From an uncultured virus (IMG/VR IMGVR_UViG_3300029288_000157) (lineage: Duplodnaviria; Heunggongvirae; Uroviricota; Caudoviricetes), in the IMG/VR virus record IMGVR_UViG_3300029288_000157: DNA of 64,000 nt. One strand, given 5' to 3'. The notes beneath the pieces are model-generated. The model saw nothing but the letters and a program-made list of their open reading frames with translations. It was not told where the DNA came from and ran no database searches. Below are positions 1 through 64,000 of the stretch, in pieces. The first letter of the stretch is position 1; every line of letters starts with the position of its first letter. Both the position numbers and the translations under genes were made by a program.

Positions 1-147
1 TACGATCCCACTCACGGCCACAAATGCTACTGCCTCGACGCATCCTTCTTTGACGAGTACAACCCTTCCCCCTACCCGTGTATATACAATGTAAACACAA
101 ACCACAAAACGCCAATGACCACCTATAAAAACGAAGAAGATGAGTAA
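1..147 (+). CDS. Partial hypothetical protein (5' end outside the window)
   Basis: Frame 1 is open from base 1 to TAA at 145-147, directly before the ATG at 150; same C-rich codon style as neighbouring genes. Confidence 0.5.
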   Translation, partial: YDPTHGHKCYCLDASFFDEYNPSPYPCIYNVNTNHKTPMTTYKNEEDE

Positions 148-149
148 TC

Positions 150-917
150 ATGACAACAAAAAACCCAACCAAAAAAGACCTCATAGCCCAGATCATAACC
201 CACGATCTAATCACCTGTTACGACACCTACAATTACTCTATCGAAGATCCTATCTCACCATTTAGAGACATATCCTTTATCACCTGTAATTACTGCCTCT
301 TTTCCGATTACGTAGGTGATACAGTTACTCGTTCAAACCAGCGCACCCTCTACTCCCTCCTAAAAGACCTTCCCGGTGTATCTGAAATGACATTAGGCTA
401 TAGTGGTGTACAAACTTGTATCAATTGCCCGTCCCTTACCAACTGGACAAAAACCCAATTACTCAACCTATTAGAAATCCTCGACAGCCTCACAGATTAT
501 CCCCTAATCGACGACGAAGACCTCTCCAACCTCGAAAGCGAAATATTTTCAGAATCGTGGGACAATTACATCGCATCCGACATCATCAGCGATCTTTCAA
601 AACTTATTGAAATAGAATCAGACACCATGATAGACCACATCGAAGCACAGCGCTTATACGATCTCTCTCAATCCCTAAACGAACTCGATTACCTCTATCT
701 ACCCCACAAAACCATAACCTCATATCGTCATGACCACCATACCCCACTCACCCTATCAGACACCTATTGGCTCTACGCCGATCAAACCTCCGACTACCCC
801 ATCTATGAATCAGCAACCAGCGCCTACATCGACACCGAAAAAGTAGCCAAATGGATACACGAAAATACAGAAATAATATACAAACCATCAACCCAAACCG
901 ACATAACCGACTACTAA
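150..917 (+). CDS. Hypothetical virus protein with C-terminal PIP-box-like motif (QTDITDY)
   Basis: 255 aa ORF with a YPLIDDED motif; C-terminus fits Qxx[ILM]xx[FY]. Confidence 0.7.
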   Translation: MTTKNPTKKDLIAQIITHDLITCYDTYNYSIEDPISPFRDISFITCNYCLFSDYVGDTVTRSNQRTLYSLLKDLPGVSEMTLGYSGVQTCINCPSLTNWTKTQLLNLLEILDSLTDYPLIDDEDLSNLESEIFSESWDNYIASDIISDLSKLIEIESDTMIDHIEAQRLYDLSQSLNELDYLYLPHKTITSYRHDHHTPLTLSDTYWLYADQTSDYPIYESATSAYIDTEKVAKWIHENTEIIYKPSTQTDITDY

Positions 918-1547
918 ACCCAAACACAAACCCAAACCATTAAATACTATCCCATATATACATTATATCTACAATTAAGCGCAAAACCAAAAGGAAACCA
1001 CATCATGACGCAAAAATACATCATTGAAATCGGCATCGAATCGGATCTGGATTCAAACAGCCTATCTTCAAAGATTCATAAACTTGAAAGATTTGGCACA
1101 TTCATGATCAAATATAGTAAAGTAAAAAAGATTGATCAATTTGATAATGACCTCATCCTCAACACATTATCACCTCATATCAACTCTACCCCAGAGCCAG
1201 AGATAAAATCATGACCTTACCAAACATTAAAGAAGCCTTCCCCAACATAACAAACCCGGAACTCATCGACTATCTCCAATGGGCCATCGAAAGAGAAGAT
1301 CTCACAATGGGACACACTGCATGGGGAGAACCTATACCACTCCTGCCTCCCAGTGAAATCATATACACCCTAATTAATTGGTGCGAAGAACTCTACAAAG
1401 AAAACCAAACCCTAAAAGGACTCAAACCATGACAACCCACTCACATTACCGATCAGATCCATATAGCCGCAACTACGCCATCGCAATCACGGCCACAGTC
1501 ACCACGATCACCTCACTGTTATATTTGTACATCCTAATTAATGGATC

Positions 1548-1589
1548 TTAAGGAGAGTGCCTCTCCTTAAAACCTACGCATTCCAAAAA
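1548..1589 (+). repeat. Dispersed hairpin element, TGC-triloop type
   Basis: Perfect 10-bp stem TTAAGGAGAG-TGC-CTCTCCTTAA followed by AACCTACGCATTCCAAAAA. Confidence 0.85.
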
Positions 1590-1644
1590 TCACGTAGAAA
1601 AATCGCCACAGAATCACGCAATTAGTAAATTAACATGCCAAAAA

Positions 1645-1757
1645 CGACGCCTCTGAATAAATTGAAAGAGAGGAGTAAACCAAGGTTTCCCCTTCTAACC
1701 CCTTCCTATTTATCCCTGTGCACATACCCATTAGTATTACCAACATATAAACTTTAT
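1645..1757 (+). promoter_or_regulatory. Composite dispersed element, copy 1 (degenerate left box, hairpin, GTGCACAT, TATA)
   Basis: GTGCAC at 1718, TATAAA at 1746; shares CATACCCATTAGTA...TATAAACTTTATG with the copy at 13.9 kb. Confidence 0.8.
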
Positions 1758-1836
1758 GATCACACATCAAACCAGAACAAATAAATACAATCACGAACAT
1801 ACAAAGTATCTACTAAAATTACAAGGAGCACAAACC

Positions 1837-2256
1837 ATGAGATCACAAGACGAAATTGTAAACCGCTACAAAACCATCTCCCCAAAAGACCTATTCGGCT
1901 TTGAATCAGACGAATACATTCCCTACCTGGATTACGAGCACGCCAAAGAATATCTAAAAGAAGGCACCACAGAAGAAGATTGGAATGCATCAATGGAAAC
2001 CCGTGATCCACACACCGTAATGAAAGATTACATGGGATTTGCGTGGGAGAAGGCCAATGACTGCCGTGGCATATCAGCATCCCGCTCTATCCAACACTAC
2101 GTCGCATGGCTCTGGTTAGCAGACGACAACGATCTCTGGGAAACCATCACATCTAATTACGAGCACTACGGTAAACCCCAACTCATCCAGATCTGTAACT
2201 ACCTCAACATCGATCCATCCCAGTACGACGACAAAATACGAACCAATTACGCCTAA
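1837..2256 (+). CDS. Hypothetical virus protein
   Basis: GGAG RBS before ATG 1837; protein-like sequence (FAWEKANDCRGISASRSI). Confidence 0.75.
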   Translation: MRSQDEIVNRYKTISPKDLFGFESDEYIPYLDYEHAKEYLKEGTTEEDWNASMETRDPHTVMKDYMGFAWEKANDCRGISASRSIQHYVAWLWLADDNDLWETITSNYEHYGKPQLIQICNYLNIDPSQYDDKIRTNYA

Positions 2257-2455
2257 ACCAAAGAGATCAAACCATGAAATTTACCCTATCAATCAAAACA
2301 CCTAAAATCACTTGCCCAAAATGCAACTCTCAAAACTTTACCAAGTGCGAATACTACCACTTCCTATTCACAATCAAGCAATGGTATGTATGTAACATAT
2401 GCACTCATAAATTCCCAGTAACTAACATAAAACTCTCTAATCTTTGGAGAAAATT

Positions 2456-2632
2456 ATGACACCAAAACGCACGCCACCCCAGATCTCCCAACAGCCCTTC
2501 ACGACCATCACATCAGGCTACGCCATCCTCGACAAAACCGTAGGCACATCAAAGAAAGGCAACAGCGCCTATCTCTACCTGCCCCTCGACTTCGCAGGCA
2601 AACAAGTCCGCGTGATATTATTAGAGCACTAG
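2456..2632 (+). CDS. DUF2080-like small protein (AbrB-like swapped hairpin, common in methanogens)
   Basis: Motif KTVG...GNSAYLYLP.DF.GKQVRVILLE. Confidence 0.7.
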   Translation: MTPKRTPPQISQQPFTTITSGYAILDKTVGTSKKGNSAYLYLPLDFAGKQVRVILLEH

Positions 2633-2878
2633 GAGATGCCACCATGACTTCAAACCACCACCTCTTCATCTTCCAAGACGAAGTAAAGCACTGGCACGGC
2701 ATAAAAGAAACTCCATCAGGCCGAGCCTCTATCTTCAAACCAACCCTCACCCAAGACAACAACATCAAATGGACTCATGACTTCTATTCCATTTACACTC
2801 CCAATTACTTCGAGCACACCTATGCCCTACTCGACTACACCCCCTGCGTCCACGACACCATGATAATTAAGGACAACT

Positions 2879-2916
2879 GGAGGGGAGGTTCAAACACTCC
2901 CCTTCCAACCCCTAGT
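2879..2916 (+). repeat. Dispersed hairpin element, GGGGA..AACACTCCCCTT..AACCCCTAG type
   Basis: GGAGGGGAG stem pairs with CTCCCCTTCC, followed by AACCCCTAGT; close to the copies at 22.8 and 32.8 kb. Confidence 0.8.
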
Positions 2917-3131
2917 AGAGACGATGAATAGAGAAAATAGAAAGAGAGAATACCCATGATAATTACAATCCTTTACAAAGACGGAAGATTTGAACGACCC
3001 GACGTATCAAGTTATGAATTAAAAAACGGTTGGTTAAGTCTTACTCCAACCATAAACTACGCCCACGAAACACCTAAATACAGATCAATCCCATCTGATC
3101 TCATAGAAGAAGTATACATTGGATTTAACAG

Positions 3132-4457
3132 ATGACTTCACAAACCCCACCCATCTACAAGCCCATCCTATTCAATCCCCAACCCCTCAAGGACAAACCA
3201 TCACCCCTACGCATCGACCCACCCCAGACCACCTACCAGCGCTACCTCAACCTAGCCACCAACATCCACCGCATCAAGCACAGCAAAGCAGCAACCCCAA
3301 AAACCCCATTACGCATCTGTCTCAATTGTGGCACCCTCTTCCGCTCAACCACCCGCAACACTGAATACTGCTCCCCTCGCTGTTTCAATCACCACCGCTA
3401 CAACCCAACCACTCCCACCACAACCTCATGGTGCGCACTAGGCAACTTCATCATCAACGACCTTCAACACATGAAAATATGCTGCCCTGACGACGACTGC
3501 CACTGCCAGTTCAACCTAATCAAACCCACCAAGGCCATCTTCAAGTGCATCATCTGTCACACATACCACCGCTCCTTACGCAACCCACTCGTGTGTTCCC
3601 AAGAATGCGCCCATGCCTTCAATTCCATCCCCGCCAAAGAACGAAACAAAATGCTTCCCACCATAACCCACCTCCTAGACAACGCCCACGAAGAATTCCA
3701 CATTTTCGCCCTCATTGCCCAAGATACCCCCAATGATAGAGGCTACCTCAAATCCCTCACCCTCGAAATTAACCCCCTCGTCCTCAAGGATTACGCCGAA
3801 AACAACACCCTATCAACCCCCACCGCAACCATCTCCCGCTATTTGGGCAACTGCCTCCTCATCCAGCAAAACATTTATATAGGAGTAGAAGGAAACCAAG
3901 TTCCACCTCAATCAACCGCCCCCTATAACTCCAACCCCATCGTCCTTCACGCCATCAGAAAGATCCATCACGAAACGCCCCCATCCAACACATGCTATCA
4001 CACCAACATCTCCTCATCCAACCCCAACCCGCGACGCCAACCCTACATCATCCCATCAGACCCCCCATTCCCACTCATTTACCCACTCGAACTTCAAGTC
4101 ATCGCTTATCGTCTCCTATTCATCTCCCAATCAATTTCCTACCTCGCAACCGCCATACCCATAGCAACCGCAACCCTACCCCGTATCCACCTCAAAAACC
4201 CATCCCAAGATCTATTCCACCTCAATTGCGCCCAACTCAACAAGATCCTAACCAACATCACCACCCTAAACGACGCACCCATCCCCACATCCTTCAATTA
4301 CCCCCTCTATCTCACCACCAAGTCAGCCCTCAATCACATCCCAACCGCGCTCCCCAGTTTCAACCCCGAATCACAGTCCTTTGAAGAATTCAACGACATT
4401 CCACTCTGCACCGATAAGCAACCCCTCCACAACCTCACCGACGTATACACATTGTAA
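3132..4457 (+). CDS. Hypothetical Cys-rich protein (repeated CxxC...CSxxC putative Zn motifs)
   Basis: 441 aa ORF with CLNCG...YCSPRC and CIICH...VCSQEC; extremely C-rich DNA, so the C-terminal half is less certain. Confidence 0.55.
   Translation: MTSQTPPIYKPILFNPQPLKDKPSPLRIDPPQTTYQRYLNLATNIHRIKHSKAATPKTPLRICLNCGTLFRSTTRNTEYCSPRCFNHHRYNPTTPTTTSWCALGNFIINDLQHMKICCPDDDCHCQFNLIKPTKAIFKCIICHTYHRSLRNPLVCSQECAHAFNSIPAKERNKMLPTITHLLDNAHEEFHIFALIAQDTPNDRGYLKSLTLEINPLVLKDYAENNTLSTPTATISRYLGNCLLIQQNIYIGVEGNQVPPQSTAPYNSNPIVLHAIRKIHHETPPSNTCYHTNISSSNPNPRRQPYIIPSDPPFPLIYPLELQVIAYRLLFISQSISYLATAIPIATATLPRIHLKNPSQDLFHLNCAQLNKILTNITTLNDAPIPTSFNYPLYLTTKSALNHIPTALPSFNPESQSFEEFNDIPLCTDKQPLHNLTDVYTL
3881..3917 (+). 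repeat. Degenerate hairpin element inside a C-rich ORF
   Basis: Purine island AGGAGTAGAAGGAAAC-CAA-GTTCCACCT resembles the hairpin at 1668-1703; preceded by TTTATATA. Confidence 0.45.
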
Positions 4458-4492
4458 CCATACAATTATATACTTCAAAAACCCACATTATA

Positions 4493-4670
4493 CACAGCAC
4501 AATCACGCCGATGAGTATTCAAGCCCCGCAGGTGCCACAACCAACAGCCTGTTTGAATATGATTAATAAGCCCCACTCATTATTGCTCAAATTGTTGGTC
4601 GAACGAACGACTGAACGCACCACATGGTAAGGCATCGGCTCACTACCAAGCCTTACAATCCACAGCACAA
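4493..4670 (+). ncRNA. Candidate structured non-coding RNA or 5' leader
   Basis: Intergenic, downstream of TTATATA (4466), with several complementary segments and a flanking 10-bp direct repeat CACAGCACAA. Confidence 0.45.
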
Positions 4671-4708
4671 ACAACCGAACACCCCAACCACAAAAGGAGA
4701 ACTAAACC

Positions 4709-4996
4709 ATGTTACATGATATACCACACCCACTCGCAGGAAAGACAGTAAAGATCAAAACCCACGTAACCCACCCACAAGACCCAAACTTCGGAGGCGC
4801 TGACTTCACTATCGAAGACTGGGCTGATCGCGTATTTGGAAAATCATGGATGTTTATGGACGGCCACCCGGCATCACTCATCTACGCCATGAGATCTGCC
4901 TTTTCAGAAATTCCAATCCCCACTGACGATGAAGTAGTTTACGGAAAAGTAGGCTGCCTCGGTCACATCCTCCACATATCAGAACTCGAACTATAA
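4709..4996 (+). CDS. Hypothetical virus protein
   Basis: AGGAG RBS; HPLAGKTV...EDWADRV...DDEVVYGK. Confidence 0.75.
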   Translation: MLHDIPHPLAGKTVKIKTHVTHPQDPNFGGADFTIEDWADRVFGKSWMFMDGHPASLIYAMRSAFSEIPIPTDDEVVYGKVGCLGHILHISELEL

Positions 4997-5384
4997 AAGG
5001 AGAATAAGCACGATGATACTTATAGACATTGCGTTTGTAACAGCAGTATTAATTACCATATATGCATTTTATTGCTTGACAGTGTATATATTCCAACCAA
5101 AATGCAGCGTATTGACCGTATATGAAGTAATGGATGACATAGGTGAATTTATAATATATGGCTTTTCCGTTACACTAGGATGCACATTCATTACTGTGAT
5201 AACTTACTATTATTATCTATAAACCTATCAATGCACGTAGCAATCCACCACTAAAAGGAGACCAACATCATGCCACACTACATAATTTACTACACCTCTT
5301 ATGCCGAGGTAGACGCCTCCAGCGAAGAAGATGCCCTCTGTATAGACACTGACAACCAAATTATGCAAAACATAGAAGTAGCCG

Positions 5385-5771
5385 ATGTCCAACAAGACGA
5401 TTAAAACCACAAAAATGAGAACCATGCCGTCACTAAAACAAATAAACAAACGTCTCAACAAAACCGAACATGCCGTATTGACCTACCAGGAAGACCTATT
5501 AAACCCATGCGCCGCGTGCCACTCCACCAACATTAAGATCCTAACCACTCTTAATTGCCTCCAAGATGTCAGCGCAATCCAGTCCAACGACTACGTATTA
5601 TGCAAATGTCAGGACTGCGGCACCTCATCCGCCAAGATCTACGCCGACCAACCACAGCAATCATTCGCCACGCTGCTCTATCGCGCAATCGAAGCCTGGA
5701 ACAACAGTAACCACACACCACCAAAGAAATTCGACAAAGGCCCGGTTCCAAAGTCATTCAAAATGAGATAA
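5385..5771 (+). CDS. Lar (restriction alleviation)-like Zn-finger protein
   Basis: LNPCAAC...CQDCG...AIEAWN pattern. Confidence 0.55.
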   Translation: MSNKTIKTTKMRTMPSLKQINKRLNKTEHAVLTYQEDLLNPCAACHSTNIKILTTLNCLQDVSAIQSNDYVLCKCQDCGTSSAKIYADQPQQSFATLLYRAIEAWNNSNHTPPKKFDKGPVPKSFKMR

Positions 5772-5822
5772 CCAATCAGCAGAAAAGAACGCGCCAATCT
5801 CTGCCCGCAATGTGCTTAAAAT

Positions 5823-5926
5823 CGGCGTCAACAAAATGAAAAGGAGGGGCAACAAAGTTTCCCCTTCCATCCCCTTCATTTCGCCTTGGTGCACATACAA
5901 GTGCGTCTTGCCAACATATAAACCTT
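5823..5926 (+). promoter_or_regulatory. Composite dispersed element, copy 2
   Basis: CGGCGTCAACAAA (5823), hairpin, GTGCAC (5889), TATAAA (5917). Confidence 0.85.
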
Positions 5927-5958
5927 ACGGAGAACACTACAACCAAAGGAGAACCACC

Positions 5959-6339
5959 ATGCACGTAACACTCTACCAAATCCCCTTCTCGGAATTCCTA
6001 GAAACCCAACTTCAAGATCTCGTTATCAACCCCACCACCGAAATGATCCTGTCTCACAAAGACTCCAAACTTTTCATCATCTGTTTCAGATCCTACCTCA
6101 CCGAACTCACAACCTACCCAAACCCCCATACTGTAACCCACACCGCTTTAGTCATAGACTCACCCACCTCAGCTCACATAAACCTCTTCCCCATCTCCCT
6201 CCACTTCACCCACAACGAGGCCATCAAGTTCCTCAACACCTTCATAACCCTCTGCTACACCACCCACCCCGACAACAAACACCTCATCAGTCAACTCTAC
6301 TCGATCAGACACCTCATAACCCCATCAGGAGAACCATAA
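5959..6339 (+). CDS. Hypothetical protein
   Basis: AGGAG RBS before ATG 5959, downstream of the element's TATA box. Confidence 0.6.
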   Translation: MHVTLYQIPFSEFLETQLQDLVINPTTEMILSHKDSKLFIICFRSYLTELTTYPNPHTVTHTALVIDSPTSAHINLFPISLHFTHNEAIKFLNTFITLCYTTHPDNKHLISQLYSIRHLITPSGEP

Positions 6340-6672
6340 TGGTAAAATATTGTGATTATTATCCTAAATCATCATGTCCATATAATGAACCAATTCCATA
6401 TGAACTTGGAAAGAAGATAGAAAGGTATGATTTGAAATATAATAATTGTGTACATATGTATAATAAACGCGGTAAACGCAATGTGTATTCAAGATGTAAT
6501 TTAGGAGGAAGACTATGGTAATAGGAGCCGTATCAAACCAAATCATCCAGAACACCAACCAAATAGGCCAAACAGATCCCTATCTCGCCTCCCTGCTCGG
6601 CATCGGAATAATCATAATAGGTATAGCCTTCTTCCTAGCAATCCTATTAGACAAACTACGAAGTGACAAATC

Positions 6673-7317
6673 ATGACCAAAGAATTTGAAAAATTAATTG
6701 ATTGTAATCACTATCATCCTGGAGGATTTGTAGGATTTTGTACCACATTCAACAGATCCTCATTAATATGTGATTATAATACCATTCAACAGCGAATGAA
6801 ATGTATGTATAATCATAACAAACTAAAACACGCCATCATTGCCCCACCAAAAGAAGGAACGACTAAAATGACACCACACATCCCAAACCCCACTACAAGT
6901 AAGCGCCTGCCTCTTGTATTCAATCCTTTACTGAAGGACGACATGAACAGCCCACAGACCACCACCCCACAGCAGAGCACCAATTCCCACCTCGCAAAGA
7001 TCCACGCAAAGAAGATCCTCGTCCGAGGCGAACCACGTTTCGAAATCACAGGCTTCGAGAACATCATTGATTATGAGGATTTACCAAGAGAATATGTTGC
7101 TGCCAAACCACACTTTTACATGGATGAACTCACCCTCAAAATCCGTGGAATACGTTTAGTTCAGAACTGTTCAAAACACTCTCAAATGTCAAAAGAATCC
7201 TTTGAAGAAATGATTCAGGTAATGAAAGAATGTGGAACTCGGCTCACTAAAATCAACGCCCAGATCAAGGAGCGAGCCAAAAAGTTCGACGGGTCAGAGA
7301 TAACCATCACCATCTAA
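6673..7317 (+). CDS. Hypothetical protein
   Basis: 214 aa ORF; an internal RBS plus ATG near 6868 suggests it may be two fused genes. Confidence 0.55.
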   Translation: MTKEFEKLIDCNHYHPGGFVGFCTTFNRSSLICDYNTIQQRMKCMYNHNKLKHAIIAPPKEGTTKMTPHIPNPTTSKRLPLVFNPLLKDDMNSPQTTTPQQSTNSHLAKIHAKKILVRGEPRFEITGFENIIDYEDLPREYVAAKPHFYMDELTLKIRGIRLVQNCSKHSQMSKESFEEMIQVMKECGTRLTKINAQIKERAKKFDGSEITITI

Positions 7318-7318
7318 G

Positions 7319-7366
7319 GAAAAGGATAGTGCCTATCCTTTTCAATCCTACGCCATTCTAAAAAGA
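7319..7366 (+). repeat. Dispersed hairpin element, TGC-triloop type
   Basis: Perfect 11-bp stem GAAAAGGATAG-TGC-CTATCCTTTTC, then AATCCTACGCCATTCTAAAAAG. Confidence 0.85.
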
Positions 7367-8888
7367 AGCGAGAAATCATGTCATCAAAATACACCGACAC
7401 CAGAACCATAGAAGACATCGTAGCAGAGTATTCAGAAAATGTTGTAACTAGGTATATAGGCAACAGTTTAGTTGACTCACATATCTACCCACCAACAAAC
7501 ATTCATCTATTAAAGTCAGAAGATTTACTAGATGGAATAAAAATGCACATCGAGTCACTAAACTATTCGCCATATAACCAAGCGTTATCAACAAGAATAA
7601 TAAGATTAACTACAATCATCATGCAATTATATATGCTACTAGAGACAACATATTATCAAGACTACTTGGAATACCTTGAAAATGACGAACAATAAAAGGA
7701 GAACTAACCATGAGTTACATGAGATATGGTCATGAATTAAAGTTTTTTCACAACATCAATAGTGAAATTTATGCATATGGAACATTAGACACCAAAAGTA
7801 ACAATCACTTCATTATACATGATCCACTTAATGATGTCAACGACGAGAATATTATTAATTTAATAGGAAAACTACTTATTCGATTTATAAACCGTGAAAT
7901 GCCAGTAGAAAAAACATTTTATCATGGAAAGGAACAAATAAGAACACCAGACTACAAGTTCGTCTATGAAATTATACAAGAACTTTCAACACGACTTGGG
8001 ACCAACTTAAATCTAAAAGACTTTAATACATCATTTGCAGACGAACTTGAGTATATGCAATGGAAACTTGAAGAACTACAAACTGAAGAAAACGAGGGGT
8101 AAAAACATGAATGAAATTGATTCAATTAGTTTAATTATATCTGTGATGATACTTACAGCATGTATAGTATTGAGTTATATTGAACGAAACCTTCCATCTA
8201 TGATCGGATGGATAACAGCCTTTGGACGGATGCTAATCGCATATAGTAGACTGTAAGAGGTTGGTCCCTGCCATGGATTACACAACCACAACAGAACGCC
8301 ACCGCAAGATCCGACTCGCTGCAAAGAAGGCCAAAGTCCAGCGCACTTACAACGCCCACGACATCATCATAGTGGCCTTCAGAAAGATCGCCAAATCCAA
8401 AACCACCCCACCGCACACCACAATCGAAAGTCTCACCAAAACCTGCGGCACCCAACACAACATCAAGTCTATAATCAACTCATCCAAAGACCTCACTTTC
8501 ATTCCAAACAAACCCAACCTAATCACATTTAGTTACTTGATCAATCAAAAGGAGAACCCACAATGACAACCCCACCAATCTATGAAATCAAAGGCATCTA
8601 CCAATCGAAGTCCAAACCACCACCATTACCAGAACCCATCCCCATTTTCCTGAAACTCGAACCCTCATACAGCACCCTAGGAGATTCACCAAATTCTTAC
8701 GAACTGCGAGTGGTAGACGAAGACGATCATACTCTTGCTACAATCATCGAACTTGTAAAAAATCAGGAAGGAACATTTTACGTAGAGTTAAAGCGAATAG
8801 GCACTAACACTAACTTGCCGCTTGAAACAGACAGGGAAGGAGACATCCAATCCATGTATGAATCATGCTCCGATGACAGGAGATAATC

Positions 8889-9860
8889 ATGCCAGTAACA
8901 ACAACACCACCAACTCCCAACAATTTCAACCTCACTCGTCTCTCCGAAATGATCCTACCCGAATCCATATCCAACCAAGTCCAACTAATTATCCAATCCT
9001 CCAGACGAACCCAACGCCTTCCAGGGCATATCATGTTAGACGGCATAGCAGGCGGGGGCAAGACCACGCTAGCCAACATCATAGGCAACGAGTTAGGCAT
9101 CGAAATGATCCAATGCGGTATCAGCACCGATTACACGCAACTTCTAGTCAAACTCTTCAACGAGTACAGACCCAAGAAGAACGTCATCCCCCGCCGCATA
9201 TACTTCATCGACGAAGCCCACGCACTCCCCAAAGCGGTCTATGAAATGCTCCTCACCGTCCTCGAAAACAACACCATAGCCCTCTCAAAAAACGGCGTCA
9301 ACCGCAACTTCGATCTCCCACCCTCCACTTGGATAATCGCAACAACCAATCCTGAACAAATCGGCACCCCCTTCAAGAACCGATTCCGTCATCACATAAC
9401 CTTTTATCCCTACGACCAACCAAACATGGAGCAAATCGCTACCCGCAACCTCAAGAAGTTCAACCTGACCCTTGACCAACCCTCAATCTCGATGCTCGCT
9501 AAAATCAGCCGCCAAACTCCCCGAACCCTCAACGGCATAATCCTAAACCTCATCGACTACACGAGCCTCATCAACACCACTGTCATCACGACCACTATTT
9601 TCAACGATTTCATGCGTTACATAGGAATCGATCAATACGGCCTATCAGAACGTGACAGACTGGTGATCCGTGCCCTAGGCGAAGGACTCAACCTCAACGC
9701 TCTGCCACTCCGCACCCTCGCAACCAACACAGGCATCGACGAACAAACTCTCAAGGAAACAGTTGAACCCTACCTCGTCCGCACTGGTGTCATTCTCATC
9801 ACAACCCGAGGCCGCACCCTCACCCAGTACGGAAGCGAACTTTACAAAGAGTTATCATAG
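8889..9860 (+). CDS. ruvB: RuvB-like Holliday junction branch-migration AAA+ ATPase
   Basis: GIAGGGKTTLA Walker A, FIDEAH Walker B, LPPSTWIIATT, NRF Arg finger, TPR sensor 2, and RuvB C-terminal GL...VEPYL...TTRGR domain. Confidence 0.9.
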   Translation: MPVTTTPPTPNNFNLTRLSEMILPESISNQVQLIIQSSRRTQRLPGHIMLDGIAGGGKTTLANIIGNELGIEMIQCGISTDYTQLLVKLFNEYRPKKNVIPRRIYFIDEAHALPKAVYEMLLTVLENNTIALSKNGVNRNFDLPPSTWIIATTNPEQIGTPFKNRFRHHITFYPYDQPNMEQIATRNLKKFNLTLDQPSISMLAKISRQTPRTLNGIILNLIDYTSLINTTVITTTIFNDFMRYIGIDQYGLSERDRLVIRALGEGLNLNALPLRTLATNTGIDEQTLKETVEPYLVRTGVILITTRGRTLTQYGSELYKELS

Positions 9861-9861
9861 A

Positions 9862-9897
9862 GGAGAGGGGAAGGTACCCTCCCCCTTCTAACCCCCA
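9862..9897 (+). repeat. Dispersed hairpin element, TAC triloop
   Basis: GAGGGGAAGG-TAC-CCTCCCCCTTC, then TAACCCCC and a purine tract. Confidence 0.8.
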
Positions 9898-9942
9898 TGC
9901 TAGGAGAGAGAAAGGAAAAAAGTTAGACGAGGAGAAGAAACT

Positions 9943-10380
9943 ATGACAGAGATTAAAGACCCAACAGAACAATTACACTTACCTACTTGGAAAATAGCAG
10001 ATACTATAAGAAATTGTGGATACGAACATGAAGAACTCTATTATGGATCATATATTAAAACTTATTATTTAGACTACAATACGTTTCATTTCACCATACC
10101 AGACCATTACTCATGCAGTGAATATGATTTATATTTTAGACATGGACTGTTCAAGAAAAGCAAAGTCATATCAAAGTCAGAATGGTGTAAAGACATCGAC
10201 CCTTGGACAAAAGAGTTAATCTTAAAATCAATTAATGAGATGTTAGCGCATTACGACAAAAAACGTGATATCAAAAGTAAACAATCTTGGACACGTCAGA
10301 AACAACAAAAACAGAAACGAGTAGAGCAGCGCCAGAAAGCCCTTGAAAAACTAAAAACCCACCTGCAGGAGAAATCATGA
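9943..10380 (+). CDS. Hypothetical protein with C-terminal coiled coil (possible paralog family)
   Basis: GAGGAG RBS; WCKDIDPWTKELILKSINE motif and charged tail. Confidence 0.65.
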   Translation: MTEIKDPTEQLHLPTWKIADTIRNCGYEHEELYYGSYIKTYYLDYNTFHFTIPDHYSCSEYDLYFRHGLFKKSKVISKSEWCKDIDPWTKELILKSINEMLAHYDKKRDIKSKQSWTRQKQQKQKRVEQRQKALEKLKTHLQEKS

Positions 10381-10861
10381 CCCACCCTTTAACACAAAAC
10401 GAAGCCTCCCCAGTAATTTTACGACCCGTGAGAGGAACAACCATATACGACGAATGGCTCTCCGGCACATGCCATGCATGTAAATGGAACTGTGATTTTG
10501 ATTTATTTCGAAGTGGAGATAATTTAGAATTAAAATCTTTTAGGAAAGACGCAGATCCATCGATTTGTACATCCGTAATACACGGTGCGTTATCAAAAGA
10601 TTTCTCCACAGATGAATTGTATAGTGGATTAACATTTTCTTTATCATGTGGACAAATTAAATGCTCCTTCGATATAGTAGTTGATAAATCATGAAACGAA
10701 CCAACCCGACTAAACTCGACCTCTACGGCACCGCTATATGTTCATCTATCGTTCTCATTGTAGCCATTGCATCTCATAGTCTTCCAGTTATCCTAATGGG
10801 ATTAATTATCGCAGTAGGATTTGTAGCATCTATCCTTTACAACATGGAGGAGGGATAAATT

Positions 10862-11458
10862 ATGACAAATAAACCACCGATTAGAGTAGCCGTCTATGGA
10901 AAGGGGCTGCCAAAAGTAAGATTTGCCTTCACAGGTGAGCCACCCATCTACATTTTTTCACTCCAACGAAGACAATATGATACTACTAGAAACGATATAT
11001 TTGTGTATGATTGGAAGTATTCAAATTCTATGGGGTCAATTGATAAAATATTATTTGATTTCACAGAGTTTATCGAAAACTTTAAACAATACGTAAAATC
11101 AGGAACCATTATCATAGACAGAATGACAGATCTTATTCATTTCATTGATTACAAAGAAAAAGAACGCTCGCAAGTATTTTTACCAAGGACTTCCAGTATC
11201 ATTAAAGATATCATCACACAACTCATCTCAACCAACCTCGATATCGTCATGCTCTTTGGAGAAAAGGAAATCTGGGTAAAAGATAAACCATCAGGGTATT
11301 ACGATCCAGACTGGATTGAAGAGATTAAATACATGATACACTTTAAAATCCATGCTCTACCAAATGAGTATAGACAAGTTAACAGACTGGCCTACGCTTA
11401 CCGAATAATGGACGAACCAACCATCTCCTACTTAAAATCAATTCAACCAGGGGATTAA
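10862..11458 (+). CDS. Degenerate paralog of the AAA_24/Sak4-like ATPase (Walker A lost)
   Basis: Colinear similarity to 27177..28007; P-loop reads YGKGLPKV. Confidence 0.7.
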   Translation: MTNKPPIRVAVYGKGLPKVRFAFTGEPPIYIFSLQRRQYDTTRNDIFVYDWKYSNSMGSIDKILFDFTEFIENFKQYVKSGTIIIDRMTDLIHFIDYKEKERSQVFLPRTSSIIKDIITQLISTNLDIVMLFGEKEIWVKDKPSGYYDPDWIEEIKYMIHFKIHALPNEYRQVNRLAYAYRIMDEPTISYLKSIQPGD

Positions 11459-11832
11459 AATGACAGAATGCTCAAACTGCCCAACCAAGTGCCACATGGA
11501 AGCCCGGAGATATGAATGCACTGGCTTATCCAAGTCAGACAACGACCGGATCAAATATCTCTGCGGCTGTGACAAAACCAAAGGAAAGCATATCGAGTAT
11601 ATTATTAGGTGAAATTATGACAAGAAAAACCACTTTCACTTGTGACGCCTGCGGCAATGAATACACCCAACTCCAAGACTTCCAAGTAATTTTCAACTCT
11701 CCCATTTTAAAGGCACTCGGAGCCGATCCCGAAGTCTACGATGCATGCTCACCCACCTGCCTGTTACGGATTGCCGACGCGATTAAGACACAATGCGACA
11801 AGGTCAATGATCCACATATTATAAGGTAAATC

Positions 11833-12435
11833 ATGACACAACCAACATATAGTGACGGCACATTGTTTGATTCACTGCACAAACATCCATTCATCGTTTT
11901 TGAAGGAGTAGATTCAAGCGGAAAAACTACAATCTCAAAGAAGGTAGCCAATCATTTTGATAAATCGTATTTATCCAGTGAACCATTTCTTATTCAATAC
12001 TACATTAGTCATTTATACTCGTGTAATCCTTATAAAAGAGCATTGTTATTTGCAGCGGATAGGGCAAGCCATTGCGAAGTATTAGAGCAGTTTCTTAAAC
12101 ACCGAGTGTGTATAACCGACCGCTATTTCTTTTCAAACCTCGTTTATCAGTCCGTTCTTGACAACGTCCCACTACCATGGCTCCATGCAATCCAACCACC
12201 CAACCTCATCAAGCCAGACCTCGTCATTTTCTGCACCGGTGATCTCTACACCGTCCTCGGTCGCTGCATAGCCAAAGGCGAGACCCAATGGGACTACGAA
12301 ACCCTGTCCAAACTCCAGAGCGCCTACCACGACGTCCTCAAATTCGAGAAGCATCTCATAATTGATACCACCAAGCAGAGCATCGACGAGTGCGTCAGTC
12401 AGTGCATCACCGAAATCGAGAAGTTGATAACATGA
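11833..12435 (+). CDS. tmk: Thymidylate (dTMP) kinase
   Basis: FIVFEGVDSSGKTT, EP, LLFAADR, ITDRY..S..YQ, KPDLVIF. Confidence 0.92.
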   Translation: MTQPTYSDGTLFDSLHKHPFIVFEGVDSSGKTTISKKVANHFDKSYLSSEPFLIQYYISHLYSCNPYKRALLFAADRASHCEVLEQFLKHRVCITDRYFFSNLVYQSVLDNVPLPWLHAIQPPNLIKPDLVIFCTGDLYTVLGRCIAKGETQWDYETLSKLQSAYHDVLKFEKHLIIDTTKQSIDECVSQCITEIEKLIT

Positions 12436-12882
12436 ACGTAAAAGAACTTAAAGAAATTATAAAAGACTTACCAGATGAAATGCCAGTGATACCTGCATAC
12501 TATGGTGAGTGGGACACACATTACGGTTGTCATTTAGAATTCAGAGTAGAAGAACTTACCATGGATGACACTGGTGTTTTTGAGGGAACCGCATTGGAGG
12601 TTGCATTATTTTGAACATAAAAACCCTTAAATCCAGCATCTCCCAATTTAACGACGACCAGGAAGTCCTAATCACGTGCTACACCGAAACGGGCAGCCTC
12701 CTCTACTTCGACTGTCTATTCGTCGAGCAGCAGGGCCACTTCATCATTATCGGCCAAGACGTCAGCGGTCCCAACTATCCTGGAGAAGTGTGAGAAACTA
12801 TGACTATTATAGAGATGTGTATGGAAATGATACTTATTTTAGTAGCATTCTATGTTGGATTATACCTAGGAGGATATAAACT

Positions 12883-13266
12883 ATGAGCAACCCATTCGAA
12901 AAAGTCCTCGGGGTGACTCCTGAACCCAAAGTCTTGGAATTATTTTTACCATTTGAAACATCGAAGTATCAAATAGACTTCATCCAAGAATTTACTGGAA
13001 TTAAAATAAAGAAATTACGTAAGATAATTCGAAAGTTCATGAAATGGAATATACTTATAGAGACTAAATCACCGATTATATCAACTAATTCAAGAAATAG
13101 TAATGAAAGCTATTTTCAAGGATGTGAATATTTTTATACTGTAAATCTTGAATCTCCACTCGTCAAGGCCATCCAAGCATTCAACAACGCCATGATCGAG
13201 GAAATAATCGGCGAGGAAGGGCTATATGAAATCCACGACTATTTAGAGGAACATCGGGATGATTAA
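12883..13266 (+). CDS. Winged helix-turn-helix protein, archaeal type
   Basis: VLELFL...IQEFTGI...LRKII...WNIL...YTVNLESPLV pattern. Confidence 0.55.
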   Translation: MSNPFEKVLGVTPEPKVLELFLPFETSKYQIDFIQEFTGIKIKKLRKIIRKFMKWNILIETKSPIISTNSRNSNESYFQGCEYFYTVNLESPLVKAIQAFNNAMIEEIIGEEGLYEIHDYLEEHRDD

Positions 13267-13268
13267 TT

Positions 13269-13853
13269 ATGAGATTAAAAGAACTGGTTAACTGGTGGTG
13301 CTATGGAGACAAGAGCAATATAATTCAATCAGATAAACGAAGTAATTCAATGCCTAACGTTGCGACCCCTAACACTTGTAATCTCCCAGAAGATTTAATT
13401 AATGATCTTAATCGTATAATAAAGTCTATAGATATTACATATGGTTCATTGTATCACGGAGGAATGAGTCGTGGAGGATGGTATCATGATGAGTATATTG
13501 GAATACATTATTGTTATCATGATTTATTTACTAGGAAAAATTATGAAACGTATGAAATCGAATTCATGTCAGATGATATGTGTGTTAGTGTTCCAATGTA
13601 TTCTCATACCAAATACTATTCCACGAAAGGCGCCCTAATTAAAACAGAAACGATCACAGGTGAACAGTTTGTATTAAGCGACTTCATTAAATTATTGAAT
13701 TATTTATACCCAATAGAACAGAAATACCTCACTAGGGTTCAAGAAGAAACCCGATCAATGGAAGCATGCAAATTAAAACACGAATTGGAAAAATTAACAC
13801 ATATAAAAATTGCAGAACAAAAAATTCAACAGTTTAGAGACAAGTCATCATGA
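13269..13853 (+). CDS. Hypothetical protein with C-terminal coiled coil
   Basis: 194 aa AT-rich ORF. Confidence 0.6.
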   Translation: MRLKELVNWWCYGDKSNIIQSDKRSNSMPNVATPNTCNLPEDLINDLNRIIKSIDITYGSLYHGGMSRGGWYHDEYIGIHYCYHDLFTRKNYETYEIEFMSDDMCVSVPMYSHTKYYSTKGALIKTETITGEQFVLSDFIKLLNYLYPIEQKYLTRVQEETRSMEACKLKHELEKLTHIKIAEQKIQQFRDKSS

Positions 13854-13875
13854 AAACAAGTGCATGCCAACGCGA

Positions 13876-13971
13876 CGGTGTCAACAAATAAAAGAAAGGA
13901 AAGAAGATTCCCTTCTCTTACTTTACTGTGGTGTGCACATACCCATTAGTAACTAACACTATATAAACTTT
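13876..13971 (+). promoter_or_regulatory. Composite dispersed element, copy 3
   Basis: CGGTGTCAACAAA (13876), hairpin, GTGCAC (13933), TATAAA (13962), ATG at 13985. Confidence 0.85.
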
Positions 13972-14459
13972 ATGGAGAAAAATTATGCCATTAGCATCTA
14001 TATGCCTAACCTGTGTATTCTATTTAGAAGAATTAGAACGATGTTTCCTTAATAGAACACCAGACGAATGGATTAGCATACCATGCACATGCGATTACCA
14101 CGTTTCCATGGAAGAAGCCTACGAATGGAAAACAAAGGAACTGGAAGAAACTATGGAAGAGAATTCTGCTTATCTACCGAACTTCATAGTAACGAGGATT
14201 ACGCTATAATGACCCCTACCCAACGACACCCAACCCTCTCCCCATCAGACAAGTTCCACATAACCCTAACCGCCACGTGCCCACATTGCCAGAAGCCCTG
14301 GACTTTCACCCTCGACGAATTAGAACGCATGACCCTTTATAACAACTTCGCAATCTGCACTTGCAATCAAACCCGACTACACTGGCGTCACGACGGGGAT
14401 CTCGCCTTCGACATCATCGACAGCATCACTGACAAAACCATCTTGGAGGCAATTAAGAA

Positions 14460-14780
14460 ATGACAAACCAACCAGACAAACCGGAATATCGAGTTGACTA
14501 CTCACCCAAATGCATCCACTGCAATAATTACGACTACTCTGACGACTACTGCGAAGCCCAGACCGACGACGACCCCGAACTCACCTACCCCGCTTGCAAC
14601 CAGTTCTCCCAACGGCAAGACGACTACTGCACCTCTTGCGGCAAGCCCTACGACGAATCAATTGACGAGCCGGTCACCGAACCAGACGGCAGTGAAGAGT
14701 TCTGGGGAGCACGAGTCATGCGCCCCGACGTCGTGGTTGGATTTATATGTGATGATTGCGGAGAATACAACGAATTATAA
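14460..14780 (+). CDS. Cys-rich double Zn-ribbon protein (paralog of 23663..23968)
   Basis: C..F.QR..YC..CG.P...PDG...GF.C..CGE is shared with 23663..23968. Confidence 0.7.
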   Translation: MTNQPDKPEYRVDYSPKCIHCNNYDYSDDYCEAQTDDDPELTYPACNQFSQRQDDYCTSCGKPYDESIDEPVTEPDGSEEFWGARVMRPDVVVGFICDDCGEYNEL

Positions 14781-14826
14781 GAGACAGTGCCTGTCTCTAT
14801 AAGACTCTGCGCATTCTAAAAAGAAC
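14775..14826 (+). repeat. Dispersed hairpin element, TGC-triloop type
   Basis: AGAGACAG-TGC-CTGTCTCT, then CTGCGCATTCTAAAAAGAA. Confidence 0.85.
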
Positions 14827-15451
14827 AAAGACACATCGTAAAGAAAAAGAGAGATAGGAAGAGAAAAAATTATGACTCAAAAATGTAAACATTACGAATT
14901 TACAACCGATGGAATGCCATGGAATGAACCAGTATATATTTGTAAATTAGAGGATGGCCAAGAATACCCACCCTATTACTGCCCATTTGAAAAAAGATTC
15001 TATGTTGCGGAGAGGTTTTGTAAATACTATGAAAGAAACGAGGAGTAAACCATGTGGATAGACATAGACAGTGACACCCTTATAAAAGAAATAAAGAAAA
15101 CCTACGACGTAGAAGAAATTTATAGTGATGCCGACATAATATATTACGTAACGCACACCTTCGAACCCGACGAAGTATTTACAGAAAACGAATTAGCCCA
15201 ATGGGCACTAGCCAACGGGTTCACCCTAGAGGAATAATAAATGACTAACAATGAAGAAAATTATAAAGACAAAGAATGCCCACTATCCTATAATTGTTTA
15301 GAACCAGTTCCAGATCAATATGGAATAGCATATATACACAACACCAAATATTGTAACACCACGCATTGTGCTGCATGGCAGAGATGCGGTGGAACAGTAA
15401 AAGAACCCATTTATGGATGTCGATTCATAGAACGTGGATGGGAGTATTAAA

Positions 15452-15877
15452 ATGACACAAAAAGTAGTAATCAATAAACGCTACGGAGGCTTCGGGCTTT
15501 CACCAAAAGCAGAAGTTGCATACCTGAAACGCAAAGGCAAGACCGCATACTTCTACGATCCAAACTTTACAACAAAAGTATGGACAAAAGTAATCGACAT
15601 CTCACAATTAACTTGGTTTTATCACACCGTTACCGTTGATTTAGGAGACACTGTCCCTGATGATTGCGACGACTACGACGATGCCGATTACTTTTCCTCT
15701 TACCGAATTCCACGCGATGACCCAGACTTAATCGCAGTAGTAGAAGGACTTGGAAAAGAATCCTGGAGCATACATTCTGAATTAGCAATAATAGAAATCC
15801 CCGACGACGTAGATTGGGAAATCGACGAATACGATGGATGGGAATCAATCCATGAAAAACACCGCACTTGGAGTTAA
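15452..15877 (+). CDS. Conserved phage-type hypothetical protein
   Basis: KVVIN..YGGFGLS...RDDPDLIAVVE.LG...IDEYDG.E.IHE.HR.W, a pattern I recognise from phage proteins. Confidence 0.8.
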   Translation: MTQKVVINKRYGGFGLSPKAEVAYLKRKGKTAYFYDPNFTTKVWTKVIDISQLTWFYHTVTVDLGDTVPDDCDDYDDADYFSSYRIPRDDPDLIAVVEGLGKESWSIHSELAIIEIPDDVDWEIDEYDGWESIHEKHRTWS

Positions 15878-15879
15878 TT

Positions 15880-16272
15880 ATGCCTATAAAAGATGATATA
15901 TTCGAATCAGCAAATAAAAGCGTTGCTGTATTTGAATTATCTCATAAATTGAGTAAAGTTCTTGAGTGGGATAAGTGGATCAAAGAAATTCCATTCATTC
16001 CATTTTCAAAAAAGTGGGAAGTTAAAATTATCCCACCTACACAGGGAGCAATTGTTCGGTTCCGTGTTAGAATTAGAAAATACAAAGATGCTAAATACAT
16101 ATCAGTTTACCTTGACTGTTATGATATATTGGGTTCATTTGGTTCACCATACTGGGAAATATACCCAAACAAAGAAGGAGACGTTTCAAGAATACCAATG
16201 AACGATATGGATGAATTACTGGCCGAATTAAAAGAAGCCTTTAAGTATTTATACAAAGATGATAATAAATGA
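15880..16272 (+). CDS. Hypothetical protein (paralog A)
   Basis: Clear similarity to 16518..16889. Confidence 0.8.
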   Translation: MPIKDDIFESANKSVAVFELSHKLSKVLEWDKWIKEIPFIPFSKKWEVKIIPPTQGAIVRFRVRIRKYKDAKYISVYLDCYDILGSFGSPYWEIYPNKEGDVSRIPMNDMDELLAELKEAFKYLYKDDNK

Positions 16273-16517
16273 ATACCCAACTAGCAACCATACCACCAAT
16301 CAAAGACCGGATGCATCGAAATTGTAATGAATGCTATTGGTATGATACAGGTTATTATTATGGATGTTCTTTATTTTTCATTGGATATAGGTCTGATAGA
16401 AATATTCATGAACATGACGTAAATTGGATGAGATCGCAAAAACTGCCCTGTCGATTCCACCTAATGGAGGACGAACTCAAGCAGATATTAGATCCCTACT
16501 TCATGGAGTAACCAAAA

Positions 16518-16889
16518 ATGAACACACTTGAAACTTTACTAGAAGAAGCATCAGAGAAGAGATTCAATCGACTATTATTATCCTACCAATTGGAAAAAGA
16601 ATTCAATTGGCAAAAATGGATTCATGAAATTCCATACATTTCATTCCCATCTGAATGGTCAGTTAAAGTGATTCCACCATACAATGGATCGATAATCAGG
16701 TTCCTTGTTAAATTAAAAACAGAACCAGATAGTCACAGAATATCAGTATTTCTTGATTGTTATGATGTACAAGGTTCAGTAGGATATCCATATTGGAAAA
16801 TCTACCCTGATAAAGAAGGATGTCCTTTACGAATTCCAATGAACAACGTCGACGAATTCCTAACCGAACTCAACGAAGCCCTGAACTAA
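16518..16889 (+). CDS. Hypothetical protein (paralog B)
   Basis: W.KWI.EIP.I.F...W.VK.IPP...RF.V...ISV.LDCYD..G..G.PYW.IYP is shared with 15880..16272. Confidence 0.8.
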   Translation: MNTLETLLEEASEKRFNRLLLSYQLEKEFNWQKWIHEIPYISFPSEWSVKVIPPYNGSIIRFLVKLKTEPDSHRISVFLDCYDVQGSVGYPYWKIYPDKEGCPLRIPMNNVDEFLTELNEALN

Positions 16890-19047
16890 TCTATACGAGA
16901 ACCAACAATGCCAACAAAAATCTTAAAGATCACTCAATGTTGTCAGTGCCACCATCAAAAAGTAGTTCGAGACATATATAACGAAAAAATCATAGGCATG
17001 AACTGTGATCTATCCCACCGACCATTAGAATACAAACATTGGAGTGGCCTTGAACTCGTTGATGATCATGCCTTCCCAGAATGGTGCGAATTACCAAGCG
17101 AATCAAGTGTTGAGGAATTCTCATGACCACCGATGGTTTCTTTTATCATGGCGCTTGGATAGATTACAGCGAACTTACATACAACTACGATAAATATCGC
17201 AACTACTTATGCTGCCCTACACACAATCTCATGGGATATCACAAACCAAACAACTACGATCCAGCCTCATCAATTGAACCACAGGAAGGATCATATTGCG
17301 GCCTCACCTACGCCTTCTGCTATCTAAAAGGCGATTCTTATCCCATTAAAATAGAATCCCATAAGAGCGACCTTCCTCCCCACCTCCAAAGCATAATACC
17401 AAGACCCCGATGGTGCCCCTTAAAGGAGACAAAATGAAACCCTACCTAGACAAACCAATATTGTATTCAATTGAACAGCCAAGTGACAACCACCTCATCA
17501 TCTACTTTGGTAAAAACGAGAACATAATCGAGATCAAAACACCAAACCAACACGTCATATCACTAATGTCCCAGTTCTTCAAGGACTACGATGTGTTTCA
17601 AGATCTTCATGATATAGTATTTGAAATACAGCATCGTCCTGAAGACAGAGAATCAATAATAAATGCCGTATTGAAAGCATGCAGAAGATACATAAATGAG
17701 GATGCTGAGTAATGACAACCTATTATTTCATGACCGACCAAGGAATTGACTTCGATTTCACTCAAATAAAAGTCAAACTCTTATCCAAACTCTCCGACCT
17801 ACCACAATCCATCCAGAACTACGAATCAAAGGGCTACCACGTCGTCGGCATCAAACTTGATACAGCCTCCCCAGTAGCAGAACTCCTCTACGATCCCACC
17901 CTGTCAACCCCTGATCCAGACAGCCTGATCCACCGTGGCATCGAAGGCACCGAAACCGTAGACGAAGAGATTCCACGACTCCACGAATCCACAAATGAAA
18001 TGGAAATAAAAAGAAGTCCTATTATAGAAGAATCATTTGATTCTAATGAAACAGATGAATTACGAGGTGCATCAATCTATGGTGGTGCGTTTAGTTCATC
18101 AATTATCAATGGTAATGGAAAGATAATTCGTTTATTCTAGTAGGGTGAAAAAATGGATATTAAAGATTACACAATTGAAGAACTATTTGACGAAATAAAA
18201 CGTCGTGCAAATGAAGATAAATTTGGAAAATTAAAATTTTATGAAGGATATGATGATGAGATATATTTCGAGTATGGTTATAAAGTAGCACGCCTTATCA
18301 CCGGAGAATACTAATGAGGTAGAAAATGAATCAAGACACCTACACGAAATACTACAATTCATACAAACCAGCATTGTGTCATAGCAACTCGGAGGAACCA
18401 TGATTGATTTGGTAAAGTTATGGGAAATAATAAATGAATGAATTAACTGCTAGAAAAGGCGATAAGATTATATTTACTGGTGCTAGTAAAGGCCAAAGAG
18501 AATATGGTGTATATACCGGAAATTTTGATAATCTAATAATAGGAAACATATATACTATAAAACGAAAAGAAATGCATTCATGGCACACCAAGATATTTCT
18601 CCTTGAAGAAAAAGGAAGTTTCAATAGTGTATGTTTCGATGATCTGGAGGAGTTGATATAAAATGATCGACGACTACGACCAAATCCAACTCTACCAAAA
18701 GCACATTTACCCCTCTGGCAGAGTCCGTTACATCCCCGCAGAAAAGATCTACTCCTACGAACTCATCCAGCCCAACACCACTTACCTTGTAAAATCCCTA
18801 TCACGCGGAGGCGTGCACACTCGTTACATCAGAGAAGAAATCAAACCCAACTACGCACCCATTTTATCCGCTCTGATAGACTTCGAAGAAGAAGCCATCA
18901 ACATCCTCCATGATTCCAATGAGTTCAAGCCCAATAAAATTTTAACCCAGGAAGAACTAGACGCATGGGCCAAACTGTCCGGCACCAACCTCGTTTTCGA
19001 AGGCATCTCCATGCAGGAGTTCGTTAGTAAATTAATACAATTCCTAG

Positions 19048-19092
19048 AGGAAAGGGTTAGTGCCTACCCATTTTCAAACCCTACGCCAAGAA
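19048..19092 (+). repeat. Dispersed hairpin element, TGC-triloop type, inside the 3' end of ORF 18663..19133
   Basis: GAAAGGGTTAG-TGC-CTACCCATTTTC, then AAACCCTACGCCA and a purine tract. Confidence 0.75.
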
Positions 19093-20928
19093 AAGAAGGC
19101 AAAAAGAAAGACGGAGAACCGTATGAATGCTAGTGAATTGATATTGAAACTGCAACAACTAATACAAGAACATGGAGATTTAGATGTTTATCTAACATCA
19201 GATTATTTCAATGGGGATAATATAGGAGCATGTTATTTAGTCAGAAATGTAGAACAGAGTCATAACTTTGGTAAACATAATTCCAAGTTCTTCCTCATAG
19301 ATGACATAAAATACTTTTAAGGAGCATCAAGATGAAAAAATCAAACTGTAGCGGCTGCTACAACAACTTCTACAACCAAGGAAGCGTGGATGGTAACACC
19401 AAAGAATGTTGGATGTTCAAAAACGCCAAGATGATATGGTGTAAACTAATTCCAAACGATGTATATCCACAGGAATACTGGAAATACAAAAAACAACGAC
19501 TCCCATCCTGTTACCGAATACTAGGAAAACACGTATTCACAAGTGAAAATAAGTATTACCACGCCAAAAAAGGAGACTACAAACTCTAGGAGTGTAATCA
19601 TGACAAACTATGAATTTAAAGATTGGTATAATACATGGTCAAAAGATGCCCTGATAAATCGTCTCATGAAACTGGATGAATTTTTCTTCGACGTAAGGCA
19701 TACTATACCACAACGACTGTGCCTAATAACAACAGATGATGAATACTCAAATGGATACAATGATGCAATAAAAACTTGTAATTCATTAATAGAACATTAT
19801 ACTGATCGATTTAGAACAGGAAAAGTGATAGCAAATAGGCATATACATTATGAGTAAAAATGTATTTCAATGTAACGATTGTTTTGATGAGTTCAAATAC
19901 AATTGCGATATCAGATCCATTAAATTAAGGTGTAAAAGTAATTTTACTCATTACTTGATTACTGGATGCTCTAAAGACACTGGATACTATTATATAGAGG
20001 AAATGTAATGTCAGGACATTTTGAACACGGAGCATGGGTAGAGACTCATCCAGACGAAACGATAACTTTTAAAAACTGTAAGTTAAAGTTAGATGACAAC
20101 CCAGAATCTCCATTTGTTTGTTGTAACATTTCATTCAAACCAAAATACGACGACGTAATTGATTCATTATCTTCTTTGTTTCCACTGTTTGAAAATGAAG
20201 TCTTGAACACATCACTGAAAATAGAATGTTCAATTGATGATCACATAAAGTTCGAAAAAGGAAAATCAATTAGGTTGAGCGATCAATTCAAGGAGGAATT
20301 ATAATGGGCACCGGTATAGGCATTGACTGTAGACGCTGTGGCGATCAACTCAATTACGACGACGGCTTTGACGACCGACTTCAACTCTGTCATCGCTGCG
20401 CCAGTATCGTCAAGTTCGATCAACTCTCAAAATCAGAAACCTGCAGAGACCCTGACGACTACTACCACACTCCATACGGCATCTCATCATTCGACACCAA
20501 AGTCCTCATTGACGAGTTACGAGGCCGCATCGAATGGAACATGGAAGAGAGTGAGAAAGACGAGATACTTGAAATGAGTAAACAAATATTAAAAGATAGG
20601 TATCCTGCAATATATGACAAATTAGACGAATGGTTACAATATTCGCCGCTAGATCGATCAATTGTAATCAAATTACCAGAGAGATGAAACATGAATGAAA
20701 CTACAATTAATCTTTTAAAAGAAATAAAATCTCCAACAGAAGCAAATAATACTCTAGTAGATTGGCGAATTTATAATGTATTAAACCACCTTGGAGACTT
20801 GTTAACAGAACAAATTCTTGAACAGAGAAAGCAAACAAAACAATTGGATCTCATGAATCATTATCTATACGAAATAAGTATGGACATAAAGATGATCAAA
20901 GATTTTTCATCTAATGGATGAGTAAAAT

Positions 20929-21477
20929 ATGTCATTAAAAGATTACTTATTTGGATCTCCTATATGGGAGTATCCTAGCGAACCATATCAATCAAAACTA
21001 TTGAGTGAGGATGAAATAACTCCACAAATTAGAAACGATTTAGATTATGGAGCCAAGTTATCAAATAGATTAGAATTCTTGAGCCAACAAGGTTATAACA
21101 AGATACATCAAATACCATGGAAGGGAATGGGTTATGATGACGATACTATTACGGTATATGCACACGATTACACATCCACATTTGTACAATACGGTCGAAG
21201 TTTAACAATATTTATTGTAGGAAAAGTGAAAGAAACTAACCAGCGTATACACATCGTGAATAGTGAAATTGCATTTTCCGAACAACACGTTCATTATGAT
21301 ACTACTTATAGAGAGTGTGTATATGATTATATTCAGCATTATGCTCCCATTAAATGGAACTGTTCTGAAGAATGTAAACAAAACATCCTCAAATACATCG
21401 ATGATAATATATTTAATATTGATGTGGTTCCGATAAAAGACTTGTATTGTAAACATTTATCAGAAATAATGAAGTGA
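20929..21477 (+). CDS. Hypothetical protein (possible paralog family)
   Basis: MSLKDYLFGS N-terminus; CSEECKQNILKYID motif. Confidence 0.6.
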   Translation: MSLKDYLFGSPIWEYPSEPYQSKLLSEDEITPQIRNDLDYGAKLSNRLEFLSQQGYNKIHQIPWKGMGYDDDTITVYAHDYTSTFVQYGRSLTIFIVGKVKETNQRIHIVNSEIAFSEQHVHYDTTYRECVYDYIQHYAPIKWNCSEECKQNILKYIDDNIFNIDVVPIKDLYCKHLSEIMK

Positions 21478-21527
21478 TTAAAAAATGTCAAAATTTAAAA
21501 ACACGCCAATTACTGGCCTAAACGAAC

Positions 21528-21566
21528 GGAGGGGCCGCTGCGCGCCCCTTCCAACCCCACGCATTG
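21528..21566 (+). repeat. Dispersed hairpin element, TGC-triloop type
   Basis: GGAGGGGCCGC-TGC-GCGCCCCTTCC, then AACCCCACGCATT. Confidence 0.85.
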
Positions 21567-22573
21567 TTAGGAGTGAGAATAATGATTGAAAATTATATTA
21601 TGCTCATAAAAGCCATTGCAACCTCGATTATCATCATCATAGCATGCTTATTGTATAGCCACCTAGAAAAAGAATTTACCCGCCTTCTAAACGACAGGGA
21701 CACTTACTCGTTGTTCACACGAATCGAACAGTTCTTTCTAACAGTCATCGTAACAGTCTTGCTGGTAGTGGGATGGAGCATTTAGTGGAGTAAAAATGAT
21801 CATAGGAATAACCAAAGGTCTGACTGCTTGGCTCCAAGAAGAACCTAGAAAAAATAGAAAAATGAGAGAACAACAAGCAAAAGAAAATGAAGTAAAAATG
21901 ACAGAGGAAAATAATGGAATACATAAGTAAATATTTTCCATTCATTGATTTAAACGATTTTATATATTTTCTTACAATCACAATACTGTGTGTATTAACA
22001 TTATTTGCTTGTATATATGGCATTTCAAAATTTCCACATGATAATACCAAACTTACGCAAATTTACATTATTATGGGTATTATAATATTTATATCATTAA
22101 TACATTTAAAAATGTTATTAAATAGAATCAGAAGTATAAACAACTATGTAAAGAAGTGAATTAAAGATGAAAGTAAGACTTATCTTACGAAATGGAGTTG
22201 CTGATTCAGAAGGTAAACTTGCTGAATATCGTTACATGACCTATGTAATTGATCTGCCATCTGAAATTGCAATGGATCGTCCTGATGTAATTGGAGCGGA
22301 GTATTTAAAGGAGTAAAATGAAAGTAATAATCATAAACAAGACCTCAATTAGTGACCCGAGATTACTAACTCTAAAACCACTCTACGAACTACCAGGCGA
22401 AGGAATCATCTACGTCTCGCACGAACTGCCGCCTGACAAGGAAAACTGGGTCTTGATTGATTACAAACACGACTTGACAACCTACAGCACAACCCACAAC
22501 CTCTTCCTTAAAACTGCCCGGATCTCACACCAAAGAATGCTCTTCCGCTCTCTCCTCCCACTGAACACCTCCC

Positions 22574-22607
22574 ATGAAACACCAAATGAAACACCAAATG
22601 AAATACC
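22574..22607 (+). repeat. In-frame 12-bp tandem repeat (ATGAAACACCAA, about 2.8 units)
   Basis: Visible directly; encodes HETPNETPNEIP in ORF 22318..22833. Confidence 0.8.
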
Positions 22608-22780
22608 CCCACCACCACGCCCGACTCCTGCTGTATCAACATGCACTTGTACAGCACCTGCAGGACACCGGACCAAGATCTGCAACTCCTGCGACCATTA
22701 CGAAATCGAAACCCAAACCTGTGAACGACACCCCCAATCCTTGGATATGGCAAACATAATCAAGTTCAAATGTGGAGAGT

Positions 22781-22818
22781 TCAGGGGATGTTTAAACACT
22801 CCCCTTGAAACCCCTAGT
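22781..22818 (+). repeat. Dispersed hairpin element
   Basis: TCAGGGGATG-TTTAAA-CACTCCCCTTGA, then AACCCCTAGT and a purine tract. Confidence 0.8.
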
Positions 22819-23662
22819 AGAGAAAAGAGGTAAGATAACTATGAAAGAGAAAGAAGAATTAACTGAAGAACAAGTTGCCAAATGGTTACAAGATCATAAG
22901 AAAATATTTTTCCAACTCATAGAAGATCCTATGTATTATGGAGTGTGCTATATGATCCAAGATCCATCAGAATATATTGAATATAAAGGTGACATTCCAT
23001 TTGAGCAAAAATTTAAAATTGGACCGGGTAAATATTGGGATGCTTATTATAATTGTGGTGTATGGTATACTCGTATAGAACCAACTCCTTATCCGTACAC
23101 TATGAAAAACCCCTATGATAAGTATTATACAGTTTACTTTTCCCGGAGAAACCCGCAATTAATTGAACTTGAAAAAGAAAATGAGAAATTTAAGGAAGAA
23201 ATGAAACAGAATTTACACACTCATTGGTGGAAATAATTATGAAAGAAATACCAAAACCCAAAGACTATTACTCGTGTATAGAATATTATCATCCGTTTTA
23301 TGACATACTTTACAATATAAAATGTAAAGTTAAACTGAAATATGGGTGCTCAAAAAATTCCTACACCATAGGAAAACTACATCTTAACTTTAATACAGAA
23401 AGTATTAAGATTTATTATGGAAAATCAAAAGATATGGAAATAGTTTCCTGCGATCCGTATGGTGATAGTTGGACATCAGGAATAGAATTAGACGAAAGGG
23501 CCGTAATATACAACATTCTTTTAGACGAGTTGCAATTTCTAAAATGTAATGAAAAAAGAAATCTGTTTTCAACTCGAAGAAAGAACAAAAGGAACAGAGA
23601 ATACTTAATGTGCAGTCTTAAAAAGTATCTTTCTGAACAATAATTCACATCGGAGAATAAAA

Positions 23663-23968
23663 ATGACAACAACACTACATTTGTGCAACCACTGCGCACA
23701 CAACCGGCTTGGCGTCTGCTCTGAAACAGGAGCCTCGCCGATCATAACCGAAGACGCTCTTGAATACCTGACCCTCTCATGCCCCGACTTCATCCAACGC
23801 ACTTTCCCATACTGCCCCCACTGCGGCACACCATTCACCTTGGCTAATGAAGTCGTCGATCCAGATGGCGAGGACAGTTACTTGGAAGAGAACCTGGGGT
23901 CTGATGGGCTAATTGGATTCACGTGCTTGAACTGCGGAGAGTTAGTATTAATAGAGGAAATGAAATGA
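23663..23968 (+). CDS. Cys-rich double Zn-ribbon protein (paralog of 14460..14780)
   Basis: GGAG RBS; same Cys pattern as 14460..14780. Confidence 0.7.
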   Translation: MTTTLHLCNHCAHNRLGVCSETGASPIITEDALEYLTLSCPDFIQRTFPYCPHCGTPFTLANEVVDPDGEDSYLEENLGSDGLIGFTCLNCGELVLIEEMK

Positions 23969-24152
23969 CGTACAGAAAATTATATGAAGATGGACTTGGT
24001 CACAACTGCCATGATTACTTGAAGCCGCCGTGTTTTAAGTCGAAGTGTGACAAGTGCCCGTTCAGGAACATGTGTGAGAATGCTGAAAAGAAGTTCTTTG
24101 ACGGAGTGCCTTACTGGAATGGAGAAAGTTGGGTCACGGTGTGAATGATCAC

Positions 24153-24258
24153 AAACTTTATATGTTGGTAAATCGAACTGGTATGTGCACCACAGCAGAA
24201 AGAAAGGGTTTGAAAAGGGAAACGCAAGTTGCCCTTTCCTTTCAATTTGTTGACACCG
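24153..24258 (-). promoter_or_regulatory. Composite dispersed element, copy 4 (inverted)
   Basis: Reverse complement reads CGGTGTCAACAAATTGAAAGG...hairpin...GTGCACATAC...CCAACATATAAAG. Confidence 0.85.
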
Positions 24259-24329
24259 TCTGCCGAACCTCATTTTGGCCGCCGATTTTAGAAACATTTA
24301 AATACCACCGCGTTCTAGTATATAAACAT

Positions 24330-24653
24330 ATGTGCCCTGTTTCGAAGTGGGAAATTTATGAATACCTGGAGGCCCAGAAGGATGCGATTGATGCCGAGGC
24401 TTCTAAACACAAGAGCAACAAAGTGCGCCAATTTATCAGGGATTTTAAGCAACAGCATGCCCTGAACGAGGCCGCCGTAGATACAATGTATGCCGAGTTT
24501 TGCGGCGCGCACCCGGAGGTTCCCATGAAGGACACTTACTTCCGCACCATTTGCGAAAAAACTTGGGAAACCCACGTCGTCACCCACCTCGTCGATGGCA
24601 AGAACGTGCGCACCGTCATGATCAACCTCAACAAGGAGAAGCGCAAGACTTAA
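24330..24653 (+). CDS. Hypothetical protein (possible DNA-binding)
   Basis: ATG 24330 downstream of TTTAAATAC; GC/CpG-richer codons than the flanks. Confidence 0.6.
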   Translation: MCPVSKWEIYEYLEAQKDAIDAEASKHKSNKVRQFIRDFKQQHALNEAAVDTMYAEFCGAHPEVPMKDTYFRTICEKTWETHVVTHLVDGKNVRTVMINLNKEKRKT

Positions 24654-24680
24654 ATACTTCTCAACCAAAACGTTTATATA

Positions 24681-25079
24681 ATGTTAGACGGCTATGATCA
24701 ATCTGCGTGCGGCTTCTGCGAGAATTTTACCTTTTCTGACGAGTTCCCCACCACGGGGCTGTGTTCACGGGAGGGCGCGCGGTATCTAATCGACCCGACG
24801 TGCTTTTGGTTCAAGGTATCAACGCGCAACAAGTTCCTCTATCACTGGTTCTTCGAGTGGGACGAAAACTTCATGTACCTCACCAGCGACTTCACCGACG
24901 TCTTCGGCATCTCACGCCACTTGTCGCGCCACTACCTGCTCAATATCCTGACCTACAACGAGGCCAAGGTCTTTCGGATAATCATTAGCAACACCGGTTA
25001 CTATATGAAGCGCACCAACTTCGACGTCGAGCAAATGAGCCGGTATGCAAAGTATAAATTAGTCAAGATGACGACGTGA
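24681..25079 (+). CDS. Hypothetical protein with N-terminal Cys motif and possible HTH
   Basis: TTAAATAC about 30 bp upstream of the ATG; CGFC...C...C. Confidence 0.6.
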   Translation: MLDGYDQSACGFCENFTFSDEFPTTGLCSREGARYLIDPTCFWFKVSTRNKFLYHWFFEWDENFMYLTSDFTDVFGISRHLSRHYLLNILTYNEAKVFRIIISNTGYYMKRTNFDVEQMSRYAKYKLVKMTT

Positions 25080-25208
25080 TAAAATGATCCCATACTTTTA
25101 CGAAATCAACTTGGTATTCAGTATGATTTACACAGTTATACTAATTGCCGGAGCAATATACTTGGTGCGAACAATGTTCAGAAAACGCGGCCCATAATGC
25201 GCAGGAAA

Positions 25209-25310
25209 CGGCGTCAACAAAAGAAAAAAGGAAAGTGCCAAGTTGCATACTTCCCTTTTCCCCTTTGTCTGGGGGCACATACATATTAGTTCCTAACACT
25301 ATTTAAACCT
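25209..25310 (+). promoter_or_regulatory. Composite dispersed element, copy 5
   Basis: CGGCGTCAACAAA (25209), hairpin, GGGCACAT (25273), TTTAAA (25302). Confidence 0.85.
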
Positions 25311-25702
25311 ATTGTTACAAGGAGCGTAGCGACTTTACAATACATTTATATCTGTAAAAAGCACACGTATAGATGGCAAAAGCCAACACGCCATACCAAA
25401 ATCTGCAATTAACCTTACGGTAAATACAGATTTTGAGGAAACCAGAAAGAAAGAGAATTTATGGAAGAAAAACAAGAAGTGTATAGACCACGAATACGGG
25501 TTGAAACATTACCAGATAGTGAACCTAATTATGCGTGTAGATTCAACACTCGCATATATTTGGATGATAACCCCATGCAAGTCAAGTATTTTAAAATGGA
25601 ATTGTCTAGTTCGAATGTTTATGAAGTTACTATGACCTTTATTCCAAAGGATGTTAATGTTAACTTGATGGATTCGAAAATAAATGTAAAAGAGTAAGTA
25701 AA

Positions 25703-26815
25703 ATGAAAGAGAAATTCGAAGAGATAGCAGAGCGCTACAAAATTACCCTAGAAGATGTGCAGAAGGAATACGCCAGTTTTGCGGCAAAGGTAAAGCCGAT
25801 TATGGAGCGGGACTATCCTGATGCCGTAGTTGAAAAGACCAATGAGTATTTCGTCCAGAATGTAGGCAAGATCTTTAAGCCTGATGCATACACTACTGCA
25901 CTGAAGCGCGAGAAAGATGGAACGGCTCTTGGAGTCATTGGCACTATCGTCAGTATTTCCCCGCCAAATGATCAGAACTCCTTTGAGAAAGATATTCGTC
26001 GTAAGTTTTATAATAAAAATCCAGATGCTGCGGTTACTGGTGGAATTGTTCGAGAAGGGGTTAATAAGAATGGTGAACGGTATCCAATTCCTACTCATAG
26101 CAAGTATAAGTTAAACAACAAGTTAGAACCAGTGCTTGATGATAATGGAGAAAAGATTCTTGATGATAAGTGCGGAGAAGACTTTACTAAATTCCTAATG
26201 ACGAAGATGCTATTCTTTGCCACCAAGGAATCATGTGGTGAAAAGGATGATGGGTGGAAACTACTTTATGCATCGTTGCCATACAACGAAGAAGCGAAGA
26301 CAGATAGAGTTCCAGGAATTATGCGCAAATCTAAATTAATTGGAACTATTACCAAGCAGCCTTATTTGAATGTTCTCCGGGATGCATATGCGGATCAGGG
26401 ATTTATCAAGCCAGACGAAGTAGATATTTGGACGCTTGCAAGTCAGTTTCTTCCAAAAGAGAAATCCTATATTGGGTTAGATCAGGTTGAAGATCTTGCA
26501 TCTTATAATATGTGGATTGCGCGCGTTAATATTGTCAATATATATGATAAACAGGAAGGAAAAGTAACCATTGAAATGAACAGTGACGACGTAGTGGGAG
26601 GAGTTAGAGCATCATCCCGTAACCCAAAGATTGTGGACTATGTAAGAGGTTATGTTGATGTTAACCGGGAAGCATATGTTATTGCAATGCGTAAGGGCTT
26701 TACTAACAAGGAAAATGAATACGTTCTGTACAACGAACTCATTGGGATTATACCATCCACCGAAGTTGACTCAACCGAAGACGAGATCATGAAGATGCTA
26801 TCAGGTGGCAACTGA
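25703..26815 (+). CDS. Putative single-stranded DNA-binding (OB-fold-like) protein
   Basis: 370 aa, beta-rich segments, acidic C-terminal tail, first large gene of the Sak4/nuclease/PolB module; function inferred from context. Confidence 0.4.
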   Translation: MKEKFEEIAERYKITLEDVQKEYASFAAKVKPIMERDYPDAVVEKTNEYFVQNVGKIFKPDAYTTALKREKDGTALGVIGTIVSISPPNDQNSFEKDIRRKFYNKNPDAAVTGGIVREGVNKNGERYPIPTHSKYKLNNKLEPVLDDNGEKILDDKCGEDFTKFLMTKMLFFATKESCGEKDDGWKLLYASLPYNEEAKTDRVPGIMRKSKLIGTITKQPYLNVLRDAYADQGFIKPDEVDIWTLASQFLPKEKSYIGLDQVEDLASYNMWIARVNIVNIYDKQEGKVTIEMNSDDVVGGVRASSRNPKIVDYVRGYVDVNREAYVIAMRKGFTNKENEYVLYNELIGIIPSTEVDSTEDEIMKMLSGGN

Positions 26816-27176
26816 TTTTCATTAATTTTTAGGAGCGAATTATGATAGCAAAATGTGGAAAGTGTCAGTACCGCAGTGCAAATCTTGGATTTGAAATAAA
26901 GGGAAAACTCACGCGGTGCCTGTTTTGGCCTGGCGATCCTATTAGGAAAGAGAAGGACTTTGATAAGTGTGGCCAGTTCATTGAAGGAGATCCAAAATTC
27001 ATGGACGATGCTGAATACAAGGCATGGACATCATACTTTGGTGGTAATTTATCCGATCAAGCCGCTGTATTGATTGATGTTATTAACGATGGTAGCAAAA
27101 CTGTTACAGTTAACAACACTGTAAATGCAGCACCAGAAACTACGAGTAAACCACTAGTTAAGGGGAAGGGTAAAGC

Positions 27177-28007
27177 ATGAACTGGGATGAGACGCCGAAG
27201 GTAGTGGAGCCAGTGAAGGAGTTGTCGAAGGAGGAGATTGCGAAGCAGGAGAAGAAAGCGTTCAAGTTTGGGAAGGGTATTAAGCCTGCGCTGGAGATAC
27301 CGGAGTATAAGAGTAGTGTAATGGCTCTGTATGGGATGTTTCACGCCGGTAAGACTCATTTCGCTGCTACTGCTCCACTTCCTGTGATATTCATCGACAC
27401 AGAGCGGCGTTGTGACCGCATTATTAAGCGGATGCCAAAGGAACGTCAGAAAGAGATGTATGTGTTTGATATTCTTGAGTATGCCGAGGTTGGTAGTGGA
27501 GACATCGATTACGTTAAGATGCTCGACCGGTTCCAGACCGAGATAGTTTCCTTTGCCAACGATCTCAAGTCACAGACTGCAGATGGCGTCATTGGAACTA
27601 TTGTTGTGGACTCCATGAGTGACATTGTGCGGTGGTACGATCAATGGTTGAGACAGCAACCTGACATCAACATGAAGAAGATCCAGTTTGAGAAGGGGCG
27701 TTCAAAGACCGAGATTCGGCACGTCGTTGATATTTTCAAAATGACTGGATGGAATATCATTATGACGTTCAAGTCAAAGCAGGTATGGAGTGATGAAGGA
27801 GTGCCTCTTGATGCTTATAACCCGGAGTGGTCAAATGATCTTGGATACTCGTCTGACTTCATAGTTAATATCAAGAAGGTAGGTGATCGTCGTGAATATC
27901 TCCTGACGAAGAATGCATTTGGTTCCACCGACTTGCAAATTGAAGATGTGGATTGGGATGGGTTTCACAAAATCATACGTGACAACATCGTTCCTATTGG
28001 TGCCTAG
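27177..28007 (+). CDS. AAA_24/Sak4-like RecA-fold ATPase
   Basis: LYGMFHAGKT Walker A, FIDTE, TIVVDS Walker B. Confidence 0.8.
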   Translation: MNWDETPKVVEPVKELSKEEIAKQEKKAFKFGKGIKPALEIPEYKSSVMALYGMFHAGKTHFAATAPLPVIFIDTERRCDRIIKRMPKERQKEMYVFDILEYAEVGSGDIDYVKMLDRFQTEIVSFANDLKSQTADGVIGTIVVDSMSDIVRWYDQWLRQQPDINMKKIQFEKGRSKTEIRHVVDIFKMTGWNIIMTFKSKQVWSDEGVPLDAYNPEWSNDLGYSSDFIVNIKKVGDRREYLLTKNAFGSTDLQIEDVDWDGFHKIIRDNIVPIGA

Positions 28008-28832
28008 ATGGAAGAACTGATGACGATGACGGAGGAGGACTACAAGGCCAAACTGTTGGCTCTTAAACTCTTCCCCTTGTCAAAGTCCAAGGTCTCTTCT
28101 TACAAATTCTGCCCGTGGCAGTTCGCCCTTCGGTACATCAAGAAGGTGCCCAGTGAACAGAACTTCAAGATGGTCATAGGCATTCGGTATCACCACTTCA
28201 TGGAAAAGTTCTTTGACTACATCGACACAACAAACGATTGGACTGAACTCATTCATGAAGATTACACACCATTCGAACGTGGCCTCCTGTCGTGGTCTAT
28301 TAGTATGGAGTACGCCCGCTACGTCATCTACTGCAACGCTAACCACGAAGATCTCTATAAGCCATTCATTCGCGAAATAGACTTCTATAACACGCCCCTT
28401 GACATCCACGGCATCATAGATCGTAGTGATCATATCATTCCTGAAATCATCCCATACATGGAAGGCGAAATCTCCAATCGTGAAAAGAACGGTCTCTTAA
28501 AGAAGTTGGCAGCAGGCAAGAAACTTCTCTGTATAACCGAGTACAAAACGGGTGATAGTTTCTTTGAGAAGGGACTTAAAGAAGAGATCAGTCTCTATAA
28601 ACAGTGCTTCTTGGGAGATCCCAGGTTCAGTGATTACGAAGTGGGTTGCGGTTGTGTAATAAACCCCAAACTCAAGAAGATTCATTACATGAGCCTTGAG
28701 CGGGACGAGACTACCATGGCAAAGATTGAGACTGTAAAAGAGAACATCAGGCAACGTGTATTCCCAAAGACCTGCTCTTATGGAAAATACGAGGCTTGTA
28801 AACTATGTGAATATGGAGAGACAGGACTTTAA
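28008..28832 (+). CDS. PD-(D/E)XK Cas4/RecB-like nuclease
   Basis: LSKSK...CPWQF, G..YH, HGIIDR, EYKTG, C-terminal Cys cluster. Confidence 0.85.
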   Translation: MEELMTMTEEDYKAKLLALKLFPLSKSKVSSYKFCPWQFALRYIKKVPSEQNFKMVIGIRYHHFMEKFFDYIDTTNDWTELIHEDYTPFERGLLSWSISMEYARYVIYCNANHEDLYKPFIREIDFYNTPLDIHGIIDRSDHIIPEIIPYMEGEISNREKNGLLKKLAAGKKLLCITEYKTGDSFFEKGLKEEISLYKQCFLGDPRFSDYEVGCGCVINPKLKKIHYMSLERDETTMAKIETVKENIRQRVFPKTCSYGKYEACKLCEYGETGL

Positions 28833-28833
28833 A

Positions 28834-29748
28834 ATGAAGTGTTTTTATCATAATGACCCAGATGGCTGGTGTTCAGCCTTCTGGGTAAGAAAGTATTGTG
28901 AAAAGCAAGGAATTCCATTCACACGTGAAGATTTTATAGAAGTGAATTATGACTCTGGTTGGTTAGTAGATAAAGTTGAACAAGGAGAAACAGTGTTCAT
29001 GGTTGATTTTAGTGTTGAACCAGAACAAATGATACTATTTACTACCAATACGGATTTTATATGGATCGACCACCATATTTCAGCCATAGAAAAAATGGAG
29101 AAATACAAAGGCGCATACGAATTTAAAGGAATACGTGATACCAATTATGCGGCATGTGCATTAACGTGGTTATATTTTAATTGGGATTTAGATTATTCGT
29201 ATTGCGAATATGATTTTCCTGAATTTACAAGGCTTATTTATCTATGGGATTCTTGGGAATGGAAAAAACTTGATGAATTTGACCAGGTTGAAGTAGAAGC
29301 ATTTATTGTAGGGTTACAAGCAAGAGATACTCATCCGTGTTCGGTGGAATGGGATAGATTAAACGATCCAGTTAAAGAAGAAAAATTAACCCGTGGGAAA
29401 ATTCATGTGTTATCCATCGTGTCGTCTGGCCAGGATATGTTAGCATTCAGAGATGGATATGCAAAATCCTTATGTTCAACAATAGGAAAAGTGGTTGATT
29501 TTGAAGGTTACAAATGTTTTGCCTGTAACATTCCGAAGCCAAACTCTGAATGGTTTAAATCAGTTGATGCTTCATTATATGATATCATGATGCCATTTTA
29601 TTACAACATGAATACAGAACAATTTATTGTGTCACTTTATACTACAAATCCAGATATAAACGTTGCAAAAATAGCAGAAAAGCATGGTGGTGGAGGACAT
29701 AATGGTGCTGCTGGATTTCAATGTAAGGATTTGCCGTGGAGAACATGA
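28834..29748 (+). CDS. DHH/DHHA1 phosphoesterase
   Basis: YHNDPDG, MVDFS, WIDHH, GGGGHNGAAGF. Confidence 0.92.
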   Translation: MKCFYHNDPDGWCSAFWVRKYCEKQGIPFTREDFIEVNYDSGWLVDKVEQGETVFMVDFSVEPEQMILFTTNTDFIWIDHHISAIEKMEKYKGAYEFKGIRDTNYAACALTWLYFNWDLDYSYCEYDFPEFTRLIYLWDSWEWKKLDEFDQVEVEAFIVGLQARDTHPCSVEWDRLNDPVKEEKLTRGKIHVLSIVSSGQDMLAFRDGYAKSLCSTIGKVVDFEGYKCFACNIPKPNSEWFKSVDASLYDIMMPFYYNMNTEQFIVSLYTTNPDINVAKIAEKHGGGGHNGAAGFQCKDLPWRT

Positions 29749-30028
29749 TGGCAGCGAATAATGAAGAGCCAACCGCAACAGTAAACTACGTAACCAATGT
29801 AGTAACTCACAATAACGCCAAGGACATTGGATGGATGATGATTTTTATTGGGATCATTATGCAGTGTGTGATGTTCCTGTTTAATGCAATGTATAAATTG
29901 AATTTGGACTTATGGCAGTTGTTGTTCCCGGTCATTGTCTTGGCCGTGTTTTTGTGCGCACCACTGTTGAACAATCTGACTAAAAGATAACTTCTCTTTT
30001 TAGTGTTTGTTTTTAATTCGGAGGGTGT

Positions 30029-32824
30029 ATGAGTGAGAAACATTATTGGGTGCTAGAAGAAGCCACCTACCAGGTCACTGATGGGAAACCTGAAATCATT
30101 CTTTTTGGGCGCAGTTATGAAGACAAGTTTAAGACTGCGGTGCATGTGGTGAAGGGTTTCAAACCGTACTTTTATGCCCCGGCTCATGAGAGGCATTACG
30201 ATCATTTGATTACGCATTATGGCCCTGACGTGGAGATCGATGCACTTGGCAGGGAAGTCAGGAAGTGTTACACGAGGATTCCAAAGGATGTTAAGGCTGT
30301 CAGGGACAAGTTTGAGTTCACTGACATGGCAGACTTCCTGTTTGAGAAGAGATATCTTGTGGATGCGGGCATTAAGTATGCGTATGAGTGGGATGCGAAG
30401 CGTGGAATAGCGACTCCGGTTGACGTGCCAAGTATTCTGATGCCTAGGATTGTTTACTTTGATATTGAAGTGCTAGCCCCGGAATCTATTTTGCCGCTGC
30501 CTTTTAACCCTGATTACCCTGTTGTGTCAATCCAAGTCATGGACAGTTACACCAAGAAGATTGTAGTGTTCACCAATGGGTTGCCATGTCAGTGTGCTGA
30601 AGATCATATGGAGTGTGGTAGTGAAGCGAAGTTGTTTAAGGCGTTTCAAAGTTACTTGAAGGTAATTGATCCTGATATTATCAGTGGTTGGAATATAAGT
30701 GCCTACGACGTGCCTTATTTGATAAAACGAGCGCAATTAATAGGTGTTTCCATTTCAGGTCTGGGTAGATGGGGCAAGCCGTATGCTGAATTTACTACTC
30801 GTGATAATAAGAGTGCTTGGAGTATCAAAGTCAAGGGTCGATCAACGTTGGATATGATTGATGCGTATAAGAAACTCATGATCATGAAAGGTCAAAAGGA
30901 GTCGTATGCATTGAAAGAGATTTCCAAAGAGTATGGGTTTGAGTATATTGACTATGGTGCCAAGCTACAGAGGCTGTTTGATAATGGTGATTGGGACACA
31001 TTTCTTCAGTACTGTAGGAACGATGTTATTTCCTTGGAGAATATTGACAACCATCCTGATGTAATACTTTTCGAGTTTTACGAGTATATCAGGATGATTT
31101 GTGGAACTCGTATTGACGACACGTTATATAATTCAAAATTAATTGAAATGTATCTTCTGCATCATGGTATTAAGCCGATGCCAACAAAACGCTATGGTGG
31201 TGAGCCAAAGAAGAAGTATGAAGGTGCCTACGTGATGTCTCCTCCACCAGGGGTGCATCAACAAGTGGGTATGGTTGATTTGGCAGCACTGTATCCCACG
31301 ATCATGAGGGCATATCCAAATGAGACGTGCCCTGATATCGACTTGAAGATTATCGAGATGATTAACACATTTGTCGATGAGAGAGAAGCGTTAAGAGAAT
31401 TGAGAAAGTCTGGTGATGATTCAAGTGGCACTGCTGTGAGAGAGTATGCATATAAAGTTTTGGCTAATAGTGTGTATGGAGTAGTGGGGTCGCCTAATTT
31501 CAGGTTGTTCAAACGAGAGTGCGCTGAATTTGTCACTTCGACTGGCAGGAATATTATCCATTATATACATGAACAATTAACTGATAAGTATATGAAAACC
31601 GTAATATATGGAGACAGTGTAACAGGGGATTCTATTGTTGAAGTGTATGATGACGAATTTGATTTGAGAGCAGTAAAGATAGAGGATTTATTTACTAAAG
31701 TTGATTATAAAAATGGTGATAAAGAATATTGTAATCTTGAAAATGTATTTACAGATTCTATTGATGATAATAAACGAGTAATTACAGAACGAGTTATGTA
31801 TATTATGCGACATTTAACTGATAAACAATTATACATGGTTATATTAGCAAGTGGTAATTCTATTGTAGTTACGGAAGATCATTCAATATATGTATATCGT
31901 CCAAATAAAGGAATTGTAGAAACAGTAGAGTCTAAAAAACTTAAAGGTAAATATGTAATTTATAAATATGGCAGCGGTGCAATTCAAATATCAAAGGTAG
32001 TTAATTTGAAAAAACTTGGCAGAACTACCAATTATGTATATGATTTAAGTAATGAAACTCACCATAGATATTTTGCAAATAATATACTTGTGTCAAATAC
32101 GGATAGTTCAGCCTTTAATTCTATTTCTAATCCAAAAGAAGGTTTAGAAATACAAGACAGTCTTAATCAAGATCTTCTATCTTGGAGCAACGAGCATAAT
32201 GCAAAAGTTCCATTCTCTCTTAAATTTGAAAAACTCTATCGAACTCTCCTATTTAAAAAAGGCAGCACTGGCAAAGATGTAGCAAAGAAGAAGTATTGTG
32301 GACATTTGCTTTGGGAAGAAGGTGTTGTAAAAAACGAACTCAACTTCAAGGGGTTGGAACTCAAGCGTTCTGATCAATCTCGTGTTACAAAGACCTGTCT
32401 TTACAAGTTCCTAGATCTTGTTTTAATGGAAGTAAAAGTGCCAGAGGCCATTAATTACGTTCACGAAATCTACAAAAAATCCCTAGCAGGAGACCTCCAT
32501 TACCGCGATGCATCAATTCCAAAGATGATCCGCTCCGTTGGTAACAAATCTCCTCACGCACGCGGCATCGAGAACACCAAAACCTACTACCACTATAACA
32601 TTCCTGATGGCGTCAAGCCCCGGCTCCTCTACCTCAAAGGCTCGGTCAAGGAAATCTGTATCGACGACGAATTTGAACTCGATCCTGTGACAGTTGAGAA
32701 CATAGACTGGGAGCAAATGACCGAATCAAATATAACCAAGAAGATGAAGAGTTATATAGAGAGTTTGGGGTATAAATGGGACGTTGTGATCCATGGGCAG
32801 ACTAGCCTTGATAGATTCCGGTGA
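30029..32824 (+). CDS. polB: Family B DNA polymerase with mini-intein and C-terminal PIP box
   Basis: FDIE, GWN...YD, YCRND, DLAALYP, KVLANSVYG, YGD-[intein]-TDS, KKKY, QTSLDRF. Confidence 0.97.
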   Translation: MSEKHYWVLEEATYQVTDGKPEIILFGRSYEDKFKTAVHVVKGFKPYFYAPAHERHYDHLITHYGPDVEIDALGREVRKCYTRIPKDVKAVRDKFEFTDMADFLFEKRYLVDAGIKYAYEWDAKRGIATPVDVPSILMPRIVYFDIEVLAPESILPLPFNPDYPVVSIQVMDSYTKKIVVFTNGLPCQCAEDHMECGSEAKLFKAFQSYLKVIDPDIISGWNISAYDVPYLIKRAQLIGVSISGLGRWGKPYAEFTTRDNKSAWSIKVKGRSTLDMIDAYKKLMIMKGQKESYALKEISKEYGFEYIDYGAKLQRLFDNGDWDTFLQYCRNDVISLENIDNHPDVILFEFYEYIRMICGTRIDDTLYNSKLIEMYLLHHGIKPMPTKRYGGEPKKKYEGAYVMSPPPGVHQQVGMVDLAALYPTIMRAYPNETCPDIDLKIIEMINTFVDEREALRELRKSGDDSSGTAVREYAYKVLANSVYGVVGSPNFRLFKRECAEFVTSTGRNIIHYIHEQLTDKYMKTVIYGDSVTGDSIVEVYDDEFDLRAVKIEDLFTKVDYKNGDKEYCNLENVFTDSIDDNKRVITERVMYIMRHLTDKQLYMVILASGNSIVVTEDHSIYVYRPNKGIVETVESKKLKGKYVIYKYGSGAIQISKVVNLKKLGRTTNYVYDLSNETHHRYFANNILVSNTDSSAFNSISNPKEGLEIQDSLNQDLLSWSNEHNAKVPFSLKFEKLYRTLLFKKGSTGKDVAKKKYCGHLLWEEGVVKNELNFKGLELKRSDQSRVTKTCLYKFLDLVLMEVKVPEAINYVHEIYKKSLAGDLHYRDASIPKMIRSVGNKSPHARGIENTKTYYHYNIPDGVKPRLLYLKGSVKEICIDDEFELDPVTVENIDWEQMTESNITKKMKSYIESLGYKWDVVIHGQTSLDRFR
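31616..32098 (+). mobile_element. Mini-intein (161 aa, no homing endonuclease) in PolB motif C
   Basis: YGD|SVTGDS...VTEDHS...VYDL...FANNILVSN|TDS; more AT-rich than the extein. Confidence 0.92.
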
Positions 32825-32826
32825 GG

Positions 32827-32862
32827 TAAGGGGATGTTAACACTCCCCCTTAACCCCCTAGT
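32827..32862 (+). repeat. Dispersed hairpin element
   Basis: TAAGGGGATGT-TAAC-ACTCCCCCTTA, then ACCCCCTAGT and a purine tract, right after the polB stop. Confidence 0.8.
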
Positions 32863-33744
32863 CAGGAGAAGAAATGGTAAAGAGAAAGAAGGTAGAAGTT
32901 ATAGAAGAGATTATCGATCATTGGTGTAAGGATTGCAAACACGCTAACTTGGAAAAACATAAATGTGTAAAGTGCGATATTATATTGAACCAGAGATCAC
33001 ATTACAAATGTAGTTCGTACGAGAAGGAGGAAGAAAATGGGATTATTACGTAATTATTTCTATGGAAATGATGCAAATAAAACTGAAATAGCACCTAGTA
33101 GAAATATTCCAAAATATTCTGCAGAAGAATTATATTGTTTTGCTCAATTTGCATATTGTAAATCTTCTGCAAATGCTGATAATAGTAGATCTTTTAATGA
33201 TAATTTATTTCTGGTGTCATATGAGGATCACGGATCAGGATATTATTCTAGGTATGCAGTAGTGTATGACGCTTCTATTTCACCGAATTGGAAGGATTTT
33301 CCAGATGAGGCATTGTTTGTAGTTTATCGTGATAATGATGCTGAAAAAAAATATTCTGTGTATTTTTGTGATGAGTGTAATGATATGTGTAAGACAACTA
33401 TTATAAATGAATTAGTTAGGCTTGGTAGCATTGGGAAAGCAAAACGCGATTCAGAATTATTACAGATACAAATGATGGAACGCCAACGGGAATTACATAA
33501 TTCCAATAAAAGAAGGACTGCATGCGAATTGGTATGAGAAGGAGGAAATAATTTGACAGAAATAAACCTAAACGAAACAAAGCACCACTTGCACGACTAT
33601 TTCCAACATGGTATATTCCAACTCAAGGAGGCGCGGAATAACATACCCAACTACAACAGGAGCATTAACTACCAGTTGGTTAAGAGTGGGTTTTTAGAGA
33701 TTGCGCGGGTGAATAGATCACCAGCAAAGACAAAGACATACTAC

Positions 33745-33785
33745 AGGGTAAGGGAGAGATTACATTCTCCCCTCAACCCCTCTAG
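33745..33785 (+). repeat. Dispersed hairpin element, TAC triloop
   Basis: AAGGGAGAGAT-TAC-ATTCTCCCCT, then CAACCCCTCTAG. Confidence 0.75.
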
Positions 33786-34189
33786 TTTGGGAGATTAAGG
33801 ATGACTATTAAATGTAAACACTATCAAATAGATGAAGAGAATAGCCTCGATAGATGCAATATATTAAAAAATGAATTATATTTTGAATCAATTAAGTATT
33901 ATGATTCGAAGAAAGATGCGTGCGTATTTACTAAATCCATTGTATGCAAATACTATGAACCAAAAGAAGAAGAAAAATACGCCCTCTTTGCAGAAACGGT
34001 AACACTCATTCCAATTTGTGGAAGTAATGATGATTATTTTGGTTGTTTTGGGAATAATAAAGAAGTTAAAACACAAATCCAACTGACTGACCCGATGACT
34101 CTGGACGAACTGATTGACAAAGCGGCGCTGTGGATGAACTACGAAACCAGTTGGCTGAAGAACGTCGTTGTGAAGAAGGTAGAATCTAA

Positions 34190-34546
34190 ATGAGTTATGA
34201 CATCAGTCTCCTAGATCCTATCACCAAAGAAACTATCCAGTTAGACGAGCCGCATGATTTACGAGGTGGGACATATGCTCTGGGTGGAACAACTGAAGCG
34301 TGGCTGAATATAACTTACAATTATTCCAAGCATTATTTTAGATTATTTGGAGAGAAAGGAATCCGAACTATTTACGGCATGACAGGAAAAGAGTCGATTC
34401 CACTTTTATATAATGCAATTTTAAATCTGAAAGATGATGCTACTGATAATTATTGGGACGCAACTGAAGGTAATGCCAGACGAGCACTGATAGACTTGCA
34501 TGCCTTGGCTGTTATGCGGCCAGATGGGGTGTGGGACGGTGATTGA
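34190..34546 (+). CDS. Conserved phage-type hypothetical protein
   Basis: MSYDISL...NITYNY...G..I.GMTG.ES...YW..TEGNA...PDGVW.GD. Confidence 0.8.
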   Translation: MSYDISLLDPITKETIQLDEPHDLRGGTYALGGTTEAWLNITYNYSKHYFRLFGEKGIRTIYGMTGKESIPLLYNAILNLKDDATDNYWDATEGNARRALIDLHALAVMRPDGVWDGD

Positions 34547-34590
34547 AGGGAGGCCGTTGCACTTACCCCTTCACCCCCTTGCTATTCAAA
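34544..34590 (+). repeat. Dispersed hairpin element, degenerate TGC-triloop type
   Basis: TGAAGGG...GT-TGC-AC...CCCTTCA, then CCCCCTTGCTATTCAAA. Confidence 0.6.
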
Positions 34591-35853
34591 TAGTGTAAAC
34601 TTCCCACTCTTTTCCATGAGATACATTCAGCACAAACTATTAGCCCTCTCTAACCTCCTCCACCTTTCCCAACAGCACCTCATCATCACCATCACCCCGA
34701 CTTTCACATGGACTGCTATTACACCCATAGACTTTTATTTCGCCGAAACGTATAATGATCTAGTCGATAAGATCAACCAGGGAATACGTGACACTATGGC
34801 AGAGAACAACATAAGCGACGTGGACTTGTACGAGGAGATGAAGAAGATAGACATGCCAAAAGAACCGGGACGATGGTATTAACATGGAGAACAAGTGCGC
34901 TTATTATTATACGGATATGTATCATGCTGGATCGCTCTGTTATGGTTATGATAAATGTTATTGGACAGAGGATGAAGAAGCGCGAGAGGAATGTGAGTAT
35001 TATAAGGAGAAAGTTTAATGACAAATGAAAAAGCAGCAGAGTTAAAGCGAGATGAAATGATAAAAGTATGGAGAAGAATAAAAACGTCACTACTTTACAT
35101 AGATTTGTTAAATAGTGAATATTATGATCTTCTTGAAATGCCAGATGAAATAAGAGATCATTATGATACTCTTGGAAATGATGAAATACCGAAGTTCATA
35201 GAAATTATGGACATAGCACTTGGTTTAGAAAGGAGATATTAAAGTGAGAGGACATTTTGAAAAGGGAGCGTGGGTTGAAGAAGCACCAAGTAAATCTATG
35301 AAACAATTAATTGCTGAAGAGGTTGCGGAGAGAATGAATGACGCATATTTAGAACTTAATGACTCTCTACAATTACGAGCAGAAACTGAATTAAATAAGA
35401 AAATTGACAAAGCAATCAAACGGGTGGATTGGAATCATGCATCTGATATACCAGTTCCAACCAGAACATATCTAGGATTTATAAGAGAGGAGTGGCTTTA
35501 TCTATTGCTTTGTACGATTATGATAGTTCTTGTAATTTCAATTGATTGGTGGATTAAAAAATGACTGAATACAACGTAGGGCGTATATCTAAAGTATTAT
35601 GCAATGGAGTAGAAGTTGAAAAGCGACAATATCATTATTCTATGCTTTTTGATACCAAGGAAGATATGGATCATATTGATGAACTTAATGGAGAGGTAAG
35701 AACTGCTCTTAATCAAGTGCGTGTTGGCGAGCGATGTTATTCATTAGACCCTAAATATGAACGAATCTACGGAACAATTGAAGAAGAATATCCCGAAACC
35801 TTCGTTGTTAGATTTGATACTCCTCCAAAAGTGGGCTGTGAGGTTTACATAGA

Positions 35854-36087
35854 ATGACATTACCAGATTACCTGTTATCATGTCCGTTATGTAATGGGCA
35901 ATGCGCTGTTTGGAAACATGAAAATGGTAATTGTCATGTTACCTATTCTTATTCAATTGAGTGTGAAAACGAAGACGATTGTGGATGCAGCACTGGTGAG
36001 TTTGATACAGCAGAAGAAGTAATAGAAGTGTGGCATCGCAATCCCCACGGTAGGATTAAATTCCCAATGAAAACAGTTAACTTTTAA
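35854..36087 (+). CDS. Lar-like Zn-finger protein
   Basis: LLSCPLCNG...C....CG...EEVIEVW. Confidence 0.55.
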   Translation: MTLPDYLLSCPLCNGQCAVWKHENGNCHVTYSYSIECENEDDCGCSTGEFDTAEEVIEVWHRNPHGRIKFPMKTVNF

Positions 36088-36517
36088 AAATCATGTCCAC
36101 AATCGAGGATCTTGCAGAGAAGGCACTGCAGAAGTGCAAGGATCGCATCGCGCGGACGCATAAGTCACTGCAGGAACTTGAGTTGGACGAGAGTGAGTTT
36201 GAGATAAGTAAGAGAATGAAGGAGAGAAGAGGGCTGTGATAGTTATCAGTGATACGTATTTAAAGGTATCGTCAATTAGCGATAGGGTGAAACAAAATGA
36301 ACAGTGAAAGAATTAGAGAAATATTAAAAGGATTTGATTTTGCAGATCATAATATCATTTACATCGACTGTGATATAATAATATTAGACCCACCAAAGGG
36401 TATTACCATGAATGCGTTCTGCCTTGGGGTTTATGATGTAATGTATGAACTGCGACGGGAAGGATTTGAAGGAATGACAATGTATACTTTTAATGGATTG
36501 AAACACATTGTATCAAC

Positions 36518-36958
36518 GTGAGTATTATGACCCCTAAACTCTACACAGACGGTGCGTGCCGTGGGAATCCGGGTGATGGTGCTTGTGCATGGAACTTGGT
36601 CAAAGACGACACTATACTATTTTCCACTGCTGTTTACGTAGGCCACTGCACGAACAATATCGCCGAGTACTGCGCGGTGTTGTATGGACTTATCTCGCTC
36701 ATCCCATCGGACGTCAAGGAACTCATCGTCACCAGTGATAGTGAACTGATAGTAAACCAATTAACAGGCACGTATCAATGTAACAAGCCAGAGTTGAACT
36801 TCTACCGGGTGCAGATCCTGGAGATAGTGAAACAACATTTTAAGAGTGTGAAGTTCGAACACGTTCCAAGGACGGATAGATTTATTGGGGATTGTGATAG
36901 ATTGTGTAATGAAAGATTAGATCAGATTAATAAGGAAAAAGATTATGGGATTATTTGA
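36518..36958 (+). CDS. rnhA: Ribonuclease HI
   Basis: LYTDGACRGNPG, TNNIAEY, DSEL, HVPR...D. Confidence 0.93.
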   Translation: MSIMTPKLYTDGACRGNPGDGACAWNLVKDDTILFSTAVYVGHCTNNIAEYCAVLYGLISLIPSDVKELIVTSDSELIVNQLTGTYQCNKPELNFYRVQILEIVKQHFKSVKFEHVPRTDRFIGDCDRLCNERLDQINKEKDYGII

Positions 36959-38057
36959 TTTTTTATTTGGAAGTAGTGAACAGAGTAAGGAAAAATTAAG
37001 GAGATCGATGTATCATCCAAATACTCCTACGTATGGAATGTTTGGTGGTATGTATGATCATTGGCCCGGTATGAGTGTTCCACATAGTGATACCACCACA
37101 CCTCGCGTTGCAAAGAGAATAACAAATGGGGTGTTACAGGAACTTCCGGTCAAGAAATGCTCGGAATGCCCATTTTCGTGCATGGGATATATTGGTATTA
37201 CACGGCCATCTCAATATGATTGCCATCATCCTAATATTACTCCTTGGAATAGTTCATATGGTAAACCGTATTTATTTCCAATCGAATATGAATCATTTCC
37301 AGATTGGTGTCCATTATTGACTTGTAAACCACCTGAATTTGATAGTGAAGGAAACCAACTTTTATCTGGCACTATAGTTAAACCAGCAACAGGTGGCGCT
37401 GTTGATGAAACTAATCCTATTTTAAATGATCATTATGATATAGGTCTGGCAGCGGGAGGAGTAAATATTTTTAGGGATGATTATTTTTGATGTACAAATG
37501 AACCATTTGAATTTACACTTGAACACGGCACAACTATGTGCAGTAGATTATGGCCTAATCAGGATGAACTATGTTATTAGAACTTGCTCAAATTTTTGCT
37601 AATTTCATCATCAGTGCAATTTTCCTGATACTGGTGTTTGGAGTAGCATTGTCAGTTGGAGTGCTGTTGTGGATGTACAGGATTGTGAAGTTGTGGGAGG
37701 ATTAATAATGCAACAAGACGGACAAAAACTTTCTGTAATATTAGAATTTTATAGAAATGACTTCAATGAGAAATTTCCAAAATTAAATGAACCCCAGTTA
37801 CAAACACAAATCCATTTATATGTAATGGAGCATATAAGGACTTACGATGATTGTGATTTATTACCGTACATAATGAATAAAAGATTTATGATTAATTTTG
37901 TACAAAAATTTGTGGAATATATAATGGAAGATCCAAAGTCATTATATTTACGATCCGTATACTTATATTGTGCTAGAAATTTTGTTATGGATTATTTGAA
38001 ATTAACATATCCATATGAGTTACCAATTGATAGAAACTTTTTGTGTGATGAGGACGA

Positions 38058-38387
38058 ATGACGCAAATAAATCTTAAATTTACATCAAAGAATGAAGACC
38101 TTGTTTACAATGGTCATAAGTGCGCGACGACTCGTGACGAGCCAAAGGGAAAGGTTGGTGATGTGTTTGCAGTAAGGGATCGATTGTATAGAATAATTGA
38201 TATCTTTGAAATTGCGTGGGTTGATATGTATGACTTTTACAAAGTTGATGGATTTCACAATGCACGAGATTACATAAAAGAAGTTCAGACCGTGTATCCA
38301 GATGTCTTTAAAACCCCAGAAAAGGGAGAACCAATTCCAGTGCTGTATGTGCACTTCTTTGCTTATGTAGGAGATAAAAATGAGTGA
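38058..38387 (+). CDS. ASCH/PUA-like domain protein
   Basis: LKF...G.KCATTR...VGD...DGF. Confidence 0.75.
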   Translation: MTQINLKFTSKNEDLVYNGHKCATTRDEPKGKVGDVFAVRDRLYRIIDIFEIAWVDMYDFYKVDGFHNARDYIKEVQTVYPDVFKTPEKGEPIPVLYVHFFAYVGDKNE

Positions 38388-39314
38388 AAATTGGCTAGAT
38401 GATTATAAAACTAGATTTGATTACATGAAAACATTGGATATTGTAAAAGATGATGCGATAGCCACCATAGATGAAACTCTTAAAATTATTGAAGAAGTAT
38501 ATGAGCATTTGAATAAAAATCCAATTGAGGATCTTTCAATGGATGAAGGCGCTATATGGTTACTGGCAATTACATTGTCTCAAACACGAGATGTATATAG
38601 TAATATTATAAATGATTATAATAATTTAGTGAATGATTATAATGATGTAATAACAAGACACAATGATTACAAAACAAAAGTAAATGAAACAAAAAATGAG
38701 GCTTTAAGAATGTTGGATACAATACAACGACGAAATGATAAGTTTATATTGTCATTATTTTCATATTTATGAGGAGTTAAAATGAATGGGCCGACGACTT
38801 TGAAGACGTGCAATGGATGTGAATTGTTAAACTACGGATATACCAAGTATAGTTCTGATTATTATAGGTGTGTGCATCCTGACATTTATATTGGTGGTGG
38901 ATTAGATGCATTTACAACACAACATGGAGTTCTTATGATAATTTGTCCACGGATTTGTCCTATGTATAATAACAAGTGATAAAATGCAATTTGATGATAA
39001 ATTAAGATTTATAATTAAGGAACTTGGTTTTCGTGATCATCATGAGTTTGATCTTCCAGTTTATAAAAATGGAAAAATCTCTATTATACGAATGGGATGG
39101 GATGGAAACTATTGGATACTGATTGAAGTTGATGAAAATTGTGTATATGAGGGTAATTGGAAAGATTATGTACCAAAAGAATGTAAAATAAAATTATTAA
39201 AGAAAATTGATGAATTTACCGAAATTGCTCATAAACATAAATGTAAATGTGATGCTCATCGACGCCAATTTGAGTTAAACGTTTATGAAAAACTCAATGG
39301 ATTGTGTGAATAAA

Positions 39315-39785
39315 ATGAATACAAAAGTTATGACCTCATCGAAGACGCATGAATGGACGACGCCGCGTGACTTGTTTGATCACTTAAATACTATTTATGA
39401 GTTCACGTTGGATCCTGCGGCGACGAAGGAAAATGCGCTGTGTGAGAAGTATTATGATGCAGTGACGAATGGGTTGGCGTACTCGTGGGCTGGTGAGACG
39501 GTCTTTGTGAATCCACCGTATGGTAGGCAGCATAATAGGAAGTGGGCACAGAAGATTGCTGAAGAGGGTAGGCACACTACAGTCGTGGCCTTGGTCGCTT
39601 CGAGGACTGGATCAAAGTGGTTCCAGGACAACATAGTGTATGCGAACAAGTTGTACTTTTTGCGGGGAAGACTGAAGTTCGGTGGCTGTGCGACTAACTC
39701 TGCGACGTTTGACAGTGTAGTGGCCGTGTGGGATGGTAGTGAGGATAGGGTGATTGAGTTTTGCGACTGGAGGGAGATTAAATGA
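39315..39785 (+). CDS. Phage-type DNA N6-adenine methyltransferase (Dam-like)
   Basis: EWTTP, FTLDPAA, GL..SW, VFVNPPYG, RTGSKWF, GRLKF. Confidence 0.9.
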   Translation: MNTKVMTSSKTHEWTTPRDLFDHLNTIYEFTLDPAATKENALCEKYYDAVTNGLAYSWAGETVFVNPPYGRQHNRKWAQKIAEEGRHTTVVALVASRTGSKWFQDNIVYANKLYFLRGRLKFGGCATNSATFDSVVAVWDGSEDRVIEFCDWREIK

Positions 39786-40146
39786 CAAAATGGCCGGAGA
39801 ATGTTATAGGAACAATTGTTAGGATTATCAATGAATATGAAGTATTGGCAAAATTTACCAACAAGGTTTTTATTGATCAATTCATTGGAGTATTTGCTAA
39901 AACCGAACCTATTTTTGATCCAGAGGATGGTGAATATATCGACGATGTGACTATATTTAGAACACGTTTATTAGTTAAAGAAGTAGATATTAATCCTCCC
40001 AATATTTATGCTATACTAGAAACAATTCCAGCAAAAACTTATTTCTTGGGAAGAAAACCATTAAACGTAGATCCAAAGGATATAAAACCAATTGAGTATG
40101 ATCCTATTATACGAGAAGGGGATTTGTTAATTAGGGTGTGAAAAAG

Positions 40147-40290
40147 ATGGCTGATATAACGATGTGCTCGAACAAGGCGTGTCCTTTGCGTGCGCGGTGT
40201 TACAGGGCGATGGCTAGGGTAAGTCCACTGTGGCAGTCTTGGAAAGAGTATGATAAGGATGAGGATAATTGTTTCGAGGAGGTTAAATGA
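40147..40290 (+). CDS. Small Cys-containing phage-type protein (below the ORF-track cut-off)
   Basis: My translation: MADITMCSNKACPLRARCYR..., 47 aa. Confidence 0.6.
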   Translation: MADITMCSNKACPLRARCYRAMARVSPLWQSWKEYDKDEDNCFEEVK

Positions 40291-41494
40291 GAACCAGAGA
40301 AGAAGTTGAAGTCCTTATTGAGCATTTTCGAAAACAACCAAGGAGGACTCTTGAAGATGCGTATTTTTCAAAGTATGCTTTACAATTACTGAATTGGTTT
40401 CTTGGTGATGCTGAAACAGATATGCGTGAAAGAATTCAATACGAACTGGCTAAAATGGAATGTTTAAAGAATATGAATAATTTATGTGAACTTGATGTAG
40501 AAAAAATTATGGAATATATGGGATTGAATTATGATAAGAACTTGTAAAGATTGTGGAACTCCTCTCCTGTACGAGTGTCTTTGGCCGGATGGGAGTGTTC
40601 GGTGTTCGAAGTGTCATAATAAGAAGTTGAAGAGTTTAGATAAAATTATTGAGAGGAGAAGATTGAATGATGTTAAAGTGTCCCAAATGTGGGTATAAAC
40701 TAGGCTGGATTTCAGAGTATGTCAAGGTAAAGATGGAGCACAAGTGTGAATGCCCTTGTTGTGGGAAGCGGGTGAAAGTGTGACTATGATTTACGTGGCG
40801 TATGCGAAGGAGTGCTGCGATGGGTTTGAAGTCGTGGTGACTCCGAAGCCGGATGAAGACGATGTGTATCACTATAGGATCGGAATGGTCAATGCACTGA
40901 ACAAGTATCAGAGGATTGATGTGGAAGAGAAGTTTAAGGTAAGGTATTTGAAGCAGTTGAAGAAGTTCCATGACGGAGGGTTCTTTGAGAGGTCTAATGG
41001 GAAGATGATCCTGTTGGATGATAAGGAGAACACGTTCTGGTTTGAGATGTTGGCGGGGTTTTTGGAGAAGAAGGGCTATCAGGTTAGGGTTATAAAAGAA
41101 GATCAAAAGAGGTTATAAAAATGGAAGGAATGGAAGCGTACTATAGAGGACAGGCTGCCAGAGCACGCGGAGATCCGGTCAAAGTATTTGATTGGGAAAA
41201 AGCAGCAATGATTATTACAACAGAACCAGAAATGGAGTATACTGCATCATTAATTGAGGATTATTCCTCGACTGCCGGAGAAATTTGGAACAGGGATGGT
41301 ATTGTAAATGAATATACTTATTTAGAATCCGTTTGGGCAACTCCGTCTTTAAATGATGATCCGTGCTGGAAATATAGTGACGAACTTAAATCCATAGGAA
41401 AAAATTGGAACTTTGAAACTAAATGGCCACCAGAGGCAATAAAAATTTTGGTTGATGCTGAAATTTTAGAAGAAGTTAATGGTGAGTATAAACG

Positions 41495-41588
41495 AAAGTT
41501 TTAAATGTTGGTAAATTGAACTTTTATGTGCACGAAGGCAAGGAGAGGAAAGGAAGGCCATCTTCCTTTTTTCAATTTGTTGACGCCG
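41495..41588 (-). promoter_or_regulatory. Composite dispersed element, copy 6 (inverted)
   Basis: Reverse complement reads CGGCGTCAACAAATTGAAAAAAGG...GTGCACATA...CCAACATTTAAAA. Confidence 0.85.
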
Positions 41589-42210
41589 ATTTTTGCCGCG
41601 TTTTTGAGGCCCGATTTGAGTGGCCCGGTTTTGGATAGTAATGTTTAAATGCCGCCGCGTTGTATATTTTATTTGAAAATGTGATTTAGATGAAAGATTT
41701 TGATTATGAAGACTTTATTGATAGGTGCGAATTTGGGTATGAGTTGCAAACGAGTGGTAAATATATTCCAATTGTTAAACTTGAAGTTGTTAAGGCATCG
41801 TTTTTTGGAAAATTAACTGTTCTAAAGTGGTATTCTCATAGAATGTTTGAAATGCATATATATAACGAACTGGGTATCGATACTAGTATGGTTTACATAC
41901 AGCATAACTTGGATTTTAGCAGCGTTGTCAATGACTGTTCAAAGTTTATTGTCATAACGATATATCCAGAGAATTACTGTATGTATCCACACCGGGACAA
42001 TTTTGTGTTACATGTTCTAGGGGAATCTCAAAAAATAGATTATGAATACATGTCAGTTGAACAATACAAAGATTTGGTAAAAAGTGATATAAGGAGTAGC
42101 ATTGAGTCTGAAAAGCGTCGAGAGTCAGAGCGATTGAAACAAAAACAAAAAGAGAAGGAAGCCTTGGATGAGTTTAACAAGCATCCATTTCACTTCATTA
42201 GGTGTGGTAA

Positions 42211-42828
42211 ATGACCCTTTTAGTTGACTGGGAGATTCGACGCGCGGTTGAGGACGGGCTGATTGGCATCGACGGCTTCAACCCGGACAACCTCGGCCCG
42301 AACTCGTACGACATCACGCTGGATAGCAGTTTCGTCGAATTTAAAGGTTTTAGTGCGGATCGTGGAATCTATGAGGCATTTGATGACTACGATCCCCTCA
42401 ACAAAGTTAATGAGCAATACTATAAGACATTTGATACAAGCACTTATGTAATTCACTCTAGCCAGTTGCTCCTTGGTAGTACGATTGAGCGATTTAAGAT
42501 TAACCCAGGCATAGTAGCATTCGTACACGGTCGGTCGTCGTGGGCGCGCATTGGGTTGCAGATTCACGCAGCGGGGCTGTTGGACAGTGGTTGGGAGGGC
42601 AATATCACGCTGGAGATAGTCAATTTCGCGCCGTTTCCCATTATATTGAGGAAGGGCGATAAAATTGGACAGGTCACCTTTGATCGAGTGGCCGAGTGCG
42701 AGGTGCCGTATTACAAGCGAGAGAAATCGAAGTATGATCGACAGGTCGGCGCCACGGAGAGCAGGTTATGGAAAGACTATGAAGGGGTAACCTACTCCCT
42801 TCACCCCTCTGGAGCAGATCATGAATAA
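42211..42828 (+). CDS. dcd: dCTP deaminase
   Basis: PNSYD, GRSSWARIGL, AGLLDSGWEGNITLE, IGQ, SKYDRQ. Confidence 0.93.
   Translation: MTLLVDWEIRRAVEDGLIGIDGFNPDNLGPNSYDITLDSSFVEFKGFSADRGIYEAFDDYDPLNKVNEQYYKTFDTSTYVIHSSQLLLGSTIERFKINPGIVAFVHGRSSWARIGLQIHAAGLLDSGWEGNITLEIVNFAPFPIILRKGDKIGQVTFDRVAECEVPYYKREKSKYDRQVGATESRLWKDYEGVTYSLHPSGADHE
42781..42810 (+). repeat. Dispersed hairpin element inside the dcd 3' end
   Basis: GAAGGGGTA-ACC-TACTCCCTTC, then ACCCCTCT. Confidence 0.7.
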
Positions 42829-43102
42829 GTTTGTAGTGCACTGTAAAAAGTCTCCATATGATGTTTATATTGGAAGGCCATCAAAGTGGGGTAATCCATT
42901 TTCTATTGGTAAAGATGGAACTCGTATAGAAGTTATTGTCAAGTATAGAGAATATTTGCTTCAAAACGAGGAGTTAATGAAATCGCTTCCAGAACTCAAA
43001 GGTAAAGTCCTTGGATGCTGGTGCGCTCCTCTTGCTTGTCATGGCGATATATTAGCAGAGTTGGCAAACAATGCAGGACAATTGGGTTTGAGTGAGTTTT
43101 GA
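42821..43102 (+). CDS. DUF4326-like protein with C-terminal PIP-box-like motif
   Basis: DVYIGRPSKWGNPF, LKGKVLGCWCAP..CHGD; ends QLGLSEF. Confidence 0.88.
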   Translation: MNKFVVHCKKSPYDVYIGRPSKWGNPFSIGKDGTRIEVIVKYREYLLQNEELMKSLPELKGKVLGCWCAPLACHGDILAELANNAGQLGLSEF

Positions 43103-43390
43103 TTATGAAAGTTAGAGAGTTGGTCGAGGAACTGAAGAAGGTTCCAGAAGAGTATTTGAATAGAACTGTGATGGCGAGCATAGACGTTATTGAAGAGGAT
43201 GGTCGCATTACCAAATTGATAAATACTGGCATTAAGTGTGTAAACGTGGCCGATGAATACCAGGAAGACGAGCCGGAGGAACAGGAAGACGAGCCAGAGA
43301 AGCCGCCGAAGTATTTCAACGACGCCGATGTGTTCTTTGATAGATTTTTGAGACAGGTAGGATGAACGGGGCTTAAAATGCTGCTAAAAA

Positions 43391-43483
43391 CGGTGTCAAC
43401 AAATTGAAAAAGAGAAACGACTTCCCTTTTCCAACGTGTCTTTGGGTGCACATGATAGTTAGTATTACAAACATTTAAATCTT
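43391..43483 (+). promoter_or_regulatory. Composite dispersed element, copy 7
   Basis: CGGTGTCAACAAATTG (43391), hairpin, GTGCAC (43446), TTTAAA (43474). Confidence 0.85.
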
Positions 43484-45120
43484 TTGGATGATAACATAAT
43501 GGTGATAGAAAAATGACAATTGACCTTATATGGACATGTGTAATACTTTTCTGCGTAGAGAATTTAATTTATGCAATATGGTATTATTCAACCAGAGAAT
43601 CGAAGTATGAAAGCACAAGTGTGTGGTTCAAGAAAACAAAGGCACGATTTTATACTGTTGCTATTCTGGGATTAATACAACTTGGACTTTTATTTGTGAT
43701 AATTCTCGGCGTTATAAAATATATCTGGAACATAGTATGAACAAAACAATTTCTTTTCTTGGAGATCGAGTTACATACACTGGAATTAATCAAAATCGCG
43801 ATTGGACTGTTCCAGATGGAGTTTCTTCGATTACTTATTTAGTTGCAGAGTCTATGCCAATGGGCAGTGATTGTATGGAAAATGTATTGTTTAATGCGTT
43901 GGTAAACTTACCTTGGCCTACTCCTATAAGAATTTATACTGATGAAGAATTCAAGCAGTATGATTATCACAAACGAATGAAAACCTTATGGAGCAGTGCA
44001 TGAGTGAAAAACTAAAGCACAAAGTATTCGATAACGTAAAGATCACCTTCAAGAACTCTACAGAACCACTCGATCTTCCCCGTGGGTTCTATGACTTCTA
44101 TATTACTGACGGAGTAATCACAGTGATCTGTTTTGATTCCCTTGAAAAGAACGAGATAGTTGCAGCAAAAATTTACAACCCTAACGAAATAAAGTTAATT
44201 GAGGTCTATTAATGGCACTCTTTAAAAACTGCAAGGTAACTTTTAACGACGATCAATTCGAGCAATTGATAGGAAAGGCATTCTCCTACGTCATCCGTGA
44301 TGACTTCGTCATAGTAACGTGCTACGACGACTTTTCTTGCTTGGGATTCGTTGAATATGAAATAATCTACAGTGGTCGAGACATAAAAAGTATAGAAGTG
44401 AGCAACAAATGTTAATTTACTGTAAACAATGCGGTTATTCGCAGGAACTAGAATTTGACGAGATGGAATTGTATGCAGCATGGGCAGAAAACAAGAGACT
44501 CGCCTCTCCGTTTCCATGTCCCAGATGCAGTGAATTGCTAATGAACGAAGAAGACTGGGAGGTATCATGATGACTGCGGAATTTAGTAGTGGTAGTGGTG
44601 GTGCTGTTGATACTACTGGTAAATACTTTGGTTATGATGAGAATGCTTTGACATACATAAGTGCAAAAGATTTAGCAGAATATCAAAAACTAAAAGCACA
44701 GGTTCGGGTACTTACAGATGATCTCATGGCTATGTTTCCAGATGGAAATACATTTGCGATGATTGATGACCCATGTAAGTATGCATCTAATACGTTGTCT
44801 ACTTTAAACAAATCGTTGAAAGAAGTAATGTATGGAAAGTGTGGATGTAGTCATGCTACTAAAGTCGAAGAGAATGAAACTGAACTAGAAGAAGAGGAAA
44901 CAAAAATGGCATCGGAAATGAGCACAATTTTAATTGGTTGGAAATCTGGGAGTCCAACTATATACGAGGAATGCGAGAACATTGAGTGGACTGATGGTAA
45001 TGGGTATGACGAACTTCAGTTTACAATGAATGGTAAGGATAACATTATCAAGATAATGCACGATGCAGTAGAATTCATACGGATTGTCTGGTGAATCTCA
45101 TTGATCACCATCAATGATAC

Positions 45121-45155
45121 ATATATAAATACCTAACACCAATATACTTATCACA
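45121..45155 (+). promoter_or_regulatory. Archaeal TATA promoter for the glycosylation cluster (probably leaderless)
   Basis: TATAAATAC about 30 bp before ATG 45156; similar TTAAATAC boxes sit about 30 bp before ATGs 24681 and 59601. Confidence 0.6.
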
Positions 45156-46163
45156 ATGGAATTGGTAAGTATATGCATCTCTACATGGAACCGTGTAGCA
45201 GATCTCAAACTCCTTTTTGAATCGATTCTAAAGCAGGACTATTTCAACCTCGAACTCTGCATAGTGGACAACGCTAGTCTTGACGGCACATTCAAGTTAG
45301 TTCAGGAATACAAGCAGATCTTCAATGGACGTGGCATTGAAGTCCATTACGAACTACTCCCTGCGCCGAATGACAATGCTATCCAGACGATCAACCAGGC
45401 ACTCCGCATGGGAACTGGCAAGTATCTCTTGATAGTTGATGACGACGCCTACTTATACAAGAGTGATGTTATTAGCAGGTTAGCATCTCACTTTTCAAAC
45501 CCATACGTTGGAATAGTTGGGGCAAACATAAGAGGTCAGAACGGACTTGCTCAACTTATGATTGCCAACATAGATGGAAATGTAATTCCAGAGGAGGATC
45601 TGTTCTCAATGGGTTCCTTCGAATACTACAACTTTCATGGAGCATGTGCTATGTTCAGGAAGGATGTGATGCAGCGACTCCACTTTTATGACGAAGGATT
45701 TATCATCTACATGAACGAACTTGATGTAGCACTTCGATGCATCTCGATTATGTATAAGGTGTTGATTGACATGGAAGCAGTTGTAATTCATAAAGGAACC
45801 GTGGATATGAATGCCTGCACAAAGAAGGCCATATTTGCGATTAGGAACTACAACAGATGCATCCGGCGCAATTTTAGTGGATTACTCAAGTGGAAATGTC
45901 TTACGTTACAGACTATCATGACCTTTGGATACTTTGCCGAACGCATTTTAATGTGGGACACCTATAAGAAACGGTGTATCTTTCCACTAATATATAGAAC
46001 TATTTTATATAACTTGGTAGATTTCACTAGGCGACAACCAAAAAACAGTGGCTACTTCAGTTGGATTGTTCAGTATTTAATTTACAACCGCATTAAAAAG
46101 TCATTCACCAGTCGTATTGGGTGGAGTCTCCATCATAAACAGGGAATCAGAGGGTTCAAATGA
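45156..46163 (+). CDS. Glycosyltransferase family 2
   Basis: VSICISTWN, IVDNASLDGT, IVDDD, FYDEGF...ELDV. Confidence 0.92.
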   Translation: MELVSICISTWNRVADLKLLFESILKQDYFNLELCIVDNASLDGTFKLVQEYKQIFNGRGIEVHYELLPAPNDNAIQTINQALRMGTGKYLLIVDDDAYLYKSDVISRLASHFSNPYVGIVGANIRGQNGLAQLMIANIDGNVIPEEDLFSMGSFEYYNFHGACAMFRKDVMQRLHFYDEGFIIYMNELDVALRCISIMYKVLIDMEAVVIHKGTVDMNACTKKAIFAIRNYNRCIRRNFSGLLKWKCLTLQTIMTFGYFAERILMWDTYKKRCIFPLIYRTILYNLVDFTRRQPKNSGYFSWIVQYLIYNRIKKSFTSRIGWSLHHKQGIRGFK

Positions 46164-47104
46164 AACCAAAAGTTATGGGATTAATGATTACATGTAACGA
46201 AGAGTGGATAATTGAGCAATCGATAACCATCCTTTTAAAATATGTTGATGAAGTTCTTGTATTGGATGCATCAACTGATAGAACCAGAGAAGCACTTATA
46301 ACATCTGATAGAGTAACTGTTTATTTTCAGGAAAATTATCCAGAACTTACGAATTATGGAGAATATCGACAGTTTCTGTTAGACCGTGGCAGAGAGCGGG
46401 GATGCGAGCATTTTGTGTGTATTGATGCTGATGAAATGTTTCCAAGGAATTTTTCTGTTGAGGTATTTAATACATTAGTAATGAACCTTCCTATTGGTTA
46501 CGCTTATCAATTTAATGTTGCAAATTTTTATAAAGATTCGTATCATTATACTATGCAAGGAAAAATAGGCTCAAAATTTATTGATGCTATTTTTCATGAT
46601 GATACCATATGTAGTTATTGTTACAGAAATGAAGTACATGAAGAACGCACTCCATGTAATAAATATATAAAAGTTGAATATCCATTATTACATTATGGTT
46701 GTCTGTCTACATTAAAAATGGATTTACGAAGATTATATTACATGTTATTGGAGTGCAAGTATAATATAAATAGTGCTAGAGGTATTAATTTTAATTATTA
46801 TATAAATTCTTGTATGAGCAAAAATTTTAAATCTAAATTAATGTTAGTTTCTGATGAGTTAATATACCCATTTATAAATTATGCGGAATTGACACAAGAT
46901 GCTGGCATTTCTTATATAAATAAAGTTTATACTATTTATATGAGTGATCCAGATAAATATAATATGCTAAATTTACATGGATCATTTTCGTTTTATAAAG
47001 TTACTAGGGATAGAATTATCGATCTTATAAGAACAAGAAGCATAAAGGTAATATTTAAATCGTTACGAGACTACTTAATATTAGACATATTGAAGAAATG
47101 GTGA
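46160..47104 (+). CDS. Glycosyltransferase, GT-A fold (GT2-like)
   Basis: NEE..I, VLDASTD.T, CIDADE, VHE, LLHYG. Confidence 0.85.
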   Translation: MKPKVMGLMITCNEEWIIEQSITILLKYVDEVLVLDASTDRTREALITSDRVTVYFQENYPELTNYGEYRQFLLDRGRERGCEHFVCIDADEMFPRNFSVEVFNTLVMNLPIGYAYQFNVANFYKDSYHYTMQGKIGSKFIDAIFHDDTICSYCYRNEVHEERTPCNKYIKVEYPLLHYGCLSTLKMDLRRLYYMLLECKYNINSARGINFNYYINSCMSKNFKSKLMLVSDELIYPFINYAELTQDAGISYINKVYTIYMSDPDKYNMLNLHGSFSFYKVTRDRIIDLIRTRSIKVIFKSLRDYLILDILKKW

Positions 47105-47112
47105 ATAAATAG

Positions 47113-48153
47113 ATGACAATTGGATTAATGGTTACGCGGAATGAGGAGCATTTTATTAAGTATGCACTGCCTCCGCTTCGAGTGCTTTGTGATAAGGTAA
47201 TTGTGCTGGATGCTTCTACTGATGGAACGAGGAAGTATTTGGAGCAGTTTAATGATGTGTATATTTACTGTGAGGAAATGTATGACCCTATGAATTGTCA
47301 GCAGCGACGGCAATTTCTCCTTGATAAAAAGAGGGAATTGTTTCCTGATGACAAATTTTGTATTACGATTGATGCCGATGAGATCATAAGCCAGGAGTTG
47401 ATTTCTGTATTTATTTTGATGAAGAACTATTTGCGTCAGTGCAACGGTTTTTCGGTGAATTGGTGGCATGTTATTGGTGATATACATCGTAGGTTAAATT
47501 TTGACACGTATCAAGGATTTGCTTTTTTTGATGATGATACAAATTACATGCGAGATGCAAATGTCCATGAAGATAAACTACCACATGGGTTTCCTGATAA
47601 GTTTACTGGGTTCTATCATTTGGATGCTGCATTAATGCATTTTGGTATGTGCAATGAAGGATTTCCACGAGTAAAAGAAGCATATTATTTATATTTGAAA
47701 TGTTTAGATGGGGACAATCCAAGTAATGTGAATGCTAATAATTTAATACATTATGATAGAAAAAATACTACTTCATTCCATGCACTTTATCCTCCTGAAG
47801 TAGACGAAAATATCATGAAAATTGATGACAGAGCACAAGATTATATGAAGAAGTTCCTTGATGTGGCACCGTTTGACTTTAAAACACTTTATCAGTTGGA
47901 TATTTGGAATGTCGAAGGTCTTCTTCGTGCTTGCCGATGTAAAGTCAAAGGGTTCAATATGCGAAAGGTCAGGCATAAAAGGTGGAAATACCCACCTGAA
48001 ATAATTGCTATTCAAGTAAGGTTATTCCAAATTTGTTTTTTGATTAAAACGTTGCAGTTTAAGTATCTTATAATACAAACAAAAAAATATTTTGTATGGA
48101 AATTATCACCATTATGGAAGTGGTATAAACATGACAAACAATTCAAAGATTAA
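47113..48153 (+). CDS. Glycosyltransferase, GT-A fold (GT2-like), paralog of 46160..47104
   Basis: RNEE, VLDASTDGT, TIDADE, VHE, LMHFG. Confidence 0.85.
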   Translation: MTIGLMVTRNEEHFIKYALPPLRVLCDKVIVLDASTDGTRKYLEQFNDVYIYCEEMYDPMNCQQRRQFLLDKKRELFPDDKFCITIDADEIISQELISVFILMKNYLRQCNGFSVNWWHVIGDIHRRLNFDTYQGFAFFDDDTNYMRDANVHEDKLPHGFPDKFTGFYHLDAALMHFGMCNEGFPRVKEAYYLYLKCLDGDNPSNVNANNLIHYDRKNTTSFHALYPPEVDENIMKIDDRAQDYMKKFLDVAPFDFKTLYQLDIWNVEGLLRACRCKVKGFNMRKVRHKRWKYPPEIIAIQVRLFQICFLIKTLQFKYLIIQTKKYFVWKLSPLWKWYKHDKQFKD

Positions 48154-49222
48154 AGTAGCAATTATTAGGCACAACGGCCTATTCATGGGAGGTACTGAAA
48201 AATTTCTCCAGATTATGGCCGCTGAAGTGAACAAGGATGAGTTTGAGGTGGACTATTATACCACTAATGAGATGCGATTTAAGGATAGAGAAAAATATCT
48301 ACGTGATAATAATGTTAATGTAATAAAGTTTAAAAAATATAAGTATGAATATTTATCATCAGAGTTGAAAAATAAACTTAATTATATGTGGTTTTGGAAA
48401 AAATTTAAAAAAAATTACTATGACGTGGTACAAGTAACAAATTTTTCATGGAATGAGCATCCATATAATTATTTTTATGGAGAAAATGTTTGTCAATTTG
48501 TAGTTTTTTCTCCATTTTGTGATTTTCCATGTGTAAAATTATCAATTCTTAATAGTGAATGGTTAAGAAATACGTGGATTGACACTGGTGGAAATTTGGA
48601 AAAGTCAGTTGTTATTCCAGTTCCTGTATGGATGCCGGAGCATAGTCTTGATTTAAGGGATGAACTTGGAATTTCTAAAAATACATTTGTATGTGGATTT
48701 CATCAACGAAATAATGATTATTTATGGTCTCCAATTCAATTAGCCGCATATAAGTTGATAGAATCTGATAATACATGTATGCTTGTTTTAAACAGTAGTA
48801 ATAAGTATAAGGAACAAGCACAATTTTTGCAAATAAAGAATGTTATATTTTTAGACTATATGAAGGATGAATATGAAATGACAAAGTTTTTCAATACTTT
48901 GGATCTTTATACCCATGGTAGACGTGATGGAGAAACTTATGGAACAGTGTTTGCTGAAGCAATGGTACATAGAATTCCATGTATTTCACATTGGTCTGGT
49001 ATTCAGGATGCCATGGAAGAGACGATTGGCAACGGTGGGTATGTAGTTGGTGGTAATCCAAAGGAATATGCTGAAATGATCCAGAAAGTTATGGATATGG
49101 ATAAGAATGAGTATGGTGCATTGTGTGGTGCTGCCAAGACCGAGGCATTGACCCGGTTTACGTATGATGTAGTTGTTCCAAAAATTGAGGATGCGTGGAG
49201 ACATGTCGCAGGAAGAAGTTAA
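48131..49222 (+). CDS. Glycosyltransferase family 4 (GT-B)
   Basis: GGTEK, LRDELGI, ETYGTVFAEAM...PCI. Confidence 0.9.
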   Translation: MTNNSKIKVAIIRHNGLFMGGTEKFLQIMAAEVNKDEFEVDYYTTNEMRFKDREKYLRDNNVNVIKFKKYKYEYLSSELKNKLNYMWFWKKFKKNYYDVVQVTNFSWNEHPYNYFYGENVCQFVVFSPFCDFPCVKLSILNSEWLRNTWIDTGGNLEKSVVIPVPVWMPEHSLDLRDELGISKNTFVCGFHQRNNDYLWSPIQLAAYKLIESDNTCMLVLNSSNKYKEQAQFLQIKNVIFLDYMKDEYEMTKFFNTLDLYTHGRRDGETYGTVFAEAMVHRIPCISHWSGIQDAMEETIGNGGYVVGGNPKEYAEMIQKVMDMDKNEYGALCGAAKTEALTRFTYDVVVPKIEDAWRHVAGRS

Positions 49223-49874
49223 AGATCCTTATTTAGATCAGATCGTGAAGGCTTATAATTTGAATTTGGAAAAGTTACATAGTGAGGCGATTGAACCCGC
49301 GCGTTATTTATCTTTGATGCATTGCGCTAAAGAAATTTATGATAAAAATATCAATGGAAGTGTATGCGAAGCGGGAGTATATAAAGGGTTATTTGCTCAA
49401 TACATTAATGGGTTCTTTAATGATCGGACTTTACATTTATATGATACGTTTTGTGGATTTATAGAAGGAGAAGTGAAATACGATTTTCACTTCAATTATT
49501 TATCAGGAAAACATGATATGCCCTCATTTTCCCGTGATAATAATTTAGAATTAGTAAAGGCATTGATGCCTCATCTTGATAAGTGTGTATTTCATATAGG
49601 CAGAATACCAGAAACATTGGATTATTCTTCTAATGAAAAGTTTTGTTTCGTGTCCATAGATTGTGATCTTCACCTGCCGACATTTAATTGCTTGGAATAT
49701 TTTTATCCACGAGTTAATGTAGGTGGTTACATTTTTATTCATGATTATAACCATGGTGCAGGTGATTTTTATGGAATACGAGAGGCTATTAAACGGTATC
49801 AAAATATGTATAAAATTGAGTTAAAGTATGTTCCTCTTTCGGACTTTAGTGGCACCGTGGTGATTGCAAGATGA
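49203..49874 (+). CDS. TylF/MycF-family sugar O-methyltransferase
   Basis: EAGVYKG, LYDTF.GF, G.IPETL, IDCDL, GGYIFIHDY. Confidence 0.9.
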   Translation: MSQEEVKDPYLDQIVKAYNLNLEKLHSEAIEPARYLSLMHCAKEIYDKNINGSVCEAGVYKGLFAQYINGFFNDRTLHLYDTFCGFIEGEVKYDFHFNYLSGKHDMPSFSRDNNLELVKALMPHLDKCVFHIGRIPETLDYSSNEKFCFVSIDCDLHLPTFNCLEYFYPRVNVGGYIFIHDYNHGAGDFYGIREAIKRYQNMYKIELKYVPLSDFSGTVVIAR

Positions 49875-50914
49875 ATCCACCATTGGTTTCGGTAGTGATC
49901 TCGACGTGGAACAGAGTGGAACTTCTGCAGGGTGCAATAGAGTCTGTTGTAAAACAGGACTATCCTAATATTGAGTTGATCGTGGTGGATAATGCCAGTG
50001 ACGATGGAACACTTGAGTTCATGCAGTCGATGCTCGATGAACAGGATGGTGTGCGATATGGGATTGAAGGGCACTTTCCAAAGTATGTGTTAAGTAACAT
50101 TGTGAATGTCGATTATACAAGACTTCCTTATCCAGATCCGAGTGCTATGAAAACCCTGAATATGGGATTTCGTAGGGCCAATGGGAAGTATATTCTGGTT
50201 CTTGACGACGACGCAGTAATGAACGAGGTTAATTGCTTATCTTTTCTCGTTAATGATATGGAGTTGCGCCCAAATTTAGGATTGATTTGTCCAAACGTTA
50301 TTAGCATTGATGGGTCTACTCAGTTGTTGGAATATAGAGATTACCCAGAGTTACATCTTGGTTATGGTAGGATGTATACATATTGTGGTGCATGTGCGCT
50401 AATGCGTTCTGATGTTTTTGAGGAACTTGGGTTTTATGACGAGTCCTTTGTGTTGTATTGGAACGAGGCTGATGTAAATATTAAGATGTTGTATGGTGGT
50501 TGGGACGTATTATATACAAATTTGGTGTCTGCTACACATTTAGTGTCACAAAAGCAGAGGTTTATGAAAAAGAGTTTGTATTATTTTTTAAGAAATGGAA
50601 ATATGGTTATTAATAGGAGCATGTCGTTTAGAAATAGAATTAAATTAATAATGATAAGAAATATTGTGTTGACATATATTATATTAAATAAATTTGAATT
50701 TGATATTGTATACATAGTGAAAGTATTAAAGGTTGTGATTACATCAAGCGTGAATATTTTTATAATGTTTAATAGGTATAAAGCATGTAATAAAGATATA
50801 TTTAAGGAAGTAAATGATATGTTTCTAAAGGTACAAATGTTAGAAAACAAAGGATTTTCATGGAATTACATGAAACCAAAAATAAAGGAGTTAATTTATA
50901 ATGGATTTAGATAA
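49871..50914 (+). CDS. Glycosyltransferase family 2, paralog of 45156..46163
   Basis: VSVVISTWNR, VVDNASDDGT, VLDDD, FYDESF..YWNEAD. Confidence 0.92.
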   Translation: MNPPLVSVVISTWNRVELLQGAIESVVKQDYPNIELIVVDNASDDGTLEFMQSMLDEQDGVRYGIEGHFPKYVLSNIVNVDYTRLPYPDPSAMKTLNMGFRRANGKYILVLDDDAVMNEVNCLSFLVNDMELRPNLGLICPNVISIDGSTQLLEYRDYPELHLGYGRMYTYCGACALMRSDVFEELGFYDESFVLYWNEADVNIKMLYGGWDVLYTNLVSATHLVSQKQRFMKKSLYYFLRNGNMVINRSMSFRNRIKLIMIRNIVLTYIILNKFEFDIVYIVKVLKVVITSSVNIFIMFNRYKACNKDIFKEVNDMFLKVQMLENKGFSWNYMKPKIKELIYNGFR

Positions 50915-51452
50915 ACCGATAGATGGGTGGTTGACTCCGATGGAGGGCATTGTGTTGACTCACTTAGCAGAGCAGTGTCGGAGTGGTTGTATTGTGAACA
51001 TTGGATGCGCGTTTGGTCGATCAGTTCAATATCTTTGTGAACGCGCAACTGTTCCAGTTTATGCGATTGACTTGTACATTACTCCTGAATTAACAGAGTT
51101 TCGAAACAGAGTTACAAGGAAACCCATTCTGATTGAGGGAGACTCGTTGGATCAGGAAGTTATCGATATGGTTGTGGAGCCGATTGAGTTGCTCTTTATC
51201 GATGGGGATCACACTGTTGAAAATGCTTCCTTGGACATCCTGAACTGGGTGCCGAAGGTGCAGAGTGGTGGTTATGTGGTTATTCATGATGTGTTCTGGG
51301 ACCAGATTAATGAACCGTGTAGATGTCCTGAAGTCATGCTTGCGGTTAAGAGGAGCATTGATTACGAGGACTTTGTAAAGTTCGAAAGGTTGGAGTTCAT
51401 GGATACATTGTGGTCAAGAGTGGATACCTGTATGATCTTTCAGAAGAGGTGA
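50901..51452 (+). CDS. Class I SAM-dependent methyltransferase (Methyltransf_24-like)
   Basis: GWLT..E, IG...GRS, LLFIDGDH, GGYVVIHD. Confidence 0.88.
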   Translation: MDLDKPIDGWLTPMEGIVLTHLAEQCRSGCIVNIGCAFGRSVQYLCERATVPVYAIDLYITPELTEFRNRVTRKPILIEGDSLDQEVIDMVVEPIELLFIDGDHTVENASLDILNWVPKVQSGGYVVIHDVFWDQINEPCRCPEVMLAVKRSIDYEDFVKFERLEFMDTLWSRVDTCMIFQKR

Positions 51453-51683
51453 TAAAGATGTATAAATATTATGTTATAGTTGTTGAGGATATTACTAACA
51501 ATATATTATTGAAATATAAATGTGATGAATTACCTGATAAATTTTTCAAGTTGTTCATATGTGATAAATTATATGAAATAAATGACATTATACTGAATTA
51601 CAGCGATTTTGATTATTATGGATTTATGGTTGTAAATATCAGAGTTTCTGAAGTAAATATTAAAAGCCAAGGGAAGTGTTTAA

Positions 51684-52436
51684 ATGAACCTACTACATAA
51701 AAAACCACTGGAATACTTGCAAATCGAGCCTACCCGGAGGTGTAATCTTCATTGTAAGCATTGTATCAGGACTGCTTCGCATGGTGATATTACGATGCAG
51801 ACGTATCTTGATATACTTGACAGGCATAAAGATGCGAAGATTGTGAAGTTGCAGGGGCTTGGGGAGCCTCTGTTTTATCCTGCTATTACAGAACTGATTG
51901 ATATAGCAAAGGATCGCGGACATGAGGTGATGATCATAACCAATGGGACTATCAGGTTGCCTAATCATGTGGACTACTTGGTCGTGTCACTGGAGACGCT
52001 TAACTCGAAGCGGTATAAGGAGTTGCGCGGGGGTGATGTCGCTACTGTTATTGACAATGTTCATGATGCCTATGAGCGGAATCTTCCTCTCATTATCAAT
52101 TGTGTGATGACGCATATGACTGGTAAACAGGATGTTGAGGAGGTTCTTGAGTTTGCAATGTCGATTGGAGCAAATTTTTGGCAGATTGGTCAGGAAGTTT
52201 GGGTTGCACCTGGGCATTTCGAGTATGATAAGTGTAGGGAAAATGCCATGAAAGCCGCAATGTTGCATGATTATATGGTTACGGAGAAGGTTCGAATGAG
52301 AGCATGTGGATGGAGACGTGGTGAGGCCATTTATTATGACTATCAGGGAAAGAGGCATCCATGTTGCATTCGGATGACTGACGAGTATATAGGTGCTCCT
52401 ACGACGTCTACAGGATGCAAGAGATGTCCATGGTGA
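51684..52436 (+). CDS. Radical SAM protein with SPASM/twitch-like C-terminus
   Basis: CNLHCKHC, GLGEPL, ITNG, C-terminal C...PCC...CxxC. Confidence 0.9.
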   Translation: MNLLHKKPLEYLQIEPTRRCNLHCKHCIRTASHGDITMQTYLDILDRHKDAKIVKLQGLGEPLFYPAITELIDIAKDRGHEVMIITNGTIRLPNHVDYLVVSLETLNSKRYKELRGGDVATVIDNVHDAYERNLPLIINCVMTHMTGKQDVEEVLEFAMSIGANFWQIGQEVWVAPGHFEYDKCRENAMKAAMLHDYMVTEKVRMRACGWRRGEAIYYDYQGKRHPCCIRMTDEYIGAPTTSTGCKRCPW

Positions 52437-52461
52437 CTGTATACTTTGGAGTAGACTACTT

Positions 52462-53187
52462 ATGTACGAACTTACTGAAGAACAACAGAGCGAATGGCTA
52501 AACACCATTGAATTCGATCTCACTACTTTTTGCAATTTGAGTTGCCAGGACTGCGCGCATGCCTGTGACAAGTTTCCAAGTAAGGATAGTTTGAGACTGG
52601 AACATGTTACTCGATTTGTGTACGATTCAATTCGGCAACAAAAGAGATGGAAGAAGATTGGACTGCTTGGTGGCGAGCCTACGTTGAATCCAGAACTCAA
52701 GGGTATACTTGAAGTTTTGTATGCTTATAGTAGATGGAATCCTGATTGCAATGTCTGGATGATGACAAATGGACGAAACTGGCCGTTAACAAACGAATTG
52801 TCAATAGAATATCCATGGTTAAATATAGTAGTCAACGCGGATCACTCATATCACCACGCATTTTACGTAAGTCCCATTGACGAGAATTTTTTTCATACGA
52901 ATCCTCGATGCGAGGCGCTTCATTGTGGACTTGGGCTTGGGCCATATGGATTCACTCCCTGTGTGCTCGGAACGACTATGCACCGGATATTTGGATACGA
53001 AACTATTAAATCCTTGAAGGATATTACGTATAATAGGTGTATGGAGATGTTTTCACAGTATTGCCAGCATTGTGGTTGGTACTTGGTGGATTCGGATTGT
53101 AGGGAGGAAGGAAGGATTTGGGAGTATGAAAGAGGTTATATGAGTGAGACGTGGAAAAGTATGTATAAGTTAAAAGGTGCTAAATAA
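52462..53187 (+). CDS. Radical SAM protein
   Basis: CNLSCQDC, LGGEPTL, MTNG, C-terminal Cys cluster. Confidence 0.9.
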   Translation: MYELTEEQQSEWLNTIEFDLTTFCNLSCQDCAHACDKFPSKDSLRLEHVTRFVYDSIRQQKRWKKIGLLGGEPTLNPELKGILEVLYAYSRWNPDCNVWMMTNGRNWPLTNELSIEYPWLNIVVNADHSYHHAFYVSPIDENFFHTNPRCEALHCGLGLGPYGFTPCVLGTTMHRIFGYETIKSLKDITYNRCMEMFSQYCQHCGWYLVDSDCREEGRIWEYERGYMSETWKSMYKLKGAK

Positions 53188-53610
53188 TGGTAGTTAAATG
53201 CTATAATTGTGTATTCAGAAATGATTGGGATGAGTGTGCAAATCATCCAGATTGTAATTTAAGATACGATGTTAGTGAATGCACATGTCATAAAACAGAA
53301 CAGGAAATGGAAGAACTACTGGGAGTAGAATAGAGGTAATTAAAAATGAAAATGTTTAGATTGTTTCAGTGGTTAAAGCATTTGTTTATTGAAGAATATG
53401 ATAACTATGATTACACAGTATTGTCCAAATATAAGAAAGGAAAATTAGTAGTACAAGAAGATGAGGATACTGTTAATACATTGGCAACTGTTGGGTTGAT
53501 ACATCTTGGGCTTCATGAACATATCGACGCTGATGGATTCATATCATATCAACAAACTGCTAAATGCACAAATTTTGGTAGAGAAATATTAAAATATATG
53601 AGGTTGTAAT

Positions 53611-53742
53611 ATGCCATTCTCTGATTTTAAAGACTTCGACGAGTGTTTGAATGCGATGCTGAAGAAATATGGGAGCAAGAAAATTGCCCAGAAGGTGTGT
53701 GGAAAATTGCAGGCGATGCATGAGAGGAAGAAAAAGTTATGA
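53611..53742 (+). CDS. Small hypothetical protein (below the ORF-track cut-off)
   Basis: My translation: MPFSDFKDFDECL...AQKVCGKL..., 43 aa; stop overlaps the next ATG. Confidence 0.55.
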   Translation: MPFSDFKDFDECLNAMLKKYGSKKIAQKVCGKLQAMHERKKKL

Positions 53743-54109
53743 CAACAAAAATTGAGCCGCGAGTGGTTTCGTTTTCTCATAAGAAGAAGTTGTATAGGCA
53801 GACGAACACGTATGATGATGAAATTGTGCATAAGTTTATGTGTTGGGATGTGGATACTGGGAGAGTAGATCCGAAGACGAAGAAGAAGGTGCAGGAAACG
53901 TATGGTATTGCAGAGAATGAGTTTAGGGATTATTTTGCGAACCCGTCTACGCACTCGGTTAAGGTGTGGGCTATGCTGAAGGGGAGTGCTGATTTCATTG
54001 CGACGCTACGGGAGTTTGTTGATGGAGTTTCGTACGTGTATGACGTGGATAAGCAAGTCTTGGGCGTGTTTTTTCATGACGATACGAGTTGCATCTGGAG
54101 TGTATAATT

Positions 54110-54715
54110 ATGGATGAAAATTTTAAATGGTGGGATGGTCAACAGGAATCTTTGGATGAAGTTGATATTTCACAAGAGGATGTTGTAGTAATTTGGACTG
54201 GAGCAAGAAGTGGGAAAACGTTGATGTCAGTTTATTGTGCGCTTAATCAGAAAAATGATGTGTGCTTTGCTGACTTTGGTAATAAACATGACGTTTTAAA
54301 AAGACATGTAGAAACGTTTAGGTTTTTTGATGAAACTGTTCATGTAGACGAGGATAAGTGCAGTATGTATTGTGATACACATTCAATTAAATTCATTTCT
54401 TATAAGAATCTATATAAGAAAATAAAGGAAGGGGATGTGGTTATTTTACATGAAGCAGATTATGGCTTAAGGAGTGAAGATGCTTATACATTTTTAAAGT
54501 TTATTAAAGACAAAAAAGTAAAACAAGTAATTGTATTTGCGGCAGTATATAAAAGCCCACCTACATTTACAACTAAATTACTATTGTCATGCGATTCACT
54601 AAAGTTGATAAAACATTCTACTTTTTATATGAATCCAAATATAACATCCGATTTAAATAACGCTCCATATAGACCACTATTTGAATACACAACTATAGTT
54701 ACAGGTATTGATTAA
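54110..54715 (+). CDS. Truncated or degenerate terminase-ATPase-like P-loop protein
   Basis: Q motif (WDGQQE), GARSGKT Walker A, VVILHEAD at the Walker B position; no nuclease domain. Confidence 0.55.
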   Translation: MDENFKWWDGQQESLDEVDISQEDVVVIWTGARSGKTLMSVYCALNQKNDVCFADFGNKHDVLKRHVETFRFFDETVHVDEDKCSMYCDTHSIKFISYKNLYKKIKEGDVVILHEADYGLRSEDAYTFLKFIKDKKVKQVIVFAAVYKSPPTFTTKLLLSCDSLKLIKHSTFYMNPNITSDLNNAPYRPLFEYTTIVTGID

Positions 54716-55369
54716 ATGGAACTAATTAAGACTTCTACATTGAGCAGGGCGTATCTTGAGGCGTATGCGTATGTTATGTGGAAACACCGGATAGTTGAGA
54801 CTGAAGACAATGAGTTGACGTATGAATCGGGGCCGTTGACGGTGGTGGTTAGTTATCCTAATGAAGATAAGGAGCATTTGAAACTGGTGTCGCCTTATGA
54901 GGACAATTTTATGAAGTCGTATGAGGATCAGTTGATCAATGGGACTGCTAGTGAGTTTGACTACACGTATAATGAGAGGTTATTTAACTATCAGGAAGTG
55001 GTTAACCAAGTTGAGTCGATGATTGGTAAGATTAGTAAGGAGGCGTATACAAGACGCGCGGTTGCTACGACTTGGTATCCCTATCACGATAACTTTGAAA
55101 ACAATTCGGTGCCCTGTCTTCAGTATGTGCAGTGCAAATTCATGAATGGGTATCTGAATATGGTTACGCTGTGGAGGAGCAGGGATATTTTGATGGGAAT
55201 GCCTGCTAACATGTATGCTATGAACACCCTACACAATTATATGGTGGGAGAGTTAAGACGTAGAGGCATCAATGCGCAGGTTGGAAGTTACACTGACATT
55301 TCTATTGTGCCGCATATCTACTTTAAAAGGGATGCTAACTATATGAGAGCGATGGAGAATAAATATTGA
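54716..55369 (+). CDS. thyA: Thymidylate synthase, short methanogen/archaeal type
   Basis: FDYTYNERL, TRRA, VPCLQ, RSRD...GMPAN, PHIY. Confidence 0.88.
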   Translation: MELIKTSTLSRAYLEAYAYVMWKHRIVETEDNELTYESGPLTVVVSYPNEDKEHLKLVSPYEDNFMKSYEDQLINGTASEFDYTYNERLFNYQEVVNQVESMIGKISKEAYTRRAVATTWYPYHDNFENNSVPCLQYVQCKFMNGYLNMVTLWRSRDILMGMPANMYAMNTLHNYMVGELRRRGINAQVGSYTDISIVPHIYFKRDANYMRAMENKY

Positions 55370-55459
55370 AGATCAAATGCAAAGTGTGTGGTAATAAAAA
55401 GGTGTATATTGCTGGAAAGGGATTTGTGTGTTTGTATTGCGAGGGAGTGAAGAGACGAA

Positions 55460-56155
55460 ATGAAGAAAATAGCATCGTTGAAAAACTTTAGTCTGATTTA
55501 TGATACTTGTAAGGAGATATTGGCTGAGATTAAGTTTGACTTCAGGAAAGAAGAGTTGTATATATTGGGGTGGTCATCCGATAGGACACTCCAAATGGAA
55601 ATTTATTGTCCTGTTGATGTGGAAACCCAAAAGATGTTTATTATTGACAGGGAAGTATTTAGAAAATTTAATTTTGCTGATGTAGACTTTTTTGATGATC
55701 CGAATTATGTGATTGTAAGACATGAAACCATGGAGGGTCAACTTCGACCAAATGATCCTAGAACAAGCACCCTTATGACGCGACCAGCGTTAAAAGTTAA
55801 ATGGGATCAGTGGAATCTTCATGAAGTTAAGTTTACTGTAGATGAACTGAAAAAGTTGATGAATCTTATTAAGGGAGAAATTACAGCCATTGATTTTGTT
55901 ATCAAAGACGGTAAAATGACCATGGGACTGCACATTTCAGAGTCGAAGTTTTCCATATTCAAGGAGGATATTGATCCGAAGATTGACTGCACGGTTACTA
56001 TCTCGACTGATTTGTTAGCCGATGGGTTGAAGACGTATAGTAAATTTAAGGAGTTTACGATGTTTATTGGGTCTGATGTGCCATTGCTGGTGCAGATGAG
56101 CAATGACGAGTTGAAGGTTGATATCCTGATTGCGCCGCGTATAGAGGCGAAGTAA
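55460..56155 (+). CDS. pcn: PCNA-like DNA sliding clamp (divergent)
   Basis: 231 aa, PCNA-like strand/helix pattern, PLLV...ILIAPR C-terminus; cognate PolB has a PIP box. Confidence 0.75.
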   Translation: MKKIASLKNFSLIYDTCKEILAEIKFDFRKEELYILGWSSDRTLQMEIYCPVDVETQKMFIIDREVFRKFNFADVDFFDDPNYVIVRHETMEGQLRPNDPRTSTLMTRPALKVKWDQWNLHEVKFTVDELKKLMNLIKGEITAIDFVIKDGKMTMGLHISESKFSIFKEDIDPKIDCTVTISTDLLADGLKTYSKFKEFTMFIGSDVPLLVQMSNDELKVDILIAPRIEAK

Positions 56156-56169
56156 GTTAAGGTGATTTT

Positions 56170-58770
56170 TTGACAGACGATATAGTAGAAAACATATTGA
56201 AGGAACGGTATTATCAGCCGGGTGAAACTTGTTGGGAAGACATCGCAAAGAGAGTAGGCAATTTTATTGGTGATGGTAAAGAAGAAAGAGAAACGTTCGT
56301 TGAATTAATTCAGAAGAAATATATTATTCCTGCAAGTCCGTTTTTAATGAATGCTGGAACTAATACTCCCCAATTATTTAGTTGTTTCGTGTTGCCAATA
56401 GAGGATAACATAGGAAGTATATTCAAGTTTTATGCTGACGCCGCTACGGTCTTCAAGTTCTCGGGAGGAGTTGGTGCTTCATGGAGTGCTCTTCGACCAA
56501 AAGGAGCACCATTGTCAGGAGGAGGTGTAACTTCTGGAGTTTTATCATTCTTAAATATATATAATGAACTAATTGAAACTGTGTCCCAAGGAGGCAAGAA
56601 AAAGGGAGCCTCTATATGCCTTCTTGACATTGAACACCCAGAATGTAAATACTTTATCAGGTCAAAATTAATTGAGGGTCGGTTTAAAAACTTCAATATA
56701 TCACCAGTTGTTACTGATGAATTCATGAACAGAGTAATGAATGCGGAACAAACCGCTACTGAACTATTTGATTTGGTAGTTGATTGTACTTATAATTCAT
56801 CGGAGCCTGGTCTATTATTCATTGATACTATTAATAAAGATTGTTCAACTCCAGATCTCGGTGATTACGAAGCAGTGAATCCATGTATAAATGGACATAC
56901 TTGTATTGTAATAAAAGAAGATGCCAAAATAAATGTTGTTTTAATTAAAGATGTGGTTGATAAAGAAATAACTATTTGGAATGGATTTGAGTGGTCTAAA
57001 GTTACTCCTAAAATCACTGGTTACAATAAGCAAATGGCTAACGTAACTATTAGATCTCGACAAGATGGATGGGTAACTACGTCATCAGTGAGATGCACTT
57101 TAAATCACCATTGGGTTATGGAAGATGGTAAGCGATTAAAAACCACTGAATTGAAACCCAGTTTTGAGTTGAGAAGTTGGTTAAGTCCTACTGATCCGAG
57201 AAGTGTTATTTATGGAACAGTTGAAAATGTAGAGATAGTGGATGGTGATATCGACGAAGTTGTTTATTGTCTTGAGGAACCAAAGTCTCATAGTTTTGTC
57301 GCAAATGGAATTCTAACAGGAAATTGTGGAGAACGCCCCTTGTTTCCTTATGAGTCGTGTTGTTTAACTGCAATTGTAGTGCCAAAGTTTATCGTGGATG
57401 GTAAAGTTGATTATATAAATTTAGCAGATGTAGTAAGAGAGACTGTTAGATTCCTAGATAACTCGATGGATAAGAACTATTACCCAATTCCAGAAATACG
57501 AGAAGCAACCCTTAAGACACGAAGACTTGGCGCATACATCACCGGGTTTGCTGATGCATTGATAATGATGGGAATTAGATATGGATCTATAGAATCTATT
57601 AAGTTTATAGATGATGTATGGGGATTCATTAACGAAATTGCATGGCATGAATCGGTTCATTTGGGTATAGAAAAAGGAGTATTCCCTGCTTATTATACCA
57701 GAGATCCAGAAATAGTCCCAGACGATGCTCGAAATGCGGCAGTAACATGTTTAGCACCATCGGGCACTACTAGTATATTTGCTGGTGTAAATTGGGGGAT
57801 AGAACCAGTATATTCATTTGCACAGCGGAGATCAGAAGGAGCGGGTCAAGGATTCCAAGTATTTTATCTGTTTGAAGAAATGCTTGATAAGTATTATCCT
57901 GATAAGAAATCAAAAATAATAGACCATTGTGCGAAGTATGGGACAATTCAAGATATCCCGTACATAACAGATGAGATTAAGAATGTGTTTGTAACTGCAC
58001 ATGATCTTACATATAAAGATCACATTGATGTGCAAGCAGCATTTCAAAAACATTGTAGAGATGGGAGTATAAGTAAGACTATTTCATTACCAAAGACTGC
58101 AACTAAAGATGATATAAGAAATGCTTACATTTACGCATGGGAATCTGGATGCAAAGGTGTTACATTCTATAGGGAAGGTACTAGGAAAGGAGTTTATCAA
58201 TTAGATCAGGAAGAAAACGATCAAGTTATCGAGATAAAAAATCCAGTTAAGTATAAATTAGTAACAAACCCAACTGGAAGAATTTTACCAAAAACTCCTC
58301 GTGAAGTTCCATCTATTACTTACAAGAGAAATACAGGTTGCGGAAAGATGATGATATCCATAGGAGAGGTTAACGGAAGACCACATACCATTATCATAAA
58401 AAATAAAGGAGGATGTGATGCGATGACACAGGCACTATCAGAATTGACCTCTCTAAACGAACGCTACGAAGTTCCACAATGGAACATTAATAAAGTCTTG
58501 ATGGGAATACGATGTTCTGCAGCAATGAAAAATCCAAATTCAGATGGAAAATCATGTGCAGAAATACTTGGAAGAATACTGAATGATTTCTATCCCCATG
58601 AAGATGAACCACCTAAAGATGATGAAGAACCACCAAAAGCAACTTCCCCTACAATAACAATAGATTACATAGAATCTTCACCATTAAAATGTCCTAAATG
58701 TGGAGAAACTCTAATAATGGCAGAAGGCTGTATGACTTGCAAAAATTGCTCGTATTCGAAGTGTAATTAG
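56170..58770 (+). CDS. nrdJ: Class II (adenosylcobalamin-dependent) ribonucleotide reductase with mini-intein, TSCPD-like domain and Zn ribbon
   Basis: PASPFLMNAG, SCFV, GGVG, EPG, NP-[intein]-CGE, APSGT.S, GIEP, SISKT, KGVT.YR, EGC..C..C.YSKC. Confidence 0.93.
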   Translation: MTDDIVENILKERYYQPGETCWEDIAKRVGNFIGDGKEERETFVELIQKKYIIPASPFLMNAGTNTPQLFSCFVLPIEDNIGSIFKFYADAATVFKFSGGVGASWSALRPKGAPLSGGGVTSGVLSFLNIYNELIETVSQGGKKKGASICLLDIEHPECKYFIRSKLIEGRFKNFNISPVVTDEFMNRVMNAEQTATELFDLVVDCTYNSSEPGLLFIDTINKDCSTPDLGDYEAVNPCINGHTCIVIKEDAKINVVLIKDVVDKEITIWNGFEWSKVTPKITGYNKQMANVTIRSRQDGWVTTSSVRCTLNHHWVMEDGKRLKTTELKPSFELRSWLSPTDPRSVIYGTVENVEIVDGDIDEVVYCLEEPKSHSFVANGILTGNCGERPLFPYESCCLTAIVVPKFIVDGKVDYINLADVVRETVRFLDNSMDKNYYPIPEIREATLKTRRLGAYITGFADALIMMGIRYGSIESIKFIDDVWGFINEIAWHESVHLGIEKGVFPAYYTRDPEIVPDDARNAAVTCLAPSGTTSIFAGVNWGIEPVYSFAQRRSEGAGQGFQVFYLFEEMLDKYYPDKKSKIIDHCAKYGTIQDIPYITDEIKNVFVTAHDLTYKDHIDVQAAFQKHCRDGSISKTISLPKTATKDDIRNAYIYAWESGCKGVTFYREGTRKGVYQLDQEENDQVIEIKNPVKYKLVTNPTGRILPKTPREVPSITYKRNTGCGKMMISIGEVNGRPHTIIIKNKGGCDAMTQALSELTSLNERYEVPQWNINKVLMGIRCSAAMKNPNSDGKSCAEILGRILNDFYPHEDEPPKDDEEPPKATSPTITIDYIESSPLKCPKCGETLIMAEGCMTCKNCSYSKCN
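56884..57324 (+). mobile_element. Mini-intein (147 aa) inserted before the RNR catalytic Cys
   Basis: NP|CINGHT...CTLNHHW...VYCL...ANGILTGN|CGE. Confidence 0.92.
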
Positions 58771-58779
58771 GTTGTTTAT

Positions 58780-59574
58780 ATGGAATTAAACCACGTTTAT
58801 TGCACAGACTGTATCACCGGGATGCAGCAACTTGAAAAGAAATCAGTTGATGTCATAGTCACATCACCTCCATACAACATTGGAGTAAAATACAATGTGT
58901 ATGATGATAACTTAAACATATGGGATTATTTATCAAACATAAATCTCATGTTTATGATGGCAGAAAAAGTGTTGAAAGACAATGGTTCATTCTTTTTTAA
59001 CATTGGATTTACTTCAAAAAACCCATTGTTTCCATTTCAAATAGTTCAAACATGTTACCCACGATTTAAGATACAAAACACTATCATGTGGGTAAAATCA
59101 ATTGCCCTACTAAAAGAAGACATTATTAACAAAAACGTAACTGGAGACGCAGTGATCGGCCACTATAAACCCATAAATAGTGATAGGTATCACCATAATT
59201 GTTTTGAATATATATTCCACCTCACAAAGTCAGGAGATGTTAAATTAAACAAAAAAGCAACTGGAGTTCCTTATACTGACAAATCAAACATAAACAGGTT
59301 CAACCAAGAATCAGATAAACATGATCGTGGTAATGTATGGTTCATTCCCTACGAGACCAAACAGAAAAGTGATGCTCATCCAAGTCAATTTCCAATCAAG
59401 TTAGCAGAAATGTGTATCCTTGATCATGGAACTGGAGGAGTTGTTCTTGACCCATATGTTGGTGTAGGAAATTCTATGTTAGCAGCAAAGAAATTGGGCT
59501 GCAAGTATATTGGGTTTGACATTGACAATGCATATGTTGAAATAGCAAATCAACGACTAGATGCTAACATTTAA
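58780..59574 (+). CDS. Beta-class amino DNA methyltransferase (N4-C or N6-A)
   Basis: IVTSPPY, HPSQFP, VLDPYVGVG, IGFDID. Confidence 0.92.
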   Translation: MELNHVYCTDCITGMQQLEKKSVDVIVTSPPYNIGVKYNVYDDNLNIWDYLSNINLMFMMAEKVLKDNGSFFFNIGFTSKNPLFPFQIVQTCYPRFKIQNTIMWVKSIALLKEDIINKNVTGDAVIGHYKPINSDRYHHNCFEYIFHLTKSGDVKLNKKATGVPYTDKSNINRFNQESDKHDRGNVWFIPYETKQKSDAHPSQFPIKLAEMCILDHGTGGVVLDPYVGVGNSMLAAKKLGCKYIGFDIDNAYVEIANQRLDANI

Positions 59575-59600
59575 ATACTCCCAAACCAAACCTTTATACC

Positions 59601-60299
59601 ATGCGAATTGCTGGAACATGGGAAACACCCGTGGGATTTAACTTCCACATCCTTTTTAAACGTAAACTTCGAGACATAATTGAGTCAGATCCTGATGCCA
59701 TTGGAAAGAATCTCTTGTGGCTCAACGACGCCGACTTTGACAGACGATTGGCAAAGCACGAGAAGGGCGATGCTATCATTATCAACGAAGAGTTCATACT
59801 GAAAATTGCCGAGAACTATCGTGCTGAACTAAAGCATCTTCGACCTGATGAGGATCTCAATCCAAATCTCGATAAGTTGATAGATTTCTTTGTGGCTCTT
59901 GATCTCAATGACACTGCTTATTACGAACGAATAGGAGGCATCATCACCTACATCGTCTTACATCCCGAAGAATTTGCCAACAAAGACGGCATTCTAGACG
60001 TCCATGCTGACTTCACCAAGCAGATACAGAACATATGGGATTGGTGGAAACTTAATGACAAGCGTGACCGCACTAAAACCTGGATAAACTGGGGATTCCG
60101 TTTCCTCATGCACAAATACAAGTCCGAAAAGAAACTACCGCAACGCAAACAGTTCTGGCGCACCTCGATTAACATCTGCCTCATCTTCATCGTGGCCAAC
60201 CACAAGAACTGGAAAGTAATCGATGCCTACAACCCCAACAACTGGTTCGGCAAGTACAAAGGCTCTCAAATCATGGCATTCTACGGAGGAGACTTCTAA
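59601..60299 (+). CDS. Hypothetical alpha-helical Trp-rich protein
   Basis: 232 aa; TTAAATAC promoter-like box about 30 bp upstream. Confidence 0.7.
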   Translation: MRIAGTWETPVGFNFHILFKRKLRDIIESDPDAIGKNLLWLNDADFDRRLAKHEKGDAIIINEEFILKIAENYRAELKHLRPDEDLNPNLDKLIDFFVALDLNDTAYYERIGGIITYIVLHPEEFANKDGILDVHADFTKQIQNIWDWWKLNDKRDRTKTWINWGFRFLMHKYKSEKKLPQRKQFWRTSINICLIFIVANHKNWKVIDAYNPNNWFGKYKGSQIMAFYGGDF

Positions 60300-60300
60300 A

Positions 60301-60858
60301 ATGGACGAAAAAGAGTATAAACCCGACGAATTCATAAAAGAACGAGTAGCAGAAAAAGACCCGGTAACAGCCTTCCTCAAAAGCCTGCAATTCGAATCAA
60401 CCCTCTTTCAGGAACTCGACGACTGCTCGTGGAACCAGGAAAAATACAGTAAATACTTTGTCTTCCCTGAACTCTTCAGCATACGAAACGCCATTGGCTT
60501 AACTCAAACCTTCGATCCAGATCGTGAGTCAGACGAGCACAAAGCCTTTATCAACCTCATGACGTGGATGATGATCAAAGTTGCCACTCATCCGTACTGG
60601 CACCAGAAGTTCGGTTGGTTCATTCGATTCATGGCAGGGCACACCGTCGCCGGAAGTTACTGGCCCATCAAGTTCTCTCCATTCTTCATTGTAAACAACT
60701 GGAAATCCATGCATGATGACTGGTCAGTAAGAGAACAGAATGACAAGGCACTCAACTCCTTTGAGGACACCTTCAAGTGGAGCACCAACGAGTCCCGGTT
60801 AGAAGAGTTGGTTAAGAACACCAGCAAAGAATGGGTATTAGAGCAACTAAACAAGTAG
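60301..60858 (+). CDS. Hypothetical alpha-helical Trp-rich protein
   Basis: ATG 60301 immediately after the previous stop. Confidence 0.7.
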   Translation: MDEKEYKPDEFIKERVAEKDPVTAFLKSLQFESTLFQELDDCSWNQEKYSKYFVFPELFSIRNAIGLTQTFDPDRESDEHKAFINLMTWMMIKVATHPYWHQKFGWFIRFMAGHTVAGSYWPIKFSPFFIVNNWKSMHDDWSVREQNDKALNSFEDTFKWSTNESRLEELVKNTSKEWVLEQLNK

Positions 60859-61029
60859 GAACATTGCAATGAATCTGGAAGAGTTAAAAGTAGTATCTGA
60901 TCCAAAGATACTCGAACTATTAGGAAAACTCGAAGAGTTCATTGATGAGTATGATGATACTCATTATCTTTCTTACGGTTCCAGATTCCCATTTACAGAA
61001 GTAAGGCGTTGTTTTCATCATAAAGATTT

Positions 61030-61689
61030 TTGCCACTACAGAGGGATATAATTCAGATAATCATAGACTCAAGGGAACCGGCGTGGATCAAGGACTGGCT
61101 CCCTAAACAATTTCCCGATATAACCTTCACTGTCAAGACCCTCATTGAAGGCGACTACTGCAGTACAAGGGTCATAGTCGAACGAAAGAAGATCGGTGAC
61201 TTGGACGGCTCAATTAAGGGGCGTCTTCACGATCAAATTTCACGGCTCTGCACACACCACTCTGATAAACTGGTTATCTTGGGTATCAGTGGATCGGTGG
61301 AGGACTACATTATGGACATGGAGAGAAAGAAGCCCTTCGTGAAAGTGGACGAGGAACTTCTCCATAAGACGGTGGCATCTGTTCTAGTGCGTGACGACAT
61401 CCGGGTCGTATGGAACTACCATGATAAGAAACTACTCAAAGAGATTGTTTACATTATTAAGGCAGTTAACGAGGATAAACTCGATGTGCCACACATTCGT
61501 AACTGTGATATGCTCATGGCGCGGCTCCTCAACATCTCAAAGGATCAGTATTACCAGATAAAGGAAACCTATGGCACTTCCCTGTGTTATCTTTGTAAGT
61601 TAACCAAAAAACAATGGATGCAAGTGAAGGGTATCGGCGCTAAAAAGGCTGATTACCTCGTAGATTTTTTTCAGAATGGTTGGACATGA
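61030..61689 (+). CDS. ERCC4/XPF-type structure-specific endonuclease with HhH
   Basis: IIDSRE, GDY, VERKKIGDL..S..GRL..Q, VKGIGAKKA. Confidence 0.9.
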   Translation: MPLQRDIIQIIIDSREPAWIKDWLPKQFPDITFTVKTLIEGDYCSTRVIVERKKIGDLDGSIKGRLHDQISRLCTHHSDKLVILGISGSVEDYIMDMERKKPFVKVDEELLHKTVASVLVRDDIRVVWNYHDKKLLKEIVYIIKAVNEDKLDVPHIRNCDMLMARLLNISKDQYYQIKETYGTSLCYLCKLTKKQWMQVKGIGAKKADYLVDFFQNGWT

Positions 61690-61737
61690 ACCCACCCATT
61701 TAAATATTGTCAACTCCAATTAAGTTAAGGTGTTTCA

Positions 61738-62919
61738 TTGACGATTGATCTTGTTAAGTTAACTCTGGACGAAATGAAAGAACGGGGTGACTTTCATGGG
61801 GAATTATATGCACCATTTTATCCGACTAGTTACGCATTACATACATTTAATATACTCAATAATGAAAAGAAATTCTATTACGAAAATAAACAAATACCCA
61901 ATATGCGTTTACACTTGCTCTTCATCGGACCTCCCATGTCCTCCAAGACATATTATCTTGAGCACATGAGTTGGGATGAAAATGCCCTGTTCCAGCGGGA
62001 AGATGGCGACACTGGATTTGAAATGGTAAAGAAAGGACGACTGACTGAAACAGGGTTATGTGGAGGCTACAACCAAAACGGAGGACGATCAGAAAAACGA
62101 ATGGGTGAAGCAGAAAAATACGCTAATGGCTTCCTGACTATCGATGAGTTTAGCGCCATAACTGAAACTTACGGACAGTCCTATAACGCTGCACTCGAAG
62201 CACAGATGCTCGCAGCACTCGACCACGGCAATGTTGTAAAGGATCTTGGTGGCGGCACAATCGAGTTCAAAACCCGGTGCACTATATGGGCCGGAATTCA
62301 GCCTCGTAAATTGCACATGGAAAACGATGCAGGTCTAGGTCGCCGTATCTGCTTCCTTGTCAATATACCTACCAAGGATCAGCGGGAACTTATTAGGTGC
62401 GCGCTTTTCAAATCAAAAAACGTTGCACCTGAACCTGGAGAAATCCTATATATCCACGACCAGATCAGTGAATGGCGTGAATCTGTTGACAACATTGAAC
62501 ATATAGATTATGACGAATCAATTCTCAATTATTATATAAAAAATAACACTGACCCGTTACATCAACCTCTATCAGACCGCATACTGCTTGGTTATCATCT
62601 AGCCAAGGGCAACTTCGACCACGAATTGCACGTAACTCTCGAAGATCCCATGGCTCGAAGCATGATCCAAAACTCATTGGGTTGGTTTGAAGATGTGCGG
62701 CGTGGAACTGATATCCTGCAGGTAAAAAGTCTCATCATGTCATACGGAACATTTTATCCTGATATCAATCAATATATGGTAAAAGAACAGGATCTTATCA
62801 ATGCCTCTACGTCGGTGAGTATGACAAGCAAAGAAATGATCACATCAATTGGAGAAATGATTAACCTGCGGATGCTGGAAACGAACAAAGCAGAACAAGC
62901 CCTGATGATGCGCATTTAA
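61738..62919 (+). CDS. MCM-like AAA+ ATPase lacking the MCM N-terminal domain
   Basis: HLLFIGPPMSSKT, T.TGL.G, G....ANGFLTIDEF, ALDHG, TRCTIWAG.QP, RR. Confidence 0.72.
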   Translation: MTIDLVKLTLDEMKERGDFHGELYAPFYPTSYALHTFNILNNEKKFYYENKQIPNMRLHLLFIGPPMSSKTYYLEHMSWDENALFQREDGDTGFEMVKKGRLTETGLCGGYNQNGGRSEKRMGEAEKYANGFLTIDEFSAITETYGQSYNAALEAQMLAALDHGNVVKDLGGGTIEFKTRCTIWAGIQPRKLHMENDAGLGRRICFLVNIPTKDQRELIRCALFKSKNVAPEPGEILYIHDQISEWRESVDNIEHIDYDESILNYYIKNNTDPLHQPLSDRILLGYHLAKGNFDHELHVTLEDPMARSMIQNSLGWFEDVRRGTDILQVKSLIMSYGTFYPDINQYMVKEQDLINASTSVSMTSKEMITSIGEMINLRMLETNKAEQALMMRI

Positions 62920-62920
62920 A

Positions 62921-63508
62921 ATGATAGACGAATCACCAGACAACCCATATCGCCGCTTCAAGAACCAACTTGAATACGTTGAATTGTACATGGAAGACCT
63001 CATCCTCCTCAAGCGGCGTCGCGCGAATATACGGGTAATGGGACTTCTCCTTTTTCACAACTATCTCAATGGCTGTGACGGCGACGTGATTCTCCTCATG
63101 GAAATCAATGAGTTGGAAAGAAAATTGGAACGACTAGATCTGACACCATTTGTCAAGAATGAGATAACCCAGATGTTATACGAAAAGCGCCGGGACTATG
63201 AATCCTCACGGAGAGCAAAGGACTTCCTGACTGGGTTGATTGAGTTTGAGTGGGCAATCGAAGAGTATATGGACCCCACCGACATTATGCGCCATGCCGA
63301 GCAGTTAATCAAGAAAATACAGTTATATAACGAGAAGTTCGATCCGTTGAAGTATATCGAGAATTATAAATTGCGGAAGAAGTGTCCTAAAAACCCTTTT
63401 GTTGTCGATGATTATAAGGCAATAACCAATACGCCGCGAAAACGGGTTAAGGCTTCGAAAAAGAAAAAATCTATGTATGACTCTATGAAGTATGAGATTC
63501 AGATGTGA
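62921..63508 (+). CDS. Hypothetical protein
   Basis: 195 aa ORF coupled to the MCM-like gene. Confidence 0.6.
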   Translation: MIDESPDNPYRRFKNQLEYVELYMEDLILLKRRRANIRVMGLLLFHNYLNGCDGDVILLMEINELERKLERLDLTPFVKNEITQMLYEKRRDYESSRRAKDFLTGLIEFEWAIEEYMDPTDIMRHAEQLIKKIQLYNEKFDPLKYIENYKLRKKCPKNPFVVDDYKAITNTPRKRVKASKKKKSMYDSMKYEIQM

Positions 63509-63863
63509 AATTATATGCTTCTCGTAATTGTTCCCATTTATCAGGGTAGATCATTAGCCAAGTAGGATATTCAACACAGCAGGTTGGTTTACAACGACCT
63601 CTGCCTTTTATTCTAACGTGTTCATTTTCCCGTTCAAGACATATCCTTTCAGACAACTCATAGTATTGGAGAACTTGTAAAAAAGAATTGAAATCGTCCC
63701 ATTTAGGATCATCGTCTTCCACGTAATTTTGAGACTCTTCCCAAATAGTTCCCAGATAAGTTACTATTCCACCAGTGCGCTGCAATTTCTTTAAAAACCA
63801 ACGTGCTGGTTTGTTATGTCTCTTCAGAGAATACTGATATTCTACGTCTATTTGTTCCGCCAT
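63483..63863 (-). CDS. Hypothetical protein, first credible minus-strand gene
   Basis: Convergent with the + strand array; likely start MAEQ; no competing + strand ORF. Confidence 0.6.
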   Translation of the reverse strand: MAEQIDVEYQYSLKRHNKPARWFLKKLQRTGGIVTYLGTIWEESQNYVEDDDPKWDDFNSFLQVLQYYELSERICLERENEHVRIKGRGRCKPTCCVEYPTWLMIYPDKWEQLREAYNFTSESHTS

Positions 63864-63871
63864 ATTACATC

Positions 63872-64000
63872 TCACATATATGAGTCTCCCAAGACTAAAA
63901 AACTTTGCACGTCGTACTCGGGGAAGTTCAATGTGTGGCCGGTGCTGTCCTCAACAATGAACACGAACCGATACATGTCTGCAGTTGCGGTGTAGAGGGA
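63872..64000 (-). CDS. Partial hypothetical protein (5' end outside the window)
   Basis: Open frame ...YRFVFIVEDSTGHTLNFPEYDVQSFLVLGDSYM-stop. Confidence 0.45.
   Translation of the reverse strand, partial: SLYTATADMYRFVFIVEDSTGHTLNFPEYDVQSFLVLGDSYM

Follow-up and report, generated by a model that had tools for sequence, protein, structure and literature searches.

The window analysed here comprises 64,000 nucleotides from an uncultured tailed virus (IMG/VR record IMGVR_UViG_3300029288_000157) and is part of a 98,393-bp contig from a landfill metagenome run. Its plus strand carries nearly all open reading frames (ORFs) up to 63.5 kb, the first clear block of minus-strand genes beginning at 63,483. 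The encoded proteins include a PolB with an intein, a ribonucleotide reductase, an ERCC4 nuclease, an RNase H, a dCTP deaminase and glycosyltransferases. At 24.1–25.3 kb, two copies of a repeated element of about 120 nt, copy 4 (inverted) and copy 5 (forward), face outward around two small genes, denoted A and B (Table 1), an arrangement described in a first-pass annotation of this DNA and confirmed here. To the right of copy 5 stands a 370-residue ORF, followed by genes for a Sak4-like ATPase, a PD-(D/E)XK nuclease, a DHH protein and PolB. The replication module that the first-pass annotation had placed downstream of the pair is recovered as far as the ATPase, the nuclease and the polymerase are concerned; its SSB label is not, the 370-residue ORF matching no Pfam or PHROG family. 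The leader between copy 5 and ORF 25461 (25338–25470) is about 77% kept in the related contig L127; another TATA-like word lies within it, as does a short ORF that begins MAKANT.

Elsewhere in the window, the early region includes a RuvB-like AAA+ gene with a winged-helix C terminus (8889–9860), also present in the distant relative G002 described below, and a perfect 20-nt inverted repeat (5549–5568 and 14439–14458, with 8.9 kb between). After copy 7, positions 45156–53187 hold five glycosyltransferase, two methyltransferase and two radical SAM genes, partly common to G002, which form a probable DNA or virion modification cluster. An Rfam search of the window gave one chance-level match, away from the pair, and no tRNA was found in it.

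Table 1. Element copies and features of the bracketed cassette (window coordinates).
Feature	Position	Strand	Description
Element copy 1	1638–1760	+	Unpaired; precedes early operon
Element copy 2	5809–5931	+	Unpaired; precedes early operon
Element copy 3	13869–13976	+	Unpaired
Element copy 4, inverted	24148–24275	−	AACAAA anchor; purine/pyrimidine hairpin about 24191–24254; GTGCAC box 24190–24185; TATA-like hexamer 24162–24157, left-facing
Second promoter-like motif of gene A	24297–24329	+	TTTAAATAC, 13–15 nt, TATATA; start codon directly after
Gene A, 107 aa	24330–24653	+	Long helix and winged-helix domain
Second promoter-like motif of gene B	24650–24680	+	TTAAATAC ... TTTATATA; full motif in relatives
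Gene B, 132 aa	24681–25079	+	Four-cysteine N terminus and helix-turn-helix/wing-like core
Possible 37-aa hydrophobic peptide ORF	25084–25197	+	
Element copy 5	25196–25315	+	Hairpin about 25215–25272; GGGCAC box 25273; TTTAAA 25302–25307, towards replication genes
Element copy 6, inverted	41491–41603	−	Left half of second outward pair; second promoter-like motif at 41644
Element copy 7	43376–43488	+	Right half of second outward pair

The window contains seven copies of the element, which in its own orientation consists of a GC-rich flank, an AACAAA anchor, a purine tract, a loop, a pyrimidine tract, a GTGCAC box and a TATA-like hexamer. Copies left out of the model were found again by it with E values of 1.6e-14 to 2.7e-22, the best unrelated matches having E of at least 0.014, so the repeat family is not a product of chance. 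Five of the seven copies are oriented along the genes. The two inverted ones, copies 4 and 6, each adjoin the stop codon of the operon to their left (24144 and 41504), with a forward partner standing 0.9 kb to the right of copy 4 and 1.8 kb to the right of copy 6. The second of these pairs brackets genes for a hypothetical protein, a dCTP deaminase, a DUF4326 protein and another hypothetical protein. When the ten copies of the related element of G002 are counted with the window's seven, the distance from GTGCA to the TATA-like box is 28–29 nt in 16 of 17 copies, and the hairpin is stronger on the reverse than on the forward strand in all 17 (z of −2.9 to −6.1 versus shuffled sequences). Phasing of A/T and GC at 10–13 nt on the inner flank reached p<0.05 in 4 of 11 copies tested. 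A tight pattern of the element matched nothing in IMG/VR, a loose one matched 120 stretches, which yielded one weak model match (E 0.39) in the loci checked, and a pattern of the G002 type matched 63 stretches, with full-length matches in G002 alone; none of five more distant records contained the pattern. A second small repeat family, a G-run hairpin followed by CCCCTT..AACCCC, stands at gene ends (2881–2921, 22783–22823 and 32827–32867); it also occurs in L121, and its pyrimidine part is common to element copies 1, 2 and 4.

A sigma-70 scan of 23.9–25.5 kb gave 3 weak matches, against 3.1 expected, none of which covers a TATA box of the elements; with such sites at chance level, archaeal TATA spacing appears the better reading of the element promoter. 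A second promoter-like motif (TTTAAATRC, 13–15 nt, TATAT) lies on the inner side of both inverted copies. It precedes genes A and B in the six related contigs L121–L125 and L127, and is found again at window positions 41644 and 59570.

The 920 nt between copies 4 and 5 have a GC content of 47% and a CpG observed/expected ratio of 1.28, versus 38% and 0.87/0.95 in the flanks, as the first-pass annotation had stated in general terms; 4.5% of equal-sized stretches are as GC-rich. Neither an array of iterons nor an AT-rich element for unwinding can be discerned between the two copies. The transcript of gene A is predicted from the sequence to be leaderless, and its product may bind DNA. The AlphaFold model of this product (pLDDT 78.5) has a best structural match with Z 8.2 and an r.m.s.d. 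of 3.2 over 77 aligned residues, a middling score that many winged helices share, and a Foldseek search with it gave no match at E<=0.001. Its features lie near those of Pox_D5 clusters in the Atlas (0.94, 164 shared features), and the Pfam Pox_D5 profile matches the gene A family weakly (E 0.051, in 1 of 15 members); alignment to the C terminus of P4 alpha with hhalign was negative (probability 0.1). Gene B is 81–88% identical in close relatives, and distant relatives keep its core alone. Its four cysteines may bind a metal. Weak profile matches to PaaX (E 0.001) and DUF977 were obtained in 1 of 6 members, a search of PDB sequences gave none, and the predicted fold is unreliable (pLDDT 35). 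The 37-residue hydrophobic ORF after gene B has no counterpart at the same place in L122, L124 or L127. A short hydrophobic ORF also closes the cassette of the corresponding pair in G002 (about 28 residues, at about 123200–123290, beside 37 residues in the window), which may be a coincidence.

Scans of IMG/VR with gene A, gene B and the 370-residue ORF gave no close relative, and a full gene A was found at 61–79% in five of six metagenome loci. Among the relatives compared here, L121–L125 are metagenome loci and L127 is from a genome collection, where it sits in a MAG labelled Syntrophaceae and is probably a mis-binned viral contig. All six have genes A and B on the plus strand with respect to the flanks. 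An inverted copy lies left of A in L121, L125, L127 and partly in L123, and a forward copy lies right of B in L122, L123, L124, L125 and L127. The TATA-like box is kept on the inverted copy in L125, L121 and L127. About 190 nt, among them the whole inverted copy, are missing from L124, where a TnpB element's end and the gene A promoter flank the gap; its 97.5% identical sister L125 has them. The inverted copy may thus be dispensable, unless the L124 variant is defective. The TnpB element itself, of IS605 type, occupies about 1050–2394 in L125, behind a TTTCAA word, and in L124 adjoins a second TTTCAA site. A remnant of it follows gene B in L121, L122 and L127, and in another lineage a short hairpin resembling its left end separates gene B from the forward copy.

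The first-pass annotation had also suggested an invertible or excisable cassette. On this reading the two copies would act as recombination sites, for instance of a phase-variable switch. One contig of run X2 does link 24157 to 25338 on opposite strands (depth 9.46, with 41 letters on its short side), and the element of MAG G001 indicates that copies can be duplicated or converted. That element (L136, G001:C410, 58–187) stands against early-type genes and shares 43 identical letters, covering the TATA box and the downstream stretch, with the forward copy of L127, which points to recent copying or conversion between copies. The X2 joint is, however, accounted for without inversion by the non-inverted L127, whose right-hand copy is 75% identical to copy 4 and 66% to copy 5 and in which similarity restarts exactly at 25338. 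Six relative contigs, from two lineages, and the window all show the cassette in one orientation. Between copies 4 and 5 the similarity is about 71% and the longest common word has 10 nt, which is far from the near-identical crossover sites that inversion would need. No recombinase family was matched among 93 proteins of the window, which covers 64 of the contig's 98 kb, and no tyrosine or serine recombinase was found in the complete G002 (0 of 1, with controls at 14 and 12 of 14), although an enzyme of the host might act in its place. Flipping would moreover change little, because each cassette gene has its own promoter motif, and excision is not expected, because inverted repeats would invert the DNA between them. 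The suggestion is therefore regarded as very unlikely.

Cumulative G−C over the window has its minimum at 23,839 and is no more than 30 counts above it over 22,627–25,761, placing a skew switch near the pair, in agreement with the first-pass annotation. Asymmetry was also determined gene by gene as S = log(G/A) − log(C/T) at synonymous third positions, a quantity independent of GC level, in 99 hand-picked window genes; the ORF sets for these tests were called in the present analysis and some of the short ORFs may be false. S is negative in 45 of the 47 genes left of copy 4 and positive in 37 of the 44 between copy 5 and 58.7 kb, with the best step at 24.0 kb (22.75–24.0 kb). A step describes S better than a ramp over all 99 genes (log likelihood −38.9 vs −49.1), and a ramp describes it better than a step over the 93 genes below 58.7 kb (−27.7 vs −31.6). 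At four-fold sites, T versus A changes in a step, best placed at 23.0 kb, and a ramp describes G versus C better (AIC 2396 vs 2410 for the step), with the best added step a downward one at 40–42.5 kb; the change on the right side is gradual. Three forward copies have the most C-rich stretch, 0–14 kb (−2.75 and −1.50), behind them. There is no upward step at the second outward pair, copies 6 and 7 at 41.5–43.5 kb, across which the asymmetry runs 0.67/0.51/0.67. The plus-strand genes at 58.8–63.6 kb are negative (C-rich) again, and the promoter motif of the second type at 59,570 is near their start; this turn from about 58.8 kb may reflect a meeting point of forks or codon preference. A C- and A-rich left side and a G-rich right side have the direction given by two diverging forks. 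A sawtooth model in which each copy primes one strand was discarded, as the asymmetry does not drop between copy 5 and copy 7.

A scan with PolB gave 10 viral loci, and genes A and B were found in two of the five records searched, G002 (143.5 kb, complete, with a PolB 47% identical to that of the window) and G003 (66 kb). G002 carries its own ten-copy element, which aligns with the window element and has the same build; a model of it scores the window copies weakly (best E 0.005), and judged from these alignments the two elements are likely to share common descent. A close outward pair in G002 (122,186− and 123,330+) brackets two genes unrelated to A and B, with a similar second promoter motif. 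The change-point of S falls at 122.0–123.75 kb, inside this pair (47 plus-strand ORFs; log likelihood of a step 8.8 vs −5.0 for a ramp), and the genes around it are negative in 23 of 24 cases on the left and positive in 16 of 21 on the right. Genes A and B of G002 have no flanking element and no switch, and lie 27 kb from the switch pair; in G003 they likewise have no element, and the plus strand is C-rich throughout A–B, with no switch. As the switch in G002 stands at an outward pair around different genes, it follows the pair and not the genes. In the window the RuvB-like orthologue lies to the left of the pair and has a value of −2.54; in G002 it lies to the right of the pair and has +0.62, so that position, and not gene identity, sets the sign of the asymmetry.

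A second upward step in G002, at 93.5–97.5 kb, also lies inside an outward pair (93,797− and 98,891+), and this pair encloses a homologue of window ORF 41690. The downward jump at 102–103.5 kb is probably the genome end, and the remaining two outward pairs (15/22 kb and 30/47 kb) show a weak, broad step. Genes A and B were also considered as an origin marker in their own right, a candidate rejected on account of their position away from any switch in G002 and G003. In both records (G002 6554–6964; G003 45.3–46.1 kb) the two genes are adjacent and upstream of replication genes, and B is without the cysteine domain; a leftward ORF and an AT-rich stretch precede gene A in G002.

The bracketed genes of both viruses are the two highest in synonymous GC: of 99 genes in the window, B is first and A second, and their counterparts by position take the first two places among 167 in G002 (a set from which two overlapping minus-strand ORFs were removed and to which one plus-strand ORF was added by hand). 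The probability of the top two ranks by chance is 7e-5 in G002. In the bracketed genes G/(G+A) and C/(C+T) are both high (0.71/0.73 and 0.52/0.60), and at synonymous sites the left flanks lose G and the right flanks lose C. In G002, where no pair encloses them, genes A and B have an unremarkable synonymous GC (0.37 and 0.45). The bracketed DNA may therefore form a pocket, flanked by two points of outward initiation, where neither strand stays single-stranded for long; strong expression could contribute.

The copy 4/5 pair at 24.1–25.3 kb is read, with moderate confidence, as the main replication origin for the left part of a linear, two-armed genome, built from two back-to-back terminator–promoter repeats. 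This reading rests on the repeats, on their fixed spacing and orientation, and on an asymmetry tied to the pair in two distant viruses; two independent genomes form the evidence base for the link between pair and switch. The skew minimum and the G002 switch within a close outward pair around other genes speak for the origin proposed in the first-pass annotation. Against it speak the gradual change on the right side, the second pair of the window with its lack of an upward step, the loss of the inverted copy in L124, the weak step at two further G002 pairs, the return to C-richness at 58.8 kb, and a cassette in which no unwinding element or iterons are evident. The promoter, terminator and activator-box functions, the initiation of forks and its trigger belong to a proposed model. 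At a lone element, the hairpin on the strand against the promoter would stop transcription arriving from the front, and a viral activator at the GTGCA box would direct a start from the TATA box. Two copies placed back to back about 1 kb apart would shield the cassette between them, fire outward and open or prime two forks, the left one crossing the early genes and the right one the replication genes. As in phage origins that depend on promoters, divergent transcription from both copies would be the likeliest trigger, acting by way of RNA primers or negative supercoiling. The genes between the copies would be passengers with their own promoters, here encoding two putative DNA-binding proteins, insulated from read-through on both sides. 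Not every outward pair is an active origin, as copies 6 and 7 of the window, with no step, illustrate.

The same features could serve transcription alone, the pair insulating a two-regulator cassette while copy 5 drives the replication operon and antisense RNA from copy 4 silences the early genes; the skew flip would then stem from transcription-linked damage, or an origin would merely be nearby. The inverted copies adjoin the stops of upstream operons not only in the window but also in G002 (PolB end, 15,001), and S is negative for the PolB gene of G002, which has an inverted copy on its right. A strong step is absent from most outward pairs. The repeats of the halovirus HF2 are proven promoters, and long counter-transcripts occur in HF2, according to the available text of PMC8707807. 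The TATA hexamer of copy 4 does aim into the end of ORF 23965–24144, in line with the antisense direction noted in the first-pass annotation, and because a TATA-like box with unchanged spacing is found on the inverted copy of relatives, antisense promoter activity, which the same annotation had proposed, is plausible from sequence comparison as a by-product or second role of the inverted copy. On its own it does not explain the skew pattern. The stretch at 0–14 kb is the most C-rich, yet three forward copies there should favour sense and block antisense RNA, and G-richness (+0.67) marks the genes to the left of inverted copy 6; transcription alone thus predicts the wrong sign twice. Nor does it give a reason why the G002 switch follows the pair when the regulators lie 27 kb off. 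Transcription as the whole explanation is accordingly regarded as unlikely, although a transcription switch and an origin are compatible and do not exclude one another.

Genomes of the T5, T7 and SPO1 type have terminal repeats that are re-copied during packaging, and the pair might mark the inner boundary of such a long terminal repeat, the early region of 19–24 kb being re-copied by one-directional strand displacement. G002 has a sharply bounded C-rich block of 19 kb (103.5–122.5 kb) with small genes of early type, and in IMG/VR the record falls in the class with direct terminal repeats. The end overlap in G002 is, however, 123 nt, and in the window virus a repeat of this kind would take about a quarter of the 98-kb contig. 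It would predict neither the G-rich stretch on the right, nor the step at 93.5–97.5 kb, nor a cassette that is GC-rich on both strands, and is considered improbable.

The origin reading at 24.1–25.3 kb can be extended, although the extension is tentative and on balance doubtful: the dispersed repeat would act as a gene switch when alone and as half an origin when two copies stand back to back, whatever their cargo, making origins combinatorial in methanogen viruses. If so, shuffling of the repeat would make, move or lose origins, and the bracketed DNA would be a pocket of low mutation. The host is probably a member of the Methanomicrobiales resembling Methanospirillum, and the virus an archaeal tailed virus, judging by the gene content of its relatives: L124 and L125 encode an archaellin whose best match among solved structures is 5TFY (E 3.8e-50), a Methanospirillum hungatei entry. 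Among the matches listed from deposited phages, relatives of the PolB are distant (25–30%) and many are haloviruses, which at about 26–27% also figure among the closest archaeal-virus matches listed; the genome itself may be linear and two-armed, like that of HF2. The archaellin gene lies directly left of the inverted copy (L125 443–934; L124 about 100–590) and differs in its variable part between these sister contigs. An archaellin encoded by the virus could hide the host receptor or change it. Replication start in large archaeal tailed viruses is poorly known, and the present analysis names a 1.2-kb candidate together with a second natural example with different cargo. It would also add a promoter family with an activator box and two conserved, putatively DNA-binding proteins to the gene control of methanogen viruses, and the portable origin and promoter set might find use in Methanomicrobiales genetics. 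A literature search largely confined to non-subscription journals found no origin role for such repeats in archaeal viruses.

Promoter-dependent phage origins, such as the primary origin of T7, ori(uvsY) and ori(34) of T4 and the lambda origin, rely on promoters, single or in tandem, together with iterons or an AT-rich region for unwinding. The locus described here resembles them in being tied to promoters, in lying in the left part of a linear genome and in initially acting in two directions, as far as the proposed origin is concerned, and differs in its divergent copies of a dispersed repeat, its GC-rich exchangeable cassette and its archaeal host enzyme. The C-terminal winged helix of P4 alpha has an origin-binding role. 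Gene A recalls it, and the poxvirus D5 winged helix, through its own winged helix and its Atlas features near Pox_D5; unlike them, it stands alone, has no P4 alpha profile match and lies away from the switch in G002 and G003. The oriV of IncQ plasmids (RSF1010) combines two sites, ssiA and ssiB, one initiation site per strand, in the available text of PMC6925257, and has in common with the copy 4/5 pair that two initiation sites lead to two-directional synthesis. It needs RepA, RepB, RepC and iterons, none of which is identified here, and the sites in the window are multi-copy and carry TATA boxes, in contrast to oriV as that text presents it.

The closest parallels are with repeats that carry promoters. 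The class I and II intergenic repeats of HF2 (Hafunaviridae) are conserved in place and orientation, and share with the window element, as interpreted here, the dispersed intergenic TATA repeats, two promoter classes, counter-transcripts and a two-armed archaeal tailed virus as their carrier (PMC8707807, available text). They are shorter (29–58 bp), and the same text describes for them neither a constant terminator-like hairpin nor a cassette enclosed by back-to-back pairs, and connects them with no replication origin, the element being set against them by description. PeSL and PmSL of T4-type phages are cassettes of a stem-loop and a promoter involved in gene shuffling (PMC2839356, PMC4122927), and halovirus HGTV-1 has a PeSL-like motif (PMC3950731), according to the portions of these papers available. 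Like the window element, they combine stem-loop and promoter in many copies beside variable genes, with copies that drive shuffling, and PmSL has an activator box before its −10 box, as GTGCA stands before TATA here. Their promoters are of the sigma-70 or Mot type in those accounts, as opposed to the archaeal TATA spacing of the element; the accounts describe excision circles between neighbouring PeSL copies and not outward pairs or origins, and the hairpin here favours the strand opposite the promoter. With its multi-copy motif and spacing, its upstream stem-loop, and a position and orientation that are kept (L124 excepted), the element would work like a PeSL or an HF2 repeat without being a T4 PeSL, since a sigma-70 promoter is not part of it. 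If the origin reading is true, repeated viral promoter cassettes and transcription-dependent origins are joined in one element.
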